Virus record (IMG/VR): IMGVR_UViG_3300045988_085681
Span: 1 to 64,000 of that record
DNA from: a virus
Length of the DNA: 64,000 bases
Direction: 5' to 3' (one strand)
Under the pieces are notes generated by a model. The model was not told the DNA's origin. It ran no database searches and saw nothing but the letters and a program-made list of their open reading frames with translations. This document shows positions 1 through 64,000 of this stretch, piece by piece. The position numbers and the translations under genes were made by a program. Position 1 is the first letter of the stretch, and every line of letters begins with the position of its first letter.

Positions 1-107
1 AGTTGCCTGATATTGATGCTCTAATAAAAGAAAATACTTCTGATGAGTTCATTGAAAAGAAAATCAACGATATTCTTGGGAATAATACAGAACTTAAAGA
101 AGAATAA
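1..107 (+). CDS. 3' end of an upstream ORF (partial at window edge)
   Basis: Open frame runs from the window start to TAA at 105-107. Confidence 0.3.
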   Translation, partial: LPDIDALIKENTSDEFIEKKINDILGNNTELKEE

Positions 108-407
108 ATGATATTCTATAGATTTGGTGAAATTCCAGAAGATGAATGTTCATCTATATGGAATAATAATGATGAGGTAATAGATAAAGAAAAGGGTGTG
201 TCTGTTTATGAAGCTCATAAAAATATAAATGGAACATACTCCCCTGTTCTTCCATTTCCAACAAATGAGATGGCATTTAATGATTTTATATATAATGTAA
301 AATACTTTACTGGCAATAAATATCTAGTAACCGGTGATTTGTTAGATGAAACTGGTACTGATGGTGAGCCATTAATTAAGAATGTAAAAATATTAAAAAA
401 ATTATAG
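108..407 (+). CDS. hypothetical protein
   Basis: ORF track; tightly packed with neighbours; no recognisable motifs. Confidence 0.45.
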   Translation: MIFYRFGEIPEDECSSIWNNNDEVIDKEKGVSVYEAHKNINGTYSPVLPFPTNEMAFNDFIYNVKYFTGNKYLVTGDLLDETGTDGEPLIKNVKILKKL

Positions 408-409
408 TT

Positions 410-814
410 ATGGAAACAGAAAATATAAATAACTATTCGGAAATGTCTATTGAGGACTTGGAAAAACTCAAAATAAAGTTTCTAAGTCAAAGAGATAATT
501 TAGAGAATATTATAGAAGAAATAATAAATAATATAAGAGCTAGAAAACTGCAAGTTAGTAATCACGCTCTTAGAGAACATCCTTACTATAAAGATAACAC
601 ATCTTATCTAAAAGTAGTTATCAATGATGGTACTGGATATACTGTAACTAAAATCACTCCTGGTGGTAAGTGTATAGGTATATACCAATTTAATGCAGAT
701 AATACTAACTTTTTAAAATATTATAAAATCTGCTCTCAATCTGAATGGGAAAGTGCCATAGATAGACTTAATATATGGTTTAAAGATGCTAGTTTAAAAA
801 TTAAAAAGTTATGA
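410..814 (+). CDS. hypothetical protein
   Basis: ORF track; start sits 3 nt after the previous stop. Confidence 0.5.
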   Translation: METENINNYSEMSIEDLEKLKIKFLSQRDNLENIIEEIINNIRARKLQVSNHALREHPYYKDNTSYLKVVINDGTGYTVTKITPGGKCIGIYQFNADNTNFLKYYKICSQSEWESAIDRLNIWFKDASLKIKKL

Positions 815-1050
815 TTAAAGCAACAGAAGCAAAGACTATATCTAGGTCTGCTGTATTAGACCCGCATATATTAGATCAAATAAACTTTGCTATAATTAAA
901 GAAGCTAGTAAAGGTAATTATGCAGCTTGGATTGGTTCTATACTTCCGACAACTAATGTTGACAAATATTATAATTACCTTAAAGAGTTAGGATTTGAGA
1001 TTAGTCTTCGTTATAAGGGGAACCATGGAGTTTATGTAATTTGGGGTTAA
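811..1050 (+). CDS. hypothetical protein
   Basis: ORF track; 4-nt ATGA overlap with the upstream gene. Confidence 0.45.
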   Translation: MIKATEAKTISRSAVLDPHILDQINFAIIKEASKGNYAAWIGSILPTTNVDKYYNYLKELGFEISLRYKGNHGVYVIWG

Positions 1051-1071
1051 AAATAAAAAAAATAAAAAAAT

Positions 1072-1281
1072 ATGAATAAACTTTGGATATTACCAACAAT
1101 TTGTTTTATAATTGTTTTAGCTTGGTCAGTTCCTAGCTACTATTATCAGAAAGCAAAAATTCTGGAATTGCAAATAATTGTAGATAGACAGTCAAATGCT
1201 ATTCAGCAACTTGAGAAAGAGAAGAATAATACAGAAGTAACTATTCCTCAGTATTTAGATAGCCTGCCTGGAGGTGATTAA
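1072..1281 (+). CDS. small membrane protein with an N-terminal TM helix
   Basis: Hydrophobic N-terminus LWILPTICFIIVLAW. Confidence 0.4.
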   Translation: MNKLWILPTICFIIVLAWSVPSYYYQKAKILELQIIVDRQSNAIQQLEKEKNNTEVTIPQYLDSLPGGD

Positions 1282-1390
1282 GTATTTATAATATGAATGC
1301 AGATATTCAATTTGTAATTCTATTCTTTATTATGATAGGAATATTAATTGTTTCTATGACTTTTTTATTGTATTATATAAGTTAATTGCT

Positions 1391-2113
1391 ATGTATTTAG
1401 AAGGAGATAAATGGAAAAATTGGCACACTAAATGTTCTGATGCTGCCATTAAAGAGAACAAAAGTGAAGAAGATACTAAACTAAGTACTATATCAGTATC
1501 TAAATTACTTGAGTATGTTCACACTGCACTACGTAATTGTGAGATTAATAATTTAGACCCTGATAAAGTTCCAGTATTTCTTACATTAGAGCGTGATAAT
1601 AATTTGTATTCTAATATTGGTTTAGGTATATGTTGTAGTAGTCAGTTAGGTACTTATGTAACTTTAGAGTCTTCAGATTATTATAAAATGTTCTATGTTG
1701 CTCCGGATTCTAAACCTGAAGTTGGTGAATATTGGAGAAGTAGAGGTGTAGGTTATGATTTATCTGGTTTTGTAGTATCTAAACTAGCTGGAGAACGTTT
1801 AACTAGATTAGTTAAATATGTACTTGACACAGATGAACCTCTGTCTCATCTAGATTATAGAGAATTTGAACCTAACTGGATTCAGTTCAAGTTTCAAAAG
1901 GAAGAATTTAATCTGGAATTATTAGATAAACTTGCAATAGCAAATGATAACATAGTTAATGAAGCTATATTAAGACAATGTTTTAAATTTCGAAAAGAAA
2001 AATTTGATTTGGAACTATTAGACAATCTCACTAGAGAAAATGATGGTACAGTTAATGAAAATATATTAAGACAGTATATGATTAATGATTCCGAAAAAGA
2101 GACAGATTTATAA
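1391..2113 (+). CDS. hypothetical protein with an internal tandem repeat of about 27 aa
   Basis: Repeat KEEFNLELLDKLAIANDNIVNEAILRQ / KEKFDLELLDNLTRENDGTVNENILRQ near the C-terminus. Confidence 0.5.
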   Translation: MYLEGDKWKNWHTKCSDAAIKENKSEEDTKLSTISVSKLLEYVHTALRNCEINNLDPDKVPVFLTLERDNNLYSNIGLGICCSSQLGTYVTLESSDYYKMFYVAPDSKPEVGEYWRSRGVGYDLSGFVVSKLAGERLTRLVKYVLDTDEPLSHLDYREFEPNWIQFKFQKEEFNLELLDKLAIANDNIVNEAILRQCFKFRKEKFDLELLDNLTRENDGTVNENILRQYMINDSEKETDL

Positions 2114-2414
2114 TTTCTTTGACGATGGTAAATGTTCGCCAAGTAGATTATATAAAGCTTATGTAAAGAAAGTAATTCCTTTTAATAAGGCTGATATACA
2201 TCTAAAGATACATTTAATAAATAGTGCTCTTAACTGTAGTTGGATATGGAATGGAGATACTGACTATTTTATAGGTTGTTATATTCCTAAGTACGACAAT
2301 CATCTTATTTGGTTTGCAAGAACTAAATATGGTACATGGTTCAGTATGGATATTCAATCTAATTGGCAGGGAGGACTATTAGACGTCAATAGAGATATTC
2401 AATTTAGTTTTTAA
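2085..2414 (+). CDS. hypothetical protein
   Basis: ORF track; 29-nt overlap with the upstream gene, so the start is uncertain. Confidence 0.35.
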   Translation: MIPKKRQIYNFFDDGKCSPSRLYKAYVKKVIPFNKADIHLKIHLINSALNCSWIWNGDTDYFIGCYIPKYDNHLIWFARTKYGTWFSMDIQSNWQGGLLDVNRDIQFSF

Positions 2415-2514
2415 CATTAATTAAGTTTTAAATTATGGGTAATGAAGATAGAATAGATCCAGATGATTGGTATGATATGGGTTTTCCATATAGCCGAAGA
2501 ATCAGAAGATATTA

Positions 2515-2539
2515 AAGAGTTCTAAATTAGAACTCTTTT
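2515..2539 (+). terminator. rho-independent terminator-like hairpin
   Basis: aagagttc-taaatta-gaactctt, an 8-bp stem followed by TTTT. Confidence 0.45.
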
Positions 2540-2542
2540 AAG

Positions 2543-2900
2543 TATGGGGCTAAACTAGTATTTGATTGTCTAGGAGATAAGAAACACAGCAAGACAGTTG
2601 GAGAGACAACAAAACAATAATCGCTAGAGTTATCAATATGACTCCTGTTTCTTACGCTATTGCAGCCTAAGAAACCGAGCAGCACTTGCTTAGGAACAGA
2701 AAGGTGCACTATTTTCCATTTCTTTATTAGTTCTCTGTATACTTTAGGAACAGAGTGGTGGAAGTTGGCAATGTTAATCTTGTCAACCCTAACAGACAAG
2801 GATAGTCTTTAAAACCTATGCTGTAAGAACGTTTTGATGCAAATAGGCAAGACGACGGGGCAGTACCGTCTAGCTCCACTAGTTCATAGAACTGTTTTTA
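2543..2900. ncRNA. candidate structured non-coding RNA (GC-enriched island)
   Basis: About 360 nt of clearly higher GC than its flanks, with many local complementarities (for example gacggggcagtaccgtc). No long ORF on the plus strand; the 90-aa minus-strand ORF is probably an artefact. Sits inside a 660-nt intergenic gap. Confidence 0.25.
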
Positions 2901-3074
2901 TTATTATTTGTTTTTAATCCCTGGGCTATTATTATAGTTCAGGGATTTTTGTTTAATTTTAACTGTTAATTATGGAAGAATATATTAATAACTCTATTAA
3001 AATAATTGATGATATGTTATACAACATAGACATTCTTATAAATTTATTAAAGTAATTATTAAACATTTATCAAA

Positions 3075-4229
3075 ATGGGTAAACAAATTTGGTTGCAAGA
3101 TGGCAACGTTTTTAGTCAGGGTAGTGCGACAACAGTATCTCATCCTGAAGGATTACCGAAAGGTATTTATGAAGTAAAAGTCTCAATGACTGGATTTTAC
3201 TTAAGTAAAATCGCTGAGTCTTTTACGTTTGATTACAAACTGTATGGTCTAAACCAAAAATTTATTGATTATGTCTTAAAGACATATGAGAACACTACAG
3301 GAAATTTAGGTGTTCTGCTAGATGGAATCAAAGGAACTGGTAAGACGGTCGTTGCAAAGGAACTTTGTAATCGTTTACAGCTTCCTGTAGTCTTAGTACA
3401 ATCAATGGGCAGTGATACTAATAGTAAATTAATAAAATATTTATCTACATCCATTGATTTTGACTGTATCTTCTTCTTTGATGAATATGAGAAAGAATTT
3501 AAAAATTCTTCTGATGTTCTTTCTTTCATGGATGGTACTTATAACTCTATTTATCGTAAGGTATTTTTACTTACTACTAATGAGTTAAATGTAGACCCAA
3601 ATCTTCTTGGTAGACCTTCTAGAATAAGATATAAAAAGTCTTTCAGTAATCTTTCCGAGGAAGTTACTAGAGAGATTCTTAATGATATCTTGGAAGATAA
3701 AACTGCTATAGAGAAGGTTATAGAGTTAACTCATTCTATGAATATTATTACTATAGACTTAATTAAAGCTATAGCAACTGAAATTAATATTCATGGAGTG
3801 GAAGCTCTTCCTGATATTAAAGAAACCTTTAATATTGAATTCTCTAGATTTACTTATTTGTATAGAGAAGTACAAATCAGACATTGTGACTTGAAATTTA
3901 CTCCTGAAAATATAAAGAATATATTAAAAGCTTTTTATAAGTTTAAAGAAATTAAAAAGAAAGATTGGGAGAAACATACTAGTGAAGAAAGCAAATTCTA
4001 TGATGAATGGTCTACTAAGTTCAGTGAGGATTATGGTTCCACTACTGAGGATAAAGAGTTAAAATATCTGGAACCTGGAGATTATTTTGAGGATGATCGT
4101 ATATTGATGGTAAGTATTAAAGAAAAATATGTAGTAACTATGACTGATTATGGGAATATTAGAATATATATAATTAATAGTTGCTATTCTACAAGTAAAG
4201 CTACAGGTCTTGTAAATTACGAATTATAA
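3075..4229 (+). CDS. AAA+/P-loop ATPase
   Basis: Walker A LLDGIKGTGKTVVAKEL; hydrophobic strand followed by acidic residues, IFFFDEYE (Walker B-like). Confidence 0.6.
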   Translation: MGKQIWLQDGNVFSQGSATTVSHPEGLPKGIYEVKVSMTGFYLSKIAESFTFDYKLYGLNQKFIDYVLKTYENTTGNLGVLLDGIKGTGKTVVAKELCNRLQLPVVLVQSMGSDTNSKLIKYLSTSIDFDCIFFFDEYEKEFKNSSDVLSFMDGTYNSIYRKVFLLTTNELNVDPNLLGRPSRIRYKKSFSNLSEEVTREILNDILEDKTAIEKVIELTHSMNIITIDLIKAIATEINIHGVEALPDIKETFNIEFSRFTYLYREVQIRHCDLKFTPENIKNILKAFYKFKEIKKKDWEKHTSEESKFYDEWSTKFSEDYGSTTEDKELKYLEPGDYFEDDRILMVSIKEKYVVTMTDYGNIRIYIINSCYSTSKATGLVNYEL

Positions 4230-4306
4230 AAAATAAATGCCCCTTGGAATTAACATCAGTTAGTTCTTAGATATTTAATTTTTATTATTTAAACATTTAC
4301 AAATTT

Positions 4307-5860
4307 ATGGAACATTTAGTTCTTATTGGTGTTATCGCAGTCGTTATTATTGTACTGCTTGTTATTATTGCTACAATGTATGTTAAAGCTCCTCCTTCGA
4401 TGGCGTACATTCTTTCAGGTTTTCGTAAGGAGCCACGAGTACTTATCGGTGGTGGTGGAGTAAAAATTCCTGTACTTGAACGATTGGATAAAGTATATCT
4501 TGGTCAAGTAACAGTTGATGTTAAGACTTCACAACCAGTTCCTACTCATGATTTCTTGGATGTAATGGTAGATGCCGTATGTAAAGTTAGGGTAAAACCT
4601 GATACAGAAGGCACTAGACTTGCAGCTAAGAACTTCTTGAATATGAATTCTGTGCAGATTGCTGCTCAGGTGAAAGATTCTTTGGAGGGTAATATGCGTG
4701 AAGTAGTAGGTTCTCTTGACTTAATTAAGATTAACACTGATAGAGATGCATTCTCTGATGAAATTCAGAAGAAGGCAGCTCCTGATATGGCTAAGTTAGG
4801 TCTTGAGATTTTGTCTTGCAATATTCAGAATATTACTGATGAGAAAGGCTTGATCCGTGATTTGGGAGCTGATAATACAGCAGCTATTCAGAAAAATGCT
4901 AAGATTACTCGTGCTAATGCTGATAGAGACGTAGCTAAGGCTCAAGCTGAGGCTGACAATGAAGCTAATGAAGCACGAGTAAAGGCTGATACCATTATTG
5001 CTGAACGTAATAATGAATTAGCTATTAAGAGAGCTGAACTGAAGAGATTGTCTGATATTAAGAAGGCTGAATCTGATGCCGCATATGAAATTCAGCAGCA
5101 GGAGCAGCAGAAAACTATTAATATCAAGACTGTAGATGCTGATATTGAGAAGACTCGTAAAGAACAGACCTTATCTGAGGAGAAGATTAAGATTAAGCAG
5201 AATGAGTATCTTGCAGATGTAAATGCTAAGGCTGATGCTGACAAGTATCAGACAGAAATTGATGCTCAGGCTGCTTTGGAGAAGCAGAAGCGTGAGGCTG
5301 AGGCTGAAGCTTATAAAGCAGAGCAAACTGCTAAGGCTGTAAAAGCTAAGGCTGAAGCTAATCGTTATTCTCAGGAGCAGGAGGCAGCAGGTATTCGTGC
5401 TAAGGGCGAAGCTGAAGCATATGCTACTCAGCAGACCTTAACTGCGGAAGCTGAAGGTACTAAAGCTAAACTTTTGGCAGAAGCTGAAGGTGTGAAGGCT
5501 AAGGGTCTTGCAGAAGCTGAGGCTATGCAGAAGAAGGCTGAAGCATACAGTAAGTATGGCTCTATTGCTGTAATTGACATGCTTTCTAAACTTAATGAGA
5601 AAGTTCTTCCTGATATGGCTAAGTATATTGCTGAGCCTATGAGTAAGATTGGCAATATGACAGTTTATGGAACTAATGGTTCTGAGGCTTCTGGTATTTC
5701 TGGTAATGTGCCTGCTATTATTAAGCAGACTCGTGACATTGTAAAAGATGCCACAGGTGTAGATATGGCAGACATTATGAAAGCTAACACCATTGATGCT
5801 AAGGTTAACAAGAATGTTAACGTTAATGGCGACGTAGAAAACACCAACGTAAATGTATAA
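4307..5860 (+). CDS. SPFH/band-7 (flotillin/YqiK-like) membrane protein with a long Ala/Glu-rich coiled coil
   Basis: N-terminal TM helix. The SPFH core SGFRKEPRVLIGGGGVKIPVLERL...VTVDVKTSQ resembles flotillin/YqiK. The C-terminal half is AEAEA/KAKAE repeats. Confidence 0.7.
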   Translation: MEHLVLIGVIAVVIIVLLVIIATMYVKAPPSMAYILSGFRKEPRVLIGGGGVKIPVLERLDKVYLGQVTVDVKTSQPVPTHDFLDVMVDAVCKVRVKPDTEGTRLAAKNFLNMNSVQIAAQVKDSLEGNMREVVGSLDLIKINTDRDAFSDEIQKKAAPDMAKLGLEILSCNIQNITDEKGLIRDLGADNTAAIQKNAKITRANADRDVAKAQAEADNEANEARVKADTIIAERNNELAIKRAELKRLSDIKKAESDAAYEIQQQEQQKTINIKTVDADIEKTRKEQTLSEEKIKIKQNEYLADVNAKADADKYQTEIDAQAALEKQKREAEAEAYKAEQTAKAVKAKAEANRYSQEQEAAGIRAKGEAEAYATQQTLTAEAEGTKAKLLAEAEGVKAKGLAEAEAMQKKAEAYSKYGSIAVIDMLSKLNEKVLPDMAKYIAEPMSKIGNMTVYGTNGSEASGISGNVPAIIKQTRDIVKDATGVDMADIMKANTIDAKVNKNVNVNGDVENTNVNV

Positions 5861-5874
5861 ACATTAAGTATCAC

Positions 5875-5904
5875 AGAGGGAGGGAATAATCTCTCCCTCT
5901 TTTT
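5875..5904 (+). terminator. rho-independent terminator
   Basis: agagggag...ctccctct, an 8-bp GC-rich stem followed by TTTTT, directly after the SPFH gene. Confidence 0.55.
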
Positions 5905-5922
5905 CTAACTTTTAAAAATTTT

Positions 5923-7956
5923 ATGGAATACTTAGATTTTAGAAATCTTGTTACAGAAGCATGTAATAAGATGATTAAAGAGAATAAGCATCTCTTTATT
6001 CTTGACACTCAAAAAGAGTTTTTATGGATGGCTTATATGGAATCTTTCCCTGAAGGAGCCGTACGTCAAGAATTTAACTGTGTAAATTGTAAACATTTCA
6101 TTACTCGCTATGGAGCATTAGTCTCTGTAGATGAGAACTATAAAATACATTCTTACTGGGAGGATGTTCACGCTGAAGGAATGTTTGCTAAAGTTATAGA
6201 CAATATGTTACAAGTGCTTAAAAATACTAAAATTAGAAATGCATTTGTTACAGAAGAGACTACAATGGGTTGTAAATGTAATCAGCAGATATTACCTTCT
6301 AAAGAAATAATTACTTGGAATCATTTTTATGCTACTCCTACAAGTAATTTAATTATGGATAAGTCTCAGACTCCAACATTCCGTGCGGGTGCTAAATCTT
6401 CACATGATGTATGGATAATAACTTTATCTAAAATTAACTATAATTCTGTACAAACAGTATTAGACTTAATTGCAGATGATAACCTCTATAGAGGTGACAC
6501 TTATCTACGTCAAGTGAGTGCTTTAAAGACTGCTCTTGATACAATAGAGAATAAGCACTTGGAAGGTTTTGAGTTAGATAATTATGCTTGGATATCTTCT
6601 TGTGTACTTCCTGATGCTGTAACACATATACTTAATAGTGCTATAGGTCAACTTCTTAAAGACATAACTGATACTAACAATGTCGAAAGTTCAGTTAAGA
6701 AATTTGAAGCTATGGTTGCTCCTTATAATTATAAGAGACCTAAGGGTATTATCACTAAAACTCAGGTAGAAAATGCTTATAAAACTGTAGTAGAACTTGG
6801 CTATGAAGATTCTTTAGAGCGTCGTCATGCTAAAGTAGAAGATATATCTATTGAAGATGTTATCTTTGTAAATAGAGAAACTCGTAAGAGAATGTTAGGA
6901 GGATTTGATTCTCTTATGAATGAAACTTCTAATACTAGCAAAACTGCTACAGACTTTGAGAAGACTGCGATTCCAACAACTATGGAAGAGTTCCTTAATA
7001 ATATTGTTCCTAAGGCTAGTAAGCTTGAATTATTCTTTGACAATAAGTTAAATAATAATTTAGTAACTCTTACTGCCCCAGTTAATAAAGAAGCTCCTTC
7101 TATGTTTAAATGGAATAATGGGTTTGCTTGGGCATATAATGGTAATATTTCTGATGCTATTAAACAACGTGTTAAAGAAGTAGGAGGTAAGGTAGATGGC
7201 TATATGAGAATCTCTCTTCATTGGTATAACTACGATGATTTGGATTTACATATGAATAGCCCTTATGGACACATTCATTATAGTAATAAAGCAAACCTTC
7301 TCGATGTAGATATGAATGCCTGTGGAGGTAGTGCTTTTGAAGAACGTAATAATCCTAAGAAATTCTCTCGCAATGCTGTAGAAAATATCATTTTCTCAGG
7401 AATTCCTAAAGCAGGTACTTATAAAGTATTTGTTAACAACTATGCTAAAGTTGAAAATATTGATTTAGGATTTGAAGTAGAAGTAGAACTCAATGGAGTT
7501 GTTCATACTTATGTATATAACAAAGACATTCCTGATAAAAGCGATGTTTCAGTATTAGACTTTACTTCTAATGGACGTGAAGTTATTTTTACTAAAGAAC
7601 ATTTAAGTAGTACTACAGCATCTAAAGAAATTTGGGGAGTAAAGACTCAGAACTTTGTTGAAGTGTCTGCTATATGTTTATCTCCAAATTACTGGGGAAA
7701 TAATAAGGTAGGTGCTAAGCACTATTTCTTTATGCTGAAGGGTTGTAAGAATCCAGATGCTGTTCGTGGATATTTTAATGAATATCTTAAAGACGAACTC
7801 ACTAAAAATCATAAGAGAGTATTTGAAGTATTAGCATCTAAAGCTTTGACTCCTTATGATGATAATCAGATGAGTGGTTTAGGATTTATAGCTACTTCTC
7901 GTAATTCACTTATGGTTAGAGTAGATTCAGGTAAAATTTATAAAGTAAACATTTAA
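5923..7956 (+). CDS. large hypothetical protein (677 aa)
   Basis: Long ORF. Cys pairs near the N-terminus (NCVNCKHF, GCKCN). No family recognised. Confidence 0.55.
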   Translation: MEYLDFRNLVTEACNKMIKENKHLFILDTQKEFLWMAYMESFPEGAVRQEFNCVNCKHFITRYGALVSVDENYKIHSYWEDVHAEGMFAKVIDNMLQVLKNTKIRNAFVTEETTMGCKCNQQILPSKEIITWNHFYATPTSNLIMDKSQTPTFRAGAKSSHDVWIITLSKINYNSVQTVLDLIADDNLYRGDTYLRQVSALKTALDTIENKHLEGFELDNYAWISSCVLPDAVTHILNSAIGQLLKDITDTNNVESSVKKFEAMVAPYNYKRPKGIITKTQVENAYKTVVELGYEDSLERRHAKVEDISIEDVIFVNRETRKRMLGGFDSLMNETSNTSKTATDFEKTAIPTTMEEFLNNIVPKASKLELFFDNKLNNNLVTLTAPVNKEAPSMFKWNNGFAWAYNGNISDAIKQRVKEVGGKVDGYMRISLHWYNYDDLDLHMNSPYGHIHYSNKANLLDVDMNACGGSAFEERNNPKKFSRNAVENIIFSGIPKAGTYKVFVNNYAKVENIDLGFEVEVELNGVVHTYVYNKDIPDKSDVSVLDFTSNGREVIFTKEHLSSTTASKEIWGVKTQNFVEVSAICLSPNYWGNNKVGAKHYFFMLKGCKNPDAVRGYFNEYLKDELTKNHKRVFEVLASKALTPYDDNQMSGLGFIATSRNSLMVRVDSGKIYKVNI

Positions 7957-7968
7957 TAATTAACAACA

Positions 7969-8337
7969 ATGTACAAAGAAGCATTACAAAAGAAATTACG
8001 TTTTAAGACAAACAAGGGTATGATTACTACAGAAGATTTGTTCGACTTATCTCTGCAGAATCTTAACACTTTAGCTATTATGCTGGATAAGAAAATTAGT
8101 GAGGCTCCTAAGAAGTCTTTCATTGAAGAGCTTCCAGCTGAAGAAAATGATGATGAACTTCGTTTCGGCATCGTAAAAGATGTAATTAATATTAAATTAA
8201 AGGCTCGTAAAGACAATATTAATAGAGCACAGATTGATGCTCGTAACAAACGTATTGCTGAGCTTATCGCAAAGAAAGAGGACGAAGCTCTTGAGAATAA
8301 ATCTATTGAAGAGCTTCGTGCTATGATTCAGAATTAA
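7969..8337 (+). CDS. hypothetical protein
   Basis: ORF track; charged and coiled-coil-like. Confidence 0.45.
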   Translation: MYKEALQKKLRFKTNKGMITTEDLFDLSLQNLNTLAIMLDKKISEAPKKSFIEELPAEENDDELRFGIVKDVINIKLKARKDNINRAQIDARNKRIAELIAKKEDEALENKSIEELRAMIQN

Positions 8338-8464
8338 AATTTTTAAGATTTTATTTTTAGAAAAAAAATTCACAACTATAATAACCTCAGTAATAAGGAA
8401 TACTTATTGAACGTTGTGAAACGTGAATTATAGTCGTGATAATTAAAAGGAAACTCAATCTTTT

Positions 8465-8496
8465 GAGGGGACTCTATTTAGAGTTCCCTCTTTTGG
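8465..8496 (+). terminator. rho-independent terminator-like hairpin
   Basis: gaggggactc-tattta-gagttccctc followed by TTTTGG. Confidence 0.45.
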
Positions 8497-8502
8497 TTTA
8501 TT

Positions 8503-8724
8503 ATGACTAGCAAATTTAAATTGTATGAAAGTATTGTCTTAGACAATATTAAATTTACAGTTATTAATATTAGTGTAATTCCACAATGTGCTCAATATAT
8601 AGATAATAAATTTGTCTATTTATTTGATTTTAATTATTCTTTAAGTTATGGGGATTACAAGATAGAACTCACAGAAACAGAAATAAATAATTTAATTAAA
8701 AATAATAAAGTAAACAAAAATTAA
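8503..8724 (+). CDS. hypothetical small protein
   Basis: ORF track. Confidence 0.35.
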   Translation: MTSKFKLYESIVLDNIKFTVINISVIPQCAQYIDNKFVYLFDFNYSLSYGDYKIELTETEINNLIKNNKVNKN

Positions 8725-8895
8725 CTTTTATAATTTTTATAGTTAAATTATATTTATATCACAAACGGGTTAGGACTGTTATAGTTACGAATTTCACGAT
8801 TAACCTGATTCCCAGATGTATATATCTATAAATATACTGACTTTTTTGAAGATTTCAACATGAAATTGGAAGGGTCGTACTTACCTTAGTACACA

Positions 8896-8929
8896 GAACC
8901 GAGAATTGGGAAGTTCTCGGTTCATTTTT
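8896..8929 (+). terminator. rho-independent terminator
   Basis: gaaccgagaa-ttgggaag-ttctcggttc, a 10-bp perfect stem followed by ATTTTT. Confidence 0.55.
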
Positions 8930-9004
8930 AAATTTTATTAAAATTATATTTTGAATAATAAAATTTAGATTTATAATAGTCAATACGATAAAAAAGAATA
9001 AAAA

Positions 9005-9160
9005 ATGAAGAAATTACTTGTATTTAGTGTGTTATTTACACTCTTGAGTTGTTCTACTGGTTCAAATAATTCAGTAAATTCAACTTCAAATGATTCTATT
9101 AATGTTGATACTACAGTAGTTGATACTACTGCTATTGATTCAACTGTATGTCCTGATTAA
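9005..9160 (+). CDS. small putative lipoprotein (51 aa)
   Basis: MKKLLVFSVLFTLLSCSTG: signal peptide plus lipobox LLSC; Ser/Thr/Asn-rich. Below the ORF-track length cutoff. Confidence 0.4.
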   Translation: MKKLLVFSVLFTLLSCSTGSNNSVNSTSNDSINVDTTVVDTTAIDSTVCPD

Positions 9161-9171
9161 TCAGGACTTTC

Positions 9172-9252
9172 GTCTAGATAACCAAGTGGTCAACGGCAGC
9201 AAGCTGTTAACTTGCCCCGAAAGGTTCCTAGGTTCGAATCCTAGTCTAGGCG
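9172..9252 (+). tRNA. tRNA, anticodon GUU (Asn) by manual folding, with an unusually long variable region
   Basis: Acceptor gtctaga/tctaggc; anticodon stem gcaag/cttgc with loop cTGTTaa; T-arm ctagg-ttcgaat-cctag; 12-nt variable region. D-arm is weak. Confidence 0.5.
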
Positions 9253-9323
9253 CAATAATATATGCCTCTTATTTCTAAGGTTAGCTACCTTCTCGAAAAG
9301 AAACGTGTACACAAGAGGCGCCT

Positions 9324-9400
9324 GGAGTATTAAGCCCTGTTGGTAAGGGAACTAGACTGTCACTCTAGTAAAACTAAGGGTTCGAGTCCCTTATATTCCG
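9324..9400 (+). tRNA. tRNA-Asp (anticodon GUC)
   Basis: Acceptor ggagtat/atattcc; anticodon stem ctaga/tctag with loop ctGTCac; T-arm aaggg-ttcgagt-ccctt. Confidence 0.65.
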
Positions 9401-9545
9401 CAAATAATGGAGAGGACCTAGCATTTAACTAGGCGGTTGTTAGAGGTAGCGGTGGCGATCCACGAGTATGCCTGATAGCTCAATGTATTATTAGAATATG
9501 GTCACGATAGTTCGCCCGTCTAATGCCATATTCGCTTTTATTTAA

Positions 9546-9618
9546 GCTTCTATAGCACAATTGATAGTGCAGCACTCTTGTAAAGTGCAGGTTATTGGTT
9601 TGAGTCCAATTAGAAGCT
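9546..9618 (+). tRNA. tRNA-Thr (anticodon UGU)
   Basis: Clean cloverleaf. Acceptor gcttcta/tagaagc; D gcac/gtgc; anticodon stem gcact/agtgc with loop ctTGTaa; T-arm attgg-tttgagt-ccaat. Confidence 0.75.
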
Positions 9619-9630
9619 CTTTATTTATAT

Positions 9631-9703
9631 TTGAGGTGAGTGAAACGGCTTACACGTCTGTCTCATAAGCAGAAAACAGTGGGTTCAACTCCCACACCTC
9701 GAA
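9631..9703 (+). tRNA. tRNA with CAU anticodon (Met, fMet or Ile2)
   Basis: Acceptor ttgaggt/acctcga; anticodon stem tctgt/gcaga with loop ctCATaa; T-arm gtggg-ttcaact-cccac. Confidence 0.65.
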
Positions 9704-9709
9704 CTAAAC

Positions 9710-9745
9710 GGTTATTGGTCTGAGTCCAATACCTACAACTAATTA
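9710..9745 (+). other. truncated tRNA 3'-half fragment (near-copy of the tRNA-Thr T-arm region)
   Basis: cggttattggtctgagtccaatacctaca versus aggttattggtttgagtccaattagaagc in tRNA-Thr; no 5' half upstream. Confidence 0.4.
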
Positions 9746-9759
9746 AAAAAATAAATAAT

Positions 9760-10237
9760 ATGAAAAAAAACTTTTAATTATCAATCTGACGCAAACTTTT
9801 ATGATAAAAAGGATTTTATTATAGCTGTTTTAAAAAGCAAAATAAATAGGTTTAAAGAGTATGATGCTGAAAGAAAAAAGCATTATGCGGGACTAGAACA
9901 AAAAATCGGAGAATTAGAATCCTATATAGATGAATTAGAAAATGGACTTAGTATAGATTCTTTAAATAATAAGATTCAGTCTTTAGAAAATGAGATTGAA
10001 AAACAAAAACTTAAAATTAAAGAATTACAAGTTAAAGTCAATATATCTTTATTTGATGATACTAAGTCTTTTAGAGAATTAGAATCTATATCAAATAATT
10101 TAAAGAACTTTAATAGCATGAAATTAGCTAATAAAGCCCTCAAAAAACATCTTAAAGATAATAAAAATACTATATCTGATTTAATATATAAATTAACACA
10201 AGCTAAACTTAAAATAAAACAATTAACTGGAGAGTAA
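9760..10237 (+). CDS. coiled-coil protein, frameshifted at an A8 homopolymer (possible pseudogene or sequencing error)
   Basis: ATG at 9760 is followed by an A8 run and stops after 5 codons. The +1 frame then runs open for about 157 codons of heptad-like sequence (LENEIEKQKLKIKELQVKV...) with no ATG until near its end. Confidence 0.35.
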
Positions 10238-10247
10238 TCTCCAATTT

Positions 10248-10321
10248 GGGCTCGTAGTTCAGTTGGCTAGAACGCTACTTTTGCAAGGTAGATGTCGTGG
10301 GTTCGAGTCCCACCGTGGTCC
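10248..10321 (+). tRNA. tRNA-Ala (anticodon UGC), with acceptor-stem mismatches
   Basis: gggctcg-ta-gttcagttggctagaac-g-ctact-ttTGCaa-ggtag-atgtc-gtggg-ttcgagt-cccac-cgtggtc. Two mismatches in the acceptor stem (G3:G70, U5:U68). Confidence 0.55.
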
Positions 10322-10725
10322 ACTATGATAAAGCTCTAGAATACTAGTTACAGGAGCAACGTAACTTATAGGGTGCCTCTCAACGATGCATACTCGCCTA
10401 TTAGGTGTCGTAGAACCTACGAACTGGAATGATTCGATGGTTTTTTGCATTCCTATAGAATCCTAAATAATAAAAATAGAGACCAATTGTCTCTAACAGG
10501 GGTGATTTACCTGGGATTCTTAAATTTTTAAACTCTCCTCCTAGATATTTTATAAGTTAAACTTTAAATTTGATTTATTATGACGAAAATTTTAAAAAGA
10601 ACTTTAAAAGCATTTAAGAAGGGTTGGACTTGGTATGCTAATCAGTATTGTAGATTATACATGCCTCCAATTATTTAATCTTATTATTTAATTTGTAAGT
10701 ACCAAAGGGGTACTTACTGATGTTG

Positions 10726-10753
10726 AGTCGGGCAATAAGCTCGACTTTTTTTG
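10726..10753 (+). terminator. rho-independent terminator
   Basis: agtcgg-caataagc-tcgact followed by TTTTTTTG. Confidence 0.5.
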
Positions 10754-10783
10754 TTTGTATACATTTTAAAAATTTTATATATT

Positions 10784-11152
10784 ATGGAAATAATTAATAC
10801 AATTGAAACAACATTAAATGATATTAATGGTACTACTTGGATTAACAATGTTAAAATAGAAGGAGCACAAACCATTAGTATTAATAATGGTAAAATTTAT
10901 GTAAATGGAAAATTAAGAGAAGATCTTAAAAGTCCATCTATAGAAGTGAAAATAGAAGGTAATGTAGCTAGTGTACATACTGGTAGTGGTAATGTTTCAG
11001 TTACAGGAGATGTTACAACTATTAATACGGCTAGTGGTGATGTAACTTGTAAAGACGTTAAAGGTGGAGTATTAACAATGAGTGGTGATGTTACTTGTGG
11101 TAATGTTGGTGGAAATGTTAGTACTATGAGTGGTAATATATACCATAACTAA
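10784..11152 (+). CDS. Gly/Thr/Val-rich repeat protein
   Basis: Repeated GDVT/SGNV motifs (SGNVSVTGDVTTINTASGDVTCKDVKGG...). Start moved to the internal ATG at 10784. Confidence 0.45.
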   Translation: MEIINTIETTLNDINGTTWINNVKIEGAQTISINNGKIYVNGKLREDLKSPSIEVKIEGNVASVHTGSGNVSVTGDVTTINTASGDVTCKDVKGGVLTMSGDVTCGNVGGNVSTMSGNIYHN

Positions 11153-11167
11153 TAAAGATTATTTATA

Positions 11168-11551
11168 ATGAGAAGATTTAAATTTATATTAATATTATTA
11201 TGTTTCTTATGCACTAAAAGTATTGCTCAAACAATAACTCATGTAACTCTTACTTGTTATCAGCCAGTAAAGAGTCAATGTGACAGTAAACCATTAGTTA
11301 CAGCTGATGGTTCTAAAATAAATTTACACCATTTAAAACATAATAAAATTAAGTGGTGTGCTATATCCCGTGATTTACTTTATTTATTTCCAAAGAATAA
11401 ACCTAAAAAAGTGTTTATAGAAGGATTTGGAATATATGAAGTTAGGGATGTCATGAATAAAAGACATAAACATCGTATTGATATATTAATACACCCCAAA
11501 AATTCTAAACGAATCAGTATAAAACATGTAAAAGTTAAAATTCTTAAATAA
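11168..11551 (+). CDS. secreted protein with a signal peptide
   Basis: MRRFKFILILLCFLCTKSIAQ looks like a cleavable signal peptide. Confidence 0.5.
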   Translation: MRRFKFILILLCFLCTKSIAQTITHVTLTCYQPVKSQCDSKPLVTADGSKINLHHLKHNKIKWCAISRDLLYLFPKNKPKKVFIEGFGIYEVRDVMNKRHKHRIDILIHPKNSKRISIKHVKVKILK

Positions 11552-11973
11552 TGTGTTTATATTTGCGATATAAAGAAGAATGTGTAGCTACTTCTAACAT
11601 ATGTGTATGGAAAGCTCTAATAAATTATGGTAGGTTCGGTTATTATTCACCAATATTTAATTATAGATATAATATAGGAGAAACTTATACATCATACTTA
11701 GACAGAAATAAGAATAGTGTATCTGTAGATATAGGACTACATTCTTTTGGATATAATATAAAGATAGTAAGTCCTTATGCTGGAAGATATGAATGTCGTG
11801 GAGATATACATAATAGTTTTGATATTGATGAATCTATTGATACTATAGGTTTATTTATAATTCCTGAAGGAAGTCACTATTATACTGATGGATATTTCTA
11901 CGCAAGTGATACTTTAAAATTATTAAGAACTCTTCCAAAAAATAAATTTTTTAATTACATGATGAACAGATGA
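11551..11973 (+). CDS. hypothetical protein
   Basis: ORF track; start overlaps the previous stop. Confidence 0.45.
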   Translation: MCLYLRYKEECVATSNICVWKALINYGRFGYYSPIFNYRYNIGETYTSYLDRNKNSVSVDIGLHSFGYNIKIVSPYAGRYECRGDIHNSFDIDESIDTIGLFIIPEGSHYYTDGYFYASDTLKLLRTLPKNKFFNYMMNR

Positions 11974-12081
11974 CATTAAAAGAAGCCGTAGAAGCCTTTG
12001 ATGGCAAAAAGAAAGGGACTAGTAAGTTTATCTTATTAGTCCCTATTTTTGTATTAGCATTACTAATATTTATTAATTTAA

Positions 12082-12282
12082 ATGGTTAAGTATAAAAAGT
12101 GTGGAGCATTACGAATTAGAATAGATGGTAATAAATGTATTGTAGTAAATCTTAAATTACCATCTATTACTAGTCGTAGTACTTCATATTTAGGGTTTTT
12201 AAGAGAAACTATTTTAGATAGTAATAAGCAAGAGTTTAATAATGCTGTAGAAACGATCTGTACTAGGATTAAATCTTTATAG
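12082..12282 (+). CDS. hypothetical small protein
   Basis: ORF track. Confidence 0.3.
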   Translation: MVKYKKCGALRIRIDGNKCIVVNLKLPSITSRSTSYLGFLRETILDSNKQEFNNAVETICTRIKSL

Positions 12283-12347
12283 TATTATATTATCTTACTT
12301 ATCATAACGCAGATGATTATTATAGAAAATTATTAATATGATTAAAT

Positions 12348-12530
12348 GTGTTTATTGATTTAACATTAGACAGCGATAGTATTAATAGAAGATATTTAAT
12401 AGCCGTAGATGATATTTCCGTAGTAGAAGAAGCTGGAGAAAGCTCTTATGTAATGTTAAAGAGTGGTGACTATCTTTCTGTGAAGGAATCTATTGATTAT
12501 ATAAAGTCTTTATTAAATGTTGTCAAATGA
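12348..12530 (+). CDS. hypothetical small protein
   Basis: ORF track. Confidence 0.3.
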   Translation: MFIDLTLDSDSINRRYLIAVDDISVVEEAGESSYVMLKSGDYLSVKESIDYIKSLLNVVK

Positions 12531-12744
12531 AAAAGTAAATGTAAATTTAGGATGTGGAGGATGGGTTATTCCAGTAACTTTTATTATTTTATTAGTTGCT
12601 AAAGTTATTCTACATTCAGATATTTCATGGTTAGTTGTTTTTAGCCCATTCTTAATAGGAATAGGACTCATAATTATACTCTGTATTATATTGCTAATTT
12701 TATATTGTATACCTGATGGAAGATCTAACAGATATTATAAGTGA
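12517..12744 (+). CDS. small membrane protein (2 TM helices)
   Basis: Hydrophobic stretches VIPVTFIILLVAKVIL and FLIGIGLIIILCIILLILYCI. Confidence 0.4.
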   Translation: MLSNEKVNVNLGCGGWVIPVTFIILLVAKVILHSDISWLVVFSPFLIGIGLIIILCIILLILYCIPDGRSNRYYK

Positions 12745-12780
12745 TCTAGATGATTATTGGAATGATCTAGAAGCAGACTA

Positions 12781-12966
12781 TTGGAATTCCTTAGAAAAAG
12801 AAGGACTATGAATTCAGATACTCTTGAAATAAAAGTAAATGAAGCTTGGAAAACATTAATTGCAGAGTCTCCTATATATCTATTAATGTTTAATAGAGAG
12901 TTAGGAAAGTGTAAAGACTTTTTTATTCTAGGATATTATACAGCAATTAGGGATTCTCACTTATGA
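12781..12966 (+). CDS. hypothetical small protein
   Basis: ORF track. Confidence 0.3.
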   Translation: MEFLRKRRTMNSDTLEIKVNEAWKTLIAESPIYLLMFNRELGKCKDFFILGYYTAIRDSHL

Positions 12967-13190
12967 ATTATCAAAAAGCTAATCAAGTATCTTTATTAGT
13001 AGAATTAATTAAATCTTCTGAAATAGTATCTAAAGAATATTCTGAAGCACATATACCAGAAGATTTAATTTCTAATATAAAGATATTGTGTATGAAAGAT
13101 AGCAGTTTTAAAAGAAGTTTCTATAGTATAATGCAGAAACTTGGAAAGAAATATTTAGATATTTATATAAATAAATTATCAGCATTATGA
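12963..13190 (+). CDS. hypothetical small protein
   Basis: ORF track; overlapping start and stop. Confidence 0.35.
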   Translation: MNYQKANQVSLLVELIKSSEIVSKEYSEAHIPEDLISNIKILCMKDSSFKRSFYSIMQKLGKKYLDIYINKLSAL

Positions 13191-13690
13191 ACTTAATTTG
13201 GTTGAAATTAATAAAGCGAATCTTAACTCATAAGTATTATGTTGCTAAATATTGCTTTCAAATAGGATTATATTGGCAAGGTATTACTCATGATTTGTCT
13301 AAATTTAGTTTTACAGAATTTTCAAGAGCTATTAAGTATTGGGATGATAAAATGAGCTCTTTAGCGAATGAGCGCAGAATATTAGGATATAGTCAAACAT
13401 TCCTTCACCATAGAGGAAGGAATCCTCACCATTATGAATATTGGATACATTCCTTAGATAATGGAGGAATTCCTGCTAAAATGCCTAAAAAATATGTTCT
13501 AGAACTTATATGTGATTATTTAGCAGCAGCTAAAACATATGGAGCTGACCCTAGAAGAGAATATACATGGTGGCTTAAACAACAGCCTCATATGAAAATC
13601 CACAAAAAAACTAAGAGTTATATAACTGAAGTGTTTTATAAATATAGTATAGGTTTAACATTAAAAGAATCAATTAATGGAAATTATTAA
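13187..13690 (+). CDS. hypothetical protein
   Basis: ORF track. His-rich motif HHRGRNPHHYEYW; family not recognised. Confidence 0.45.
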   Translation: MNLIWLKLIKRILTHKYYVAKYCFQIGLYWQGITHDLSKFSFTEFSRAIKYWDDKMSSLANERRILGYSQTFLHHRGRNPHHYEYWIHSLDNGGIPAKMPKKYVLELICDYLAAAKTYGADPRREYTWWLKQQPHMKIHKKTKSYITEVFYKYSIGLTLKESINGNY

Positions 13691-14519
13691 TGCAACTGAT
13701 GGCTATAAGCTTGGTCATCATCGTATGTACCCAGAGGGTACACAAATGGTCTATAGTAACTGGACTCCTAGAAGTAATCGTTACTTCCCAGAAGCTACAG
13801 AAGGTTCTGTAGTATTTGGTATTCAGTACTTTGTAAAGAAGTATTTGATAGAGGAATTTAACAAATGGTTTGCTCTTCCTAAGGAAGAAGCTATTAAGCA
13901 ATTTGCTTATCGTGTAGGTAACTTTGTAGACCTTAATCAGGTTGGGACAAAGCATATTGAAGAACTTTATGATTTGGGGTATCTTCCTATTGAAATTAAA
14001 GCTCTTCCTGAAGGTTCTATCTGCCCTATAAGAGTGCCTATGATGACTATTAAGAACACTCTCCCGGACTTCTTTTGGTTGACTAATTACTTGGAAACTT
14101 TAATTAGTTGTACTCTATGGCTTCCTTGTACTTCTGCAACAAGTGCTCGTCTCTATAAAAAGAGACTTATGGAACATGCTAGAAAGACTGGATTCCCAGA
14201 GGAAGTAAATCTAGGTTTCTCTTGTCACGATTTCTCAATGAGAGGTATGGCAGGACTTGATGCTGCTATTATCTCCGGTATGGCTCATATGACTTCATTC
14301 TGTGGTAGTGAAACAATTCCTGCTATTGAAGCAGTAGAGCATTATTACGATGCAAATGTTACTGAAGAACTTGTAGCTGCAACTGTCCCGGCTTCAGAAC
14401 ATTCAGTGGCTTGCTCTACTATTAGTGATTTTGAAGATAATGTAGAAGAAATAATCTTAGATGATTTTGGTAAATTAATTGGATATATTGATAAATATGG
14501 GGACAAAAATTTGTTCTAA
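13677..14519 (+). CDS. nicotinamide phosphoribosyltransferase family (NAMPT/NadV-like or Namat-like), N-terminal part
   Basis: ATDGYKLGHHRMYP matches the NAMPT N-terminal TDSYK.THY.QYP. LPIEIKALPEG, WLTNYLETL and VPASEHS match the NAMPT core. Confidence 0.75.
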   Translation: MEIINATDGYKLGHHRMYPEGTQMVYSNWTPRSNRYFPEATEGSVVFGIQYFVKKYLIEEFNKWFALPKEEAIKQFAYRVGNFVDLNQVGTKHIEELYDLGYLPIEIKALPEGSICPIRVPMMTIKNTLPDFFWLTNYLETLISCTLWLPCTSATSARLYKKRLMEHARKTGFPEEVNLGFSCHDFSMRGMAGLDAAIISGMAHMTSFCGSETIPAIEAVEHYYDANVTEELVAATVPASEHSVACSTISDFEDNVEEIILDDFGKLIGYIDKYGDKNLF

Positions 14520-14595
14520 TAGCAAAAAGAGTGTTTCTGTTATAAAAATTTACAGCCTTTATGGGCTATTGATAATTTGAAAAAAGCGTATAAAT

Positions 14596-15438
14596 ATGAA
14601 AATTCAAAAAGCGTCTGAAGAGGACAAAAAACTTATTGGAGAATTATTGTCAATTAAAAGATTGATAAATGAATTATATCCTATTGGAATTGTATCTATA
14701 GTTAGTGATACTTATGATTTTTGGAGAGTGGTAGAACGTATTCTCCCTCGTCTGAAAAAAGACATTATGAAGCGTGATGGTCGAGTAGTAATTCGTCCTG
14801 ATAGTGGTGACCCAGTGGATATTATTTGTGGTCTTCGTACAAATCCTCACTATCATACTGCTATGAAAGAGGGTAAGTACTACTGTGATTTCAATCCATT
14901 TATGGATGATGATGAGAGTCATTATGTAGAAGTATCTGAAGGTCAGTATTATGGAGCATATTATATGCTAGGTAAAATCTTTGGATGGAATACTACTGTA
15001 AATGATTATCGTTATCCAAGTACTAAAGTAGGTTTGCTCTATGGAGATTCTATCACTCTAGAGCGTCAACGTGATATCTATGCTCGATTGGAAAACGCTC
15101 ATATGGCAGCTTGTAACCTCGTTCTCGGCATTGGATCTTATACTTATCAGTTTAAGAGTAGAGATTCTTTGGGTTTCGCAGTTAAAGCGACCGCATGCAC
15201 CATTAATGGTAAACTTATAGAAATCTATAAGCACCCAAAGACTGATGATGGAACAAAGAACTCTCTTAAAGGTCTTATTAGAGTTGAAGAAGAGAATGGT
15301 AAGTATGTCGCTTATGACCAGCAGACTAAGGATGCAGAACTGCAAGGTTGTCTTAAAACAGTCTTTGTAGATGGAGAATTAGTAAGAGAATATTCTCTTT
15401 CTGAAATTCGTGAACGTGTAAATTCAACATTAGTATGA
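14596..15438 (+). CDS. nicotinamide phosphoribosyltransferase family, C-terminal part (separate ORF in another frame)
   Basis: IVSIVSDTYDFW...VVIRPDSGDPVD matches NAMPT VSVVSDSYD...LIIRPDSGNPLD. Begins 76 nt after the N-part stop, in a different frame. Confidence 0.75.
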   Translation: MKIQKASEEDKKLIGELLSIKRLINELYPIGIVSIVSDTYDFWRVVERILPRLKKDIMKRDGRVVIRPDSGDPVDIICGLRTNPHYHTAMKEGKYYCDFNPFMDDDESHYVEVSEGQYYGAYYMLGKIFGWNTTVNDYRYPSTKVGLLYGDSITLERQRDIYARLENAHMAACNLVLGIGSYTYQFKSRDSLGFAVKATACTINGKLIEIYKHPKTDDGTKNSLKGLIRVEEENGKYVAYDQQTKDAELQGCLKTVFVDGELVREYSLSEIRERVNSTLV

Positions 15439-15929
15439 TAGAAATTGTTAATGGAGATTTACTTCAGTCAAATTTACCTCTTATAGCCCATCAAACTAAT
15501 TGTTTAGGAGTAATGGGGGCAGGTATAGCTAAGGCTATTAAAAATAAATGGAATAGCGTATATACACGATATGCTAATTATTGTAAATATTTTAAATATT
15601 CTAAAGAATTATTAGGGAAATGTCAAGTATGTATAACAGGAGATGAACCTATTAATCTCGTAGCTAATTTATTTGGAGAATATTCTTTTACTGAATCAGT
15701 AGCTCCTTTTGAAAATAGACATACTGATTATGATGCTCTTAAAAAAGCTTTATTAGATTTAAAAGACTTTTGTAAAGATAACGAGATTACAGAGATAGGC
15801 ATTCCTTATAAATTAGGATGTGGATTAGCAGGAGGAGATTGGGACGGAGTAGTTTATCCTATGCTCCAAGAACTTTTTGCTAATGATTTAACAATAACTC
15901 TTTATATTTATAAATTATGCAACAATTAA
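15435..15929 (+). CDS. macro domain protein (ADP-ribose binding/processing)
   Basis: IAHQTNCLGVMGAGIAKAI is a macro-domain signature (N..G.mG.GiA). Confidence 0.7.
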   Translation: MIEIVNGDLLQSNLPLIAHQTNCLGVMGAGIAKAIKNKWNSVYTRYANYCKYFKYSKELLGKCQVCITGDEPINLVANLFGEYSFTESVAPFENRHTDYDALKKALLDLKDFCKDNEITEIGIPYKLGCGLAGGDWDGVVYPMLQELFANDLTITLYIYKLCNN

Positions 15930-16726
15930 ATTTAGTACATTTAGAAGATAGTGATATTAAATATTCTATCTCTAGATTCCCTGATGGGGAAGTTCAAATT
16001 TCATTAGAAGAATTCAGCCATAAGGAGCAAGTATTAGTGCAATGTAGAATTACTAATGCTGAAGACTTATTTATACTTATGCAAGTTTTAGATATCCTTG
16101 ATAGACATGAAGTTCTATATAAAATAAATATCTATTACTTAATGAGTATGAGAATGGATCGAGTAATGGTTTTCAATAGACCATTTACTTTAAAAATAGT
16201 CTTAAATGTATTAAAAAATTGTAATGCAGAGACTATTGAAATTTTAGAACCTCATTCTGATGTTTATTATGATCCTAGATTCGGAGTTAAATTCATGCCT
16301 CTTTACGCTGAAAAGAATCCATCTAATAATACTTGGAAAGAATTTCAATTAGTTTTCCCAGATGCTGGAGCTGAAAAGAGAAATGAATTCAGATATAATC
16401 GTAAAGCAATTACTTGTAGTAAAGTTCGAGATTTAACTACTGGAAGAATCTTAGAGATTAAAATAGATAATCCTGAAAATATACAGGATAAACCTCTGTT
16501 AATTCTTGATGATTTATGTGATGGTGGAGGTACTTTTTGTGGTATTGCTAAAGCATTTAATGCTTTAGGTATTTCTAAAGAGCGTTTATATATTGCAGTT
16601 ACTCATATGGTAAATCCTAAAGGTATAAAGAATCTGTCAGAAAACTTTAATCACGTATGGTTTACTAACTCTTATAAAGACTGGGACAATCTTCCTGAGA
16701 ATGTTACAATGTTTAAGGTTATCTAA
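15917..16726 (+). CDS. PRPP-synthetase-like phosphoribosyl-pyrophosphate-binding enzyme (Prs/Adps-like)
   Basis: PRPP-binding loop KPLLILDDLCDGGGTF, as in ribose-phosphate pyrophosphokinase and type I PRTases; 269 aa. Confidence 0.55.
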   Translation: MQQLNLVHLEDSDIKYSISRFPDGEVQISLEEFSHKEQVLVQCRITNAEDLFILMQVLDILDRHEVLYKINIYYLMSMRMDRVMVFNRPFTLKIVLNVLKNCNAETIEILEPHSDVYYDPRFGVKFMPLYAEKNPSNNTWKEFQLVFPDAGAEKRNEFRYNRKAITCSKVRDLTTGRILEIKIDNPENIQDKPLLILDDLCDGGGTFCGIAKAFNALGISKERLYIAVTHMVNPKGIKNLSENFNHVWFTNSYKDWDNLPENVTMFKVI

Positions 16727-16867
16727 TGTATATTTTGGGACTTATTATAACTATTATTTTGGTAATAATTATAATTGATCCAAGATTAGATATTACAGAT
16801 AACCAATGTATATTGTGGTATTCAAATTTAGAAGGAGAACGTTGTTATTTAATACTTTGGAATAAAA

Positions 16868-17194
16868 ATGATCATTATAAATAAAAATGAATTAGACCCT
16901 GACTTAATTCATGACATTAATTTAGAGTTAGAAGCATTATTTACAGATAATAGAACTTGGGAAATTAGTTCTAGTACTGGAGATTTAGATGATGCTTCAG
17001 ATATACAAATTGTTATTAAAGGTGAGGGACATTGCTATATTTCCACAATAAGTGATACTGAAGAATACGTCAGAGATTTATTAAATGGTTATAGAAAAGC
17101 TCATAGTTTTGATACTTTTTGTATGTCTACAACGTATTTTGATCCTGAAAAGAACGGAATAGTATTTGAATATGCAGATTACATATCTTTATAA
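16868..17194 (+). CDS. hypothetical acidic protein
   Basis: ORF track. Confidence 0.4.
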   Translation: MIIINKNELDPDLIHDINLELEALFTDNRTWEISSSTGDLDDASDIQIVIKGEGHCYISTISDTEEYVRDLLNGYRKAHSFDTFCMSTTYFDPEKNGIVFEYADYISL

Positions 17195-17196
17195 CT

Positions 17197-17610
17197 ATGT
17201 TACAGATTTATACTGATGGTGCTTATAAATCTTCTATTGACCAGGGAGGTATTGGAATAGTATGGATGAAGGATGATAAAGTATTTAAAAAATACTCTAA
17301 AGGCTTTAAACATACTACTAATAATAAAATGGAATTAATTGCTATGCTATGTGCTTTTAAGTCCATTAAAACTCCAATAGATGAAGTAGAATTTATAAGT
17401 GACAGTCAATATGTATTAGGATGTCTTACTAAAGGATGGAAGAAAAAAAAGAATGTAGAGCTCTGGAATATTTTAGATAAAGAATATGAAAGAGTTAAAT
17501 CTTTAATAAAAAATATTAAATTTACCCATGTTAGGGGACATCAAGATTGTTTTGGTAATAATCTAGCGGATGAATTAGCTAGTAATGCTAGTTTAGAATT
17601 ATTAGAATAA
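17197..17610 (+). CDS. rnh: ribonuclease H
   Basis: IYTDGAY...GGIGIV, NNKMELIAM and HVRGHQDCFGNNLADELA match the RNase HI catalytic motifs. Confidence 0.75.
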   Translation: MLQIYTDGAYKSSIDQGGIGIVWMKDDKVFKKYSKGFKHTTNNKMELIAMLCAFKSIKTPIDEVEFISDSQYVLGCLTKGWKKKKNVELWNILDKEYERVKSLIKNIKFTHVRGHQDCFGNNLADELASNASLELLE

Positions 17611-17825
17611 TGTATTTAGTTATATCAATAATAATTGTTGCAGGTATAACTATTTATATTGGATCTGCATTTGCTGTTATAGACAGATGGACTGAAATTA
17701 ATGTTCCTACTAATATAATAACAATATTAATATTAGTATGTCCAATTATAAATACGTTATTAGCACTGTATTACCTGTATCCTGAATTAACAGAAACTTT
17801 AAGTAAAATTTTTAAAAATAATTAA
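17610..17825 (+). CDS. small membrane protein (2 TM helices)
   Basis: Hydrophobic throughout. Confidence 0.4.
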   Translation: MYLVISIIIVAGITIYIGSAFAVIDRWTEINVPTNIITILILVCPIINTLLALYYLYPELTETLSKIFKNN

Positions 17826-17827
17826 TT

Positions 17828-18007
17828 ATGGCTAAAGAAATTGTAAAAGCAACAGTGGACACTATTACTATTTATCGTACTACTGGTGGTAAAATTGCGG
17901 TAAAACGTAGTGACCGATTAAAACCAAGTAGATATTTCGATGATATCAAAGATGCTCGTAAGTATGCTGATGAGCACTTTGAAGGTAATGTCTCAGAGTC
18001 TCTCTAA
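17828..18007 (+). CDS. hypothetical small protein (59 aa)
   Basis: ATG starts 3 nt after the upstream stop; MAKEIVKATVDTITIYRTTGGKIAVKR...; below the ORF-track cutoff. Confidence 0.3.
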   Translation: MAKEIVKATVDTITIYRTTGGKIAVKRSDRLKPSRYFDDIKDARKYADEHFEGNVSESL

Positions 18008-18284
18008 GACATTTTCATTTCTAGAGTGATAAATTGTTCATGATTCTAAATTTAGAAGTTTGTAGGCTATTCTAGATGTGTCTATGACTAAATTATGGTA
18101 TTTTACCTAGATAATTTTAATATTACACAGATGATTAATTTTCTTTTAATTTTCAATTCTAGTTAAAATGAAGTATAAGGCAAAGCTTGAAAGACTTCGT
18201 CAGAAGCAGGTATGGTGGGATAAGCTCCCTCAAACAGTAAAGAATGCAACAACAAGACCTGGTGGTATTGGATCAAAGTAATCT

Positions 18285-18602
18285 ATGATAATTAAAGAGT
18301 CTGATTTTGAATTAAGATCTTCAACAAATGATGAAAGTTGTCCTCATTGGGATTTATATATTATGAAGACCATTAATGCCAAATCTAAAACTAGAGAGGC
18401 TAGAGAGGAACTTACTTTAGCAGGATATGGATTAACCTTATCTGGAGCTATGGCATCAATTGCTAGATATAGAGTAGCTAAAGCTAATTCTGAAAAGGCT
18501 TTTACTATGCAACAATATTTAGATTCCTATACAAAAGAACTTCATAGATTATATGATATTGTGGGGGAAACTCCTAACAATACTACTTTGATGGAGGAAT
18601 GA
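18285..18602 (+). CDS. hypothetical protein
   Basis: ORF track. Confidence 0.4.
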   Translation: MIIKESDFELRSSTNDESCPHWDLYIMKTINAKSKTREAREELTLAGYGLTLSGAMASIARYRVAKANSEKAFTMQQYLDSYTKELHRLYDIVGETPNNTTLMEE

Positions 18603-18868
18603 TTAAGTCCATTCCTATAACTACTTGGAGAGACGAACATCATAGAGACATTACAGTTTCTAAGATGTTCGTCTATGAACTTACAGCATATGCTCACTAT
18701 AAAGATAGAGAGGAATTGTTAGGTAGCAAGTTTATATCTTCAAGTAAACCTCTTAAAGAGAGGATACAAGTTACTAAAAAAATTGGATACAGAATTATAA
18801 AATCCATTGACTTAGTATCAGCTCCTCTAGATTATATTATTAATAATTCCAAATTTAAAAAATTATGA
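18599..18868 (+). CDS. hypothetical protein
   Basis: ORF track; overlapping start and stop. Confidence 0.4.
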   Translation: MIKSIPITTWRDEHHRDITVSKMFVYELTAYAHYKDREELLGSKFISSSKPLKERIQVTKKIGYRIIKSIDLVSAPLDYIINNSKFKKL

Positions 18869-19299
18869 CAAACACTAAGCAGAAACTCGTAGATTACAGA
18901 GAAGGTAGTTTTGTAGACTTTGAAGGTAAAGATCATTACTTTGTAGTATGCGCTGTTCTTAGAGAAAGTGCTGTATTTGAAAATCCTACTAGAATTCTTA
19001 GTTTTGGAGTGTCTTTCTGTAATCCGGTAGATAAACACAACAATGAACTTGGTAAGAAAATTGCTTATGGTAAAAGTATTAGTGATAGAAATACCAACGT
19101 ACTATTAGGTAGAGCAGGACTTCTTAATATTGAGACTGTAAAATATATACTTGATAATGAAGTTAATCATGTAAAACAATATCCTGAGCAGTATAGTGTG
19201 GCATATGCTAAAGCTAAAGATAAATATGAAAAAGCTAAAGAAAAAGCTAAAGCTTTAGCTCAAAAAGCAGCTTTATATAATAAGGCAGTAGCAGATTAA
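18865..19299 (+). CDS. hypothetical protein
   Basis: ORF track; C-terminal Lys/Ala-rich helix. Confidence 0.45.
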   Translation: MTNTKQKLVDYREGSFVDFEGKDHYFVVCAVLRESAVFENPTRILSFGVSFCNPVDKHNNELGKKIAYGKSISDRNTNVLLGRAGLLNIETVKYILDNEVNHVKQYPEQYSVAYAKAKDKYEKAKEKAKALAQKAALYNKAVAD

Positions 19300-19631
19300 T
19301 GAAACTTTTAGATAGATTAATTTTAATATTAATTTTTATTACTATTATAGGAGCTACTATCTTTTTATATAAAGGGTTTAAATCTACTACTGTAATGCCT
19401 ACAGATACCTTAGAAAGAAAAATAGACTCATTAAATAGTAAGAAAAATTCTATTAAAGTTGATATCAATAAGTGTGATACTGCTATCTACTATAATAAAA
19501 CTATCTATGTTAAAGAGAAGGACAATATTATTAAGCAGTCTCCTGATAGCGACATGCAGTTTTTCACAAACTACATTCAAGAAGTCGGGAGAAAACTTCT
19601 TATTGACACCGTATCAATTAAAAATAACTAA
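19299..19631 (+). CDS. hypothetical protein with an N-terminal TM anchor
   Basis: LILILIFITIIGATIFLY. Confidence 0.4.
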   Translation: MKLLDRLILILIFITIIGATIFLYKGFKSTTVMPTDTLERKIDSLNSKKNSIKVDINKCDTAIYYNKTIYVKEKDNIIKQSPDSDMQFFTNYIQEVGRKLLIDTVSIKNN

Positions 19632-19872
19632 TCTTATTTTTAATGAGCATAAATATTTACTAGTAAATGATAGTCTACAAAAAATTCAAATAAATAACTA
19701 CAAATCTTTAGTAAATACGCTGGATAGTACGCTAACATATAAAAATTATCAAATAAAGATTCAATCTGATAAAAATAATGAATTGTATATGCAAAATAAA
19801 AAATTATCAAAATTGAATTATTTATTTGGAGGTATAAGTATATTATCTATAATATGTGCTCTAATACATTAG
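19507..19872 (+). CDS. putative lipoprotein
   Basis: MLKRRTILLSSLLIATCSFSQ is a signal peptide plus a lipobox-like motif. Overlaps the previous ORF, so one of the two calls may be wrong. Confidence 0.35.
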   Translation: MLKRRTILLSSLLIATCSFSQTTFKKSGENFLLTPYQLKITNLIFNEHKYLLVNDSLQKIQINNYKSLVNTLDSTLTYKNYQIKIQSDKNNELYMQNKKLSKLNYLFGGISILSIICALIH

Positions 19873-20021
19873 ATACTTACATAAAGGATACTGACGGTAA
19901 GAAATTTAAATTTCCAGATAGAGATTGTAAGAATTGTAAAAGATATAAATGCTTAGTAAATATGGACATGCTTAAATGTAATTTTGCTAAGTATGGATGC
20001 AGAAATTATAATCCTAGATAA
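19854..20021 (+). CDS. small Cys-rich (zinc-ribbon-like) protein
   Basis: MCSNTL...DRDCKNCKRYKCLVNMDMLKCNFAKYGCRNYNPR has 8 Cys in 55 aa; below the ORF-track cutoff. Confidence 0.3.
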   Translation: MCSNTLDTYIKDTDGKKFKFPDRDCKNCKRYKCLVNMDMLKCNFAKYGCRNYNPR

Positions 20022-20080
20022 CTAAAATTACTAAAAATTGATAAATAATATTTACGCCTTGAAAAAGGATTACCATATTA

Positions 20081-20419
20081 TTGCGGAAATTTATTTATCA
20101 ATTAATGGTTGTTTATAGTAAATTACTTGAGAAATTTAATGATAGCTTAGGCTATGTGATATATGTATTCGAATTGTTAGATAATGAGGATAAGCTTAGA
20201 GAAAAGACTAAATACCTTATGTGTACTCAACCTCCTAATTGGAGCGCTGCTACTATAAATTATGGGGATATTGGTTATCTCGAAGTGAAGCCTGTAATAG
20301 CAGGGATAGATGAATGGTACGATGGAGACATACAACAGAAATACAGATATAATAATGTCTGGTTTATTAAGTTTGTCCCTCAGAGACCTAAAAACGTAGA
20401 TGATATAATAATACAATAA
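20081..20419 (+). CDS. hypothetical protein
   Basis: ORF track. Confidence 0.45.
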   Translation: MRKFIYQLMVVYSKLLEKFNDSLGYVIYVFELLDNEDKLREKTKYLMCTQPPNWSAATINYGDIGYLEVKPVIAGIDEWYDGDIQQKYRYNNVWFIKFVPQRPKNVDDIIIQ

Positions 20420-20435
20420 ATAATCTTTAAGATTT

Positions 20436-21422
20436 ATGACAACAGTTTTAGGTGATAAACTCAATCAAGCTTTTGAAGCTAAGAATAATGATGTAGAAAC
20501 ATTTCTCTGGAAAGGTTCCAGAAAAATTGTAGATGGTGAACGCATTCAGTCTTCCATGAAAATGGTAGATATGACTGAAGAAGAATTACGTAAAGCATAT
20601 AAACATTGTGAATCAATGCTTTATAGTGACAACTATGAAAATCCTGGACGACGAGTTTTGTTGGAACAGATTGAAGATCAAAGAACTCGCTGTAATGCTG
20701 AGTTGTTCTTAATTTGGCTATTGTACCCAGGTGAAGGTAGTACTAGACAAGGTATTGTAAGAACTAGTTTCTTTAATATGCTCAATCAGCAGATTACTGC
20801 TCAGGCAGAACAGTTTGCTAAAGAGAGTGCAGAAAGTGGTGAAGGCGAGACAAATGTTAGTGCTATTGCAGAGACTCTCTTTAAAGAGTGGACTCTTAAT
20901 GATATTATGAATAGTGATGAAGATTCATTTACCATGTTTGCTTCATTACCATTGTATATCGTTAGAGAAGCTTGTTTATCTGCTTTAGGTAAATGTGTCC
21001 GTAAACACATTACTCTTACATTTATTACCGAGCTTGGATTGTGGTTTACACGTTCTGAGTTATTAGAATTAAATAAGAAAGACGAGAATGGTCGTTTAGT
21101 AGATAGAATTAAGCAAGTTGCTGAACTTCTAAATATTAAATTGAGAGACCCTAAGAATCCTGAAGACAGAAAAGGTCTTGTTTTAAAAATTGATGATAGA
21201 AAAGGCTTAACTCTAAAAGAGTTTAGCGCAATGCTTACCTTCCGTAAGGATAAATATGATAAGCGTTATAATGATCTGACTAAAGTACAATTGGAAACCT
21301 TAAGAGATAAAGTTTTACTGCATCTCGAAAATAAGGTTAGATGGCAAGCTTCAGAGTGGGAGAAGCGTATTAAACAAATCAAAGCAGTAGCTGATTACAA
21401 TGGCTACAAACTCTCTGATTGA
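20436..21422 (+). CDS. hypothetical protein
   Basis: ORF track; 328 aa; no motif recognised. Confidence 0.5.
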   Translation: MTTVLGDKLNQAFEAKNNDVETFLWKGSRKIVDGERIQSSMKMVDMTEEELRKAYKHCESMLYSDNYENPGRRVLLEQIEDQRTRCNAELFLIWLLYPGEGSTRQGIVRTSFFNMLNQQITAQAEQFAKESAESGEGETNVSAIAETLFKEWTLNDIMNSDEDSFTMFASLPLYIVREACLSALGKCVRKHITLTFITELGLWFTRSELLELNKKDENGRLVDRIKQVAELLNIKLRDPKNPEDRKGLVLKIDDRKGLTLKEFSAMLTFRKDKYDKRYNDLTKVQLETLRDKVLLHLENKVRWQASEWEKRIKQIKAVADYNGYKLSD

Positions 21423-22689
21423 AGGAGAACTATTTCATAAAATCACTAGAGATGAACGACAAGAAGAGTGTCGTAGAAAATGGATAAAAAATCGTTGTGT
21501 AGGGACAATAGTTGCATCTACTGGATTTGGTAAGAGCAGAATAGGACTAAACTGTATTAAAACAGTGTTAAAACACTTTCCACAATATCGAGTACTAATA
21601 ATTGTGCCAACAGAAACTTTACAAAAACAATGGTGTGGTCATATAGATTCTAATGGGCTAGGATTAAGTTGTGATGTACAAATAATAAACACTGTAATAA
21701 AACATCCTGCCAAATATGATCTTTTAGTACTGGATGAAGCGCATAGATATGCAGCTGAGACTTTTGTAAGATTATTTGAAGTAGTAAAATACCAATTTAT
21801 CTTAGGTCTTACAGCTACTTTTGAGCGTCTTGATGGTAGAGATAAAATATTAGCAAAATACTGTCCAGTAATTGATACTATTGATATTAATACTTGTCTT
21901 GCAAATGGTTGGGTTAGCCCATATAAAGAATATCTAGTCTTAGTAAATGTTGATGATTTAGAAGAATATGAAAAAATAAATAAAGAATTCATTTCTCATT
22001 TTGAATTCTTCGGATTCTCTTGGGAGTTAGTTAATAAATTAGCTGGTCCTATGGGTTGGCGAAATAAACTACTCCTAAGAGATTCTATGTGTAGTGATCC
22101 TAATAAAAAATCTGAAGTATTACAAAGTATAAATTATCATGCTATCAGATTTTGGTCTACTATGCATGAGAAAAAAGCTTTCATAAATAATCATCCAAAG
22201 AAAATTGAAATAGTAAAGAAAATTATAGAAGCTAGAAAGGATAAAAAAATAATAACTTTTGCTAATAATATTAAAATGGCAGAAAAAATTCCTAATGCTA
22301 CTGTATATTCTAGTAGAACTTCTAAGAAAAGAAGTGCTACAGCTATTGAAGATTTTAACTCTGGAAAGATAACTTTATTATCTACAGTAAAAAAAGCTGA
22401 TGAAGGACTTGATGTAAAAGGTCTTTCTGTAGCTATTATATTTGGATTAGATAGTTCAACTACTAGAGCTTGTCAACGGAGAGGAAGATCAATCCGCTTT
22501 GAAAAAGGTAAGACAGCAGAGATATTCAATATAGTATTAAATAGGACTCAAGAAACTAAGTGGTTTTATGATTCTCATAAGGGAGATTCTTTTATAACTA
22601 TAGACGAATCAGAATTGGATAAAGTGTTACAAGGTAAAGACTTTACCCCAGGTGAAAAGATAGTTCCTAAATTTGATTTTAGATTCTGA
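21400..22689 (+). CDS. SF2 DEAH-box DNA helicase (UvsW / type III restriction-like ATPase)
   Basis: Walker A ASTGFGKSRIG; DEAH box LLVLDEAHRY; C-terminal helicase motifs (QRRGRSIR). Confidence 0.75.
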   Translation: MATNSLIEGELFHKITRDERQEECRRKWIKNRCVGTIVASTGFGKSRIGLNCIKTVLKHFPQYRVLIIVPTETLQKQWCGHIDSNGLGLSCDVQIINTVIKHPAKYDLLVLDEAHRYAAETFVRLFEVVKYQFILGLTATFERLDGRDKILAKYCPVIDTIDINTCLANGWVSPYKEYLVLVNVDDLEEYEKINKEFISHFEFFGFSWELVNKLAGPMGWRNKLLLRDSMCSDPNKKSEVLQSINYHAIRFWSTMHEKKAFINNHPKKIEIVKKIIEARKDKKIITFANNIKMAEKIPNATVYSSRTSKKRSATAIEDFNSGKITLLSTVKKADEGLDVKGLSVAIIFGLDSSTTRACQRRGRSIRFEKGKTAEIFNIVLNRTQETKWFYDSHKGDSFITIDESELDKVLQGKDFTPGEKIVPKFDFRF

Positions 22690-22767
22690 ATCTATGTATT
22701 AATATCGCTCTGAAAAGAGATTAACTTAATTACAGTATGGAAGACTTTTAATTATCCGAATTACTGT

Positions 22768-23379
22768 ATGTTTGATTTAAACATTGATGAAGAAATAACA
22801 ATTTTAGAAAAATATAATATTACTCCTACTGAATTATTTGTTATTAAAGCTATAAATGCTTATATAGAAGATTATTCAGAAGATTATCTTCGTAGGTATT
22901 TGGCTATTGATAAAAAGTATGTAGGAAGTTTTATAGATATACTTAAATCTTTACAAGATAAAGGTCTTATCCTTAAAAGTTATAAAATTATTCCAGGAAG
23001 GAAACTAGTTCCTGAAGAGATACCATTTAATAAAAACTTCCTAAAATGTTTAGCTAAGAGTTCCTTTGAAATGGGAAAAGAACTTAGAGAACATTATCCT
23101 AGATTTAGAAATATTAATGGATGCTTAACTAGTATGCTAGGTGTTTCTAAAAAGTTTAATAGTCTTGAAGATGCTTATAGAACTTATGGAAAGAAAATCC
23201 ATTGGAATGAAGAACTTCATAAAAAGATTATTGATTTACTAGATTGGGAAGCTAATACTGATAATGGTATTATTAATTATAGCCTAGCTACATTTATTGT
23301 AGATGAAAAATGGGAAGATCTTGAAGCTTTAAAGAATGGAGATTCAGGTATGAATTATAATTCAATCACCACTCTGTGA
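22768..23379 (+). CDS. hypothetical protein
   Basis: ORF track. Confidence 0.45.
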   Translation: MFDLNIDEEITILEKYNITPTELFVIKAINAYIEDYSEDYLRRYLAIDKKYVGSFIDILKSLQDKGLILKSYKIIPGRKLVPEEIPFNKNFLKCLAKSSFEMGKELREHYPRFRNINGCLTSMLGVSKKFNSLEDAYRTYGKKIHWNEELHKKIIDLLDWEANTDNGIINYSLATFIVDEKWEDLEALKNGDSGMNYNSITTL

Positions 23380-24458
23380 GTTTAGAAAGTTTTAAACGTT
23401 CGATAGAGCTTGGTAGACAAGGATTTAATCAAGGATTTAGTATGGGTCTTCCTAAATTGGAAGAATTAATAGGAGGTATTACTAAAAGTACCATGACTCT
23501 CTTATTTGCGAGTTCAGGGCAAGGTAAAAGTTCATGCGTATTATATTCTTATATATACGTTCCTTTAAAAGAGCATTTAGAAGATAATAAATTAAAAATT
23601 ATTTTCTTTGCTCTTGAAATGAAAGAAGACTTTATTATAGCTAAATTATTAAGTACCTATTTATATGATACCTATCATATTGTTGTAACTGCTAAACAAA
23701 TATTATCTATAGGTAAAGATTATATTTTACCTGATGATTTATATGAGTATGTACAACTAGGATATGATTGGCTAGAAAAAGTATATAAAGTACTAACTAT
23801 ATACGAAGGCTCTTTTAATTCTGATAGGCTCATAAAAGTTACAATGGAAGAGCTTAAAAAAGAAGGAGAATTTACAGAGAATAAATATATTCCGAAAGAC
23901 CCTGAAAAAGTAATACTTTCAGTAACTGACCATGTTGGATTGATCCAACCATCCAATGGAAGGAACAGAAAAGGAGAAATTGATGATTATACTAATAAAT
24001 TAGTTATCATTAGAAATAAAACAGGATTATCTCCAATTATTGTTATGCAATCCAATAGAGCAGTGGCTAACATGGAAAGAAAAAAGAATGAAGCTTTCAT
24101 GGAGCCAATGGTGGAGGATATTAAGGAAACATCCACTGTTTCAGAGAATTCTGAAATTATTTTAGCTGTATATAATCCTCAAGTTGATAAAAGAACAACT
24201 TATAGAGGTTACCAAGTTAAAGAAATGGGTTATAGGTTTCGAAGTATTCTTGTACTAAAGTCAAGATATGGAGAAAACCAAGTAGCTGATTGCTGTTTCT
24301 TTGACGGAGCAGTAAATAAGTGGATGGAAATGCCTAAGCCAGAAGAAATCTTTGATTATTCTAGATATCGAGCTACAAATAACAGTTCAACAGATAATAC
24401 AATAAAGAATGAAGATAAAGATGAAAAAGTGAAAAGTAAATTAGACTATAGTTTATGA
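23376..24458 (+). CDS. DnaB-like replicative helicase (RecA-fold ATPase)
   Basis: Walker A FASSGQGKSSCVL; LSVTDHVGLIQPS resembles DnaB motif H3/H4. Confidence 0.55.
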   Translation: MSLESFKRSIELGRQGFNQGFSMGLPKLEELIGGITKSTMTLLFASSGQGKSSCVLYSYIYVPLKEHLEDNKLKIIFFALEMKEDFIIAKLLSTYLYDTYHIVVTAKQILSIGKDYILPDDLYEYVQLGYDWLEKVYKVLTIYEGSFNSDRLIKVTMEELKKEGEFTENKYIPKDPEKVILSVTDHVGLIQPSNGRNRKGEIDDYTNKLVIIRNKTGLSPIIVMQSNRAVANMERKKNEAFMEPMVEDIKETSTVSENSEIILAVYNPQVDKRTTYRGYQVKEMGYRFRSILVLKSRYGENQVADCCFFDGAVNKWMEMPKPEEIFDYSRYRATNNSSTDNTIKNEDKDEKVKSKLDYSL

Positions 24459-25207
24459 TTATTGGTTTAGCAGGTTTGAGTGGTACCGGAAAAAGCACTT
24501 CTTTGCGTTATTTAGATTATAAATCAACATTTATCATTAGTTGTACTAACAAGCAACTTCAAATTCCTGGATTTAGACGTAAGTACAAGAAAGCTGAAGT
24601 TGTAAATAAGAAGCCAGTTGGAAATTGGCTTGTATCTAATGATTATACTACTATTGGTAAGTGGTTAAAAATTATTGATAAATTACGTACTGATATTAAG
24701 ACAGTAGTTGTAGATGATGCTAATTATTGTCTTTCAAATAATATAATGGATTCTGCCCTTGAAAAAGGTTGGGATAAACACGTTGTGTTTGCTAAAAATT
24801 ACTATGATTTAATCATGGAAGCTAGTGAACTGCGTGAAGATCTTAATGTAGTATTCATTAGTCATATTATTAATGCTGGTACTGATCTCGATGAACATTG
24901 GCAGTTATATTCTAGTGGTAAAATGTTGGATAGAACCGTAAATATTGATGGTTTATTTTCTTATATTTTATATACTGAACGCCAGGTTGATGATGAGGGC
25001 AATATTAGTTATTTCTTTAGAACTAAAACCAATGGTAACGATACTTGTCGTAGTGTTGATGGATGTTTTAAAGATAAACTGATTGAACCTAATATGCAGA
25101 AGGTTTTAGATACTATCCATAACTTTGAATATGGTGAGGAAGAAGAAATCGCAGATGACCATAATGAAACCAATAATGATGACAATATTTTAAATGAAGC
25201 TAATTAA
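24455..25207 (+). CDS. P-loop ATPase, AAA_24/Sak4-like recombination-associated
   Basis: N-terminal Walker A MIIGLAGLSGTGKST; size and position next to the helicase and SSB. Confidence 0.45.
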   Translation: MIIGLAGLSGTGKSTSLRYLDYKSTFIISCTNKQLQIPGFRRKYKKAEVVNKKPVGNWLVSNDYTTIGKWLKIIDKLRTDIKTVVVDDANYCLSNNIMDSALEKGWDKHVVFAKNYYDLIMEASELREDLNVVFISHIINAGTDLDEHWQLYSSGKMLDRTVNIDGLFSYILYTERQVDDEGNISYFFRTKTNGNDTCRSVDGCFKDKLIEPNMQKVLDTIHNFEYGEEEEIADDHNETNNDDNILNEAN

Positions 25208-25799
25208 AATGACAATTAAGTCCGAGTGGCTTAATGAAGAAACTGGAGAAATTTTAACTGATACACGTGAGTTGAAGGATGATTCTGTAAAGAAGCCGTC
25301 TACTCGTAAGTCTTCTTCTAAAAAGAAAGACTCAGAAGTAGATGATACAAATCCTAATCCACTATTAATTCTTGAGGAGAATAAGTACATTCTTAATAAG
25401 GCTGCTGTTGAGGCTCTTGGTGTAGAACCAGGAGATAAAGTAGATATTAAACAGCAGAAACTTAATAAGAAAGAGTGCTTAGTTATCGGAGCTGCTGAAA
25501 CATTTGGTACGCAGTCAGGTAATAAATTAACTCAGAAGAATGCAGTTTCATATAGAGGAAAGAATAACCAGAACCTTGCCGAGCATGGTAATGAGTTTAC
25601 TTTCACTCCACATCCTAAAATTGATGGATTGTTTATATTAACAGGTAATCGAGAGCCTGAGATTAAAGAAGATGTAGTTCCTGAAGCAGAGGATATTGCA
25701 TCAGAAGATGAATTAGATGACGAAATGGCTAGTCTTATTGACGGCAACGCAGATGATACAGAAATCTCAGATAATGATTTTAATTTCGATAATCTTTAA
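25194..25799 (+). CDS. hypothetical acidic protein
   Basis: ORF track; Asp/Glu-rich C-terminus. Confidence 0.45.
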   Translation: MKLIKMTIKSEWLNEETGEILTDTRELKDDSVKKPSTRKSSSKKKDSEVDDTNPNPLLILEENKYILNKAAVEALGVEPGDKVDIKQQKLNKKECLVIGAAETFGTQSGNKLTQKNAVSYRGKNNQNLAEHGNEFTFTPHPKIDGLFILTGNREPEIKEDVVPEAEDIASEDELDDEMASLIDGNADDTEISDNDFNFDNL

Positions 25800-25811
25800 T
25801 AATATAGCAAT

Positions 25812-26582
25812 ATGAATTTGAATTTTGGTGGTCTTGGTGATATTAATCCTACAAGTAAGAAAGGTCTTCGTCCTTATGGAATTTATCTCGTTCAGTTAAA
25901 AAGTATAGAAGTTAAGGAGGGTCAAGGTAAGCAAGACCCTAATACAACTTGGAAATCTCTGGTACTTCATTTTGAAGGAGAGCAAGGAACTTATCAAGAA
26001 TCATTGTTTTATCCTAATGAAAGTTCTGCTAAAAGATATGAGGGTAAGAGAAAGGATTCTAAGGGTGTAGAATTCCCATATGTACTTCCTTCAGCATTTG
26101 AACAGCTTAAGGGTTTTATGCTGCATATTATAACAGTAGTAGGTGGTGATAAAGCTAAAGAATTGTTTATAACTAAAGCTCCTGCTTGTAAGAGTACTGA
26201 CCAATTCATGCAGCTTTTCCAGGCAGTATTAACTAAGCATTGTATGAATAAAAACTTTTATTTAAAGCTTAGCGGTCGTAAGGAAAAGAAAAAGGATGAA
26301 AAGGGAATTTCAAAGGAAACTGGTAATGTATTTGCTAAGATTCCTGATATTGGAGCTATTAATAGTGATGGACAGTTCTATATCCGTGATAATTTTGCTA
26401 GCTTAGAGGAAGATAAATTGTTATTCTCTAGTTATGAGATTAAGCAGAAAGAGGATATGGAGAAGCGTAAGCCTACTGCTCCTGTGCCAGCAGCTGATTC
26501 AGAAGAGGCTAAATCTATCGACTCTACTGAAGGCAAGGAGGCTCAAGATGAAGACTTCGATGCTATGCTGGCAGATATGTAG
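25812..26582 (+). CDS. putative ssDNA-binding protein
   Basis: Acidic C-terminal tail DEDFDAMLADM and its position in the replication cluster; the OB fold was not verified. Confidence 0.35.
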   Translation: MNLNFGGLGDINPTSKKGLRPYGIYLVQLKSIEVKEGQGKQDPNTTWKSLVLHFEGEQGTYQESLFYPNESSAKRYEGKRKDSKGVEFPYVLPSAFEQLKGFMLHIITVVGGDKAKELFITKAPACKSTDQFMQLFQAVLTKHCMNKNFYLKLSGRKEKKKDEKGISKETGNVFAKIPDIGAINSDGQFYIRDNFASLEEDKLLFSSYEIKQKEDMEKRKPTAPVPAADSEEAKSIDSTEGKEAQDEDFDAMLADM

Positions 26583-26605
26583 TAATTATAAAGTAAGTAG
26601 TTTTT

Positions 26606-27616
26606 ATGAAATTAGATTTTTCTTATAAACCAGATATTACTAAGGACTACTTACTTAAATATAACACAGAGGAAGCCTATATGGAGTATTATCTTGGCGT
26701 AAAAGTTTCAAAAAAATTAATTTGTAATCCTTTACGTAAAGATAAAAATCCTACGGCTTCCTTTTTTCGTAACTCTAAAGGAGAACTTATATTCCATGAT
26801 TTTAATGGGAGCTTTTATGGAAACTTTATATCTGTAGTTATGACTAAATATGCTTGTAAATACCATCAAGCATTAGACATTATAGCTAAAGATTTTGGCT
26901 TATTAAAAGGACAAAATAATTATCATTCTGTAATACAATCAAGCACTTCTTTTGTTAAAACAAATGAGCCAGCAGATATACGAGTAGAAATAAAAGATTT
27001 CTCAGAAGATGAATTAAAATGGTGGGGTAAACAAGGAGTTTCTTTAGAATTACTAAATAAATATAAAGTATATTCTTGTCGTACTGTATTTTTAAATGGT
27101 AATATTCAAACTATAAAGACCAAAGATAACTTTATCTTCGGATATTATGGAGGAACAATGCAAGGTAAAGAATTGTGGAGAATTTATTATCCTAAACGTA
27201 AAGAATATAGATTTCTAACAAATTGGCCTTCTAAAAAGGTTCAGGGCTATAGTCAGTTACCTAAAAAAGGTAATTTATTAGTCATAACTAAAAGTATGAA
27301 AGATACTATGTGTTTAAGAGGTTTAGGTGTAACAGCCTGTGCTCCAAATAGTGAAACACAATGGTTATCTGAAAACATGTTAAATGATCTAAAAGAAAGA
27401 TTTACTTATATAGTAACTTTTTATGATAATGATAGACCCGGAATGTTTAATATGGCTAAGATAAGAAAAAATCATCCAGAATTACTTTATTTCTTTATAC
27501 CTCATAAATTCAAAGTAAAAGATATAAGTGATTTTTATAAAAAATATGGTCGACAGAATACTTTAAAATTTATAAAGTATTATATAAAAAAATTAAGTAA
27601 CTATGTCAAAAAGTAA
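26606..27616 (+). CDS. DNA primase (Toprim domain)
   Basis: Toprim-like NLLVITKSMKDTMCLRGLGV...FYDNDRPG (E...DxD). Confidence 0.45.
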   Translation: MKLDFSYKPDITKDYLLKYNTEEAYMEYYLGVKVSKKLICNPLRKDKNPTASFFRNSKGELIFHDFNGSFYGNFISVVMTKYACKYHQALDIIAKDFGLLKGQNNYHSVIQSSTSFVKTNEPADIRVEIKDFSEDELKWWGKQGVSLELLNKYKVYSCRTVFLNGNIQTIKTKDNFIFGYYGGTMQGKELWRIYYPKRKEYRFLTNWPSKKVQGYSQLPKKGNLLVITKSMKDTMCLRGLGVTACAPNSETQWLSENMLNDLKERFTYIVTFYDNDRPGMFNMAKIRKNHPELLYFFIPHKFKVKDISDFYKKYGRQNTLKFIKYYIKKLSNYVKK

Positions 27617-27662
27617 TTAGAATCTGAATACTGCTATTAGAATAACATATAAGAACGGCGAT

Positions 27663-28172
27663 GTGCACGATTATTCATCTATAGAGGAATGCTCTGAGAA
27701 AACTAAAATAAGTCAAGCAGCTCTTAAAATTAGATGTAATAAATCTGGAAAAATGGCTGACGGCACTTTATATGAATGGATAGATAGCCATACTAAGAAG
27801 AGTTATCAAGCTAAAAAGTCTAGAAATAAAGGAAGTGCATGGGAAGCAGATATACTTCATCATCTTAGAGATATGGGGTATACTGAGTGTGTAAGTGCTA
27901 GAGGAGAGAGTAAGTTTACAGATAATAATAAAGTTGATCTAATTGATAGGTCCGGAAAATTACCTGTAAATATTCAAGCCAAACATACTGCTAATACTCC
28001 AGCATATTTTAAGATAGAAGATGCTTGTCCATATAAAGATAAACCATTTGTATTATGTTGGAAAAAAGCTCCGACAGAAGGTAGTGTTAGTCCAGGAGCA
28101 ATAGCAATGGTTCCTATGGATTTCTTCTATACTTTATTAGAATGTTATTCTAAAAGTAATAATTTAATATGA
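27663..28172 (+). CDS. putative PD-(D/E)XK nuclease (Holliday-junction-resolvase-like)
   Basis: E...D(VDLID)...(IQAK) arrangement resembling a PD-(D/E)xK core; weak. Confidence 0.3.
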   Translation: MHDYSSIEECSEKTKISQAALKIRCNKSGKMADGTLYEWIDSHTKKSYQAKKSRNKGSAWEADILHHLRDMGYTECVSARGESKFTDNNKVDLIDRSGKLPVNIQAKHTANTPAYFKIEDACPYKDKPFVLCWKKAPTEGSVSPGAIAMVPMDFFYTLLECYSKSNNLI

Positions 28173-28357
28173 GAGAACTATTAGCCTTAGGAGTAATAGA
28201 TTTTATAATAAGTACAATATTAATTTTACTTAAGATTTTTGGAATATTATTATGGAGTTGGGTAACATTAGCAGTGGTAATATTTTTATCACTCCCAATC
28301 ACCATAATGATATTATTTATTATTATAATGATAATTATATATAACAATACCAAATGA
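28169..28357 (+). CDS. small membrane protein
   Basis: Two hydrophobic helices. Confidence 0.35.
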   Translation: MRELLALGVIDFIISTILILLKIFGILLWSWVTLAVVIFLSLPITIMILFIIIMIIIYNNTK

Positions 28358-28599
28358 ATAATTATATTTTTGCAATTTGTCAGAGTAATAAAAATAAACT
28401 TCATAAGTTAACAGCATCTTCATATGAGGAAGCTGTTGAAAAGGCTAAAGAAGAAGTTGATAAGTACTTAAATTTAGACGATGATACATATACTATTCTT
28501 GATAACAATGATAGCTGGATAAATATCAGAGCTGAATTGGCTAAGAAAGGTATTGGGGTAACATATATAAGAGATATTGAGGAATTATTTAATCTATGA
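28354..28599 (+). CDS. hypothetical protein
   Basis: ORF track. Confidence 0.4.
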   Translation: MNNYIFAICQSNKNKLHKLTASSYEEAVEKAKEEVDKYLNLDDDTYTILDNNDSWINIRAELAKKGIGVTYIRDIEELFNL

Positions 28600-29132
28600 A
28601 ATTAAGAATTGGTTTAGATTTAGATGATACATTAAATGAGTTTATGAATCCATATTTAAAAAGATTTGGATATCCTAAGTCTGATGGAGAAATAACAAAA
28701 AATGTACAACAAGTTTTAATAAAAGACAGAGAATGGTGGATAAATCTTCCAGTAAAAAATAAAATAAACTTTATACCTGAATTATATTGTACTAAAAGAG
28801 TATGCAATAAAGACTATAGTAAAACATGGCTAAAGAATAATGGTTATCCTAATAAACCTGTTTATCAAGTCTTATATCAGCGTGCTAATAAAGCTCGGTA
28901 TATAAAAGGTAGAGTTGATATTTTCATTGATGATTCTATTAGTAATTTTATTCAGATGAATCTAGCAGGATTGCCTTGCTTATTAATAGCTTCTGAATCT
29001 AATGAAAAATGGGGTCCTTATGGTAAGATTTATAGTTTAGATAAAGAAGAGATAGAATATGGGTATGAATGTATAAAAGAGTCGGAAGACTTTAACAATT
29101 ACTTACGTGAAATTAAGTCAAATTTCTATTAA
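28596..29132 (+). CDS. HAD-family 5'(3')-deoxyribonucleotidase-like phosphatase
   Basis: N-terminal HAD motif I IGLDLDDTLNEF (DxDxT); size typical of NT5C-like enzymes. Confidence 0.55.
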   Translation: MKLRIGLDLDDTLNEFMNPYLKRFGYPKSDGEITKNVQQVLIKDREWWINLPVKNKINFIPELYCTKRVCNKDYSKTWLKNNGYPNKPVYQVLYQRANKARYIKGRVDIFIDDSISNFIQMNLAGLPCLLIASESNEKWGPYGKIYSLDKEEIEYGYECIKESEDFNNYLREIKSNFY

Positions 29133-30153
29133 ACCTCTGATAGAGACTTTAAGAGTTGAAGATATTGATGACAATACTTATTTCTCTGAAAAGTATAATA
29201 ATTATATCTCAAACTCTAGATTATCTAAGATAAATCCAGATCAAGATGGTTCTCCAACAGAGTTCTTTGATAATTGGGGTAAGACTAAGTTAAATACAAC
29301 TAGCTTGGAATTTGGTAGTTGGTTGCATACTTTAGTTTTACAACCTGATGACTTCTTTCTAACAGATGTTAACAGACCTACTGCTAAAATGGGGGCAATG
29401 GCAGATTATATTTATAAAAAAACACAAGGTATCAATGTTACTAATGATATTATATTAGAAGCATCTGATAAATGTGATTATTATAAAGATAAAATGTCAG
29501 ATAAAAAAATAGAAAAAGTGTTAGCAGACTGTGCTCAATACTGGTGTGATAGAAAAGCTTTTGAAAAAGAAAATAATGATGCTAGAACACCAATATTTAC
29601 AGACCCTAAAAATCATGCTAAACTGAAAGTCTGTCTAGAGTCTCTAGATAGTGATACACAAATTCAATCTTTACTAAACCCTGAAGGATTACTAGAACAA
29701 CCAATTATTGGTAATGAGATAGCTTTCCTTATAGATGTTTTAGTAGAGGCTCCAGAGCATAAACCTTTTATACTAAAAATTAAGTCTAAACTTGATAATT
29801 ATAGTATAGATAAAGAAGAAGGAATAATCACTGTAAATGATTTAAAAACCACAGGAGATTTAATAAATAACTTTGCTAAAGGAGCTCTTATTAAATATCA
29901 CTATTATAGAGAGATGGCTTTATATAGTTGGTTATTAACTATGGCTGCTAAGAAGAATTATAACATTGAGAATCCTAAAATTAGAAGTAATTTCTTAGTA
30001 ATAGAAACTATTCCAAATTTTAATACTAAAGTAGTTCCTATGACTAGAGAACTTTTTAATAAAGGATTTAAAGAGTTTACTCACCTTCTTAAATTAGTAG
30101 CATTCTATTGTATGCATGGTTATGAGGGATTCGGAATTACTCAAGAGACCTGA
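29107..30153 (+). CDS. putative recombination exonuclease (PD-(D/E)XK-like)
   Basis: Position beside the Sak4/SSB-like genes; DLKT motif; weak. Confidence 0.3.
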   Translation: MKLSQISIKPLIETLRVEDIDDNTYFSEKYNNYISNSRLSKINPDQDGSPTEFFDNWGKTKLNTTSLEFGSWLHTLVLQPDDFFLTDVNRPTAKMGAMADYIYKKTQGINVTNDIILEASDKCDYYKDKMSDKKIEKVLADCAQYWCDRKAFEKENNDARTPIFTDPKNHAKLKVCLESLDSDTQIQSLLNPEGLLEQPIIGNEIAFLIDVLVEAPEHKPFILKIKSKLDNYSIDKEEGIITVNDLKTTGDLINNFAKGALIKYHYYREMALYSWLLTMAAKKNYNIENPKIRSNFLVIETIPNFNTKVVPMTRELFNKGFKEFTHLLKLVAFYCMHGYEGFGITQET

Positions 30154-30475
30154 TTATACTAAACTTTCCGATTTATATCGTAAATACTTTAGTTTAGGGT
30201 CTTTAGGAGAAAGTATAAATTTAAAATTTGCACTTATATCGTTACTTGGATATATGGTAAATTCTATGAAGAAGAAAAAACCTGGAGTTACTTATTATGA
30301 AGTAACTGCTAAATTAGCAGAAAAAACAGGTCTTGATGAAGATACAATACAAGCTATTGCTATCATCACTGAGGATTTTTCATATGGATGTACCGATTTT
30401 CCAACATTTGGCGTGCAACCAAAAGATATGCCAACAAAAATAAGAGAATTAATGGGAAAATTTCTTCCATTCTAA
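30116..30475 (+). CDS. hypothetical protein
   Basis: ORF track. Confidence 0.4.
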   Translation: MVMRDSELLKRPDYTKLSDLYRKYFSLGSLGESINLKFALISLLGYMVNSMKKKKPGVTYYEVTAKLAEKTGLDEDTIQAIAIITEDFSYGCTDFPTFGVQPKDMPTKIRELMGKFLPF

Positions 30476-30603
30476 AAAAATTAATTTTTTTATAATTTTC
30501 TTTTTGGAGGCAAAAAATATAGATTATATTAGCATTACAAAGATAAAGAAAAAACATCGCAGATGATTTGATAATAAGAATTAATGTTAATATATTTTTG
30601 AAA

Positions 30604-31248
30604 ATGAGTGAAATTTTTAATTTTAAGAGTTTTGAAGTAAGTGCAGAAACAAAGGAAGCAGCAGTAGCACAGGTAGAGAAAGAGAATTTCCATATTAATG
30701 GTGATGCAACACAGGCATGGAAGAAGTTCCATGAGAAGAACGCTAAAGTAACTTCTAATGATGAGAAGGAATTTAAGCTGGAGTATTTGAAGAAAAAGAC
30801 TAAGAATGCTCCTGGTAGTGGTTTCATTGTAACTCTTTCTAGTGCTGTTGTAAGTACACGTGAGCGTCCTTGGAAGGTTGTTGATATTAAGACTGAGGGT
30901 AAGCGTGATACTCAGAAGAAGTTTGATTTGGTAGACCACGATACAAAGGAAGTACTGAAGACTTTGAAGTCTGAGCGTGTAAAGAACGAGAAGGCTGGTG
31001 AAGCAATTCTTGATAAGGATGGTAACGATACTGGTCGTGTTGAACCAGATACAAAGGTTATTCGTCCTACTAAGACCGCAGCTAAGGAAATGGCTAAGGA
31101 ACTTATTAAGAAGGGCTTTAAGGGTCAGATCGATATCGTTCAGGGTAAGGAGTCTATTGGCTCTGACCCAGTAGTAGCTACTGTAACTTATACTCCATCT
31201 AAGAGTACTAAGAATGGTCGCTATATGTTCTTTGGTTTGGAATTTTAA
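30604..31248 (+). CDS. hypothetical Lys-rich protein
   Basis: ORF track; start moved to the internal ATG (MSEIFNF...); followed by a terminator. Confidence 0.45.
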   Translation: MSEIFNFKSFEVSAETKEAAVAQVEKENFHINGDATQAWKKFHEKNAKVTSNDEKEFKLEYLKKKTKNAPGSGFIVTLSSAVVSTRERPWKVVDIKTEGKRDTQKKFDLVDHDTKEVLKTLKSERVKNEKAGEAILDKDGNDTGRVEPDTKVIRPTKTAAKEMAKELIKKGFKGQIDIVQGKESIGSDPVVATVTYTPSKSTKNGRYMFFGLEF

Positions 31249-31272
31249 TTTTATTCATAATATTTAAAATAA

Positions 31273-31304
31273 GGCAGGTGCTCGCGAGAGTATCTGCCTT
31301 TTTT
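31273..31304 (+). terminator. rho-independent terminator
   Basis: ggcaggtgctcgcgagagtatctgcc followed by TTTTTT. Confidence 0.55.
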
Positions 31305-31378
31305 AATTTAGATACCTTTTATTTTACTAGATACTTTTATTTATAAAGGCGTAACAGCTATCTAATTTTTAAAAAAGT

Positions 31379-32905
31379 ATGAAACAAGCAACAAAATCTT
31401 CTTATATTAAGTTCTTTAATGATGCAATTAATAATAATCGTTCTTTAAAAGCTCAGTGTACTATATCAGGAAAAAATATAAATACTGTATATATGACAAT
31501 GAGAAATCTTAAAAAGAAAGAAAATAAAGATGAAGATGATAAGAAGATATTGGAATTATATGATAAACTAAAGAATACTAAGAAAAAAGAAGTAAAGAAA
31601 GATACAGATGATGCTTCTAATACTTGGGAAATAAGAGACGAGGATACTGGTAAAATTACTGGATATAAGTTTGAGATTTTCAGAAGAAATAAGCCCGCAA
31701 TCACAGGAGTCTTTACTAGAAACGAAATGAATAGTGTATATAGAATGTATACTTATTACGGTTCTGGTTTAACCCAGCAGATTGTCAGCAGATATTTCCC
31801 AGATTATTCTCTTATTGACTTTAAAAGAATTTTACGAGCTTTTAATATTACTAAAGCATCCTCTCCATTTGCCCCTCATATGTATGAAGAATATACTGAG
31901 GATGAATTAAAAGAAATGCATCTTAGAGAAAAAGAGAATGATTTCTTAAAAAGAATAGAGAAAGATGAAGTAAAGGATTTAAGAGCTTTAGTTACTAAGT
32001 TAACTAAGGAAACCTCTAAGTCTTTAAATAAGGAACTTATAGAAGATACTATTAAAAATACAGTAAAGGATTATAAAGAGCTTCCAGTAAACATTAATAA
32101 TAAAGAAGCAAAATATCCTGATTTAATTATATGGTTATCTGATTTACATATCGGAGCTTATAATGCTAAATATAGTAGTTTTGTACAGTTACCTTCTTAT
32201 GATGTTCCAGAAATTAAATCTAGATTATCTAGAATTGTGGAATCTTTTGTGGGACAAGAATATCATTCTGTATATGTAGTTAATCTTGGAGATTCTATTG
32301 ATGGGTTCAATAAAGAAACTACTAGAGGGGGTCATGAGCTTCCTGAGATTCTTGATAATAAAGAAATTAGTGAAGCATTTATAGAGTGTATGATGGAGTT
32401 CTTTGCTACTCTTACAGTAAAAGTAAAAAGTAAAGATTTTAATTATCTCTCTATAGGAGAATCTAATCATGGTGGTGATTTTGAATGGTTAAATCAGAAA
32501 CTTTTAGCTGCATATTTAACTAAATATAATGTTAAGAGTTATATTAGTAACTATCCTATTGATAATTTCATCATTGGAGATCATCAATTCCTATATGCTC
32601 ATGGTAAAGATAATAATTCTCAGACTAGACAATTTCCTCTTACTTTAAATCCTCAGACTGAATTATTCTTTGCTAATTATATAGCAGAAAAAGGTATATG
32701 TAGTCCTCATATTTATGTAATAAAAGGTGATTTACATAATTATGCTTATACTACTGGTAAGCAGTTTGATTATATATCAGTAGGTAGTATGTATGGTAGT
32801 AGTAATTATATTACAGCTAATTTTGGACATACTAAATGGAGTATTAATTATACTATTGTAAAAGATAAAGATATTTTGATGGGAACTATTAAAGGAAATA
32901 ATTAA
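31379..32905 (+). CDS. calcineurin-like metallophosphoesterase (SbcD/Mre11-like?) with a long N-terminal extension
   Basis: Motifs LSDLHIG (D-x-H), NLGDSIDG (GD..D) and GESNHG (GNH). Confidence 0.5.
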   Translation: MKQATKSSYIKFFNDAINNNRSLKAQCTISGKNINTVYMTMRNLKKKENKDEDDKKILELYDKLKNTKKKEVKKDTDDASNTWEIRDEDTGKITGYKFEIFRRNKPAITGVFTRNEMNSVYRMYTYYGSGLTQQIVSRYFPDYSLIDFKRILRAFNITKASSPFAPHMYEEYTEDELKEMHLREKENDFLKRIEKDEVKDLRALVTKLTKETSKSLNKELIEDTIKNTVKDYKELPVNINNKEAKYPDLIIWLSDLHIGAYNAKYSSFVQLPSYDVPEIKSRLSRIVESFVGQEYHSVYVVNLGDSIDGFNKETTRGGHELPEILDNKEISEAFIECMMEFFATLTVKVKSKDFNYLSIGESNHGGDFEWLNQKLLAAYLTKYNVKSYISNYPIDNFIIGDHQFLYAHGKDNNSQTRQFPLTLNPQTELFFANYIAEKGICSPHIYVIKGDLHNYAYTTGKQFDYISVGSMYGSSNYITANFGHTKWSINYTIVKDKDILMGTIKGNN

Positions 32906-33171
32906 TGAGAGACATAAGACTTCCAGAAATATCCGATAAATTTATAGATATTTCTGATATAAATGAGAATACTTCGGGTATTATTTTAGCATACAAATGT
33001 AATAAACCAGTTGGATTCATTGGCTATAACAATGAAGATATTACATGGGAATATTTCGATGATATTACTATAGATTGTAGTTTTAAATGTAATGAAAATT
33101 TGCTAGCATTACTAAAAGCTATAATGTCAAATAATTACGCCGATAGTTTTAAATTAATTGATTTTAAATAA
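32905..33171 (+). CDS. small protein, paralog A
   Basis: Tandem paralog of 33171-33455 (IDISDINENTSGIILAYK... versus IDLAAITNNYKGIIIAYK...). Confidence 0.45.
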   Translation: MRDIRLPEISDKFIDISDINENTSGIILAYKCNKPVGFIGYNNEDITWEYFDDITIDCSFKCNENLLALLKAIMSNNYADSFKLIDFK

Positions 33172-33455
33172 TGAAATATATTACTATTCCTAAAAGTAGT
33201 GATGCTACTATAGACTTAGCAGCTATTACTAATAATTATAAAGGTATAATTATCGCTTATAAAGAAGGTATGGCTGTAGGAAGCATTTCATATTGTTCAG
33301 ATACCAATCTGTGGTATTTTTGTGACAATATAGATAATAATCAATTTAATACATGTAAAGATACATTATTAGAATTAGTCAATGACTTAATAGATACTAA
33401 ACATATAGCAGATAATTTTAGATTATTAGAATTTCAGATAATTTTAGATTATTAG
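33171..33455 (+). CDS. small protein, paralog B
   Basis: Tandem paralog of 32905-33171. Confidence 0.45.
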   Translation: MKYITIPKSSDATIDLAAITNNYKGIIIAYKEGMAVGSISYCSDTNLWYFCDNIDNNQFNTCKDTLLELVNDLIDTKHIADNFRLLEFQIILDY

Positions 33456-33473
33456 AATTTTATACTAACAACG

Positions 33474-34094
33474 ATGATTAGCAGAGAAGACATTTTACAG
33501 GAAGCTTTACATAAGTGTTTTGTAGAAATGTATAGATGGGCTCAGCCTTCTATAGATTTGGATGAGCTTATTAAGAATGGATTTAAAGATAGTGAAAAAG
33601 ATCCTTTATATGCTAGACATTATTTATCTCAAGATAATTTTAATTATATAAGAGATACTTATATGTATGCATATGGTATTAAGGATACTTGGGATGATAC
33701 TTTTGAAATATTAATTAAGCAACTCTTAGAAGGAGGTATAGAAGATGATTATAAAGAAGCTACTCCTGATAAACCTGCTTATAGAGATTATAAAAAAGTT
33801 CTCCCACTAAAAGAAGTTATTACCTGCCCAGGAGAAGTTGATACTATTATTGACTATATAAAGAAATGTCAAAACTTTTATAAAGGACATTGCTATGAAA
33901 CTAATAAATTTTCTTGTAGTATTGCATTAGGTCCTAGTCCCAATTGTAATGCAAAACATGTTACAGAATATTGGCATAGTCATGGCAAACCAGAGTTTAA
34001 AATAGTAGAATATAATATCTCAGATGTTATTTACGGAGACGGAGACTTTGAAGAAGTATCTGATGAAGAGTTTCTCACTACATTAAGATGGTAA
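33474..34094 (+). CDS. hypothetical protein
   Basis: ORF track. Confidence 0.45.
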   Translation: MISREDILQEALHKCFVEMYRWAQPSIDLDELIKNGFKDSEKDPLYARHYLSQDNFNYIRDTYMYAYGIKDTWDDTFEILIKQLLEGGIEDDYKEATPDKPAYRDYKKVLPLKEVITCPGEVDTIIDYIKKCQNFYKGHCYETNKFSCSIALGPSPNCNAKHVTEYWHSHGKPEFKIVEYNISDVIYGDGDFEEVSDEEFLTTLRW

Positions 34095-34324
34095 CTAATG
34101 AAATTACTAAAGATAACAAGACACTACTTATCTGCTATAAAAATTCATATCCCTGTGGGCAAATATTATACAACGGGAGTAAGTGGGTATATATTACTAG
34201 TGTAGATGTAAACAAAGTTAACTATGCCGAAGATACTCCGCATAATTTAGTACAAAAATTATTAGATAAAGAAATTATTGATAACATAATGTTTTTCACA
34301 TACAATGGAGAGAATGCCAACTGA
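34088..34324 (+). CDS. small protein, possible third member of the 32905/33171 family
   Basis: Similar architecture (TLLICYKNSYPCGQILYNGSKW...). Confidence 0.35.
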   Translation: MVTNEITKDNKTLLICYKNSYPCGQILYNGSKWVYITSVDVNKVNYAEDTPHNLVQKLLDKEIIDNIMFFTYNGENAN

Positions 34325-35099
34325 ATTTACTTTAGAAGAAGTATTAAAAGGAAAAGCTACTAGTATTAAAGGTAAAGATTATCTTCCTACTAGAGGATAT
34401 ATTGAGCCTTTTCTGGAAAGAGTTCAAAAATTAACTTCTGATATTAGAGTACATGTAAAATTACCTGATCAAATCACTTATAATAAAAATGGTGATATAG
34501 ATACTGCTGATTTAACTTTTAATAGAGTATGGTTAGAAGCAGTATTACCAAATGAATATCAATATGCTAATCATCAGCAGGTAATTGGTATGGTATATGG
34601 TCTAGACACTAGAAAAGCTGTTATAAAAATATACTCAGGTGCCATAAATTCTGCTTGCACTAACCTTTGTGTGTTTAATCCAGACAGTTTAGTAGTTAAT
34701 GAGATAGAACCAGAGACTCCGATTAACTTTAAACCAATTACAAGACTTGTAGAGCAAACTACAGAGATAGGAGTTACTCTCAGACGCTTTGCAGATACAG
34801 ATTTTGACTATACCAATAAAAGTTTTGTAAATGAACATTTAGGTAGATGGATTCGTAACTGTATGTCTGAATCTATTGATAATGGTTTTGGTAAAGTAAA
34901 ATTAGCTACATCAACTCCTATTGATGCTTATAAATTATTATTTGATAAAAAAGATAGTCCATATCTTCTATCAGATAATAACGCAAATATGTTTACTGTA
35001 TATAATGCATTCACTCAAATTATAACTGACTCTATGAAAAAAGATATTATGAATCAAGTTGAGAAAACTTTACTAGTAAACAGTATTTTAACTTTGTAA
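34305..35099 (+). CDS. hypothetical protein
   Basis: ORF track. Confidence 0.45.
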   Translation: MERMPTEFTLEEVLKGKATSIKGKDYLPTRGYIEPFLERVQKLTSDIRVHVKLPDQITYNKNGDIDTADLTFNRVWLEAVLPNEYQYANHQQVIGMVYGLDTRKAVIKIYSGAINSACTNLCVFNPDSLVVNEIEPETPINFKPITRLVEQTTEIGVTLRRFADTDFDYTNKSFVNEHLGRWIRNCMSESIDNGFGKVKLATSTPIDAYKLLFDKKDSPYLLSDNNANMFTVYNAFTQIITDSMKKDIMNQVEKTLLVNSILTL

Positions 35100-35196
35100 A
35101 TAATATTTTGAAATAACTATATAAGCACTATATTATTAGTTCAGTACTAGTATTATAGTGCTTATTTCGTAGATGATTTAAAATGTTAATTTATAA

Positions 35197-37425
35197 ATGT
35201 TATTTATGGTAATAAAAAGAGACGGAATTAAAGAAGAGTTTAACAGAAACAAAATTAGAGATGCTGTACTAAAGGCTTTTGGAGTTACCCAAAATTCTAG
35301 TAAGACAATGGATGAAGATATTTACAGAGCAGTTACTGAGATAACTAATTCTGTAGTAGAGACTGAAGATCAATCTATTGAGGATATTCAAGACCAAATT
35401 GAAGAACTCTTAATGGATTTAGGATACTACAACGTAGCTAAAAAATATATTCTATATCGTAAAGAACGTGAAGATATTAGAAATCATGCTACTAGGGATA
35501 TTAAATTTATTCATAATTTTGTAAAGTCTGATAATACTGCTAATGCTACTATTGATGATAATAGTAATGTTGGAACTAAAGGCATTGGAGTATTAAATGC
35601 TGAAATACATAAAGTCGATAATAAACTTACTAATACAGAATGGTGGGAAAGTTTTGTAAAGAAGAGAGACCCTAACTTTAATATAAAAGTTATGAGGAAT
35701 GACTTTAAAACTATTTTATATCCTCATGACTCATCTTCTCAAGTAGGGGAACCATATTGTATGGCAGCTTCTATGTATCCTTTCTTGTTGTCTGGATTAG
35801 AAAAATTAGGAGGTAAATCAGCCGTTCCAAAGAATCTTGATTCATTTTGTGGTATTTATGTAAATCTAAACTTTGCATTAGCCTCTGAAATTAAAGGAGC
35901 AGTAGCTACTCCTGAGTTTCTGATGTATATGGATTATTTCTGTAGAAAAGAATGGGGAAATAATTATTATCTCAAACCAAGTGTAAAAATAACTACAGAT
36001 TATTGTATAAAACAAAAAACTATTGGTAGTCAAATTGATCAGTATTTCCAACAGGTAACTTATTCCATTAATCAAATAGCAGGAGCTAGAGGAATGCAGT
36101 CTCCATTTACAAATTTTTCATTCTTCGATAAATATTTCTTTGAAGGTATGTTTGGAGAATTTGTATTTCCAGATGGAACAAAGCCAGAGTGGAACTCTAC
36201 TAATTGGTTACAAAGACGTTATTTACATTGGTTAAATCAAGAAAGATTAAAATGTATCTTAACATTTCCTGTATGTAGTTATGCTTGCTTAACAGATAAG
36301 GAAGGTAATTTTAAAGATTTAGATACTTTCCATTTTATATGCAATGAATATGCCCAAGGAAATTCTTTCTTTACTTATTTGTCTCGTAGTGTAGATAGTT
36401 TAAGTTCATGTTGTCGTTTACAGAATGCCGTACAAGAAAATACATTTAATACTACTAATGGTCAAATAGGTATAATGACTGGTAGTAAGAATGTTATCAC
36501 TCTTGATTTAAATAGAATTATTCAAGATTGGCAGCATACTTGGTCTGATTATAAAGACCATATTGATGTTAACACCAATAGATGTTGTTTCCCAGTAGAT
36601 TGGATTACACATAAAGACTTCCAAGAAGGAATTAAGAAATATATAGAAAATATTCTTGAAAGAGTTTATTTGTATCAGTATGCTTATAACGACTTAATGC
36701 ATTGGTGCAAAGACCATCATTTATATGCTGCTTATGATGCTGGTTTTATTAATCTTGATAAACAGTATTTAACTATTGGAATTAATGGCTTAAATCAGGC
36801 TGCTGAATACTTAGGAATGGAATGTAATAATAATATTTATTATAAGACATTCTGTAGATTGATATTTAGTACTATAAAAGAACAGAATAAGAAACATAAA
36901 ACTAAAACAGCTCAATTTAATACTGAACAAGTACCCGCAGAAAGCGCTTCAGTAAAACTTTATAATAGAGATAAAGCTGATGGTTATTGGATTCCTACAG
37001 ACACTAATCTGTATGCTAGTTATATATTTAAACCTAATGATACACATATAAGTATACTTGATAAAATTATACTTCATAGTTCTGAATTCGCTGCTGATGA
37101 ATTAGATGGAGGTTCTGCTTGTCATCTTAATTTATCTGAACATTTGAGTCAGAAACAATATGAGTATTTACTTAAATTTATGGCTAAAGTAGGTTGTAAA
37201 TATGCTACTTTTAATATTCCTAATTGTGAATGTGAAGAGTGTCATTTTATAGCAAAACAACCGTTTAGTAAATGTCCTAAATGTGGTAGTACGCATGTAA
37301 ATCTATGGGATAGAATTATCGGCTATCTTACAAAGATTTCTAACTGGAGTGCTGCTAGACAACTAGAAGGTAGTACTAGAAGTAGAAAAAATGAATTAGA
37401 AATTAATATAGAATTAGCACAATGA
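35197..37425 (+). CDS. nrdD: anaerobic ribonucleoside-triphosphate reductase (class III RNR)
   Basis: N-terminal ATP-cone (VIKRDGIKEEFNRNKI). C-terminal Zn site CPKCGS. Glycyl-radical motif RIIGYLTKISNW. Confidence 0.85.
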   Translation: MLFMVIKRDGIKEEFNRNKIRDAVLKAFGVTQNSSKTMDEDIYRAVTEITNSVVETEDQSIEDIQDQIEELLMDLGYYNVAKKYILYRKEREDIRNHATRDIKFIHNFVKSDNTANATIDDNSNVGTKGIGVLNAEIHKVDNKLTNTEWWESFVKKRDPNFNIKVMRNDFKTILYPHDSSSQVGEPYCMAASMYPFLLSGLEKLGGKSAVPKNLDSFCGIYVNLNFALASEIKGAVATPEFLMYMDYFCRKEWGNNYYLKPSVKITTDYCIKQKTIGSQIDQYFQQVTYSINQIAGARGMQSPFTNFSFFDKYFFEGMFGEFVFPDGTKPEWNSTNWLQRRYLHWLNQERLKCILTFPVCSYACLTDKEGNFKDLDTFHFICNEYAQGNSFFTYLSRSVDSLSSCCRLQNAVQENTFNTTNGQIGIMTGSKNVITLDLNRIIQDWQHTWSDYKDHIDVNTNRCCFPVDWITHKDFQEGIKKYIENILERVYLYQYAYNDLMHWCKDHHLYAAYDAGFINLDKQYLTIGINGLNQAAEYLGMECNNNIYYKTFCRLIFSTIKEQNKKHKTKTAQFNTEQVPAESASVKLYNRDKADGYWIPTDTNLYASYIFKPNDTHISILDKIILHSSEFAADELDGGSACHLNLSEHLSQKQYEYLLKFMAKVGCKYATFNIPNCECEECHFIAKQPFSKCPKCGSTHVNLWDRIIGYLTKISNWSAARQLEGSTRSRKNELEINIELAQ

Positions 37426-37685
37426 AAAGAATATTAAAATTTGAAGCAGAGTGGTGTGGACAATGTAAAGCTTTAGCACCTATTTTAAAAAGAGTATTAG
37501 AAAATCATACTGATATTACTTTAACTACAGTAGATATAGAGACAGAGGAAGAAACTACTCTTAAATATAATATTAGAAATCTTCCAACTCTTGTATTTAT
37601 AAAAGATAATATAGAGGTAGGAAGAACTTCTGGAGTTTTAACTGCCGATATGCTTGAGAATAAAATTAAAGAGCTCTATGCTTAA
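37422..37685 (+). CDS. thioredoxin/glutaredoxin-like protein
   Basis: Active site WCGQCK (thioredoxin CxxC). Confidence 0.7.
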   Translation: MKRILKFEAEWCGQCKALAPILKRVLENHTDITLTTVDIETEEETTLKYNIRNLPTLVFIKDNIEVGRTSGVLTADMLENKIKELYA

Positions 37686-38154
37686 ATATGTTGATACAGC
37701 TGTTACTTTTGCAGAATTTCCTAATGAAGTTTCTCTATGTATTAACATCAGTGGTTGCAATTGTTTTTGCGATGGTTGCCACTCACCTTATTTGTCAAAA
37801 GATATTGGAGAAGTACTATCATTGGAACGACTCCAAGGATTAATTGAATCTAATAAAGGAATTACATTAGTAGGATTTATGGGAGGAGATTCTGATCCAA
37901 AAGAAATAAATAAATTAGCTAAATGGGTTAGAGAAAATTATCCCGAATTACATATTGGATGGTATAGTGGTAAACAAGAATTAGCTGATAGTGTTATAGA
38001 TATTGATAATTTTGATTATCTTAAACTTGGTCCTTATATGAAACAATTTGGACCATTAAATAATCCACATACTAATCAAAATTTTTATAAGATAGATAGA
38101 AATGCCCATATAATGATATGGTGTACTGATATATTTTGGAAGGAGGCTGAATAA
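37654..38154 (+). CDS. nrdG: anaerobic RNR activating protein (radical SAM)
   Basis: Cys cluster CINISGCNCFCDGCHSP. Directly downstream of nrdD. The start may be the ATG at 37678. Confidence 0.75.
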   Translation: MRIKLKSSMLKYVDTAVTFAEFPNEVSLCINISGCNCFCDGCHSPYLSKDIGEVLSLERLQGLIESNKGITLVGFMGGDSDPKEINKLAKWVRENYPELHIGWYSGKQELADSVIDIDNFDYLKLGPYMKQFGPLNNPHTNQNFYKIDRNAHIMIWCTDIFWKEAE

Positions 38155-38167
38155 GCCTCCTTTTTTT
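38142..38167 (+). terminator. rho-independent terminator
   Basis: ggaggct-gaata-agcctcc followed by TTTTTTT; the nrdG stop lies in the loop. Confidence 0.6.
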
Positions 38168-38330
38168 AGTTTTATGGAGTGCGCAATTTTAAATTACGGT
38201 GTAGGAAGTGTTGACTTAGTAACAGTTCCAGATGATATTAATGATGTAGAAGTTTATTTATGTGATGTTCTTGGTTACAGAGAAGATGAAATAGAATTTA
38301 TGATTAAAGAGGGTAAAATTAATGTAGAAG

Positions 38331-38726
38331 ATGATAGAGACTAAACGAATAAATAATTTAGAATTTAAGGTCGCTACCTATCTTTTAAAAAATCCTCCTG
38401 AAATTAAAGCCTACCATATAAATAGATATATGCCTAATTGTTATTATGGTCATGAGTCTGATTTTATAAAAATAGATAATGATTGGTATAGAGACCCAAA
38501 CTTTTCCTGGCATAAAATACATAAAAGCTGCTTTAAAAATTCTGAAACTTGTTATGCTATAGCAAGTTTTGAGTATAATAAACATGAAGGAGTTTACGAG
38601 TTTATGTGGGTAGGTGAAAGACCTTTAGATTTAACAGAACAAGAAGAAAAAGATTTTAAAGAATTAATTATTTATGGTTTTAATAAGTTAAATCATGGAA
38701 GTAACGAAAGTAAGTCAGATTACTGA
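38331..38726 (+). CDS. hypothetical protein
   Basis: ORF track. Confidence 0.4.
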   Translation: MIETKRINNLEFKVATYLLKNPPEIKAYHINRYMPNCYYGHESDFIKIDNDWYRDPNFSWHKIHKSCFKNSETCYAIASFEYNKHEGVYEFMWVGERPLDLTEQEEKDFKELIIYGFNKLNHGSNESKSDY

Positions 38727-38910
38727 CAATCTTAAAAAATACACATATGGAGGTAAAGATTCTGACTATATAACTCTTACAAGATGGGCTAATGTAGATG
38801 GATATGATATTGATATTAATGGTAAATTAATATCTTTATCTGATAATGAGCTAGAAGCCATTAACTATTTAGTACTAGTAATGCGCTTCGAAAACAAAAA
38901 TAATGGATGA
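38695..38910 (+). CDS. hypothetical small protein
   Basis: ORF track. Confidence 0.3.
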   Translation: MEVTKVSQITDNLKKYTYGGKDSDYITLTRWANVDGYDIDINGKLISLSDNELEAINYLVLVMRFENKNNG

Positions 38911-39062
38911 CATAATTGTGTTAGATTATTCCAATGGTAAAGTTTATATTTATACCTTACCTAGATTACAAATGTATGATAGTGAGATAGAAGATTGGTT
39001 AGATTCTATGAGTTTTGATCTAAGCAACATAAACTGGATGGTTAATAAAAATATCACGATTA

Positions 39063-39257
39063 ATGATGAAAGAAAGTAAGACAGAATTAGAACAGAATAT
39101 TGACGAGATTATTAAGTCTAGAAAAATTTCTAATATTTTTACTTTGGAAACTGCTAGATTGATTAAGGCTGCACTAGTTAATAATAAGCACTCTGAAAGC
39201 CTGTTTCCGAATTACAAGTTCTTCAGAAAATGGCTAAAGAGCGTGAAAAGTCTATAG
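39063..39257 (+). CDS. GatB/YqeY-domain protein, N-terminal fragment (frameshifted gene)
   Basis: MMKESKTELEQNIDEIIKSRKISNIFTLETARLIKAALVNN resembles the YqeY N-terminus. Confidence 0.5.
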   Translation: MMKESKTELEQNIDEIIKSRKISNIFTLETARLIKAALVNNKHSESLFPNYKFFRKWLKSVKSL

Positions 39258-39499
39258 TTCTCTACACAAATGCAGGTCGTAATGACTTAGCTCGTTTAGA
39301 GTCTAAAGAACTTGATTGTATTAAAGAGATGATGCCTAAAGAACCTTCAGAGAAGGAGATTGAAGAACTTATTGCTGAATTAATGGAAGCAACAACTCTT
39401 ACTATTAAAGATACTAAAGGTGTTATTGCAGATGTTCAAAGTAGATTCCCTACTGCTCAGAAGAGTACTATTGTTAAAATATTTAAATCTTTACTGTAA
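39230..39499 (+). CDS. GatB/YqeY-domain protein, C-terminal fragment (frameshifted gene)
   Basis: AGRNDLARLESKELDCIKEMMPKEPSEKEIEELIAE...GVIADVQSRFP matches the YqeY core (AGRDDLA...LSEEEI...). The homology continues upstream of its ATG, in the -1 frame relative to the N-fragment. Confidence 0.5.
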   Translation: MAKEREKSIVLYTNAGRNDLARLESKELDCIKEMMPKEPSEKEIEELIAELMEATTLTIKDTKGVIADVQSRFPTAQKSTIVKIFKSLL

Positions 39500-39813
39500 T
39501 GAAGTTATACGGAAAATTGGATGAAGAGGCTATTACTGACATATCTTGTAATTTGAAAGCTTTTGAAGAGTATGATGATGTTTATTATACTACTAAAGAA
39601 GCTGTATCAATGTATGATGTTTACGTACCTTTTGAAGAAAACTTAGATGCAGATTGGCTTCCTTATAATTGTACTATCGTAGAATATGATATATTTTTCA
39701 AAGATGGTGAATACTATTATGAAGGAGAGGAGCCTGATGATTCAGTAAGAGGCGAACGAACATTTGAATATAAAGAAGGTAAGTTAGTAAAACAGGGGTT
39801 TAAGCCATATTAA
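39499..39813 (+). CDS. hypothetical acidic protein
   Basis: ORF track. Confidence 0.4.
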   Translation: MKLYGKLDEEAITDISCNLKAFEEYDDVYYTTKEAVSMYDVYVPFEENLDADWLPYNCTIVEYDIFFKDGEYYYEGEEPDDSVRGERTFEYKEGKLVKQGFKPY

Positions 39814-39814
39814 T

Positions 39815-40144
39815 ATGTATTTTATATATAAGAAACAAATAAATGTAGCTAGTGAATATAGCTATAATGTAGACTCTATAGTTGAATGGTTTAAAGATTA
39901 TATCGATCAAGATGATATTATAGAGGCACATGGAGGAGTAGAAGAAGTTACTGCTAAAGATATAGTAGACGATATTTTCTGTGAATCCGATTTTTGGTAT
40001 GATGATTTTATACAAAATTTTGATATAGAATCAGATGTTATAGAGAATATGTATCCTGAAGATATTGCTGAACAGCTAAAAGAAATAGTAGGAGATAAAT
40101 TAATAGATTACTATACTAAGCGTTTAAAAGAACTTCAAAAATGA
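39815..40144 (+). CDS. hypothetical acidic protein
   Basis: ORF track. Confidence 0.4.
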   Translation: MYFIYKKQINVASEYSYNVDSIVEWFKDYIDQDDIIEAHGGVEEVTAKDIVDDIFCESDFWYDDFIQNFDIESDVIENMYPEDIAEQLKEIVGDKLIDYYTKRLKELQK

Positions 40145-40428
40145 TAAATTTAATATGGAGTGAAATTCGACAAGTATCTGTTGAAGAAGATACCCTTTAC
40201 TCAGCTTTACTTTACATATATCGCACCTATATAGGAAGTGAAGACAATAGCATAGACGAGATTATTGAAGGCATTCAAGACAATATAGAAAATTATATAG
40301 AAGAATTAATTGAAGAAGCTTCCCCTTATGATTATTCTAATGGAGATATAGATTGCGAAGATATTACAGAATTAGTTACTGGAGATAAGTTTTTAGAAAA
40401 ATTTAAAGAATGGTATTTGAATGAGTGA
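40141..40428 (+). CDS. hypothetical acidic protein
   Basis: ORF track. Confidence 0.4.
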   Translation: MINLIWSEIRQVSVEEDTLYSALLYIYRTYIGSEDNSIDEIIEGIQDNIENYIEELIEEASPYDYSNGDIDCEDITELVTGDKFLEKFKEWYLNE

Positions 40429-41128
40429 AATATTAATTTTAGGGGATATTCACGGTCGTAGTTTTTGGAAAGAACCATGCAATAATTGGACAGGTAAAAT
40501 TATATTCTTAGGGGATTATCATGACCCTTATGGAGAATATATAATAGGGGAGCCTGATAAAGAAGAATCTTTAATCAATCTTAGAGAATTAGTTACTTTT
40601 GTAGAGAATAGACGTAAGATTTCTGATGTTATATGCCTATTAGGTAATCATGAGCTTCCATATTTCAATGGAAATGGTAAATGCAGATTTGATTATTGGG
40701 AGCAAAAAGAAGTAAAGGAGCTAATTAGTAGTTTAAATCCTCAATTATATTACATATATGAAGATTTAACTCTTAAAGAGCCTCATAAATACTTATTCTC
40801 CCATGCAGGTATTACTAAAGATTGGTTAGACTATAATAATCTAGAATTAAAAGACTTAAATAATATAGATATAACTAATCTTAGTGCTCTTGATCATATC
40901 CCTTATTCTAGAGGAGGGTATAATAAATATGGCTCTTGTGTCTGGAATGATTTAGAAGATTTTCAACTGCAAACTCCATATAAAGGTTATTATCAAATAT
41001 TTGGACACTCTTGGGGAGGAAGAACTGAACCTGTAATCACAGATAAATATGCAATGCTAGATTGTTGTAAACCATTTGTGTTAGATACTGAAAATAATGA
41101 ATTAAAAGAATGGAAATTAAATTCATAG
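40421..41128 (+). CDS. PPP-family Ser/Thr/Tyr phosphatase-like metallophosphoesterase
   Basis: GDIHGR, GDYHDPYG and LLGNHELPY match the GDxHG / GDxxDRG / GNHE signatures. Confidence 0.7.
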   Translation: MSEILILGDIHGRSFWKEPCNNWTGKIIFLGDYHDPYGEYIIGEPDKEESLINLRELVTFVENRRKISDVICLLGNHELPYFNGNGKCRFDYWEQKEVKELISSLNPQLYYIYEDLTLKEPHKYLFSHAGITKDWLDYNNLELKDLNNIDITNLSALDHIPYSRGGYNKYGSCVWNDLEDFQLQTPYKGYYQIFGHSWGGRTEPVITDKYAMLDCCKPFVLDTENNELKEWKLNS

Positions 41129-41358
41129 GAACTTTAAAGATAGATACTTCTGAATATTGGGATTGGATTAGAAGTTTATTCCCTCCAACATTATCTAATG
41201 TAGAAGTATTTAATAAATGGATGCCAGAAGCTCGCATTTATACTTATAGATTTTTAAAATTACGGGGTTATAAAAATAATAACCCCTCAGATTCTGGTCT
41301 AAGAGAAGTTATAGACGATGTTGCACAATATATAACTAAATTATCTTTAGAATCATGA
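41110..41358 (+). CDS. hypothetical protein
   Basis: ORF track. Confidence 0.4.
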   Translation: MEIKFIGTLKIDTSEYWDWIRSLFPPTLSNVEVFNKWMPEARIYTYRFLKLRGYKNNNPSDSGLREVIDDVAQYITKLSLES

Positions 41359-41624
41359 AAATTTCATATCAATATCTCACAACAGATGAATTAGATGTAA
41401 GTATTAAAGATATATTTGATTATATAAAATTCTTACATACTGATTCTGATATGTCTATTAAGTCCACTTTATCTTATGTGGAAGAGTGGCAATTAAATAA
41501 AGAAGAAATTATTCAAGCTTTATATGGGACTCTGGTATATGATGATGTTAGTCCATCTTTTTATAGAACAATAGAAGAAAAATTATTACCTTATTTAAGA
41601 CGTGCTGATGGAGAACCCTCTTAG
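41355..41624 (+). CDS. hypothetical protein
   Basis: ORF track. Confidence 0.4.
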   Translation: MKISYQYLTTDELDVSIKDIFDYIKFLHTDSDMSIKSTLSYVEEWQLNKEEIIQALYGTLVYDDVSPSFYRTIEEKLLPYLRRADGEPS

Positions 41625-42018
41625 AACATGGTGGAAGGTTAGGAAATGGTTTAGAATTCCTAAACCTTCCATTTATTTTGGACCCATAATATCAGGATTA
41701 CCTTGTAGACTTCCTAATAAATGGATTGAGTTACATAGTTATGACGTTACTTGGAAAGATAAATATGGTAATCCTAACTTTGAATTTGTTCCTCAAATAA
41801 ATTTAGAATTATTTAAGAAATATCAATTATTATTAACTTTTCAAACTAATAATAATGATGTATATTGGGAGACAATCTTAGATATAATTTATTATAATAA
41901 ATCTCTTAAAGACGCTATAAATAAAAATACTTGGGAGAATTATAATAAAGAAAAAATAAACGCTTTTACTGAAGGATTTCTTACTCCTAAAGGAGAAAGA
42001 GTATATTTATATGAGTGA
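41602..42018 (+). CDS. hypothetical protein
   Basis: ORF track. Confidence 0.4.
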   Translation: MLMENPLRTWWKVRKWFRIPKPSIYFGPIISGLPCRLPNKWIELHSYDVTWKDKYGNPNFEFVPQINLELFKKYQLLLTFQTNNNDVYWETILDIIYYNKSLKDAINKNTWENYNKEKINAFTEGFLTPKGERVYLYE

Positions 42019-43480
42019 TGAATTAATTTATATAGATAATTTCGATGGGTCTCCAGAAAGACCTAGTATGATAGATAATCCTTTTGTAAAAGGAAATAAT
42101 TGGTTAAGATTTATCGAAGAAGAGAAACAGATAACATTAGGAGAAGAGCAATTACAAGTATTGCACTATATAGTTGATATTATATTAGATAATTTCAAAC
42201 AAAAAGACTTTTTAAATCCTATAAATTTAGGAGGTGCTGCTGGTTGTGGCAAGTCGCTCTGCACTAGCTTTCTTTTAGAGTGGATAAACACTAAAGGGTT
42301 CCCAGTTAAGTTATGTGCTCCTACTCATAAAGCAGCTTTAGTACTTAAAAAGTATAATGATTATGATGCAACTACTCTTCATAGTATGTTAGCATTATCT
42401 CCTAAAGTAGATATTCTTAAACTGGATATCAGAGAATTAAGATTCTTTGCTACTAATGATAAAAAAATGTCTATACCATATGATGGAATTGTCATTTGCG
42501 ATGAAGCATCTATGGTAAGTAGTGATTTATATGATTTATTAGTAGAAAAATGTAGCTTAATGGGTACTATGATTATCTTTTGTGATGATTATGCTCAGTT
42601 AAATCCAGTAAAAGAAGATGAACAATCAAAAGTTTTTAGATGTAAACATCAATTTAGATTGACTAAAATATACAGACAATCTGAAAAAAGTGGTCTTAAA
42701 GGCATTTTACAGACGCTTAGAGAGTCTCCAATACAACAGTGGGACAACTGTGAAGGTGAAGATGGAAGTCTCTTTATAGAGTCTAAATTAGAAAATTTTT
42801 GCAGAAAAGCAGTTTTGGAATTTAAACACGAAATAGAAGCTAAGGATATATTACATACTAAAATTCTAGCTTATACTAATGCTCGTGTAAATAACTATAA
42901 TAAAGCTATTCATAAACTTTTATGGAATGATAATAATTTTCTTCATAAAGGAGAAATTTTAATGGCTTATGAGAATTTCAAAAAAGATGGTTATGAAGTA
43001 ACTAATTCTATGGATTATATAGTAGAAGAATTTACTCCTACTATTATTGATGTTCCATATTATACTAAGTGTAAAGGATATATAGTTAAACTATATGACG
43101 AATATAACAATGCCTCTTTTGAAATTCCACTATTAGCTCCAGAAGAATGTAATGAAGATTTAGCTATAGTTATAGAAACTATAAGAACTGAAGCAATAAA
43201 TTCTCAAGGATACGATAGAAAAAAGAAGTGGGGAATATATTATGCTTTAATGGGAAGTTTTTGCACATCTAAAGATTTATTTACTGATGGCAGATGTATA
43301 AGAAAAGCTACTTTTAAATATGGGTATGCTATTACTACTCATCGTTCTCAAGGGTCTTCTTATGATAATGTATTTATAGATATGAAAGATATCTTTAGAG
43401 CTAAAGATAAAGAGACTCTTAGACAATTACAATATGTAAGTATGTCTAGAACTAGAAGCGATATAACTATGCTATTATGA
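42011..43480 (+). CDS. SF1 Dda/RecD-like DNA helicase
   Basis: Walker A GGAAGCGKS; IVICDEASMV; C-terminal GYAITTHRSQGSSYD (RecD/Dda motif VI). Confidence 0.8.
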   Translation: MSDELIYIDNFDGSPERPSMIDNPFVKGNNWLRFIEEEKQITLGEEQLQVLHYIVDIILDNFKQKDFLNPINLGGAAGCGKSLCTSFLLEWINTKGFPVKLCAPTHKAALVLKKYNDYDATTLHSMLALSPKVDILKLDIRELRFFATNDKKMSIPYDGIVICDEASMVSSDLYDLLVEKCSLMGTMIIFCDDYAQLNPVKEDEQSKVFRCKHQFRLTKIYRQSEKSGLKGILQTLRESPIQQWDNCEGEDGSLFIESKLENFCRKAVLEFKHEIEAKDILHTKILAYTNARVNNYNKAIHKLLWNDNNFLHKGEILMAYENFKKDGYEVTNSMDYIVEEFTPTIIDVPYYTKCKGYIVKLYDEYNNASFEIPLLAPEECNEDLAIVIETIRTEAINSQGYDRKKKWGIYYALMGSFCTSKDLFTDGRCIRKATFKYGYAITTHRSQGSSYDNVFIDMKDIFRAKDKETLRQLQYVSMSRTRSDITMLL

Positions 43481-43746
43481 TTGATGTATTATTGATTCAT
43501 AATAATCCAGCATTAGTAGAATTGTTTAAAAACTCCTATAATGGAGAAGCTTTTTTACAATTCTTAGATAGAGGTTCTAAAATAGAACGTAGTAAAGCTT
43601 ATAAGATACAGCAAGAATGGGGTAGCAATCAAACCCCATTTGCATTAGTGAAAAAAGATGATAAGGTTATTAAAGCCTTTTATGCAGAAGATAAAGACAA
43701 TGTAATTTCTAAATTAATATCTTATTTAAATGAGCACAACTATTAA
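43477..43746 (+). CDS. hypothetical protein
   Basis: ORF track. Confidence 0.4.
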   Translation: MIDVLLIHNNPALVELFKNSYNGEAFLQFLDRGSKIERSKAYKIQQEWGSNQTPFALVKKDDKVIKAFYAEDKDNVISKLISYLNEHNY

Positions 43747-44224
43747 TGTTCCAGTAATTAATAAATCTAGTAATGAACTTCCTAAGTATGCACACAAAGG
43801 TGACGCAGGTTTTGATCTCAGGGCTAATGTAGAAGAAATTAAAAATAGTAATTATTTTTTTAATGCTATTAAGCTTAATGATGTTACAATAATTCTTAAT
43901 CCTGGAGGTAGAGTACTTATTCCAACAGGTTTATATATGGCAATTCCTGAAGGTTATGAACTTCAGATTCGTCCTCGTAGTGGTTTGGCTTTGAACCATG
44001 GTATTACAGTAGTAAATACTCCAGGAACAATTGATGCTATTTATAGAGGTAATATTGGAGTTATTCTTAAGAATGATGGTACTGAGCCTTTTATAATTGA
44101 ACAAGGTGATAGAATTGCTCAGGGAGTGTTAAATAAAGTAGAAGAAGCTAATCTTATAGAGACAGATTCTTTGGATGAAACAGATAGATCTGATAGTGGT
44201 TATGGTAAATCCGGAGTAAAGTGA
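43730..44224 (+). CDS. dut: dUTP diphosphatase (trimeric dUTPase)
   Basis: All five motifs present: AGFDL, RPRSGLA, GTIDAIYRG, GDRIAQ, RSDSGYGKSG. Confidence 0.85.
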   Translation: MSTTINVPVINKSSNELPKYAHKGDAGFDLRANVEEIKNSNYFFNAIKLNDVTIILNPGGRVLIPTGLYMAIPEGYELQIRPRSGLALNHGITVVNTPGTIDAIYRGNIGVILKNDGTEPFIIEQGDRIAQGVLNKVEEANLIETDSLDETDRSDSGYGKSGVK

Positions 44225-44679
44225 TAAGTAAAGAATCTTTTTTAAAGAAATTAAGAGTATTAGGCAAGCAATACGCTAGTAAAACAATACTAGATTCAGA
44301 AAATCACCAAGATGCTGTAGAAGCTGTAGTATCAGACTATTTACAAGGAGCAGAAGATTCTTATGATACTTTCAGAACTTATGATAAGGAAAGATTTTGT
44401 GATTCTTTACGTAATATTTTAAATTATTATAAGAAATTAGAAGAGCTTGAGGATATTTTAAATTGTGTATTAAGAGAATCTCCTATAGGGGAATCTACAA
44501 CATTTATTATAACTGATTTAGTAAGAGCTTTAGCTAATAATGATGTTGAAACTATAAATGATATAGAATGGTGGTTATATGAAGATGTAGAAAAAGAGTG
44601 GATTATAGATAATGAAACTGTAAAAGTGGAAACACCAGAACAACTTTATGATGCTTTAAAGAAATTGAACCGTGTCTGA
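44221..44679 (+). CDS. hypothetical protein
   Basis: ORF track. Confidence 0.4.
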   Translation: MISKESFLKKLRVLGKQYASKTILDSENHQDAVEAVVSDYLQGAEDSYDTFRTYDKERFCDSLRNILNYYKKLEELEDILNCVLRESPIGESTTFIITDLVRALANNDVETINDIEWWLYEDVEKEWIIDNETVKVETPEQLYDALKKLNRV

Positions 44680-45913
44680 CTTATTTGAAAAAGAATTTCA
44701 AACAAATGCTTATTTAGTATCTAAAGATGCTAAAGGTAAAGTTAGATGTGTAAGACTATGGTATGAGTGGAGTGATTCCGCTCATGCCTATCTTATTAAA
44801 AGACAGTCTTGGCAATTAAATGGTAAAAGACTAGACCATCCAGATATTCCTATAAAGAAAGGATTAGTTAGTAGAACTCTTAGGGAACAAACACAACTTC
44901 AGTTTAACTCCAAACTTAAAGAATATAAGGATAAAGGTTATAAAGAAGTTGAAGAAGATCCTGATAATAAAGATGAGAAAATAATTTTAAACTTTCTTCC
45001 TGAGTATAATACTGACTCTTATAACCATATTAAACCTATGTTGGCTAAACAAGAGAAAAAAGTTATTAAACGAGAAATATTTGATAATGAATGGTTAGCT
45101 AGTAGGAAAATTAATGGATTAAGATGTTGTTTTTACTGGGATGGTAAACATATTAAAACTTACTCAAGAGGTGGGGAAAATTATGATTTATCTACCCAAC
45201 ATTTAACTAAACATCCAATTTTAATAGAAATTTTTAAAAAATTTCCAACATTAGTATTAGATTCAGAATTATATAAACACGGAAAATCTTTGCAACAAAT
45301 ATCTGGAGCAGCTAGATTAGAAAGAAATGCAGTGGATTGTGATTGGTTAGAAATTTATTGTTATGATTGTTTCTTTACTAATAAAATGGGAGTTCCTGCA
45401 AAACAACGTGAATTATTTCTTATAAAGCTATTTAAAAGTTATAACATATATGGGTTTAATCCTATTAGAGAATGGCAACAAGGAGAACTTCAAATACAAT
45501 TAGTACCCCAAGTAAAAGTATCAGGTTGGGAAAACATTGAAAAATTACATAATAAATATGTTTCTGAAGGATTTGAGGGTGTTGTATTAAGAGATCCTGA
45601 TAAGCCTTATAAGCCAAACTCTAGGGGTAATCAAATGATAAAAGTAAAACATTACTTAGATGCTACTTATAAAGTTATCGACTATGAATTAGGGTTACGA
45701 GGTTCAGAGGATATGACTTTTATTTTACAAATGCCTAATGGTCAAACTTTTAAAGCAAGTCCAATGGGAGATAGAGCTACAAAAGCTGATTATGTCGAAA
45801 ATTTTGACAAAAAATATAAAAATCATTTAGGGGATTGTAAATATTTTGAAATATCCGATAGTGGAATTCCTTGTCAACCAAAATTCACAGTATTTCGGTT
45901 TGATTTAGAGTAA
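44672..45913 (+). CDS. ATP-dependent polynucleotide ligase (DNA or RNA ligase, nucleotidyltransferase superfamily)
   Basis: Motif I KINGLR (KxNG variant of KxDG); motif IV EGVVLRD; motif V MIKVK. Confidence 0.55.
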   Translation: MSDLFEKEFQTNAYLVSKDAKGKVRCVRLWYEWSDSAHAYLIKRQSWQLNGKRLDHPDIPIKKGLVSRTLREQTQLQFNSKLKEYKDKGYKEVEEDPDNKDEKIILNFLPEYNTDSYNHIKPMLAKQEKKVIKREIFDNEWLASRKINGLRCCFYWDGKHIKTYSRGGENYDLSTQHLTKHPILIEIFKKFPTLVLDSELYKHGKSLQQISGAARLERNAVDCDWLEIYCYDCFFTNKMGVPAKQRELFLIKLFKSYNIYGFNPIREWQQGELQIQLVPQVKVSGWENIEKLHNKYVSEGFEGVVLRDPDKPYKPNSRGNQMIKVKHYLDATYKVIDYELGLRGSEDMTFILQMPNGQTFKASPMGDRATKADYVENFDKKYKNHLGDCKYFEISDSGIPCQPKFTVFRFDLE

Positions 45914-46002
45914 TACTAAAATTTTACTAAAAATATCTAGACTAATTATTTTTAATAGACTATATTGATACTATTAATTAAAATGTTAAAATATTTTTAG
46001 TA

Positions 46003-47211
46003 ATGACAAAAAAGGAAAAATTTATTACTCAATCAATTGAAAAATTTGGTGACAAATTTGATTATTCTAAAGTAACAGATATTAATAATAAAGAAATAGA
46101 TAAAATTACAATTATATGTCCTATACATGGCGAATTTGAGACTACTCCTAAATCATTTTTAATATCTAAATATGGTTGTAAAAAATGTGCTAACCAACAA
46201 AAAGGAAAACATTATCGAACAGATAAAAATAATTTAAGTTCTATTGATACACATATCCCACATATAGAAAATCCTATTATATCAAAATCTTTAGTTGTGG
46301 GTACTGTATACTGTTTTATTAATAGTATTAATGGTAAAAAATATATTGGAGAAACAGTAAAGAAAGATTATACTGTTAGATTTAATGAACATAGAAGTAA
46401 AAGTGAAAGAGGAGTAGTAACTTATTTCTATAATGCTATCCGAAAATATGGATGGGATGCTTTTAATAAATATATCATATATCAAACTGAACCATATGAA
46501 GATACTGAAGAGAATAGAAAAAAATTAAATGATATTGTAAATAAAAAAGAAATTGAGTTTACTAATAAATACAATACTACAAATCCTAATTTTGGCTATA
46601 ATTTAACAAAAGGAGGAGACGGAGTTTTAGGTTACCATTTTTCTAAAGAAACTAGAGAAAAAATGAGTAAATCTCATCAAGGAGAAAAACATTGGAATTA
46701 TGGTAAAAGAAATGAAGGTAAATCTAAAGCAATTTTACAATTTGATTTAGATGGAAATTATATAGCAGAGTTTCCATCTATGGCAGAAATTACACGACAA
46801 TTAGGATATAAAGCTAATAATGTATGCAGATGTTGTGATAATTTAATAGGTTCTTATATGGGATATATTTGGGTACGAAAAGATGATTATTATGAAGGCT
46901 ATATTCAAAAATACAAATCAAGAGTAAAATGTAAATCTAATGATAAGGAAGTTTTACAATATACTTTTTTAGGAGATTATGTAGCTTCCTATATAAGCTG
47001 TGCAGAAGCAAAAAGAACTTTAAAAATGGGATATAGCCCTTCAGGAGCTGCCTCTGGAACTGATTTTTCAGCAGGAGGTTATATATGGATATATAAAAAA
47101 GATTTTACAGAAGATTTATTAAAAGAAAAATTAGAGCTTGTAAAAAGTAGTCGTAATTATAAAAAAATTGTGAGTAATCTTAGACAGGCAGCTTTAATTA
47201 ATCGTAATTAA
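46003..47211 (+). CDS. GIY-YIG homing endonuclease with NUMOD-like DNA-binding repeats (free-standing)
   Basis: VYCFINSINGKKYIGETVK...R..EH matches the GIY-YIG core. KETREKMSKSHQGEKHWNYGK is NUMOD3-like. N-terminal Cys pairs. Confidence 0.7.
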   Translation: MTKKEKFITQSIEKFGDKFDYSKVTDINNKEIDKITIICPIHGEFETTPKSFLISKYGCKKCANQQKGKHYRTDKNNLSSIDTHIPHIENPIISKSLVVGTVYCFINSINGKKYIGETVKKDYTVRFNEHRSKSERGVVTYFYNAIRKYGWDAFNKYIIYQTEPYEDTEENRKKLNDIVNKKEIEFTNKYNTTNPNFGYNLTKGGDGVLGYHFSKETREKMSKSHQGEKHWNYGKRNEGKSKAILQFDLDGNYIAEFPSMAEITRQLGYKANNVCRCCDNLIGSYMGYIWVRKDDYYEGYIQKYKSRVKCKSNDKEVLQYTFLGDYVASYISCAEAKRTLKMGYSPSGAASGTDFSAGGYIWIYKKDFTEDLLKEKLELVKSSRNYKKIVSNLRQAALINRN

Positions 47212-47223
47212 ACAATTATATTA

Positions 47224-47538
47224 ATGAGCTCTACAGCTGACAGAAGTAATGGAAGAATACTTAAGAATTATATATATGCTAATATATCTTTACATAAATT
47301 AGCTAAAATTCTTATAGAAGATTGGCAAATAGCAGATAGACAAAGATTCCCCAGTGTTTATAAATTATTTTCACTTAACTGTCCTCGATATGGAGCACAA
47401 ATAAATGCTTTTATAGATATTTTAGATATTAAATATTATTGGTATATCTTATATCCTATTATAAAAGAAATAAATTCAGAAGTATTAAGTGAATATGATG
47501 AACATTTATATAATGAAATAAAAAATTCTTTATTATAA
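47224..47538 (+). CDS. hypothetical protein
   Basis: ORF track. Confidence 0.4.
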   Translation: MSSTADRSNGRILKNYIYANISLHKLAKILIEDWQIADRQRFPSVYKLFSLNCPRYGAQINAFIDILDIKYYWYILYPIIKEINSEVLSEYDEHLYNEIKNSLL

Positions 47539-48227
47539 TGACGAAAATTTGTGCACTAAGTGACTTACATGGTCATCTACCAAGAATTGAGTCTTGTGAG
47601 TTAGTATTATTAGCAGGGGATATTGTTCCTTTAAATATTCAATTTGATAATGCTGCATCTACCTTATGGTTTTTAGATGAATTTACAAAATGGATTGATT
47701 CTCTTCCTTGTGATGAAGTTATTATGATTGCAGGTAATCATGATAAACTTATAGAAAGAGCCTCTTTTATAATTCATGCAGTAGAATCTAAAACTGATTT
47801 TAAACTTACATATTTGTCAGGAACTACTTATGAATATATAGCTAGGAGTCTTAAACATTATAAAATATACGGCTCTCCTTTCTGCCATAAGTTTGGTAAT
47901 TGGGCATTTATGCAAAGTGAAGAATGGTTAAAAGATTATTATGATAATATTCCAGAAGATACTGATATAATTTTAACTCACGATACTCCAATGTTAGGGG
48001 ATTTAGATTTATTACCTCCTAGTCAATGGAATCCAAAAGCTATTCACGCTGGAGGTAAATCTTTAGCAGATGCTATTTGTAGAGTACAACCTAGATATGT
48101 ATTTTGTGGGCATTTACATACTTGCAAAGACAAATATTTAAAATTAGATAATACTGAAATATATAACGTATCTATATTAGATAATAACTATAAAAAGATT
48201 TACGAACCATTATATTTAAACATCTAA
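47538..48227 (+). CDS. calcineurin-like metallophosphoesterase
   Basis: LSDLHGH, AGDIV, AGNHD and GHLH motifs. Confidence 0.6.
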   Translation: MTKICALSDLHGHLPRIESCELVLLAGDIVPLNIQFDNAASTLWFLDEFTKWIDSLPCDEVIMIAGNHDKLIERASFIIHAVESKTDFKLTYLSGTTYEYIARSLKHYKIYGSPFCHKFGNWAFMQSEEWLKDYYDNIPEDTDIILTHDTPMLGDLDLLPPSQWNPKAIHAGGKSLADAICRVQPRYVFCGHLHTCKDKYLKLDNTEIYNVSILDNNYKKIYEPLYLNI

Positions 48228-48228
48228 A

Positions 48229-48591
48229 ATGAAAGACGTAATAGCTAATGAAAAATTACCATACATTCCGGAGACCTTTATTCTCGGATGTCACACCTTC
48301 AAAGTACAATTATACGAAGAATTATACGACGACAACGACCCATTATATGGACAATTTGATTATGATGAGCAGATCATCAGAATCAAAATATTTAAACATA
48401 ATGGTGAGCCTTTATCCAAAGAATGTATTCTTAACACATATTATCATGAGCTTTTCCACGCCTTTAACTATCTGTGGAATACTGGAGGCGATGAATCGCT
48501 TGCTAGTACTTTTGCAATGTTAATGTGTGAATATGAAACAACTAAGAAATATGCCAAGAAAGAAGGTATCAATTACAGTGGTAGAGAGTAA
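48229..48591 (+). CDS. small HExxH-motif protein (possible Zn-metallopeptidase-like)
   Basis: YYHELFHAF. Confidence 0.3.
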   Translation: MKDVIANEKLPYIPETFILGCHTFKVQLYEELYDDNDPLYGQFDYDEQIIRIKIFKHNGEPLSKECILNTYYHELFHAFNYLWNTGGDESLASTFAMLMCEYETTKKYAKKEGINYSGRE

Positions 48592-48859
48592 ACCTAAAGT
48601 TAAATATGTTTCTCCTATTAAAGATTATTCAGTATCCTATGATGCAGTTATTAAAATTAGACAAACAAGTCTTCAACCAATAATACCTGCTAAGATTAGG
48701 ACTGATAAAAGAAACTTCGTTGGAAAACTTCCTAAAGAAGTTCTTAATCAATTATCTAAGATTATATCAGAAGCTATTAAATCATCATGCTCTTTCTGCA
48801 CAGAAGTAGTTTCTGTAGATAATATAAAATTTGATCAAACCTTAATAAAAGAAGATTAA
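48527..48859 (+). CDS. hypothetical protein
   Basis: ORF track; overlaps the previous ORF. Confidence 0.35.
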   Translation: MNMKQLRNMPRKKVSITVVESKPKVKYVSPIKDYSVSYDAVIKIRQTSLQPIIPAKIRTDKRNFVGKLPKEVLNQLSKIISEAIKSSCSFCTEVVSVDNIKFDQTLIKED

Positions 48860-49203
48860 TGATTTATTTTATTATAGAGGATTCTCATTTTGGCTCTCAT
48901 GTAGAACAAATATCTACTGATTTTAATAAATTGAGAGAAAATTTTCCTGATGAAGTAATTTACACTACAGATTATATGAATGTAGATGACACTTTATATA
49001 ATATAATAGATTATTCTAATATGCCATATAAATCTTATGATGGTACTGAAATAACTAATTGTTACTTATATCATGATAAATTTTATGAGTGTGATGAAGA
49101 TTTGCCGGAAGGAGTAAATCCAGATGAATATATGTGCACTTTTTATAGGACTTACACAAAAGGTTATTTAACTAAAACATGGCATAAAGATGGCTGGGTA
49201 TAA
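48859..49203 (+). CDS. hypothetical protein
   Basis: ORF track. Confidence 0.4.
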   Translation: MIYFIIEDSHFGSHVEQISTDFNKLRENFPDEVIYTTDYMNVDDTLYNIIDYSNMPYKSYDGTEITNCYLYHDKFYECDEDLPEGVNPDEYMCTFYRTYTKGYLTKTWHKDGWV

Positions 49204-50014
49204 TTTAATTACAGACGATAGTGAAGCACTACAAGCTTACCTAAATAACATTACTCATTCTACCCCATTATCTTTAGAGGAAGAGAAAGAATGCGCTGAC
49301 ACTGGAGATTGGGAGAAATTAGTAAATGCTAATTTAAAGTTTGTAGTAACTGTAGCTAAAAAGTTTCAGAATAAAGGACTACCTTTATCGGATTTAATAG
49401 CTGAAGGAAATGTAGGTCTTATTCATGCTAGCCGCTTATATAAAAGTGAATATAATGTTAAATTTATAACTTATGCTGTATGGCATATAAGTGAAGCTAT
49501 TCGTAGAGCTATTCATTATAAAGCAGATACTGTTAGAGTTCCTGTAAGTCAAAAACTTACTTATAATAAGGCTGCTAAAGTTATAAATAAATATTGGCAA
49601 ACTGAAGATAGACCTCCATCAGATGAAGAGTTGGAAGAAGCTACTGGTAAAACTATGAAACAAATTAATGGAGCTATAAATGCTAAAAAAGTATGTATGT
49701 CTTTAGACACTCCATTAGGTAGTAATGATGATGACAGAGACTCTACTTTAGTAGACATTGTTAAAAACAATAATAGTCCTCTAGCAGATAATAATATAGA
49801 ACAGTCTTATAAGACTAATGTTATTAACAAAGTTTTAAATGGACTTTCTAATAAAGAACATGACATAATAATTTTATGCTATGGATTTACTGGGCAAGAA
49901 TATACTCCTGAACTTATATCTCCTTTATTTGGGTGTACACCAGAACGTATCAGACAAATTAGGAGAGAAGCAGTCAAGAAACTTAGAAAAAGAAAAATTC
50001 TTAAAAACATTTAA
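49190..50014 (+). CDS. RNA polymerase sigma-70 family factor
   Basis: Region 2 LIAEGNVGLIHASRLYK...FITYAVWHISEAIRRAI. Region 4 HTH LFGCTPERIRQIRREAVKKLR. Confidence 0.8.
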   Translation: MAGYNLITDDSEALQAYLNNITHSTPLSLEEEKECADTGDWEKLVNANLKFVVTVAKKFQNKGLPLSDLIAEGNVGLIHASRLYKSEYNVKFITYAVWHISEAIRRAIHYKADTVRVPVSQKLTYNKAAKVINKYWQTEDRPPSDEELEEATGKTMKQINGAINAKKVCMSLDTPLGSNDDDRDSTLVDIVKNNNSPLADNNIEQSYKTNVINKVLNGLSNKEHDIIILCYGFTGQEYTPELISPLFGCTPERIRQIRREAVKKLRKRKILKNI

Positions 50015-51432
50015 ATGATTTATTTAGTTACCAAGGTTAAAGCTTTATTCAAATCTTCTAAATATGAATGTATTTCCATAGAAAGAAGTAAGGAAATTAT
50101 TAATTCTATGAAAAAAATTAGAGGATTAGATACTGAAACTATGGGACTAAATCCCCATACTAAAGCATTATTAACAGTTCAGATAGGTACTAAAGAAAAT
50201 CAAGTAGTAATTGATTGTACTACTATAAACATTTGGGAATATAAAGATATATTAGAAGATTCTACTATTCTATATATTTTAGCTAATGCTAAATTTGATA
50301 TTCAATTCTTCTTTAAACATAACATTATATTATCTAAAGTATGGGATGTAATGTTAGCTGAAAAGATTAGATATTTGGGATATCCTAAAGGTAGTTTCCA
50401 TGCTGACTTAAAGACTCTTGAATACAAGTATCTTAATAAATATATGGATAAAACTGTTCGAGGTAAAATTACTAAAGTTGGTCTAACTGAGGAAGTAATA
50501 GTTTATGCAGCTAATGATGTAGTAGATTTGGAAGATTTAATGAATGCCCAAATAAAAGCACTAGAAAAAGAAGATTTGGTAAAGGCAGTACAATTAGAGA
50601 ATAGATTTGTTATCCCATTGGCTTATATGGAATGGTGTGGAGTAAAATTAGACGTAGAAAAATGGAAAGCTAAAATGGTAAAAGATGCTAAACGTTTAAA
50701 GGTTGCTCTAACTAAATTAAATAATTGGGTAGTAAAACACTATGGAAATGATTCTAGATTTACTAAGGTAGATTTACAAGGGGATTTATTTTCAGGATTT
50801 AATACTGACCCACAGTGTACTATAAATTGGAATAGTGCAGCTCAAGTAATTCCATTATTTAAAGCTATTGGAATAAATACTTCTACTGTAGATAGTAAAA
50901 CAAAGAAATTAAAAGATTCTGTAGATGCTAAATTATTAGAGCCTCAAGCTAAGGATTTTGAAATTCTTCCTATTTATCTAGATTATAAGGAAGCTCAAAA
51001 AGTATGTTCTACTTATGGACAGAACTGGTTAGACCAAATAAATTCCGAAACTGGTAGAGTATATACTAAGTTTAATCAGTTAGGTACTAATACTGCTAGA
51101 ATATCTAGTGGTGGAAAAGATAAGAATGCTAAAATAGAATATGTAAATTTTCTTAATCTTCCAGCAGATCCAGAAACTAGAAGTTGTTTTATTGCAGAGA
51201 AAGGTAACTCTTGGATTTCCATAGATTATTCAGGACAAGAGTCCTTTATTATGGCTTCCATTTCTAATGATAAAGCTTTAATACATGAATTAATGGAAGG
51301 AAGTGGGGATTTGCATTCTCTAACTGCTTATATGAGTTATCCTGATCAAATACCAAGAGATACAAAAATAACAGAAATTAAAGAAAAGTATCACCATCTT
51401 AGACAAGAAGCCAAAGGCATAGAATTTGCCAT
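50015..51432 (+). CDS. family A (T7-like) DNA polymerase, exon 1 (3'-5' exo domain, palm motif A, start of motif B)
   Basis: Exo I GLDTETMG; Exo III YAANDV; motif A SIDYSGQESFIMAS; motif B begins RQEAKGIEFAI. The ORF then stops, and the motif continues in exon 2. Confidence 0.7.
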
Positions 51433-52662
51433 TAATCCTTAAATTATTGCAATTTTTATTTTGATATAATTCGCTATAAACTATATTACTATTAATAAAT
51501 ATTTTAGTAATATGGATATAGAAAAAGAATTGAAAATCAAAAACTTGTATGAAAAAGATACAAAGATTAGTGAAATTTTAAAGATTTGTAAATGTAGTAG
51601 TGCTACAGTAAATAAAGTAAGAGAAAAATATAATTTACCGAAAAGAAGGAATTCTCCCTCAAAGATTCCTATAAATGAATCTTTAGTAGTAAAATTATAT
51701 ACCGAAGGAGTAATATTAACTGAAATTACAAAAACTTGTCATTGCAGTACCAACACTGTCTCATCAATACTAGATAAATATAATATTCCTAAGCGTTCTC
51801 AGAGAATAAATAAAAAACCTAATAAGGATTTAAGTAAATTTATGGATTTAACTTCTCCAGAAACTCAATATTGGATAGGATTTATATGTGCAGATGGTAA
51901 TATAAATTATAATCCAGAAAAGAGGGCTTATAAAGTTTCTCTATTTAGTAAGGATGAAGAAGTCATAATTAAATTTATAAAATATTTTGGAGAAAATACA
52001 GTTTGTAGAAGTGACAGACCTACAGGTATAAAAGAAGCTTATATATGCTCTAAAGAACTTTGTGAATATTTTATTAATATATTAAATATTACCCCTAATA
52101 AGTCTCTTACATTAAATCCTAATATTGAGTATACTAACAATTTTATTTTAGGCTATTTTGATGGAGACGGAAGCATTAGAAACAGTTCAGAAAAACAAAT
52201 TAGATACGAGTGTAATATTACTTGTGCTAGTAAAATATTTCTGGATAAAATAAAAACTATACTTGCTAAAAATGGTATTTACTCTATTATTTATCAACAT
52301 ACTGATTGTAATGCTTACAAAATTAGAATAGATAGAAAAAATGAATCTGAAAAATTTTATCATTTTTTATACAAAGATGCAGTAGTTTGTTTATCAAGAA
52401 AATTGAAAAACTTTGTGGCACTCTATGGAAACATAGGGAATGAAAAATTGGGTGAATTGCAGGAACTTAAGGAAAATCTGCAGCCAAGCCAACCTTTAAC
52501 AAAGTTGGAAGGTTCAACGACTAACTCTTGAAACTTCGTAAGAAGAATATAATAGAGACACGAGCGCCCAACACCTAAACTATAAAGTAAGGTGATGAAA
52601 TAGTCTAGCCTATATGGTAACATATAGAGTCTCAGATAAAGAGCTGAGAGTTAATACAAGCG
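51433..52662 (+). other. group I-type intron 1 in the DNA polymerase gene (boundaries approximate)
   Basis: Polymerase motif B is split (FAI | NYGG). Exon 1 would end on U and exon 2 would follow a G. The insert contains a free-standing LAGLIDADG ORF. Confidence 0.55.
51512..52531 (+). CDS. LAGLIDADG homing endonuclease (intron-encoded) with N-terminal HTH repeats
   Basis: Two dodecapeptide motifs, YWIGFICADGNI and LGYFDGDGSI. Duplicated HTH-like N-terminus. Confidence 0.75.
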   Translation: MDIEKELKIKNLYEKDTKISEILKICKCSSATVNKVREKYNLPKRRNSPSKIPINESLVVKLYTEGVILTEITKTCHCSTNTVSSILDKYNIPKRSQRINKKPNKDLSKFMDLTSPETQYWIGFICADGNINYNPEKRAYKVSLFSKDEEVIIKFIKYFGENTVCRSDRPTGIKEAYICSKELCEYFINILNITPNKSLTLNPNIEYTNNFILGYFDGDGSIRNSSEKQIRYECNITCASKIFLDKIKTILAKNGIYSIIYQHTDCNAYKIRIDRKNESEKFYHFLYKDAVVCLSRKLKNFVALYGNIGNEKLGELQELKENLQPSQPLTKLEGSTTNS

Positions 52663-53131
52663 AAATTACGGTGGTGATTTTAACACTATTCATCGAAACA
52701 AAGGTATCTCTATAGAAGAAGCTAAAAAAATATATGAAAATTATATGTCGGGTTTCTCAGGATTAGCTAAGTATCAAGAATATTGTAGAAAAATAGTAAT
52801 GGAAAAAGGCTATATACTTCTAAATCCTATAAGTAAATATAGAGCACATATATATGATTTTGAATCTCTACGTTCAATGCAAGAAAAAATGCAAGATAGG
52901 GAATTTTGGAAGTATTATAGAGAAATGAAGCGAGAATCTCCTAACTGTGATACAGTACAAGAAGTACGAGATTTCTTTAAGAAAAAGGGTGAATGTGAAA
53001 GGAATAGTATAAATTATAGAATACAACATACTGGAGCTTTATGTTATAAAGTAAGTATGATTTATTTCTTTAAATGGATAGTAGAAAATAATCTTTTTAA
53101 TAAGGTTTTAATTACTGTTACCCCCTACGAT
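52663..53131 (+). CDS. family A DNA polymerase, exon 2 (rest of motif B, O-helix region, up to motif C)
   Basis: The open frame begins before the annotated ATG: NYGGDFNTIHRNKGISIEEAKKIY aligns with Pol I IYGMSAFGLARQLNIPRKEAQKYM. RIQHTGALCYKVSMIY aligns with PIQGSAAD. Ends ...VLITVTPYD. Confidence 0.6.
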
Positions 53132-53996
53132 AAATAATCTTGTCGTAGTAAAACGATGTTAATTGCTTGGAACTCCTAAAGATTTAATTACTAAATTATT
53201 GAAATAATAAGCCAGTAAAAATATTAAATATGATTTTACCTCAGTTAAAAGAAATGGACAATAAGCAGCTTTATAATTTTACAAGAGAACAAACTCAAGT
53301 ATTTTTAACAGGATTGCTAGGTGATGGGTGTATATCTACTACAAATAGTGGTAGTTATATTTATACTACAAGTTGTAAACATCTTGAATATTTAGAATTT
53401 AAAAAGAAATTATTAGGTAAAGGAAATATTAAACTTCAAGAAAGAAATGGTTATAGTCAAACTCCTATATATACTATGTATGGGGGAGCTTACCCAGAAT
53501 TATTTGAGTTTAAAGAATTTACTGTTCAAGATGTTATTGAAAACTTAGATTTACTTGGGTTAGCATTATGGTTTTATGATGATGGCAGCCTTCATAAAAG
53601 AGATTTATATTATAATTTAAATACTCAAAAGTTCCCAAAGTATATACAAGAAGGAATTTTTATTCCATGGTTTGATTCCTTGGGCATTAAAGCTAATTTA
53701 AGACACGATATAAAAAGAGGAAAAGAATTGTATTATTTAGGAATTAATAAATATGAAGGAGCTAATATTATTAGTGAAATACTATCACGTTATCCATTAA
53801 ATTGTTACTCTTATAAATTATGGAGTTCAGAGACTATCCTGAAATGGAGTAAGCTGCAAGAGCAGGTGAAAAGCATCGATAAAAATCTTACTAATAGGCA
53901 ATTAGCTTATAAGTGGAGATTTTTATAAGATATAGTCCGAACCTATATGAAAGTATAGGAGAATATATGGAATCGATATATTCGTAACAATATATG
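53132..53996 (+). other. group I-type intron 2 in the DNA polymerase gene (boundaries approximate)
   Basis: Splits the gene at motif C. Contains a second LAGLIDADG ORF. Exon 2 ends on U and exon 3 starts after a G. Confidence 0.5.
53230..53928 (+). CDS. LAGLIDADG homing endonuclease (intron-encoded)
   Basis: Motifs FLTGLLGDGCIS and LALWFYDDGSL. Confidence 0.7.
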   Translation: MILPQLKEMDNKQLYNFTREQTQVFLTGLLGDGCISTTNSGSYIYTTSCKHLEYLEFKKKLLGKGNIKLQERNGYSQTPIYTMYGGAYPELFEFKEFTVQDVIENLDLLGLALWFYDDGSLHKRDLYYNLNTQKFPKYIQEGIFIPWFDSLGIKANLRHDIKRGKELYYLGINKYEGANIISEILSRYPLNCYSYKLWSSETILKWSKLQEQVKSIDKNLTNRQLAYKWRFL

Positions 53997-54158
53997 GAGA
54001 TTAATTGTGAAGCACCTATAGAAATAGCTGAAAAAGTAGCTATTAGACTTCATGCTATTATGGTTAGAGCAGGAGAAATATTTTGTACTAGATGTAAGTT
54101 AGATGCAGATATCTCTAGATGTAAAGATGGGACATTACCTAATTACTGGATTCATTAA
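53997..54158 (+). CDS. family A DNA polymerase, exon 3 (C-terminus)
   Basis: DEINCEAPIEIAEKVAIRLHAIMVRAGEIFCTRCKLDADISRCKDGTLPNYWIH aligns with the T7 DNAP C-terminus DEIQVGCRTEEIAQVVIETAQEAMRWVGDHWNFRCLLDTEGKMGPNWAICH. Confidence 0.6.
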   Translation, partial: EINCEAPIEIAEKVAIRLHAIMVRAGEIFCTRCKLDADISRCKDGTLPNYWIH

Positions 54159-54159
54159 A

Positions 54160-54393
54160 ATGGAAATAACTTACATTGGTAACGACTATTCATTATATAT
54201 CGGCGGCAAAGAATTCGTTGATATAGATTACGACAAACAAAAAGAAATTTGTCATAAATTAGTAGATAAAGTTTCCGAAGGAGTTTTACAAAGATTTATA
54301 GAAATTGCTTGTACCGGAATGGGCGAGTATGAACAATTAGATTATTGTGAAACTCATGGAGAATTTGTTGATAAATACGTAATAAATATATGA
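54160..54393 (+). CDS. hypothetical protein
   Basis: ORF track, trimmed to the internal ATG just after the polymerase stop. Confidence 0.4.
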   Translation: MEITYIGNDYSLYIGGKEFVDIDYDKQKEICHKLVDKVSEGVLQRFIEIACTGMGEYEQLDYCETHGEFVDKYVINI

Positions 54394-54535
54394 CATTTAT
54401 TATAACTAATAAAGATGGTTCTAGAACTCAGTATTCTAACCATTATAACGAAGATAATGAAATTGAAGTAGATGCAGCATGGGATGATGTATATGCAAAA
54501 TTCCCTGAAGCTGATTATATTGAGCAATTTTAATT

Positions 54536-54751
54536 ATGGCTAGTAATTCACCAACGTTGATGCAATCTGAAGAGAGATTTTTAGATAATCTTAATACAGA
54601 TATTCCTTTAAAAGAAGAAGATTATACAATATGTTTTTGTATAAGTAAACAAATTTCTACAACTAATATTGAAGATATTTGTAAATCTTTGCAAAATCAC
54701 TTTTTAAGTGAAGGATGGAGCATTGATGATTTTGATTTAGAAGAAGAATGA
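54536..54751 (+). CDS. hypothetical small protein
   Basis: ORF track. Confidence 0.3.
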   Translation: MASNSPTLMQSEERFLDNLNTDIPLKEEDYTICFCISKQISTTNIEDICKSLQNHFLSEGWSIDDFDLEEE

Positions 54752-54777
54752 GTAAATTAATTATATGTATCCTTTAA

Positions 54778-55395
54778 ATGGTAGATAATTTTAATATATT
54801 TGCTCCTTGGTTTGATAATCTCTCAGACCAAGGAGATTTTTACTTTGTACAAGTAATACAAAGAAAAAAAGAATGCAATATAGGTAGTAATAATAATGTA
54901 ATTAAAGATTATCATTTCTTTGATAAAAAATCTTTTTTAAATAAAAAAGAAGAAATAATTACATTATGTAAAACTTTTAATGCTCGTGCTTATTTTTGGG
55001 TAAATCCTAGAAATTGTAAACAAGTACAATACGAGATAATTAGAGAGGCTCTAGAAGCTATAGAATGTAATTCTAAAAAGTTATTTAAATGTGTTTCTAA
55101 AGCAATAGGTCAAAGAAGAAATACTGATTATAAATCTAAATGGATATTAGATTTTGATACTAAAGATTGGAGTCTTATAAATAAATATTTAGATTTAGTT
55201 AGGGAATGTAGACCTTACACAAATATAATATTATATTATGTTCCTACAGTAAATGGCATTCATGTAATTACTCTGGGATTTGACTTAGGACAATTTAAGC
55301 AGAAGGTAGCTATAGCTAAATTAGATAATATAGATATACACAAAGATAATCCATCAGTACTTTATCATGATGATATTAGGGCTTCTAATAATTGA
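54778..55395 (+). CDS. hypothetical protein
   Basis: ORF track. Confidence 0.45.
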   Translation: MVDNFNIFAPWFDNLSDQGDFYFVQVIQRKKECNIGSNNNVIKDYHFFDKKSFLNKKEEIITLCKTFNARAYFWVNPRNCKQVQYEIIREALEAIECNSKKLFKCVSKAIGQRRNTDYKSKWILDFDTKDWSLINKYLDLVRECRPYTNIILYYVPTVNGIHVITLGFDLGQFKQKVAIAKLDNIDIHKDNPSVLYHDDIRASNN

Positions 55396-55571
55396 TATAA
55401 TTATTGTAACTATCTATGGTATAGCTTTAATAGTTATGTTAATTACAAAAGCTTCTTCAGATGAAATTATAACAGCTACTGCAATATATTGTATAGTAGC
55501 TACTATAGTAAATGGGATAATATATCTATATCCTTAGATAAATTATTTTTATAATTTTAATAATATTTGTT

Positions 55572-55790
55572 ATGTTTTTTAATAAAACTTTTACTGACGA
55601 ACTTTCTAGTATTAAATCTGCTTTTCAGTCTACTCACGATAAAACCGCTTCCCTTATAGAGCGAATGAATACTGAAATCACATCTAAAGAAAATTCTATT
55701 AAAGAGTTACAGTATGAAATTAAAGAAATTGAGAATATCAAAGCTCAGGCAGATAATTTTGTAACTAATCTTAAAAACATTCTTGATTAA
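55572..55790 (+). CDS. hypothetical coiled-coil protein
   Basis: ORF track. Confidence 0.35.
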   Translation: MFFNKTFTDELSSIKSAFQSTHDKTASLIERMNTEITSKENSIKELQYEIKEIENIKAQADNFVTNLKNILD

Positions 55791-56155
55791 TGTATAAAGT
55801 AAAAGAAACTTTTGAATATCTTGTAAACGATCCAAATAACTTTTGCTCAGTACATGATGCCTTAGAAATGGATACAAGTATGCCTTGTCCTTGTTGGGAG
55901 GGAAGTAAAGTTCCTGTAAATGAAAAAGGAGAAGAAGAATCTATCCCATGGGGTAATAGTGAAGTATCTATTACTGATATAGGTAATATTGTAAAAATTG
56001 ATAAGGATACTCTTTTAAAGTTAATTAAGAATTCTGAGAAATTATCAACATTAGAAGAGTGGGGAGTAGATAATTGGGTAAATTATGGTGAAGCCATGCA
56101 ATATTTGGATGATTCACCTGATGAAGTGTTACTTAAACAATATTTAGATGATTGA
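55790..56155 (+). CDS. hypothetical protein
   Basis: ORF track. Confidence 0.4.
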   Translation: MYKVKETFEYLVNDPNNFCSVHDALEMDTSMPCPCWEGSKVPVNEKGEEESIPWGNSEVSITDIGNIVKIDKDTLLKLIKNSEKLSTLEEWGVDNWVNYGEAMQYLDDSPDEVLLKQYLDD

Positions 56156-56663
56156 TTTTGAAACTAAAAAAGTACTGTTCATTGATTTGGACGGTACTTT
56201 AATTAAGACTATTTCAGGTAAAACATTTCCTGAAGACATTACTGATTTTAGAATACAACTTCCTGTATTAGATAAAATAATAGAAAAGATGCCTAATCTT
56301 AATATGTTTTTCATAGTAAGCAATCAAGGAGGTTTAAAGACTACTATTGATAAACGTCTTTTTAACTCTAAAATATCTGCTGTAGGAGATATATGTAGAA
56401 GTTATTTAGGTAGTAGACTTAATAAGCTTCTATTTGTTGATAATTTATATTGTTGTTCTATGGATAAGAATAATACTTATCGAAAACCTAATACTGGAAT
56501 GTTAGAACAATTATATTATCAGTATAAAGTAGAGTCTACAAATGAATGTATTATGATTGGTGATGCTTCTGGTAAACCAGGAGATTTTTCAGATTCTGAT
56601 AAGAGATGTGCTTCAAGATTTTTTATAGATTATATTGACGTTAGAGACTTTTTAGAATTATGA
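56148..56663 (+). CDS. HAD-IIIA family phosphatase (GmhB / polynucleotide 3'-phosphatase-like)
   Basis: Motif I LFIDLDGTLIKT; RKPNTGML resembles the HAD-IIIA motif (RKPxPGM). Confidence 0.55.
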   Translation: MIDFETKKVLFIDLDGTLIKTISGKTFPEDITDFRIQLPVLDKIIEKMPNLNMFFIVSNQGGLKTTIDKRLFNSKISAVGDICRSYLGSRLNKLLFVDNLYCCSMDKNNTYRKPNTGMLEQLYYQYKVESTNECIMIGDASGKPGDFSDSDKRCASRFFIDYIDVRDFLEL

Positions 56664-57034
56664 AATTAAGACTGGACGAATATTATTACATACTTAACAT
56701 AAATTATGGATGGGAAGAAATAGAAGACTATATGCCTGATGATATTGCAGACAAATATCTAGAATTTTGTGAATCCCATAACTCAGATGAAGTATATGAT
56801 TATTTAAAAAGATTATATTCATATATACAGGTAATAAACCTCGAATATACTATTCTTGATATTGATTTAGAGAAAGGTTATATTGAATACAAGGCAATTA
56901 TAAAAGTCAATAATAAGTATTATTCTTTTGATTATTATCAAAGTTCATATTGGGATTTTAAAGACACAGTAGATGAAGACACAGATTTAATAGAAGTATT
57001 TCCAAAAGAAGTAACTACAGTTATATATGTATAA
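56660..57034 (+). CDS. hypothetical protein
   Basis: ORF track. Confidence 0.4.
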   Translation: MKLRLDEYYYILNINYGWEEIEDYMPDDIADKYLEFCESHNSDEVYDYLKRLYSYIQVINLEYTILDIDLEKGYIEYKAIIKVNNKYYSFDYYQSSYWDFKDTVDEDTDLIEVFPKEVTTVIYV

Positions 57035-57055
57035 TTAACTAATAACTATATTAAT

Positions 57056-57364
57056 ATGAATGAATCTTTAAAAAAATATTCTAATATATTTAAACAAATA
57101 AAAGATTGCAAATATCCTGATATTACTATAGAGATTGATGACTATCCACTATATAATAGATCTAATGTTCATATAATTATAAGAGATAAAAATAATCCTT
57201 GGTATAGCAAATATGTAACCTCTTCCCAATACCCTTATTATGAGGCATTATGTGGAGAAGAATTACAAAGATATATAAAAAATGCTAGACAATTTTTTAA
57301 AACAACAAAGAATGAAGAAAATTTTTATTTTTCTAGTAGCTATGGCGTGTTTAACGTCTTGTAA
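57056..57364 (+). CDS. hypothetical protein
   Basis: ORF track. Confidence 0.4.
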   Translation: MNESLKKYSNIFKQIKDCKYPDITIEIDDYPLYNRSNVHIIIRDKNNPWYSKYVTSSQYPYYEALCGEELQRYIKNARQFFKTTKNEENFYFSSSYGVFNVL

Positions 57365-57758
57365 AGAACAGTTTTCTAATGGAGAACGTGTTGGTACTGT
57401 AACTAAATTTAGTAAAGCAGGAGTTTTCTGGGATTCATGGGATGGATTACTTAATGTTACTCAGACTGGTATGAATTCTAGTGGAGAGCCATTTGCTTTT
57501 TCAATGGATAATGATCGTAATGATCAGCAAAAACTTATTGATACATTAGTTAAAGCCCAAGTAGAAGGTTGGAAAATTAAGATTAAATATCATCAAGTTT
57601 GGGGGTGTAAAAATGTATTTAAAAATAGAGGAGAAAGTGATTACTTTGTAGATGATGTAATTATTCTTGATAAGAACTTCTCAAAAATTGGAGATATTGT
57701 AAAGGGAACTAATAAAACAGCTCCTCATGACACATTATATGTAAAAATAGTTAAGTAA
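57312..57758 (+). CDS. putative lipoprotein
   Basis: MKKIFIFLVAMACLTSCKEQ: signal peptide plus lipobox; start moved to the internal ATG. Confidence 0.45.
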   Translation: MKKIFIFLVAMACLTSCKEQFSNGERVGTVTKFSKAGVFWDSWDGLLNVTQTGMNSSGEPFAFSMDNDRNDQQKLIDTLVKAQVEGWKIKIKYHQVWGCKNVFKNRGESDYFVDDVIILDKNFSKIGDIVKGTNKTAPHDTLYVKIVK

Positions 57759-57759
57759 T

Positions 57760-58638
57760 ATGAAGTTAATTAAACAGTCATTTGAATTTATCAATCAAAC
57801 AGATTTCTCTTTAGTGGGAATTAAAAAGCATATTGAAAGATGTGCACGAGTTAGTTATAAAAGCGAAGATAAGATTACAGATACTTCTTATGAGAAGTTT
57901 GTAAATATGCTAGAGTCTAGAGGGCATGATAGACCTCTTGAGTTTGGCACTGTGTATTTATCTAGAACTTCTCAAAAAGAGGATAATATGGAATGGCTTG
58001 ACAAATATGCTTATAATCCTTGGAGTAAATTTAGTTTTGGAAATGGTAGTACTAGAATAAATGGAGAACTTAGAAATACTGTTTATGTGACTACTAATTA
58101 CAGAGTGATTAAAGAGCATCATTGGGAGGATGACTTACAATATCTTTGTGAACCTACAGAGTATCATCATAAGAGATACACAGTTCACATGATTCTTGAT
58201 CGCGGAGTTATGGACGAGTTTAGAACTCATGTAGGATTGTCTCATTTAGCAGAGAGCACGCGATATGTAAACTATTCTAAGAAAAAATTTGGTAGTGAGC
58301 TAACTTTTATTAAGCCATGCTGGTTAGATGATGAAAAACTGAAATTGTATGGACCTTATCATACTGTTATAAGAGATAAATCTCCTGAGAGTATATTTAT
58401 TGCTAATTTAAATAATGTAGAGAGGGATTACTTGGACTTAATTAAACTTGGCTGGACTCCTCAGCAAGCTCGTTCGGTACTTCCTTTGAGTATTAAGTCT
58501 GAACTTATCTCTTGTGGATTTAAAGATTCCTGGGAAAACTTTTTTTACCGTAGAGATGCTCCTGATGCTCATCCTATGGCTCAAGAAATAGCTAAACCAA
58601 TGCACCAAAAATTCATTGAATTAACTGAAATGAAATGA
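57760..58638 (+). CDS. thyX: flavin-dependent thymidylate synthase
   Basis: ThyX signature RTHVGLSHLAESTRY (RHR...S.RY); size fits. Confidence 0.7.
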   Translation: MKLIKQSFEFINQTDFSLVGIKKHIERCARVSYKSEDKITDTSYEKFVNMLESRGHDRPLEFGTVYLSRTSQKEDNMEWLDKYAYNPWSKFSFGNGSTRINGELRNTVYVTTNYRVIKEHHWEDDLQYLCEPTEYHHKRYTVHMILDRGVMDEFRTHVGLSHLAESTRYVNYSKKKFGSELTFIKPCWLDDEKLKLYGPYHTVIRDKSPESIFIANLNNVERDYLDLIKLGWTPQQARSVLPLSIKSELISCGFKDSWENFFYRRDAPDAHPMAQEIAKPMHQKFIELTEMK

Positions 58639-58874
58639 TTACTTTAATTATAATATACATAGCATCAATTATAGGAGCTATATTAAGTATTAGATACGAT
58701 GATGACTTTTTCGACGAAAAGCCTTGGACATTATTTTTAGTATTTTGTCCAGTAGTTAATACAGGTCTATCTATACTAGAATTAATCATCCAACTATCAT
58801 TATTATTGGATATAGTTATACATCTGAATTTAGATAAAAAATTTTATAAATTAATTAGGTTAGGACGAAAATAA
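58635..58874 (+). CDS. small membrane protein
   Basis: Two hydrophobic helices. Confidence 0.35.
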   Translation: MITLIIIYIASIIGAILSIRYDDDFFDEKPWTLFLVFCPVVNTGLSILELIIQLSLLLDIVIHLNLDKKFYKLIRLGRK

Positions 58875-59086
58875 TGAATCAATCAATTCCTATTAGTTTA
58901 TCATGTAAAAGAAAACCTTTTGATGCTATGGATGGATTATTTTCAGATGCATCTTATAATACTATGCCAGAATTCAATGGAGTTACTGCGGTATACTCTA
59001 ATAGAAAGACTAATATAGATATTTTAGGAGCTAATAAAAATAGCTTCGATAAATCTTTAACAATATTTTATATTAATGTACAGTAA
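58874..59086 (+). CDS. hypothetical small protein
   Basis: ORF track. Confidence 0.3.
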   Translation: MNQSIPISLSCKRKPFDAMDGLFSDASYNTMPEFNGVTAVYSNRKTNIDILGANKNSFDKSLTIFYINVQ

Positions 59087-60158
59087 TACAATACAAGCTA
59101 GAATAGAGGCAACATTAAAAGAATTATATAAAGTACATGATACTGTATTTAAACCAGTAGTGATGTATACTATGTATAGTAACATTCGTGCTTATTTTAT
59201 AATATTAGATAAAAATAATAAAGCACAACTTTTAAATGCTTTTGATCCTAGAGTAGTAGAACATGAAGATAAATTAGAATTAGATAGTGTAACTGATAGT
59301 CCTCGTATTTATCAAGAGTACTTCATAAAGGAATTTTCTGATAATGTAGATTATGGAATTTATATTGATGAAGATGAGATAGGTCATTATTTTACAGCAT
59401 ATGGAGAAGTTCAAATATTCAGTACTTATATCCAAGTAAATTATAATGATTATAAACAGGCTGAAAAACTTTTAGAATTTGTAAAACCACTACCTGAGGA
59501 TACTGATAAAATTGTAACTTACGATTTAGTAGTATCTACTAACACAGGATTTAGTACTACAGAATGTACAAGTTCTAGAAATATTGATATTGATGTAAAA
59601 AAGAACTACAATGATGATTTACCTTATGATAAATATAAAGAATTCTGTGAAAAGGATGGTTCTGGTTTAGCTTTAATGTTCGGAATTGCTGGAAGTGGAA
59701 AGACGAGCCTCATAAAAAAGCTTATTTATGATTGTTCTGATACTAATTTTTATATAATGGATTTTTCTATGTTACAAAATATAATTTCAGGACAATTTTT
59801 ATCTTTTCTTTTAGGATTAAAGAATGCTGTAATTATAATGGAAGATTGTGAATATGTATTAAAACGTAGAGATACTCATGAAAATCCGCTGATTAATTCT
59901 CTTCTAAATATTACAGATGGATTAGTTGGGGATGCTTTAAACATACGATTTTTATGTACTTTTAATGCAGCATTAACAGATATAGATGAAGCTTTATTAA
60001 GACCTGGAAGACTCAAAGTAAAATATGAGTTTAAAGCTCTAAATAAAGATAAAACTAAAGCTATATGTGGGGATGATAAAGCTGAAACTTTAGCAGAAAT
60101 TTATAATAGAGATAAAATAGATTTTAATAAAAAGGAACAAAGAAAGATTGGTTTTTAA
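59076..60158 (+). CDS. AAA+ ATPase
   Basis: Walker A LMFGIAGSGKTSLIKKLI; Walker B AVIIMEDCEYV. Confidence 0.55.
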   Translation: MYSNTIQARIEATLKELYKVHDTVFKPVVMYTMYSNIRAYFIILDKNNKAQLLNAFDPRVVEHEDKLELDSVTDSPRIYQEYFIKEFSDNVDYGIYIDEDEIGHYFTAYGEVQIFSTYIQVNYNDYKQAEKLLEFVKPLPEDTDKIVTYDLVVSTNTGFSTTECTSSRNIDIDVKKNYNDDLPYDKYKEFCEKDGSGLALMFGIAGSGKTSLIKKLIYDCSDTNFYIMDFSMLQNIISGQFLSFLLGLKNAVIIMEDCEYVLKRRDTHENPLINSLLNITDGLVGDALNIRFLCTFNAALTDIDEALLRPGRLKVKYEFKALNKDKTKAICGDDKAETLAEIYNRDKIDFNKKEQRKIGF

Positions 60159-60357
60159 ATTATCAGATAAGGAGTGTCAAGCAGCTAAAGAGTTTATAAA
60201 AGAACATAATAAGCAGTGTGACACTCCTTATTCAGGAGCTAATGGTTGTCCAAAATTTAGTTATATATTCTCACCTTTTGGACTAGGTACTTTTGTAGGA
60301 ATAAGATGTAATGTTTGTAAGAATGAAAAGGATATAACTGATATTGATACATGGTAA
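60148..60357 (+). CDS. small Cys-rich protein
   Basis: CDTPYSGANGCPKF...CNVCKNE. Confidence 0.35.
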   Translation: MVFKLSDKECQAAKEFIKEHNKQCDTPYSGANGCPKFSYIFSPFGLGTFVGIRCNVCKNEKDITDIDTW

Positions 60358-60893
60358 TAATAGGAATTTCTGGAAAAGCTACTTCAGGTAAAGACACTGT
60401 AGCTAATTATTATAGTAGATTTAGTAAAGCACATTGTACTACTTTACATTTTGCAGATTCTTTAAAAGATTGCTGTCAAGGATTACTTATACCATTTGGT
60501 ACTTATGATATGTCTCTACAAGAGACTAAGAAGTTAACTATTCCTTGGATGGGTAAAGGTTATACTGTCAGAAATTTACTTCAAGATGTTGGCAATGCTT
60601 TTAGACAAAGTATTACTGAAGATTTTTGGGTAAATATTATGATTGGTAAGATTGCAGCTATTAAAAAGAATGGTTCTATAGATACTATATTAATTCCAGA
60701 TGTTCGCTATCCTAACGAATTTAAAATGATAAAAGATTTAGGAGGAGAAGTATGGAGAGTTGAGAGACCTAATATTACATTAATGGACCACATTAGTGAG
60801 ACAGCATTAGATGATTATACTTTTGATAAGATTATTCAAAATAATGGAACTATAACTGATTTACAAAATAAAATTAAATGCCTAAGTATTTAG
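60351..60893 (+). CDS. deoxynucleoside monophosphate kinase (T4 gp1-like P-loop kinase)
   Basis: N-terminal P-loop MVIIGISGKATSGKDTVANY resembles T4 dNMP kinase (GVKRSGKDT). Confidence 0.6.
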   Translation: MVIIGISGKATSGKDTVANYYSRFSKAHCTTLHFADSLKDCCQGLLIPFGTYDMSLQETKKLTIPWMGKGYTVRNLLQDVGNAFRQSITEDFWVNIMIGKIAAIKKNGSIDTILIPDVRYPNEFKMIKDLGGEVWRVERPNITLMDHISETALDDYTFDKIIQNNGTITDLQNKIKCLSI

Positions 60894-61054
60894 TAACTAC
60901 TAGTAAAGATGTAATTAGATATATATCTTATGTTGTAGAAGCCAACTCTCAAGAAGAAGCTGAAGAAAATTGGTGGCAAGGAGAAATGGCAGATGAATGG
61001 TATGAGTCATCAGGAGATACTTATGTTGAAGAATCTGAAGAAATAACAGACTAA
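60878..61054 (+). CDS. small acidic protein (58 aa)
   Basis: ATG overlaps the end of the previous gene; MPKYLVTTSKDV...EENWWQGEMADEWYESSGD; below the ORF-track cutoff. Confidence 0.3.
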   Translation: MPKYLVTTSKDVIRYISYVVEANSQEEAEENWWQGEMADEWYESSGDTYVEESEEITD

Positions 61055-61266
61055 TGTTTAAAATAAATTTATTAGACATAAATGTAATAGAAGCACAAAA
61101 GTGCTGTGATTATTTTGATCAAGGATATGTTTATACAGAAGAAATATATCCAGAGTTGTTTAATAATCCGAATGCTAAAATTACTATGGTAGGAAAAATA
61201 GATATCAGTATATTGCAAGATTTAGTAAAAGAAAATAATTTAATTAATACCTTATATTGGTATTAA
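61054..61266 (+). CDS. hypothetical protein
   Basis: ORF track; last plus-strand gene before the terminator. Confidence 0.4.
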   Translation: MFKINLLDINVIEAQKCCDYFDQGYVYTEEIYPELFNNPNAKITMVGKIDISILQDLVKENNLINTLYWY

Positions 61267-61275
61267 ACATTTAAA

Positions 61276-61323
61276 GGGGCGTAGCTCAGGAGAAATCCTG
61301 GGTTACGCCCCTTATTTTTTTTT
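61276..61323 (+). terminator. strong rho-independent terminator at the strand switch
   Basis: ggggcgta-[ctcagga gaaa tcctggg]-tacgcccc, an 8-bp GC stem with an inner hairpin, followed by about 12 T. Confidence 0.7.
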
Positions 61324-61580
61324 AATTAAGTATTACTATTATTATTTACTTTTAAAGCCTAAGCGAACATACTAGTTGCTGGAATACTTGATAATGTGAA
61401 TATAGAGAGCTACTTAACAGGATCATCTAAGAAGTTTGGATTAGTTGCCATAGTAAACATATTTTTTAATTCAGTAACAGGATAAGTGTATACTGGCACA
61501 CTTATATCTCCTGAAGCTGATACTACACTAAAAGGTCCACAGAAATTACTAGGAGACTGCTATGCGCCTTTAAATATTCC

Positions 61581-64000
61581 TTTACTAAGTCCTGCTAATA
61601 CTATATTTTTCTTAGCCTCATCTTTATACCAAGCATCAAATCCTGGAACTAATACTGACTTAAACAAAATCGTCATAAATGCAAAATAAATTAAATCTGA
61701 TAATCCTTTAATAAAATTTTTAAATTCCTAAGGATTAGCTTGCAAATATTTATGGCACTCTGTTAAAGAACGTTTATTAATTAGAGTTTTAAATAAAGTT
61801 CCATAAGTTCCCATAATACCTTGAACTACTATAGGAATATTTTTTATAGCGGGAACAGAATCCTCAGATTGCTCAAAAGTTAGAGTACCATCAGATTTTA
61901 TAAATAAAGGTCTACCATTTACAGTTTCCTACTCAAATTTATCTGATTCTACTAATCTCTTTTTAGAAAAATAATTTCCAATAGTAGCATTTAGATAAGT
62001 AGTAAATTGTCCAAATCCCATACCTATAGCCATATTTTCCCACATAGCTTTACCATTCAAATCATAATTTGCATAAATATGATTTGCAAAATCTTTAATT
62101 CTATCAATTTCAGTTAGAGAATAAGGCATTGGTAATTTATTACCCATATATTCAATAGGGCTTTCTATATGATCTTTATTATATCCTCGTACTGATGCAT
62201 AATATCTTGCTTTAGCCTATAAATATTTTTCAGAACCTTTAGTTCCTTTAAAATAATCTATAAACCTTTTATCTAGAGTAGCGTCATATGTAAGTTCACC
62301 ATCTTTAGTTATATTTAAAGCACTATCTTTAGTGAGATTGCCTGTACTATCAATATCTATTACTCCATCCTATAAAGCTCTTGCTACAAACAAGGACATT
62401 CTATTTAAGAAATCAGGGCGTTTCATTGTATTATACATAATATCCCCTATATGACTAACACCACTTCTATCGGTTCTTAAGCCTGTGGCTATGTTAGCAA
62501 AGTCCAAATTAGATAAACCATACTAAATACATAACTAATTTAATAAAGTGACACTTCTAACATTAGTAAAACTTCCTTTAAATACATAATTATAAGCTTT
62601 AGTTAAGTTAGCAGTTGTTAAATCTGTCTATTTAGTGGCAATTTTTATATAATTCTACTAAAATCCTTCTAAAGTATCACGTACCATAGACTTAAAATTA
62701 AATCCTAAAAATATTTTAGATATTAATGATTTTAAAGGACTAACTACTGAAAATATCTTTTTAGAAGTATCTTCTAGAATTGATTCTCTAAAGATATTAA
62801 CTTTTAAATATTTTCCAACTTCTTTTTCAAACCAATTTAAATATGCCTTATTGTTGGCGTTAATAGATAAAGCTCTTGTATGAAATAATATAGACTAGAT
62901 CAATACTAAAGCATTATTAAACTATTTAGTTCTCTCTTCCTAAGCAACGTAACTATATAATAATGCAGGTATGTTTATTTCCCAAAATGAAGAATCATGA
63001 GTATCTAACATTTCCTACCGAAGAGTATCATCACTACTCATACTAGAGGAAAATGGATTTTTTACTCCCTAAGACATAAGATATTCTAACGTAGCATTCT
63101 ATCCAGACTATTTGTCTAAATCCATCTAATATTTTGTAAAAGTATCAAGAGGGTTCTATACTAGTTCTTTTAAATGATTCCATTTATCTTTTAAAGAACG
63201 TACTGATAAAGTCCCAGAACCTCTCATAAGAGGCGCCCTTAAATATACAGGATCTGTATCTAATAATTTTTTAAAATTAGGATCTTCATAACTAGAATAA
63301 GTAAACTCTTTATTATGCATTTTATTGGTTATTTTAGCAAAATGAAATAATGCTTTCTTCAAAAACAACCTTTCATGCTCCTTTAACTCTACACTAGTAA
63401 AAGGATTTTTAAATATCATAGTAGGATTACCATAAGAATCTTGCTCAAATAAAGGGAGAAAATATTTATTCTCATTACCTATTAAAGAACCTTCTAATTC
63501 TGAATAACCACATGCTTTAAAATACTCTCTAACAAAGTTCTAAATAGGTATGCACTATTTCATTATTTCCTCATTAGCTAAATTATTAGTTTTATTAACT
63601 ATTCTAGTAATTGCACGATAATTGCTATCAGAGATATCAGTAGGACTTACAAACCAAGATTCTAGAGAACTAAGAGGTTTAAATTGAGTTTCTGTATATA
63701 CTCCATTTAAGGTATTATAAACATAGCAAGCCTAATTATATAATTCATATAAGAATTTCTAGTTATAATCTAAACTACTGAAATTATTAGTTTTAGCTAT
63801 ATTTTTTATTTGATACTCATTCTATAAAAATTCTAAGAAAGATTTAAGAGCAGCACGTCTTGCAGCGTCAGTATTTGCTTGAGAAAGATTTTCTAAAGCT
63901 TCTTTAGTTTTAATTTTAATAGCAGACTAATCAGCATAAGTAGACTCCTGAAGTAAGTCATTAGCATAATCTAAAATTAGCTAATAATCATCTACATACT
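61581..64000 (-). CDS. late-region protein (or proteins) on the minus strand with in-frame TAG codons (amber-recoded); continues past the window end
   Basis: Hand translation of the minus strand, about 800 codons in total. Each long continuous stretch has only TAG as in-frame stops, about 20 in total, with no TAA or TGA. The peptide is protein-like throughout (for example ...GVIDIDSTGNLTKDSALNITKDGELTYDATLDKRFIDYFKG...). A real TAA lies at 61581-61583. The ORF-track fragments 61929-62147 and 63156-63419 are pieces of it. One frame discontinuity near 63140-63360 was not resolved by eye. Confidence 0.55.

Follow-up and report, generated by a model that had tools for sequence, protein, structure and literature searches.

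Among the phage systems close to the locus described here are those of the NARP1 group. NARP1 was described from phages Bas63 and SpbetaL1 (Osterman et al. 2024; structures in PMC12774641 and PMC13586617), and its three-gene form NARP1-AP, Adps-Adpp-Namat, from Vibrio phage Gary (Osterman et al., bioRxiv 10.64898/2026.01.28.702374, preprint, January 2026). What marks NARP1-AP is a gene for a macro domain (PF01661, PF14519 or PF20016) no more than two genes away from the NARP1 core. This defining third gene is found in 15% of NARP1 phages, and the macro protein of Gary has been shown to be a phosphatase of ADP-ribose-1''-phosphate (ADPR-1''-P) (10.64898/2026.01.28.702374). Every characterised Namat is a single polypeptide. 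Namat has a selectivity-clamp helix motif that is absent from Nampt (G-S-X-phi-X-phi-X-phi-T-R-D, X being aromatic) and a clamp loop (SCL) whose stacking residue is Arg, Lys or Tyr, and it still makes some NMN in vitro in a PRPP-dependent way (PMC12774641). Adps is defined by a PRPS-like fold, a remodelled donor-binding PP loop of the DDICDxAASF type and a catalytic Lys on a beta-hairpin (PMC13586617). NARP3 consists of a PnuC-like transporter and a NadR-like enzyme (PMC13464706). In Aeromonas phage Aeh1 the split gene nrdA-a/mobE/nrdA-b is still active (PMC3045599).

The window, by which we mean the whole 64,000-nucleotide stretch of viral DNA that was analysed, represents about half of a genome of approximately 120 kb. 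It comes from a human-gut phage that recodes TAG, and the host is a gut bacterium, by inference probably one of the Bacteroidota. The NAD-related genes occupy positions 13677-16726 in the order namat - adpp - adps, all on one strand and mutually overlapping or abutting. The original prediction located this cluster and named its three enzyme families correctly, far beyond what chance would give, as judged by Pfam, PDB and TIGR01251 matches. It had presumed an intact NAMPT-like gene and hence three adjacent genes; the NAMPT-family gene is in fact two separate ORFs, which brings the cluster to four. Its assignment to NARP1 is upheld by the clamp motif, the Adps-type PP loop, the adjacency of the genes and the lack of an NMNAT gene in the window. 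With Namat divided, the pathway is less certain to work here, and close relatives show recurrent deletions in the cluster. We consider it very likely that the cluster is of the NARP1-AP type and has been split by a homing endonuclease.

The N fragment of Namat (13677..14519, + strand, 280 aa) matches Pfam NAMPT_N (E=1.4e-9) and positions 1-60 of the NAPRTase profile; the C fragment (14596..15438, + strand, 280 aa) matches positions 72-238 of the latter (E=2.6e-23). Judged by alignment scores and motifs, both halves are closer to validated Namat than to Nampt. The N fragment scores 254 bits against SpbetaL1 Namat (9w5x) and about 135-140 bits against mammalian NAMPT, and the C fragment 198 bits against SpbetaL1 Namat and 57 bits against human NAMPT. 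In the alignment, D8, Y10, R35, F186, S187, R189 and H242 of the N fragment correspond to D13, Y15, R40, F189, S190, R192 and the catalytic His of SpbetaL1, and the C fragment contains VVIRPDSGDP (R306/D308 of SpbetaL1) and LYGDSIT. The clamp helix of the C fragment reads GSYTYQFKSRD, with aromatic residues at positions 3, 5 and 7 and Ser in place of Thr, and R35, within TPRSNRYFPEA, takes the clamp-loop position of SpbetaL1 R40. Across both fragments the SpbetaL1 core residues are kept with the sole exception of D215, which is E212 here and is also Glu in the unsplit relatives. SpbetaL1 D215 contacts nicotinamide, and the Glu counts against our preferred reading.

The namat gene is in two pieces. 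It is split by a free-standing homing endonuclease of the HNH/EndoVII type, four codons past the codon for the catalytic His (residue 242), and this split is new here. The native core of the N fragment (13677-14414) ends in ...VPASEHSVAC; after it come a tail of 34 codons and a TAA stop (14415..14519, + strand; STISDFEDNVEEIILDDFGKLIGYIDKYGDKNLF), encoded by the 5' part of the endonuclease cassette. N and C fragments lie in different frames with TAA-TAG plus 76 nt between them. The endonuclease gene itself is dead in the window (14497..14618, + strand): its first 23 nt (ATGGGGACAAAAATTTGTTCTAA) are fused at 14519/14520 to its last 99 nt, which read QKECFCYKNLQPLWAIDNLKKAYKYENSKSV between two stops, the leading one a TAG that was formerly a sense codon. 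The C-fragment start codon lies inside this 3' end, which is 98% identical to that of L013. At the same position L013 and two further relatives (L005, L006) have an intact endonuclease ORF of 209-213 aa that matches PHROG 1035 'endonuclease VII' (E=5.5e-22) and also phrog_2255 HNH. Remnants of it are also present in L008 and L015, and none is found in the unsplit L002, L003 and P0005. The endonuclease ORF contains TAG, and the flanking Namat halves are TAG-free. Insertion of the cassette gave the N fragment its 34-residue tail and stop and the C fragment its start codon, and about 0.5 kb of the endonuclease gene was later lost in this phage.

A split intein, which would show N- and C-intein (Hint) halves on either side of the break and a C-intein with a terminal HN before a nucleophile, was considered and rejected: tail, endonuclease and C fragment are all in different frames, and the Cys after EHSVA is present in unsplit genes too. 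Moreover, the C fragment starts only ~7-14 residues ahead of the native helix, too few for a C-intein to fit. A self-splicing intron was likewise rejected, the 76-nt spacer being endonuclease coding sequence; an E-value scan of 13000-17500 for group I/II introns gave no relevant Rfam match.

As to whether the divided enzyme works, both Namat halves are intact ORFs with no frameshift or stop, and the catalytic and clamp residues are all present. Between the window and its relative L015 the two halves together differ by 23 synonymous and 6 nonsynonymous changes (pN/pS 0.05 and 0.09; P under neutrality 1.5e-7 and 1e-5), and they are under more constraint than the neighbouring genes (Fisher p=0.006). 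Among close relatives with the same split pN/pS is 0.05-0.11 in the Namat halves. Retention of the catalytic residues and strong purifying selection on both halves make a working two-piece Namat likely, and on this comparative evidence we put its being active at slightly better than an even chance. The low pN/pS could stem in part from recombination with intact alleles.

The main rival is decay, since several close relatives have partial deletions of the cluster. On this account the endonuclease insertion killed Namat, and what remains is a pseudo-operon that is being lost piecemeal, the window copy having so far escaped deletion. Relatives at 94-99% nucleotide identity lack the equivalents of 13283-15341 (L001), 14408-15278 (L014) and 14993-15838 (L015); in P0006 residue 209 of the N fragment is joined to the Adps C-terminus, and P0011 breaks off at residue 196. 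Close relatives show five or more distinct deletions or truncations, and the locus is therefore dispensable or decaying in this lineage. Decay would also fit an endonuclease gene that is itself degenerating and an insertion that adjoins the catalytic histidine. A selfish element could spread despite inactivating the gene, NARP1 being an accessory pathway. The tail points the same way. It is present in all split alleles and in no unsplit allele, in protein and DNA alignments alike, and is 97-98% identical to that of L013 where the adjoining core is 72-87% identical. Compared across distant split alleles, its pS falls well short of the core's, and its pN roughly equals its pS. It evolves neutrally and resembles recently moved cassette DNA, and so nothing marks it as an assembly domain under selection. 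Against decay stand the two intact 280-aa ORFs with their full set of catalytic and clamp residues and a pN/pS below that of the neighbouring genes. Furthermore, the endonuclease gene has suffered three independent deletions (window, L008, L015), each retaining its last ~76-99 nt with the C-fragment start, so that this start and the ~76 nt upstream of it have survived every time. Taken together, we regard decay as rather unlikely.

Our preferred reading, which we think fairly probable, is a NARP1-AP type operon with a split namat whose two fragments still assemble into active Namat. The 280-aa fragments would associate non-covalently, in the same way as those of NrdA in Aeromonas phage Aeh1. 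A bolder version is tentative and falls somewhat short of an even chance: that the fragments form an active non-covalent enzyme, the first anti-defence enzyme known to function 'in pieces' after homing-endonuclease invasion; that the TAG-containing endonuclease is translated only when the phage has turned TAG into a sense codon; and that repeated invasion and microhomology deletions drive the turnover, by gain and by loss, of NAD+-reconstitution genes in populations of gut phages.

The gene that follows (15435..15929, + strand) encodes a 164-aa Adpp-like macro-domain protein, predicted to be an ADP-ribose-1''-phosphate phosphatase. Its start overlaps the stop of the C fragment (ATGA), it lies between namat and adps, and it matches PF01661 (Macro) at 36.4 bits (cut-off 22). 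The protein falls into PHROG 335 'phosphatase' (E=3.9e-39), to which the Dax and FADO proteins also belong. It is 38% identical to gp176 of Vibrio phage Dax, which is located between Adps and Namat; Dax is congeneric with Gary (Thalassavirus) and gp176 sits at the operon position of Gary Adpp, homology to the Gary protein having been assessed via Dax. Matches in PDB include BT1257, TARG1 and yeast Poa1p (6lfu, E about 1e-4, residues 5-89). Given the match of the cluster to NARP1-AP, the macro gene, which had been taken for an unusual extra, is a known accessory and the defining third gene of that system; the accompanying guess that it might act on a phospho-ADPR intermediate agrees with the published function of Adpp, conversion of ADPR-1''-P to ADPR. 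A macro protein standing outside the NAD+ pathway, as a counter-defence enzyme in its own right that would take ADP-ribose off DNA or protein in the manner of DarG or TARG1, is improbable. It would be in keeping with the TARG1/OARD1 neighbours in PDB, with a FADO homologue (39% identical) that adjoins neither Adps nor Namat, and with an N-terminal match to NCBIfam antitoxin_DarG (62.7 bits, E=3.5e-17), but that score is far under the cut-off of 250 and covers only ~50 residues. The macro gene moreover overlaps both of its neighbours in a single operon, and its best phage homologues lie between Adps and Namat in Thalassavirus, where the Gary protein is an ADPR-1''-P phosphatase.

The last gene (15917..16726, + strand, 269 aa) overlaps the macro ORF by 13 nt and encodes an Adps-like enzyme of the PRPP-synthetase fold, a predicted ADP-ribose pyrophosphokinase. 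Pfam gives weak matches to Pribosyltran and Pribosyltran_N. TIGR01251 scores it at 69 bits (E=3e-19, cut-off 113), compared with 423 bits for E. coli Prs, 119 for Adps of Bas60 and 97 for that of Dax; weak scores on Prs models are shared with the validated-family Adps and were therefore counted toward Adps identity. Its PP loop, DDLCDGGGTF, is by motif of the Adps type (DDICDGGRTF in Bas60, DDISDGGASF in Dax) and not of the Prs type (DDMIDTGGT, extended to DDMIDTGGTL in E. coli Prs), and K169 aligns with catalytic Lys197 of B. subtilis Prs. PHROG 619 is blind to the difference between Adps and Prs (E. coli Prs 193, window protein 208). Motifs and model scores together place the protein as a predicted Adps.

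Ordinary salvage, in which a true Prs would make PRPP, a NadV-type Nampt would make NMN and an NMNAT of the host or from a distant part of the phage genome would complete NAD+ as in NARP2, is highly improbable. Identity to E. coli Prs (23%) is indeed close to that to Adps (24-27%), Namat has residual PRPP-dependent NMN synthesis in vitro (PMC12774641), and the window spans only half of the genome. On the other side are the Namat-specific clamp motif, a PP loop of the Adps and not the Prs type, and the TIGR01251 score under the cut-off; in the published survey, the NARP2 clade of Nampt has no adjacent Prs-like gene. That no NMNAT is visible, as originally predicted, is borne out within the 64-kb window by Pfam scans, in which another 66 + strand ORFs, each 90 aa or longer, gave no CTP_transf_like, NUDIX, NadR or PnuC match. 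NARP2 as such (Nampt + NatV, no Adps) was rejected on the lack of CTP_transf_like and NUDIX among the window's + strand ORFs of this size and on the presence of an Adps-like gene, and NARP3 on the lack of PnuC and NadR families in the same scans. A sequencing or assembly artefact dividing one intact gene, a general possibility for any single unverified sequence, has a negligible chance of being right, as numerous assemblies, independent of one another and made from different samples, show the same architecture, and what parts the halves is recognisable endonuclease DNA and no one-base frameshift. N fragments of 278-295 aa occur in at least 12 protein clusters of public data.

The chemistry of all three enzymes is predicted by homology to characterised ones. 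RES-type NAD+ phosphorylases produce ADPR-1''-P, from which Adpp would strip the 1''-phosphate to yield ADPR; Adps would move pyrophosphate from ATP to ADPR, giving ADPR-PP; and Namat would couple ADPR-PP with nicotinamide to form NAD+. Combined, the three steps would cancel NAD+-depleting defences.

The system is the already known NARP1-AP in a modestly new variant. As NARP1-AP and its logic have been published, the locus is chiefly of value as a new and well-documented member from TAG-recoding gut phages that probably infect Bacteroidota and whose hosts are far from those of the Vibrio, Bacillus and E. coli phages in which the pathway was studied. Its evolutionary interest is that a selfish endonuclease has cut a key ligase gene beside the catalytic histidine, and that the pieces still look selected while sister phages shed parts of the operon. 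Should the two-piece Namat work, it would offer a natural split site for engineering Namat and a second case, after Aeh1 NrdA, of function outliving gene fragmentation; if it fails, the locus is a snapshot of counter-defence gene loss. Annotation pipelines that demand a Namat of ~500 aa would miss or mislabel split loci.

Among the known systems, NARP2 (KVP40 NadV + NatV) is similar in using a phage Nampt-family enzyme to restore NAD+, but it depends on a bifunctional NMNAT/Nudix and lacks Adps; the locus here differs in both respects. NARP1 of Bas63 and SpbetaL1 shares the catalytic core and clamp motif of Namat, the PP loop and catalytic lysine of Adps, and the adjacency of the genes; it has two genes with no macro gene, and its Namat is one polypeptide of ~490-577 aa in contrast to the two ORFs here. 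The closest annotated relatives are the crAss-like Bacteroides phages DAC15, cr85_1, cr111_1 and cr126_1, which share the gene order (Namat 55-57% and Adps 48-49% identical). Their Namat is unsplit (~500 aa). DAC15 has a middle gene without a macro domain that matches phrog_1238 and, weakly, HAD-IIIC, and cr85_1 has no middle gene. For the split itself the counterpart is nrdA-a/mobE/nrdA-b of Aeh1 (PMC3045599), also the work of a free-standing homing endonuclease in a conserved, active-site-coding region, with two ORFs whose C- and N-terminal tails derive from the element and with a newly gained start codon. The Aeh1 fragments have been shown to assemble and their tails are essential (PMC3045599), whereas the tail here evolves neutrally, and the endonuclease, MobE in Aeh1, is HNH/EndoVII-like and already decayed. 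The predicted enzymes here are only 24-44% identical to those of proteobacterial phages. Like NARP1-AP of Gary, the cluster unites a Poa1p-like macro phosphatase with a Prs-like Adps and a Nampt-like Namat in a single operon with a predicted role against ADPR-producing and RES-type (ADPR-1''-P-producing) NAD+ depletion. The order adps-adpp-namat of Gary is reversed to namat-adpp-adps here, two ORFs carry Namat, and the TAG-recoding phage infects a gut bacterium.

The cluster at 13677-16726 consists of four ORFs packed tightly on the plus strand. The original prediction counted three adjacent genes here, but the NAMPT-like gene accounts for two of the four. Its N fragment (13677-14519, 280 aa) carries Pfam NAMPT_N and covers positions 1-60 of the NAPRTase profile, and its C fragment (14596-15438, 280 aa) covers positions 72-238. 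They are followed by a macro-domain protein (15435-15929, 164 aa; Macro 36.4 bits, cut-off 22) and an Adps-like protein (15917-16726, 269 aa) with weak Pribosyltran and Pribosyltran_N matches. The two Namat reading frames differ; the N fragment ends in TAA-TAG, and 76 nt separate it from the start of the C fragment. All four ORFs use TAA or TGA stops and contain no internal TAG, and are thus readable under either code. The window has a G+C content of 27-37% and is coding almost entirely on the plus strand; antisense ORFs at 13674-13955, 14674-14922 and 15058-15345 overlap sense genes and have no support. A promoter scan gave promoter-like matches around the cluster at chance level. The five terminator-like matches (1.4 expected) lie within ORFs or antisense, so none was used. 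Directly upstream of namat is a DUF5662 gene (13187-13690), found at the same place in four related public loci (MT836666.1, L005, L014 and L015) and truncated by deletions in L014 and MT835492.1. As a NARP1 accessory it was rejected: it has no homologue beside the Namat gene of phage DAC15, and no literature was found.

NARP1, a phage NAD+ reconstitution pathway, consists of Adps and Namat (10.1101/2024.02.11.579819). In NARP1-AP, described in a January 2026 preprint, the operon also carries a macro-domain, Poa1p-like phosphatase, Adpp, which converts ADPR-1''-phosphate, made by the RES-domain defence aRES, to ADPR; the macro gene occurs in 15% of NARP1 phages, and the operon tested was that of Vibrio phage Gary (10.64898/2026.01.28.702374). 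The gene composition found here is already known from the literature, and the macro gene is not the unusual extra it was first taken to be.

Identity was assessed by applying published sequence criteria protein by protein. The N and C fragments score 254 and 198 bits to SpbetaL1 Namat (crystal structure 9w5x), compared with about 140 and 57 bits for mammalian NAMPT. The C fragment motif GSYTYQFKSRD fits the Namat-only clamp motif G-S-X-phi-X-phi-X-phi-T-R-D, in which X is aromatic (PMC12774641), and R35 of the N fragment aligns with clamp-loop residue R40. The catalytic residues are kept except SpbetaL1 D215, which is Glu in the window and in every gut-phage relative, unsplit ones included. 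By the PP-loop criterion for Adps (PMC13586617), the loop of the Adps-like protein (DDLCDGGGTF) resembles those of the Adps of phage Bas60 (DDICDGGRTF) and Vibrio phage Dax (DDISDGGASF), unlike that of E. coli Prs (DDMIDTGGTL). Its K169 aligns with catalytic Lys197 of B. subtilis Prs. Against the Prs model TIGR01251 (cut-off 113) it scores 69 bits, Bas60 Adps 119, Dax Adps 97 and E. coli Prs 423; PHROG 619 fails to discriminate Adps from Prs, as E. coli Prs scores 193 bits. Membership of 15917-16726 in the Adps clade is supported at the sequence level, if not formally proven. In the PHROG family phrog_12872 (547 positions), the N-terminal part aligns with the Adps-like protein and the C-terminal part with the Namat C fragment, an arrangement suggesting that some phages encode natural Adps-Namat fusions.

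The macro protein matches PHROG 335 'phosphatase' (E=3.9e-39), and its PDB neighbours are BT1257, TARG1 and Poa1p. Its best phage homologues are from Vibrio harveyi Thalassavirus phages; that of Dax is 38% identical and lies between Adps and Namat. Gary and Dax belong to one genus, and Dax served as the congeneric proxy for Gary Adpp. Pfam scans of the other plus-strand ORFs of at least 90 aa in the 64-kb window found no NMNAT, Nudix, NadR or PnuC; NARP2 and NARP3 (PMC13464706) therefore do not fit. The clamp motif, the PP loop and the model scores agree with the NARP1 assignment of the original prediction.

The gene between namat and adps in DAC15 was considered as a macro domain and is not one. 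In crAss-like and related phages, this middle gene encodes a non-macro protein of about 142-145 aa (DAC15, 6484-6912; L006, 7302-7739). The DAC15 product, the only copy scanned, matches phrog_1238 and, weakly, HAD-IIIC; in MT836666.1 (7328-7522) a remnant of 64 aa still shows a DFDNT motif. As a NARP1 accessory, the middle gene may encode an alternative phosphatase.

Searching with the N fragment gave at least 12 protein clusters of 278-295 aa, 62-91% identical to it, all ending at the same place and all extended by about 34 residues beyond the catalytic EHSVAC. Between the namat halves of L005, L006 and L013 lies an ORF of 209-213 aa that overlaps both, matches PHROG 1035 'endonuclease VII' (E=5.5e-22) and HNH families, and contains WHIDHIRPC and, further on, QKECFHYTNLQPLWAIDNLKK. 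The window retains both ends of this gene: its first 23 nt are at 14497-14519, and the 76-nt gap encodes the endonuclease C-terminus, QKECFCYKNLQPLWAIDNLKKAYKYENSKSV and a stop; about 0.5 kb in between has been deleted. The unsplit genes of MT836666.1, DAC15 and P0005 have neither tail nor endonuclease. The candidate target of the intact endonuclease (L013 or L006) is the unsplit sequence around GAACATTCAGTGATGTGTGCTGGAGG. Since tail and endonuclease occur only with split alleles, the endonuclease lying between the halves, the gene was split by insertion of an endonuclease cassette four codons downstream of the one for the catalytic His. As read from these sequences, the N fragment owes its tail and stop to the cassette, and the start codon of the C fragment lies in the cassette's 3' end. 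A split intein was rejected (no room for a C-intein, a native Cys, differing reading frames), as were a group I/II intron or other RNA element in the gap (an Rfam scan of 13000-17500 gave nothing relevant) and translational bypass or frameshifting, for which the only TTC landing codon (14535-14537) lies in a frame that soon stops and the halves in relatives are about 600 nt apart. A repeat scan found nothing bearing on insertion. The C-fragment ATG has a sigma-70-like promoter match (TTTACA-16-GATAAT, 10/12; 14549-14576) 20 nt upstream, inside the remnant; this consensus differs from that of Bacteroidota promoters.

Other interrupted or altered genes were seen. The namat gene of the crAss-like phage cr85_1 (4352-5872) is given in RefSeq as two CDS, of 50 and 448 aa, with another break point near the N-terminus. 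In MT836666.1 (5380-7365) an AAA-ATPase domain (Pfam AAA, E=7.5e-13) is in frame with the unsplit Namat, making one 661-aa ORF, and an internal deletion affects the C-terminal part of this Namat. The window's DNA polymerase A gene (50015-53928) is in pieces too: an exonuclease domain with pol profile positions 29-217 (51442 being the end of this piece, which starts at 50015), a LAGLIDADG ORF (51512-52531), a pol fragment with profile positions 260-333 (52745-53137) and a second LAGLIDADG ORF (53230-53928). The replication and nucleotide-metabolism module (37654-60893) encodes ThyX, dUTPase, a PNK-like phosphatase, dNMP kinase, a phage sigma-70 factor (49190-50014) and a Pfam match to the T7 gp5.9 RecBCD inhibitor (E=9.9e-10). 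A free-standing homing-endonuclease-like ORF (46003-47211; NUMOD1, NUMOD3, DUF723; PHROG 314) is flanked by DNA ligase and metallophosphoesterase genes.

Judging from its reading frames, the phage appears to recode TAG. One open frame on the minus strand (61326-63998) has 890 codons with 28 in-frame TAGs and continues beyond the window end; with TAG read as Gln it has no PHROG match. The apparent recoding also concerns 53929-54393 (plus strand). In the plus-strand early genes internal TAGs are almost absent, and the five tRNAs at 9172-10321 include no suppressor. The namat endonuclease ORFs contain in-frame TAGs, nine in L005 (5827-6468) and two in L013 (910-1551), which mostly align to Gln or Glu of L006; the flanking Namat halves have none. 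The window's remnant begins with a TAG that was such a sense codon. Translation of the endonuclease may be limited to the stage at which TAG is read as sense.

Nucleotide comparison of the window with L013 shows 72-87% identity in the N-fragment core (13677-14414) and 97-98% in the tail (14415-14519) and endonuclease ends. Among distant split alleles, synonymous divergence is far lower in the tail than in the core, and pN is close to pS in the tail. Tail conservation is thus a mark of recent common descent and not of selection on protein sequence; the 34-aa tail was rejected as a selected assembly domain, and the divergence pattern indicates that the cassette is, or recently was, mobile. The cassette being younger than the alleles, deep dN/dS is uninformative about selection after the split, and close relatives sharing the split were used instead.

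The two fragments are intact ORFs and keep every key residue. Compared with L015, the window's N core has 12 synonymous and 2 nonsynonymous changes (pN/pS 0.05) and the C fragment 11 and 4 (0.09); compared with L014, the N core has 12 and 5 (0.11). Under neutrality the binomial P is 1.5e-7 to 2e-5, and constraint on the halves exceeds that on the genes beside them (Fisher p=0.006). Tail and core divergence from L015 are equal, consistent with a split older than the separation of the two phages. Three independent endonuclease deletions (window, L008 and L015) all keep the last 76-99 nt or so, with the C-fragment start. In Aeromonas phage Aeh1, nrdA is split by mobE and its fragments still form an active enzyme (PMC3045599). 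On balance we lean slightly towards a two-piece Namat that works.

A locus that died recently, its namat no longer working, is a somewhat unlikely alternative. Different deletions have removed parts of the cluster in close relatives: MT835492.1 (L001) lacks 13283-15341, with the junction at a 7-bp GCAAGGT repeat, L014 lacks 14408-15278 and L015 lacks 14993-15838; in P0006, residue 209 of the N fragment is fused to the Adps C-terminus, and P0011 is truncated at residue 196. These losses suggest that the pathway is dispensable in many settings or has been decaying since the split, and recombination with intact alleles could mimic purifying selection in the low pN/pS. Against recent death, changes among close relatives with the same split are mostly synonymous, and the C-fragment start has survived three independent deletions.

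The sequences show which genes are present, their signature motifs, how the operon is arranged, that the split stems from the endonuclease, and that the fragments are under selection. For the chemistry, characterised homologues suggest that Adpp would turn ADPR-1''-P into ADPR, that Adps would convert ADPR and ATP to ADPR-PP and AMP, and that the Namat fragments would assemble non-covalently, probably as a dimer of heterodimers, and join ADPR-PP and nicotinamide into NAD+. Such a pathway would give the phage resistance to NAD+-depleting defences, including RES-type phosphorylases. We infer the host from relatives alone.

Both the NARP1-AP system and the mechanism of gene fragmentation are known; the literature searched gave no case of the two together, with a Namat split by a homing endonuclease in gut phages that recode TAG and operon decay at the population level. 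Among annotated sequences, the closest relatives are crAss-like Bacteroides phages, whose Namat is 55-57% identical. The order namat-X-adps is the same, and their Namat, of about 500 aa, is unsplit.

Follow-up and report, generated by a model that had tools for sequence, protein, structure and literature searches.

A crAss-like phage family A DNA polymerase gene, probably split by two mobile group I introns with LAGLIDADG endonuclease genes

Introduction

The td intron of phage T4 belongs to subgroup IA2 and carries an open reading frame (ORF) in P6a, which encodes the GIY-YIG enzyme I-TevI. Published examples exist of phage polymerase genes with several introns, of LAGLIDADG ORFs carried by these introns and of introns in the crAss-like phages. 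The polymerase introns of SPO1, SP82, Bastille and Pf-WMP3 occupy site 674 and that of phiL7 occupies site 676 (PMC3428280), and the polymerase genes of Bastillevirinae contain two or three group I introns (PMC11878797). In crAss-like phages, introns were spotted through endonuclease ORFs, LAGLIDADG being named, that lie inside core genes for replication and structure (Yutin et al. 2021, PMC7886860). The introns and inteins described there are mostly those of the Delta and Zeta groups, in the genes for MCP, PolB and primase, and the well-studied alpha-gamma genomes are described as having no such insertions (PMC7886860).

Here, we analyse a viral DNA stretch of 64,000 nucleotides (the window), to which the closest genomes are crAss-like phages. 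We conclude, with a probability of roughly 93%, that it contains a crAss-like (gut) phage gene for one family A DNA polymerase, split by two mobile group I introns. The features are collected in Table 1.

Table 1. Features of the polymerase locus, in window coordinates
Feature	Position	Strand	Basis or detail
Family A DNA polymerase gene	50015..54158	+	three exons, two introns
PolA exon 1	50015..51432	+	Pfam DNA_pol_A_exo1 and DNA_pol_A; Taq Pol I alignment
Intron 1, P1 5' strand (exon UGCCAU)	51427..51432	+	U51432 in U.G pair
Group I intron 1, 1230 nt	51433..52662	+	after exon U51432; terminal G52662
HEG1 cassette, 955-nt P1-loop insertion	51457..52411	+	comparison with ORF-less intron
Element ACTATTAAT..TTTAGTAAT	51488..51511	+	directly upstream of HEG1 ATG
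HEG1, 339-aa LAGLIDADG endonuclease	51512..52531	+	Pfam, PHROG
Intron 1 ribozyme core	52415..52662	+	RF00028 match and element coordinates
Intron 1 helices, guide to P3			guide GUGGCA 52415..52420; P2 52421-38; P3 52448-54 / 52565-71
Intron 1 helices, P4 to P7			P4 52458-63 / 52477-82; P6 52484-512; P7 (R) 52512-23 / (S) 52598-606
Intron 1 helices, P7.1 to P9.1			P7.1-7.2 52525-57; P8 52572-94; P9 52610-27; P9.1 52631-48
PolA exon 2	52663..53131	+	Pfam DNA_pol_A; gapless alignment to crAss001 and IAS PolA
Group I intron 2, 865 nt	53132..53996	+	after exon U53131; terminal G53996
Intron 2 ribozyme, 5' half	53125..53279	+	covariation, alignment of copies
Intron 2 helices, P1 and P10			P1 exon strand CUACGAU 53125-31; P10 guide AUCUU 53137-41; guide GUCGUAG 53142-48
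Intron 2 helices, P3 to P5a-c			P3 53154-60; P4 UGCUUG 53164-69; P5 53174-76; P5a-c hairpin 53182-229
Intron 2 helices, P5' to P6			P5' 53256-58; P4' UAAGCA 53262-67; P6 5' strand 53268-79
HEG2, 232-aa LAGLIDADG endonuclease	53230..53928	+	Pfam, PHROG
Intron 2 ribozyme, 3' half	53815..53996	+	RF00028 match and covariation
Intron 2 helices, P6' to P3'			P6' 53815-26; R/P7 53827-37; P7.2 53854-65; P3' 53872-78
Intron 2 helices, P8 to P9.1			P8 53879-926; S/P7' 53927-37; P9 (GAAA loop) 53942-59; P9.1 53961-83
PolA exon 3	53997..54158	+	gapless alignment to crAss001 and IAS

Results

The polymerase and its exons

The polymerase lies in three ORF pieces (50015..51442, a frame that is open from ~52658 to 53137, and 53994..54158), which alternate with two LAGLIDADG ORFs (HEG1 and HEG2); all five are where the original prediction had placed them. 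When the exons are joined, the reading frame is restored and a coding sequence of 2049 nt specifies a 682-aa protein. This product aligns without gaps, across both junctions, to the polymerases of crAss001 and IAS virus, each of which is encoded as one continuous protein and not as the set of separate subunits that had been considered as an alternative. Exon 1, the end of which is set by the intronless alleles of related genomes L001 and L026-L028, encodes the 3'-5' exonuclease domain, motif A (SIDYSGQE) and most of motif B, that is, RQEAKGIEFA and the first two bases of an Ile codon. Exon 2 supplies the third base of this codon, the NYGG of motif B, the fingers and palm region, and motif C through its catalytic Asp (..VLITVTPYD). 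Exon 3 starts with the motif C Glu (EINCEAP..) and runs through the C-terminal ..LPNYWIH and the stop codon.

In Pfam, piece 1 matches DNA_pol_A_exo1 (1.8e-19) and profile positions 29-217 of DNA_pol_A (8e-27), and piece 2 continues exactly from there with positions 219-333 (1.1e-10). With a 3'-5' exonuclease domain and motifs A, B and C (the first two motifs and the Asp-Glu of the third being recognisable in an alignment to Taq Pol I), the product is a family A DNA polymerase. Among solved structures, it is matched best by bacterial Pol I (Taq, E 4e-24; Klenow, Bst) and apicoplast PREX. T7 gp5 is absent from the best 60 of the 72 matches, and the earlier label "T7-like" finds no support in them. 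The polymerase is most closely related to those of beta-group Steigviridae (crAss001, IAS, cr128_1). In GenBank, cr128_1 is annotated with a truncated "DNA polymerase I" and hypothetical proteins.

The predicted junctions FAI^NYGG and PYD^EINCE (the caret marks the splice point) hold at the protein level, but site 1 lies within the Ile codon (GCC AU^...G^A AAU) and not between codons. Similarly, motif B is indeed divided between exons 1 and 2, although the O-helix, which had been assigned to exon 2, has its Arg, Lys and Phe in exon 1 and only Tyr-Gly in exon 2. Motif C has a Tyr in the position of the invariant His of VHDE, together with a two-residue insertion (VTPYDE). A mis-placed boundary had been offered as one explanation of this Tyr, a genuinely atypical motif as the other. 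As the intronless crAss001 and IAS genes have the same residues, TPYDEINCEAP (L022 reads SPYDE), the Tyr is a genuine trait of the clade and not a splicing artefact.

Ribozyme structure of the two introns

Intron 1 matches the full Rfam model RF00028 (positions 1-253; 52403..52627) with 85.4 bits (E 1e-22), the gathering score being 50 bits. Rfam scans of the whole window found no intron, and it took a search of a short stretch to bring out the RF00028 match, a difference that we attribute to speed filters. An ORF-less intron of 272 nt occupies the same site in L021 and L034, and the L021 copy scores 91.9 bits with the gathering threshold applied. Relative to the L034 intron, intron 1 consists of 24 shared nt, the 955-nt cassette and 251 shared nt. 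In the ORF-less form, the two P1 strands, exon and guide, are only 24 nt apart. Substitutions in P9.1 and P2 of the L021 copy preserve pairing. P5 is minimal (8 nt aligned by Rfam versus 20 in the model), P10 has only 3 bp and the 3' end reads ..AAGCG.

The 3' half of intron 2 matches RF00028 with 30.9 bits (E 1.8e-6; 53790..53959; model positions 107-253, 5'-truncated), and its 5' half, searched alone, gave no RF00028 match. By itself this intron never reaches the gathering score, because the ORF splits the core. A structure from P1 to P10, comprising 14 helices and 91 pairs and without a P2, was built by hand for 8 distinct, diverged copies. In it, 99.5% of cells are paired and 25 of the 91 pairs show compensatory changes, for a set of 8 sequences that represent ~4 lineages and from which the structure was itself partly derived. 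Slid controls gave 0-2 compensatory pairs and 35-48% pairing, and none of 500 shuffles reached the real value. The compensatory pairs fall in P3 (3), P5 (2), P6 (1), P8 (6), P9 (5) and P10 (1); P5a-c, P9.1 and P7.2 likewise covary, while P4 and P7 are invariant. P1 is paired in 8/8 copies. In P10, where the exon-3 sequence GAGAU (53997-54001) pairs with its guide, a G-C to A-U compensatory change is seen in 3 of the 8 copies. The 3' end reads ..AUAUG.

Both introns have an IA-like architecture, with extra P7.1/P7.2 helices between P7 and P3', and in both a P1 formed by guide and exon places a U.G pair at the splice site and a G ends the intron. That two group I introns are present, as had been proposed, is borne out by the RF00028 score in the case of intron 1 and by covariation in that of intron 2. 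The proposed splice rule, an exon-terminal U and an intron-terminal G, is obeyed as well, at boundaries that agree with those of intron-free alleles.

The endonuclease genes

HEG1 contains a LAGLIDADG_3 domain (58.9 bits; Pfam cut-off 22.5) and two N-terminal HTH domains (HTH_23), and matches phrog_4645, "endonuclease", over aa 13-302 (3.7e-38). HEG2 contains a LAGLIDADG_2 domain (36.5 bits; cut-off 25) and weakly matches phrog_11023, "homing endonuclease with LAGLIDADG motif" (E 2.9e-6); its relatives are found at 18 viral loci with 63-99% identity. Each has the two dodecapeptide motifs that had been noticed from the sequence, and each motif has the conserved acidic residue: YWIGFICADGNI (51869..51904) and FILGYFDGDGSI (52142..52177) in HEG1, ending in ..ICADGNI and ..FDGDGSI, and FLTGLLGDGCIS (53302..53337) and LALWFYDDGSL (53560..53592) in HEG2, ending in ..LLGDGCI and ..FYDDGSL. 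With two motifs apiece, the enzymes are presumably monomeric. Neither sequence matches any solved structure.

The two frames are not confined to loops, as both enter ribozyme core sequence. Residues ~301 to 339 of HEG1 are read-through into the core. HEG2 lies mostly within the P6 loop, but its frame opens just past P5a-c, spans P5', P4' and P6, and closes past P8, with its UAA stop just before the S element. The element upstream of HEG1 also occurs, at 45970..46004, with a free-standing GIY-YIG endonuclease gene (46003..47211). Two matches to it are found in the window versus 0 expected by chance, and it may be a promoter or leader.

Intron occupancy among relatives

The splice points coincide with the boundaries of intron-free alleles in genomes that are 94-100% identical, which place them with single-nucleotide precision. 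Intron 1 is missing from L001 (98% identical), which reads uninterrupted as ..KIEFGFNYGG.., and L026-L028 have neither intron. Intron 2 is missing from L024/L036, L026-L028, L034 and L038, where TPYDEINCE is continuous. Six occupancy states occur among the related genomes: no intron, HEG-bearing intron 1 only, ORF-less intron 1 only, intron 2 only, ORF-less intron 1 with intron 2, and both introns.

The flanks are mosaic, with divergent exon tracts that are sharply bounded at both sites. In the 80 positions around site 1, type-A intronless alleles show 23-25 differences, compared with 1.3-4% elsewhere. Alleles without intron 2 differ at synonymous positions -12, -9, -6, -3 and 0 of site 2, and all alleles that bear this intron retain CCCTACGAT^GA(G/A)AT, which are the P1/P10 partners. 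Such divergence around the insertion sites is as expected for the aftermath of homing, although at site 1 it may just as well be the intronless allele that acquired the mosaic tract.

Discussion

From the sequence, we infer that the whole polymerase gene would be transcribed into a single pre-mRNA, in which each intron would fold into a P3-P9 ribozyme core. The internal guide would pair with the end of the upstream exon (UGCCAU/GUGGCA in intron 1, CUACGAU/GUCGUAG in intron 2), leaving a U.G wobble at the splice site. Exogenous guanosine would then attack the 5' splice site and the released exon would attack past the terminal G, the 3' exon being positioned by P10. The resulting continuous mRNA would encode the 682-aa polymerase, with motif B (RQEAKGIEFAI^NYGG) and motif C (TPYD^EINCE) rejoined. 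During co-infection, the LAGLIDADG enzymes are predicted to cut intron-free polymerase alleles, and repair off the intron-bearing copy would bring the intron and some flanking exon into the cut allele. HEG1 itself would be a cassette that entered the P1 loop of what had been a 272-nt intron.

There is precedent for phage genes that are split by free-standing endonuclease genes, and the polymerase might likewise be a genuinely split enzyme, the three fragments of which are made as separate polypeptides and come together with no RNA splicing. The three separate ORF pieces, the third of which starts with ATG, would fit this, as would the GIY-YIG gene elsewhere in the window. However, motif B is broken internally and motif C between its catalytic Asp and Glu, and both gaps contain complete group I cores (Rfam match, covariation), which a simple gene insertion does not need. 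At site 1, the ORF-less insertion of L021 and L034 interrupts the gene with no endonuclease at all. No start codon lies between the upstream in-frame stop and NYGG, so exon 2 is not translatable alone with motif B intact, and the ATG of piece 3 is no start codon but the last three bases of intron 2 (AU and the terminal G). A split enzyme is, on these grounds, highly improbable. It is also very unlikely that the introns are real but decayed, with inefficient splicing, the polymerase being a pseudogene here and replication left to another polymerase. Here, the very short P5 of intron 1 and the overlap of the HEG frames with the ribozyme cores, which could disturb folding, have to be set against three intact exons without gaps relative to intronless homologs, and against the recurrence of the same intron-bearing alleles, with intact ORFs, in several independent assemblies. 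Furthermore, the exon bases of the P1/P10 pairing are conserved specifically in intron-bearing alleles, and the invariance of P4 and P7, with covariation of the other helices, points to selection on the RNA fold.

Inteins, too, often contain LAGLIDADG domains. In crAss-like phages, inteins have been reported (PMC7886860). Removal of the insertions after translation, as inteins or another protein-level element, is nevertheless refuted, as in-frame stops follow within a few codons of the exon ends (TAA at 51440-42 and 53135-37) and no Hint/intein domain is found by Pfam in either ORF. The HEG2 frame also differs from that of exon 2, and the RNA structure evidence (RF00028 match, covariation) stands against it too.

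Intron 1 resembles the self-splicing group I introns of the SPO1 type in having a homing endonuclease ORF and in lying in a conserved fingers-domain part of phage PolA (PMC3428280). Its site in the O-helix, which corresponds to E. coli Leu764 / Taq Val669, is a different one and is outside the three sites of the 2012 paper; furthermore, the SPO1, SP82, Bastille, Pf-WMP3 and phiL7 introns encode nicking HNH enzymes, in contrast to the LAGLIDADG enzymes here (PMC3428280). Among the Bastillevirinae, Herelleviridae of Gram-positive hosts with mostly HNH ORFs, one Pol intron, of a Nitunavirus, has a LAGLIDADG_2 ORF of phrog_11023, the PHROG that HEG2 also weakly matches (PMC11878797). Compared with the crAss-like insertions reported earlier, the virus order is the same, but the host gene is PolA, the relatives belong to the beta group and the RNA structures are worked out (PMC7886860).

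Intron 2 is like the polymerase introns of PhiI and W31, which are also IA-type, in a phage family A gene, with an endonuclease ORF in the P6 region and a motif C insertion. It lies between the equivalents of Asp882 and Glu883 and, judged by residue position, at most 1-2 codons from site 881. Those introns encode HNH endonucleases and belong to enterobacterial podophages, whereas intron 2 encodes a LAGLIDADG enzyme in a crAss-like phage. Intron 2 and the T4 td intron share P7.1/P7.2, an ORF looped from P6 and mobility in a nucleotide-metabolism or replication gene, although the HEG2 frame overlaps much more of the core (P5' to P6, P6' to P8) than the td ORF does. Next to these systems, the polymerase introns described here are a clean but ordinary case of a well-known selfish genetic element.

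The polymerase gene and its boundaries

The polymerase region comprises five consecutive ORFs on the plus strand, 50015 to 54158: three pieces of a family A DNA polymerase (PolA) and, between them, two LAGLIDADG endonuclease genes, HEG1 and HEG2, with two dodecapeptide motifs each. The original prediction had described the region in this way and is borne out by the ORF map, the Pfam matches and the motifs. The region is 98% identical to MT835492, an unannotated human-gut phage scaffold, and 68–72% identical to the DNA polymerase I genes of cr128_1, IAS virus and crAss001 (Crassvirales, Steigviridae). In IAS virus and crAss001, the polymerase is a single continuous gene.

Features of the window discussed in the text, with their coordinates
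Feature	Position	Strand	Description
Five-tRNA cluster	9172..10321	+	Asn-GTT, Asp-GTC, Thr-TGT, Met-CAT, Ala-TGC
DNA ligase ORF	44672..45913		complete
Element before GIY-YIG gene	45970..46004		ACTATTAAT..TTTAGTAAT
GIY-YIG-type homing endonuclease gene	46003..47211	+	402 aa; phrog_314, phrog_7168, phrog_5123
Sigma-70-like gene	49190..50014	+	Pfam regions 2, 3, 4; phrog_351, 4e-53
First polymerase ORF	50015..51442	+	475 aa; Pfam family A 3'-5' exonuclease domain and DNA_pol_A profile positions 29-217
PolA exon 1	50015..51432	+	
Intron 1	51433..52662	+	
HEG1 cassette	51457..52411		955 nt, in P1 loop
Element before HEG1	51488..51511		ACTATTAAT..TTTAGTAAT
HEG1	51512..52531	+	339 aa; Pfam LAGLIDADG_3, 58.9 bits; two N-terminal helix-turn-helix domains
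HEG1 tail	52412..52531		read through P1' to P7
Intron 1 guide	52415..52420		GUGGCA
Second polymerase frame	~52658 to 53137	+	open frame; Pfam DNA_pol_A positions 219-333, resuming exactly at first piece's end
PolA exon 2	52663..53131	+	
Motif C	53117..53131 + 53997..54002		VTPYDE
Intron 2	53132..53996	+	
HEG2	53230..53928	+	232 aa; Pfam LAGLIDADG_2, 36.5 bits
HEG2 frame within ribozyme	53230..53279, 53815..53928		crosses P5', P4', P6, P7, P3', P8
Third polymerase ORF	53994..54158	+	54 aa; PolA exon 3 piece
PolA exon 3	53997..54158	+	

Joining the three exons gives a 2049-nt reading frame with a 682-aa product, which aligns with the IAS virus and crAss001 polymerases without gaps at either junction (..GIEFAINYGG.. 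and ..VLITVTPYDEINCEAP..). Natural alleles agree: MT835492 lacks the first insertion and reads ..KIEFGFNYGGDF.., IMG/VR contig ..076860 (L024) lacks the second and reads ..TPYDEINCE.., and three other contigs (L026-L028) carry neither. The group I rule, by which the 5' exon ends in U and the intron in G, is followed by only one register-equivalent cut point per intron. For intron 1 this is GCCAU|UAAUCC...CAAGCG|AAAUUAC, within an Ile codon, and for intron 2 it is CUACGAU|AAAUAA...AUAUAUG|GAGAUU; the ATG that opens the third polymerase ORF is the final three bases of intron 2. The frame-restoring splice points originally predicted on this rule are upheld at protein level by the gapless junctions and the intron-free alleles.

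The sigma-70-like gene abuts the polymerase ATG exactly, and such a gene likewise lies upstream of PolA in L038, a related viral genome. As none of the five tRNAs in the cluster is a suppressor, nothing points to stop-codon recoding in the window.

Position of the introns in the enzyme

Enzyme positions were assigned by alignment to Taq Pol I. Intron 1 interrupts motif B in the O-helix (RQEAKGIEFAI|NYGG aligned with RRAAKTINFGVLYG), where the split codon aligns with Taq Val669, or E. coli Leu764 by our own count. The O-helix had been placed in exon 2; its Arg, Lys and Phe in fact lie in exon 1. In motif C, the catalytic carboxylates are separated by intron 2 (TPYD|E versus HD|E); the flanking residues are Asp785/Glu786 in Taq and Asp882/Glu883 in E. 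coli.

Motif C reads VTPYDE versus the VHDE usual in family A, and the original prediction had suspected either a mis-placed boundary or an atypical motif. The Tyr in place of the conserved His, together with the preceding two-residue insertion, is found in intronless crAss001 and IAS virus and also in cr128_1; the motif is SPYDE in another related genome, L022. Since the intronless genes share it, the atypical Tyr is genuine and a trait of the polymerase clade, and the boundary is not mis-placed.

The ribozyme of intron 1

Classical R and S elements are visible by eye in the 3' parts of both gaps (GUUCAACGACUA ... AAAUAGUCU and GUUCAGAGACUAU ... AAGAUAUAGUCC). No group I match was returned by a whole-window Rfam scan at the gathering threshold or by a permissive 3.1-kb scan. 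When only 52395..52675 was searched, RF00028, the Rfam group I intron model (gathering score 50 bits), gave a full-length match of 85.4 bits (E 1e-22). Because a stretch of ~280 nt yields 85 bits, the negative scans were false negatives, attributed here to the speed filters. Further introns in the window could be hidden from Rfam scans likewise.

The guide, ~980 nt downstream of the splice site, can pair with the exon end UGCCAU and forms a U.G wobble at that site. Two related genomes, L021 and L034, carry a 272-nt ORF-less intron at site 1, the insertion site of intron 1; the L021 copy scores 91.9 bits at the Rfam gathering threshold, and the splice site-to-guide spacing in the ORF-less intron is 24 nt. 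Comparison with the ORF-less intron defines the HEG1 cassette; the ribozyme was already present, and the HEG1 frame reads through into it for its final ~38 codons. Only residues 13-302 match the PHROG endonuclease profile. In addition, the pairing of P2 and P9.1 is kept despite the differences in L021 (CUCAG/CUGAG to CCUUGG/CCAAGG).

The ribozyme of intron 2

RF00028 matches the 3' half of intron 2, the core of which is split by the ORF, with truncation at the 5' end (30.9 bits, E 1.8e-6; model positions 107-253); the 5' half scanned alone with Rfam gave nothing useful. Relatives of HEG2 were collected from 18 viral loci (63-99% identity), and all 18 are at one shared PolA site. A first ORF-deleted alignment showed compensatory changes in P1, P3, P8, P9 and P9.1. 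P4-P6 were unconvincing because the true Q element (AAUAAGCAGC) sits 35 nt inside the HEG2 frame. Two early proposals were dropped: a hand model with a weak P4 (GCUU/AAGC), P6 as CC(A)GUAA/UUAUGG and the ORF as a plain loop, and an RNAalifold pairing, AACUCC/GGAGUU, derived from ORF-deleted constructs that were too short. The weak P4 carries a C.A mismatch in most copies, and a long hairpin at 53182-53229 covaries.

Placing the canonical Q element within the HEG2 frame produces an invariant P4, a covarying P5 and a 12-bp P6 that encloses the bulk of the ORF. The corrected model comprises P1, P10, P3, P4, P5, a P5a-c hairpin, P6, P7, P7.2, P8, P9 and P9.1; P2 is absent. Across eight distinct copies, which represent about four lineages and from which the structure was partly derived, pairing holds in 99.5% of cells, and both sides have changed in 25 of 91 pairs. 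None of 500 shuffles reaches the observed pairing and covariation values, and sliding the partners by 1-3 columns leaves 35-48% pairing and 0-2 compensatory pairs. P4 and P7 are invariant in the eight copies, as expected of the catalytic centre, and P10 covaries with the exon (GAGAU/AUCUU to GAAAU/AUUUU). An R-element pattern search of the window found the two known elements as the only exact copies, and one-mismatch matches at 22454 and 56332 within ordinary ORFs. The full-length match in intron 1, and the truncated match with the covarying model in intron 2, support the prediction that both gaps are group I introns.

Alleles and mobility

Genomes with a polymerase 94-100% identical were surveyed and fall into six states of occupancy. 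L026-L028 are intron-free; L024 has HEG1-bearing intron 1 alone, L034 the ORF-less version alone and eight genomes intron 2 alone; L021 combines ORF-less intron 1 with intron 2, and the window and two others have both introns. Around site 1, 23-25 of 80 bases distinguish the commonest intronless allele from the window, in a tract from -26 to +39, versus 1.3-4% elsewhere; intron-bearing alleles differ at 0-5 of 80. The flanks of this site (51392..51471 joined across intron 1, -26..+39) are of three types. Type A is intronless (QLAKKIEFGFNYGG..RNLG; allele sequence ..AAAATTGAGTTTGGATTCAATTATGGTGG..) and ~30% diverged over 65 nt; since it departs from the consensus of the wider family, this tract may be imported or resistant to cleavage. 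Type B, also intronless, encodes EFSINYGG (..GAATTTTCTATAAATTATGG..) and is two bases (-4, -2) off the third, intron-bearing type, which encodes EFAINYGG.

At site 2, the insertion site of intron 2, intronless alleles (..GTCACCCCTTATGATGAAATT.., ..GTCACGCCGTACGACGAGATT..) differ at synonymous positions -12, -9, -6, -3 and 0. All alleles with the intron share CCCTACGAT|GA(G/A)AT, the bases paired in P1 and P10. The allele pattern is as expected from homing with co-conversion, transfer in either direction being compatible with it, and selection for cleavage-resistant targets possibly acted alongside homing.

A different insertion of ~1.1 kb is found in L038 (IMGVR_UViG_3300001528_000174, 1898..3001; PolA ~94% identical), a few bases upstream of the intron-1 site of the window. 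It holds a GIY-YIG-like ORF that seems to be frameshifted, along with R-like and S-like elements of its own; canonical splice boundaries were sought for it and none could be placed. With this insertion beside site 1, motif B seems to be the target of two endonuclease families. On a rather improbable reading, the motif-B site would be a previously unlisted PolA homing hot spot, independently colonised by LAGLIDADG- and GIY-YIG-bearing introns.

Endonucleases and their overlap with the ribozymes

Sequence searches of solved structures found no relatives of HEG1 or HEG2. Both frames run into the ribozymes, that of HEG2 beginning before P5' and stopping just ahead of the S element; translation of either endonuclease would compete with folding of the ribozyme for one RNA. 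It is rather improbable that the overlap is functional instead of accidental. If it were, ribosomes on the endonuclease frame would unfold the core and make translation and splicing mutually exclusive or, alternatively, the LAGLIDADG proteins could double as maturases. The introns would then gate production of the replicative polymerase as a timing switch and would not be neutral parasites.

The GIY-YIG-type gene lies between the DNA ligase ORF and the next gene. A third intron, in the ligase gene, was considered here and rejected: as the ligase ORF looks complete and R/S-like elements were not seen by eye, the GIY-YIG ORF is treated as free-standing. The element ACTATTAAT..TTTAGTAAT precedes the ATG of both this gene and HEG1 (2 copies in the window versus 0 expected by chance), and endonuclease cassettes may share it as a promoter or leader.

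Alternative explanations

Judged from sequence, the two insertions appear to be group I introns carrying LAGLIDADG homing endonuclease genes, with a probability of about 0.93 and with splicing assumed. A polymerase encoded as separate subunits, which the original prediction thought homologs might reveal, is contradicted by the continuous genes of IAS virus and crAss001. In addition, both breaks disrupt catalytic motifs, exon 2 lacks a start codon it could use, the ribozymes are complete and covary, and an ORF-less insertion exists at site 1. Inteins are excluded: a stop codon closely follows each exon, and Pfam shows no Hint domain. That the introns have decayed and no longer splice is unlikely, given that the exons are intact, P4 and P7 are invariant and the exon bases pairing with the guides are conserved.

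Comparison with known systems

Group I introns have been known in phage family A polymerase genes since SPO1, and crAss-like phages are the most abundant phage group of the human gut. The findings leave the current understanding of group I introns and homing unchanged; this is a textbook example that will not surprise specialists, and its value lies in annotation, new enzymes and an allele series. Exact boundaries and structures would permit correct gene models where records show gene fragments. In cr128_1 (NC_055885, 1686..4832), intron 2 is present and the record lists a truncated DNA polymerase I and hypothetical proteins. In cr111_1 (NC_055880, 1715..3612), a ribozyme core that shares 81% identity with part of intron 1 sits between two 'flavin-dependent thymidylate synthase' CDS, adjoining an 'endonuclease' CDS, and looks like an unannotated intron in thyX. 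HEG1 and HEG2 are two uncharacterised LAGLIDADG enzymes with likely targets readable from intronless alleles; the intron-free, ORF-less and endonuclease-bearing alleles, with their mosaic exon flanks, form a natural series for homing studies.

A 2012 paper listed three insertion sites in E. coli numbering, 674 (SPO1, SP82, Bastille, Pf-WMP3), 676 (phiL7) and 881 (PhiI, W31), all with IA2 introns and HNH enzymes (PMC3428280). Intron 2 of the window lies no more than a codon or two from site 881, whereas the motif-B site of intron 1 is absent from that list. Bastillevirinae polymerase genes have up to three introns, one with a LAGLIDADG_2 ORF of phrog_11023 (PMC11878797), the same PHROG matched by HEG2. 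According to a 2014 review, phage intron enzymes are mostly GIY-YIG, HNH, PD-(D/E)xK or EDxHD (PMC3984707); as LAGLIDADG is not in that list, it is the less usual phage intron enzyme. In the crAss-like Delta and Zeta groups, group I introns and inteins are dense according to Yutin et al. (2021), who named LAGLIDADG (PMC7886860); the window extends this to a PolA nearest those of beta-group crAss-like phages and adds nucleotide-level structures. The kind is already known, and what is new is this case of LAGLIDADG-bearing introns in PolA, with its alleles and RNA structures.

What the first reader, a model, noticed from the sequence alone, without database searches (positions are those of the whole stretch)
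61581..64000. Amber (TAG) stop-codon reassignment confined to the minus-strand late region
The minus-strand coding beyond the 61276-61323 terminator is uninterrupted for more than 800 codons. I translated three long stretches by hand (about 64000-63419, 63143-62150 and 62147-61584). The only in-frame stops are about 20 TAG codons, with no TAA or TGA. At roughly 30% GC, a non-coding frame would be dominated by TAA. The peptide reads as a genuine protein and ends at a real TAA (61581-61583). The long plus-strand genes upstream (NrdD at 742 aa, the helicases, the polymerase exons) are intact under the standard code, and several end in TAG. This matches the recoded-phage pattern reported for some crAss-like and Lak phages: standard-code early genes, and TAG read as sense (usually Gln, code 15) in late genes.
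Basis: partly seen in the sequence, partly recalled or inferred. Interest (0 to 1): 0.9.

Follow-up and report, generated by a model that had tools for sequence, protein, structure and literature searches.

The report
Amber codons read as glutamine
The end of this window holds the tail of a large late gene of a gut crAss-like phage in which the stop codon TAG is used as a glutamine codon. This trick is real here, but it is already well documented for this group of phages.

Summary
The core observation holds. On the minus strand, the frame starting at 63998 runs 890 codons with 28 TAG and no TAA or TGA. The other five frames carry 49-128 stops. The stated end is wrong: 61583-61581 reads AAA in frame, and the true stop is TAA at 61328-61326, just before the terminator hairpin.

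The ORF is the C-terminal 890 residues of a conserved ~1546-aa protein (507 cluster representatives). In a 79%-identical homolog, 17 of the 28 window TAGs align with CAA/CAG, 6 with TAG and 5 with other codons.

A relative (MT835492.1) shares a 97%-identical early arm. Its plus arm (63 kb) is TAG-compatible. Every gene of its minus arm (at least 58 kb) carries TAG, 592 in all, including a Crassvirus major capsid protein.

No suppressor tRNA lies in the window. A canonical tRNA(CUA) (Rfam 63.6 bits) sits about 10-16 kb beyond the window start in near-identical relatives, including both contigs that carry the window-type late gene.

TAG-to-Gln recoding of late genes in crAss-like phages is published and proteomically validated, so this is a correct call of a known phenomenon. 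Interest is low.

The parts
61326..64000 (-). C-terminal 890 codons of a ~1546-aa late-arm gene that runs off the window end. It has 28 in-frame TAG codons read as Gln and a true stop TAA at 61328-61326.
   Evidence: Searches give the TAG first bases at 63983, 63929, 63824, 63761, 63734, 63557, 63542, 63158, 63128, 63110, 63101, 63071, 63017, 62942, 62924, 62897, 62660, 62657, 62630, 62537, 62525, 62372, 62219, 61931, 61730, 61562, 61412 and 61361. Homologs are (P0001, 96% identity, 1546 aa). Gln codon use is 28 TAG, 8 CAA and 2 CAG.
61274..61323 (.). Convergent intrinsic-terminator hairpin (18 pairs counted by the scan, 10 of them G-C) plus a T-run, between the last plus-strand gene and the stop of the recoded gene. 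It marks the boundary of the two arms.
   Evidence: GC skew flips from +0.2 to -0.16 here. Nucleotide identity to MT835492.1 and L004 drops from 90-98% to about 66% exactly at 61327.
1..61270 (+). Early replication and nucleotide-metabolism arm. It is readable under the standard code and contains no gene broken by TAG.
   Evidence: ORFs. Pfam hits: AAA, SPFH, SNF2 and DnaB helicases, NrdD, PIF1/RecD-like helicase, ATP-dependent ligase, sigma-70-like protein, PolA, Thy1, DNMK and NAMPT. The code-15 scan of the plus strand finds no convincing TAG-interrupted gene.
9172..10321 (+). Phage tRNA array (Asn-GTT, Asp-GTC, Thr-TGT, Met-CAT, Ala-TGC). It contains no amber suppressor.
   Evidence: ARAGORN; Rfam.
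26580..26585 (+). Tandem TAG-TAA stop of early gene 25812-26582, which terminates under either code.
60891..60896 (+). Tandem TAG-TAA stop of the DNMK gene 60351-60893. The L004 homolog also carries one in-frame TAG and ends in TAA.

Best explanation
The window comes from a large crAss-like phage (Crassvirales, probably the Zeta group; relatives are 169-181 kb). The genome has two arms.

The plus arm (1-61.3 kb here) encodes replication and nucleotide-metabolism functions and can be translated by an uninfected standard-code host. TAG is absent inside these genes. Where TAG ends a well-supported gene, a TAA follows within 0-3 codons.

The minus arm begins in the window with its last gene (61326-64000). 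It uses TAG as the main glutamine codon (74% of Gln codons in this gene) and terminates only with TAA or TGA.

Decoding is done by a phage-encoded amber suppressor, tRNA(CUA). Its D-arm, U1:A72 pair and A73 match the phage's own tRNA-Gln(UUG). In near-identical relatives it lies outside the window, next to the point where the two arms diverge, and it is presumably charged by host GlnRS.

Shown: the recoding itself, the Gln identity, its restriction to one module, and the tRNA(CUA) in relatives.

Inferred: that this genome carries the same tRNA, that the host GlnRS charges it, and that the arrangement delays translation of late proteins until the suppressor has accumulated (the published model).
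For: - Open frame of 890 codons with 28 TAG and no TAA or TGA; chance probability at most 1e-21.
- Full-length conserved homologs. The public gene calls for them do not translate under table 11, so they were made with TAG as sense.
- TAG aligns with CAA/CAG: 17 Gln, 6 TAG and 5 other in the 79% homolog. Over all pairs Gln is the commonest sense partner, 151 against 67 for Glu, the next. In distant homologs, TAG columns resemble Gln columns most (r = 0.76; Gln enriched 2.6-fold).
- The Gln fraction of the gene is 1.1% without TAG and 4.3% with it. Early genes have 2.8%.
- MT835492.1, whose early arm is 96.8% identical, has a plus arm with 0-1 TAG in almost all open frames and a minus arm with TAG in all but one listed open frame. 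The curated minus-arm genes hold 592 TAG, 60% of Gln codons. The arm includes a protein that matches Pfam Crass_capsid at 40.4 bits against a cut-off of 27 and PHROG major head protein.
- A tRNA(CUA) was found in 6 of 13 relatives' loci. It has a canonical cloverleaf and scores 63.6 bits on Rfam tRNA. An exact 46-nt match occurs in 6 IMG/VR contigs. These include both contigs (106278 and 076860) that carry the window-type late gene at 97% amino-acid identity and 97-98% identical early genes.
- Literature: late-gene TAG-to-Gln recoding in crAss-like phages (PMC7886860; bioRxiv 10.1101/2021.08.26.457843), validated by metaproteomics in 191-kb and 94-kb crAss-like phages (PMC9523058); amber-suppressing Zeta genomes with tRNA-CTA and polA (PMC12386605).
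Against: - No suppressor tRNA, release factor or aminoacyl-tRNA synthetase was found inside the window (Pfam on 30 of the larger ORFs).
- None was found in the 121.6-kb partial relative MT835492.1 either.
- The tRNA's overall identity to phage tRNA-Gln (68%) is no higher than to tRNA-Lys (69%). Its isotype therefore rests on local features and on the codon alignment.
- Only one gene of the recoded arm lies in the window, and its function is unknown. 'Late' is inferred from relatives.
- Genes with 49 to 128 TAG need near-complete suppression per codon. A tRNA alone, competing with host RF1, may not provide that, and the missing component was not identified.
- The temporal-regulation role is a published hypothesis and is not tested here.
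Confidence: 0.9

Rival explanations
1. TAG is reassigned to an amino acid other than glutamine, for example pyrrolysine (ARAGORN labels any CUA tRNA 'Pyl'), Tyr, Lys, Glu or Trp.
For: At 49% identity the window's TAGs align with a mix of residues (K, T, A, E). The suppressor's overall identity to tRNA-Lys is as high as to tRNA-Gln. ARAGORN gives the label tRNA-Pyl.
Against: In the closest informative homolog, 17 of 22 non-TAG partners are CAA/CAG, close to the overall 79% identity. Gln is the most enriched residue and the best profile match in 86 distant homologs. The tRNA has canonical G18G19 and a TPsiC loop, unlike tRNA-Pyl (the features of tRNA-Pyl are from general knowledge). No pyl genes turned up among the scanned ORFs. 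Gln insertion was shown by MS in related phages (PMC9523058).
Confidence: 0.03
2. The phage does not supply the decoder. Either the host reads TAG as sense, or a host-encoded suppressor is used. On this view the plus/minus difference only reflects different evolutionary histories of two recombined modules.
For: No tRNA(CUA) in the window or in MT835492.1. Seven of 13 relatives' loci lack a detectable one. The two arms do have different histories (sharp identity break at 61327). Yutin et al. raise a host suppressor as a possibility (PMC7886860).
Against: Both relatives with the window-type late gene carry the tRNA(CUA). Several loci that lack it are truncated or start too close to it. Ten early ORFs end in TAG and three have an immediate TAA backup, which makes sense only if TAG is a stop for at least part of the cycle. 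Hosts predicted for this phage group are standard-code Bacteroidales (PMC12386605; bioRxiv 10.1101/2021.08.26.457843).
Confidence: 0.05
3. The region is a decayed pseudogene, non-coding DNA or an assembly artefact, and the TAG-only pattern is compositional.
For: Under table 11 the region is broken into ORFs of at most 87 aa. There is no Pfam, PHROG or PDB hit.
Against: The probability of no TAA or TGA in 890 codons is at most 1e-21. The same gene is conserved at full length (about 1500 aa) in hundreds of cluster representatives, with 8 invariant and 34 nearly invariant residues across 90 sequences. Independent assemblies (ENA, Logan, IMG/VR, GenBank) show the same TAG-rich frames.
Confidence: 0.01

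Closest known systems
TAG-to-Gln (genetic code 15) recoding of late genes in crAss-like phages (Yutin et al. 2021, PMC7886860; Borges et al., bioRxiv 10.1101/2021.08.26.457843; Peters et al. 2022, PMC9523058)
   Same: In-frame TAG is restricted to the structural/late block. The replication block is readable in the standard code. TAG aligns with Gln. A phage tRNA(CUA) is present. The two blocks coincide with GC-skew arms. The phages come from human gut samples.
   Different: Nothing essential differs. Recoding here is heavy: TAG makes up 60-74% of Gln codons across the arm. Borges et al. report that only four gene families prefer TAG in the ~105-kb crAss-like phages. The decoder lies outside the window.
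Zeta crAss-like phages (proposed 'Echekviridae'): amber-suppressing, polA, tRNA-CTA genomes of 155-189 kb (PMC12386605, Table 1)
   Same: Relatives' contigs are 169-181 kb. They show a family A DNA polymerase with mobile-element insertions, a tRNA block near the start of the early arm, tRNA-CTA, amber suppression, and TAG-TAA tandem stops in unsuppressed genes.
   Different: GC content here is 29.5%, against 31-36% for the amber-suppressing genomes listed in the part of Table 1 that was read. No TerL phylogeny was done, so the clade assignment is not established.
Lak megaphages (TAG recoding, Prevotella hosts)
   Same: TAG is read as sense in late and structural genes, with suppressor tRNAs.
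   Different: Lak genomes are larger than 540 kb (general knowledge) and recoded modules are scattered; some encode RF2 (bioRxiv 10.1101/2021.08.26.457843). Here the capsid is crAss-type, the genome is about 170-180 kb, there are two contiguous arms, and no RF2 was seen.
Pyrrolysine decoding of UAG
   Same: UAG is read by a tRNA with a CUA anticodon.
   Different: This tRNA has a canonical cloverleaf, no pyl genes were seen, and TAG aligns with Gln codons.

Membership tests
Code-15 (TAG-to-Gln) recoded phage module | Conserved protein-coding genes contain multiple in-frame TAG but no in-frame TAA or TGA, and end in TAA or TGA. | tested here: met
   28 TAG with no TAA or TGA in 890 codons; stop is TAA. 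Homolog genes carry 17-49 TAG and the neighbouring late genes 33-107 TAG; all end in TAA or TGA.
Code-15 (TAG-to-Gln) recoded phage module | TAG positions correspond to glutamine in homologs. | tested here: met
   17 of 22 non-TAG partners are CAA/CAG in the 79% homolog. The best profile match is to Gln columns.
Code-15 (TAG-to-Gln) recoded phage module | The phage encodes a suppressor tRNA with anticodon CUA. | tested here: inconclusive
   Absent from the window. Present in near-identical relatives, including both contigs with the window-type late gene. This genome's own copy would lie beyond the window start.
Code-15 (TAG-to-Gln) recoded phage module | Early and replication genes are compatible with the standard code. 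| tested here: met
   92% coding density under table 11 on the plus strand. No TAG-split gene was found.
Code-15 (TAG-to-Gln) recoded phage module | Gln is actually inserted at UAG during infection. | not testable with these tools
   Needs proteomics. Done for other crAss-like phages (PMC9523058).
Crassvirales (crAss-like phages), Zeta group | crAss-type major capsid protein. | tested here: met
   The capsid protein in the late arm of relative MT835492.1 matches Pfam PF23898 Crass_capsid at 40.4 bits (cut-off 27) and phrog_11589. It was not tested on the window itself, which lacks the gene.
Crassvirales (crAss-like phages), Zeta group | Replication block with DnaB and SNF2 helicases, an AAA+ ATPase, a DNA polymerase (A or B) and nucleotide-metabolism enzymes. 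| tested here: met
   The DnaG-type primase was not identified.
Crassvirales (crAss-like phages), Zeta group | [quoted passage not shown] | tested here: met
   Relatives' contigs are 169-181 kb. PolA is in three exons, with two insertions bearing LAGLIDADG ORFs.
Crassvirales (crAss-like phages), Zeta group | Giant virion RNA polymerase with a DxDxD catalytic motif in the transcription block. | tested here: inconclusive
   The 3401-aa protein two genes upstream in MT835492.1 has the motif GADYDIDKAY, but there is no sequence hit to solved structures.
Crassvirales (crAss-like phages), Zeta group | TerL, portal and capsid phylogeny places the phage within the Zeta clade. | not tested
   TerL was not among the sequences held. 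The capsid protein finds only two unannotated records by tblastn.

The most novel reading that the evidence does not exclude
Suppression must be almost complete for these genes to be made. This gene family has 49 TAG per protein, and the neighbouring giant protein has 107-128. A lone suppressor tRNA competing with host RF1 may not achieve that. The early arm might therefore encode further, undescribed code-switch machinery among its many unannotated ORFs, such as an RF1 antagonist. The phage tmRNA-like gene at 2546-2881 might belong to the same programme, for example by handling ribosomes that read through host TAG stops. Nothing here tests this. It rests on arithmetic and on the co-occurrence of a tmRNA gene with the recoding in this lineage.
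Probability: 0.15. Interest if true: 0.65.

Novelty: already known. Interest (0 to 1): 0.2.

Why it matters
As a discovery it adds little. TAG-to-Gln recoding of late genes in crAss-like phages has been described, surveyed and confirmed by proteomics. Public gene catalogues already call this very gene family with TAG as sense.

It matters in practice. Annotating this window with table 11 would shred everything beyond 61.3 kb. The case also gives a clean worked example: a sharp code boundary at a convergent terminator, TAG as the majority Gln codon, and TAG-TAA tandem stops that make early genes safe under both decoding states.

Tried and rejected
- **Suppressor tRNA in the window.** ARAGORN at default and relaxed thresholds, and Rfam at gathering and E-value thresholds on 8200-13300, found none. 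ARAGORN with introns allowed at 80% threshold gave 112 calls, which are plainly noise and were discarded.
- **Suppressor tRNA in MT835492.1.** None found. The record is partial.
- **Function of the late protein.** PHROGs, and PDB sequence and profile searches, gave nothing significant. A hint of an N-terminal PD-(D/E)XK or exonuclease domain appears in distant members, outside the window. The AlphaFold2 model of a 510-aa homolog had pLDDT 41, so no fold search was run.
- **Profile search of the representative library.** It failed because the profile exceeded 1200 positions. P0011 was used instead.
- **Possible TAG read-through gene in the early arm (33171-34094).** The shared frame is explained by a 26-nt tandem duplication at 33409-33460. 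No homolog spans the junction informatively. Left as ambiguous; probably two genes.
- **The open frame 53929-54393 with a TAG at 54100.** It is not PolA. PolA exon 3 is in another frame and ends at 54156-54158.
- **RNAP identity of the 3401-aa neighbour.** Motif only, with no PDB sequence hit.
- **tblastn of the relative's capsid protein against annotated phages.** It found only two unannotated records. Pfam settled the question instead.
Full report
**Observation.** The window is 64 kb at 29.5% GC. On the minus strand, the frame whose first full codon is 63998-63996 contains 25 TAG and no TAA or TGA between 63998 and 61581. The other five frames of the same stretch contain 49-128 stops, mostly TAA. 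The in-frame codon at 61583-61581 is AAA, and the TTA at 61582-61584 is out of frame. Three more TAG follow, at 61562, 61412 and 61361, and the first non-TAG stop is TAA at 61328-61326.

The open stretch is therefore 890 codons with 28 TAG. It ends just past the T-run of a strong hairpin at 61274-61313, for which the scan counts 18 pairs, 10 of them G-C. Using the TAA+TGA frequency of the other two minus-strand frames, or the mononucleotide expectation, the chance of 890 codons without TAA or TGA is 10^-21 to 10^-54. Under table 11, the only ORF of at least 80 aa listed beyond 61329 is 87 aa.

**It is a real, conserved gene.** With TAG written as Q, the translation finds full-length proteins of 1534-1552 aa. 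They include P0001 at 96% identity, three at 79%, six at 48-49% and one at 24%. The window fragment corresponds to residues 654-1543 of P0001. A search with a 510-aa homolog against 1.8 billion cluster representatives gives 507 hits at E of 0.001 or better, nearly all about 1450-1670 aa and matching at their C-terminal third. An alignment of 90 members has 8 invariant and 34 nearly invariant residues.

None of the public gene calls for these proteins translates to the deposited protein under table 11. The catalogue therefore already used a TAG-sense table. At the DNA level the homologous genes carry 17-49 TAG and end in TAA. The neighbouring upstream genes carry 33-107 TAG in the loci held, and 128 TAG in the complete 3401-codon gene of MT835492.1.

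**Which amino acid.** I aligned the gene codon by codon with five homologous loci. Against the 79% homolog (L005), the window's 28 TAG face 17 CAA/CAG, 6 TAG and 5 other codons. That is 77% Gln among non-TAG partners, about the overall identity of the pair. Over all pairs of loci, Gln is by far the commonest sense partner of TAG (151, against 67 for Glu and 66 for Lys).

In 86 more distant family members, Gln is the most enriched residue at the window's TAG columns (2.6-fold). The log-odds substitution profile of those columns correlates best with that of the window's ordinary Gln columns (r = 0.76; His 0.60, Glu 0.53). Some Q in those proteins may themselves come from TAG, so the codon-level result is the non-circular one. 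The gene has 8 CAA and 2 CAG, so its Gln content is 1.1% without TAG and 4.3% with it. Early genes have 2.8%.

**The other arm.** Plus-strand ORFs of at least 50 aa cover 92% of 1-61300 under table 11. Pfam identifies a replication and nucleotide-metabolism module:
- AAA ATPases and an SPFH/flotillin protein
- SNF2-type and DnaB helicases, and a PIF1/RecD-like helicase
- NrdD with an ATP-cone
- an ATP-dependent ligase
- a sigma-70-like protein
- PolA, Thy1, DNMK and NAMPT

PolA is in three exons separated by two insertions, each with a LAGLIDADG ORF. A relative has an uninterrupted 682-aa PolA. A scan for plus-strand frames that would merge if TAG were sense finds nothing convincing. The one long case, 33168-34094, is explained by a 26-nt tandem duplication at 33409-33460. 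The duplication creates the TAG and shifts the upstream ORF into the frame of the next gene.

Stop usage on this arm is TAA 64, TGA 35 and TAG 10. Among ORFs of at least 100 aa it is 40, 22 and 4. For the three best-supported genes that end in TAG, a TAA follows after 0, 0 and 2 codons (25812-26582, 60351-60893, 40421-41128). The early arm is thus better described as safe under both codes than as using TAG as a stop. The same TAG-then-TAA habit is described for Zeta crAss-like phages (PMC12386605).

**Whole-genome picture from relatives.** GenBank MT835492.1 is an unannotated 121.6-kb record from human faeces. It is 96.8% identical to window 40000-61327. Reading its frames with only TAA and TGA as stops gives a plus arm (1-63.3 kb) with 0-1 TAG in almost all open frames. 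It also gives a minus arm (63.7-121.6 kb) in which all but one listed open frame carry TAG, up to 128 in a 3401-codon gene.

Over that arm's curated genes TAG supplies 592 of 989 Gln codons (60%). The share is only 13-17% in the capsid protein and two neighbouring genes. The 474-aa protein at 113760-115187 matches Pfam PF23898, Crassvirus major capsid protein (40.4 bits, cut-off 27), and a PHROG major head protein. The recoded arm is therefore the structural, late arm, and the phage is crAss-like. GC skew is about +0.2 on the plus arm and about -0.2 on the minus arm, flipping at the boundary in both the relative and the window.

Contigs in IMG/VR with 93-98% identical early genes are up to 169-181 kb. 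That size, together with polA, the intron load and amber suppression, fits the Zeta group (PMC7886860, PMC12386605). I did not do a TerL phylogeny, so this assignment is probable rather than established. The 3401-aa protein has a GADYDIDKAY motif reminiscent of the crAss virion RNA polymerase. There is no sequence-level support for that identity.

**The decoder.** The window has five tRNAs (Asn, Asp, Thr, Met, Ala; 9172-10321) and none with a CUA anticodon. MT835492.1 has none either. Walking upstream in relatives revealed a second tRNA cluster. About 6-8.5 kb beyond it lies a 72-nt tRNA with anticodon CUA on the minus strand, in 6 of 13 loci. It has a canonical cloverleaf and the highest Rfam tRNA score in its region, 63.6 bits.

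Its first 46 nt occur exactly in six IMG/VR contigs. Two of them, 106278 and 076860, are the only IMG/VR contigs with the window-type late gene (97% amino-acid identity). They also carry 97-98% identical early genes. In window terms the tRNA would lie roughly 10-16 kb before position 1, among small minus-strand ORFs next to the point where the two arms diverge.

The tRNA shares U1:A72, A73 and a near-identical D-arm (TATGGTGTAATGGT(T)AGCAC) with the phage's own tRNA-Gln(UUG). Overall identity (68%) does not separate Gln from Lys (69%). Charging by host GlnRS is an inference from general knowledge that U35-containing amber suppressors are good GlnRS substrates. Left of the tRNA, relatives have two plus-strand ORFs of about 370-390 codons with 8-10 TAG. 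Recoding therefore follows modules and is not strictly bound to a strand.

**Mechanism.** The best-supported reading is the published one. Early genes are translated with the host's code. The phage supplies tRNA(CUA)-Gln. Late genes, which cannot be completed while TAG terminates, are then read through (bioRxiv 10.1101/2021.08.26.457843; PMC7886860). Gln insertion at TAG was shown by MS/MS for 191-kb and 94-kb crAss-like phages (PMC9523058).

What I could show here is the recoding, the Gln identity, the module restriction and the tRNA in near-identical genomes. The timing role is inferred. One open point concerns efficiency. With 49 TAG in this gene family and over 100 in its giant neighbour, per-codon read-through must be close to complete. 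No release factor or other helper was recognised among the 30 larger window ORFs scanned with Pfam.

**Comparison and verdict.** This is a correct identification of a known phenomenon in a known phage group. It needs two corrections: the ORF end, and the count of TAG. It also needs one nuance: early TAG stops are backed by TAA.

Other readings fail. A pseudogene is excluded by conservation. Another amino acid is contradicted by the codon alignment. A host decoder is unlikely given the phage tRNA in the closest relatives. Novelty: already known. Interest: low.

**Things seen on the way:**
- a tmRNA-like gene at 2546-2881 with a rewritten T-arm
- a sharp drop in identity exactly at 61327, which indicates module exchange at the convergent terminator
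- a split NAMPT gene
- an odd 85-nt tRNA with an ambiguous anticodon loop in relatives

Noticed in passing
window 2546-2881 (+): A tmRNA-like gene. It scores 23.6 bits on Rfam RF00023, below the gathering score of 47 (E = 2e-7 for the 900-nt stretch searched), and ARAGORN does not call it. It is 93% identical to loci in relatives where ARAGORN does call a tmRNA with the tag ARVINMTPVSYAIAA*. The tag ORF is identical, but the T-arm is replaced by a different stem-loop (GACGG-GGCAGTA-CCGTC). A phage tmRNA in a lineage that suppresses TAG may not be a coincidence. It is not mentioned in the Zeta crAss paper that was read.
   Followed up: partly
window 50015-54158 (+): The family A DNA polymerase is in three exons (about 50015-51430, 52640-53130 and 53990-54158). 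They are separated by two insertions, each carrying a LAGLIDADG homing-endonuclease ORF (51512-52531, 53230-53928). Relative L004 has an uninterrupted 682-aa PolA.
   Followed up: partly
window 61327 (arm boundary): Nucleotide identity to MT835492.1 and L004 is 90-98% across the early arm up to 61327. It then falls to about 66% (49% amino-acid identity) in the adjacent late gene, while L002 and L003 stay at 94% throughout. This is a recombination junction exactly at the convergent terminator, so early and late arms are exchanged as modules.
   Followed up: partly
window 33409-33460 (+): An exact 26-nt tandem duplication (CAGATAATTTTAGATTATTAGAATTT, two copies) creates the TAG at 33453-33455. 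It also puts ORFs 33171-33455 and 33474-34094 in one frame, mimicking a TAG read-through gene in the early arm.
   Followed up: partly
window 13677-15438 (+): The nicotinamide phosphoribosyltransferase is split into two ORFs: 13677-14519 (NAMPT_N plus the start of NAPRTase) and 14596-15438 (the rest of NAPRTase). A 76-nt gap separates them. This could be a frameshift, a small insertion or an intron.
   Followed up: no
window 26580-26585, 60891-60896, 41126-41137 (+): Early genes that end in TAG have a TAA immediately after it, or two codons later. They therefore terminate at nearly the same place whether or not TAG is suppressed.
   Followed up: yes
relatives: L095 10407-10490, L088-L098 at equivalent positions: An 85-nt tRNA with a long variable arm (Rfam 53 bits) has an ambiguous anticodon loop. 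ARAGORN reads it as 'Stop(tta)', 'Tyr(ata)' or undetermined, depending on a T-run length polymorphism. It occupies the slot where relative L100 has tRNA-Leu(TAA). An ochre suppressor would be paradoxical in a genome that stops mostly on TAA. It may be a degenerate tRNA.
   Followed up: partly
relatives: L089 276-2512 (+), L091 322-2568 (+): Two plus-strand ORFs of about 370-390 codons carry 8-10 in-frame TAG and no TAA or TGA, just beyond the suppressor tRNA. There are no PHROG hits. They show that recoding is not strictly limited to the minus strand in this lineage.
   Followed up: partly
MT835492.1 110731-115187 (L009): Within the recoded arm, the capsid protein and two neighbouring genes use TAG for only 13-17% of Gln codons, against 57-71% in the giant proteins. 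This looks like selection against the recoded codon in the most highly expressed genes.
   Followed up: no
window 49190-50014 (+): A sigma-70-like protein (regions 2, 3 and 4) is encoded directly upstream of PolA in the early arm. It is conserved in relative L004.
   Followed up: no
P0001 residues about 140-320 (outside the window, upstream part of the same gene): The ~1500-aa late protein family has a conserved N-terminal motif, GxIDxLxID...IYxxKxS. Distant members hit exonuclease PHROGs (E = 6e-7) and weakly hit a PD-(D/E)XK protein in the PDB. This suggests a nuclease domain in an otherwise uncharacterised, mostly helical protein.
   Followed up: partly
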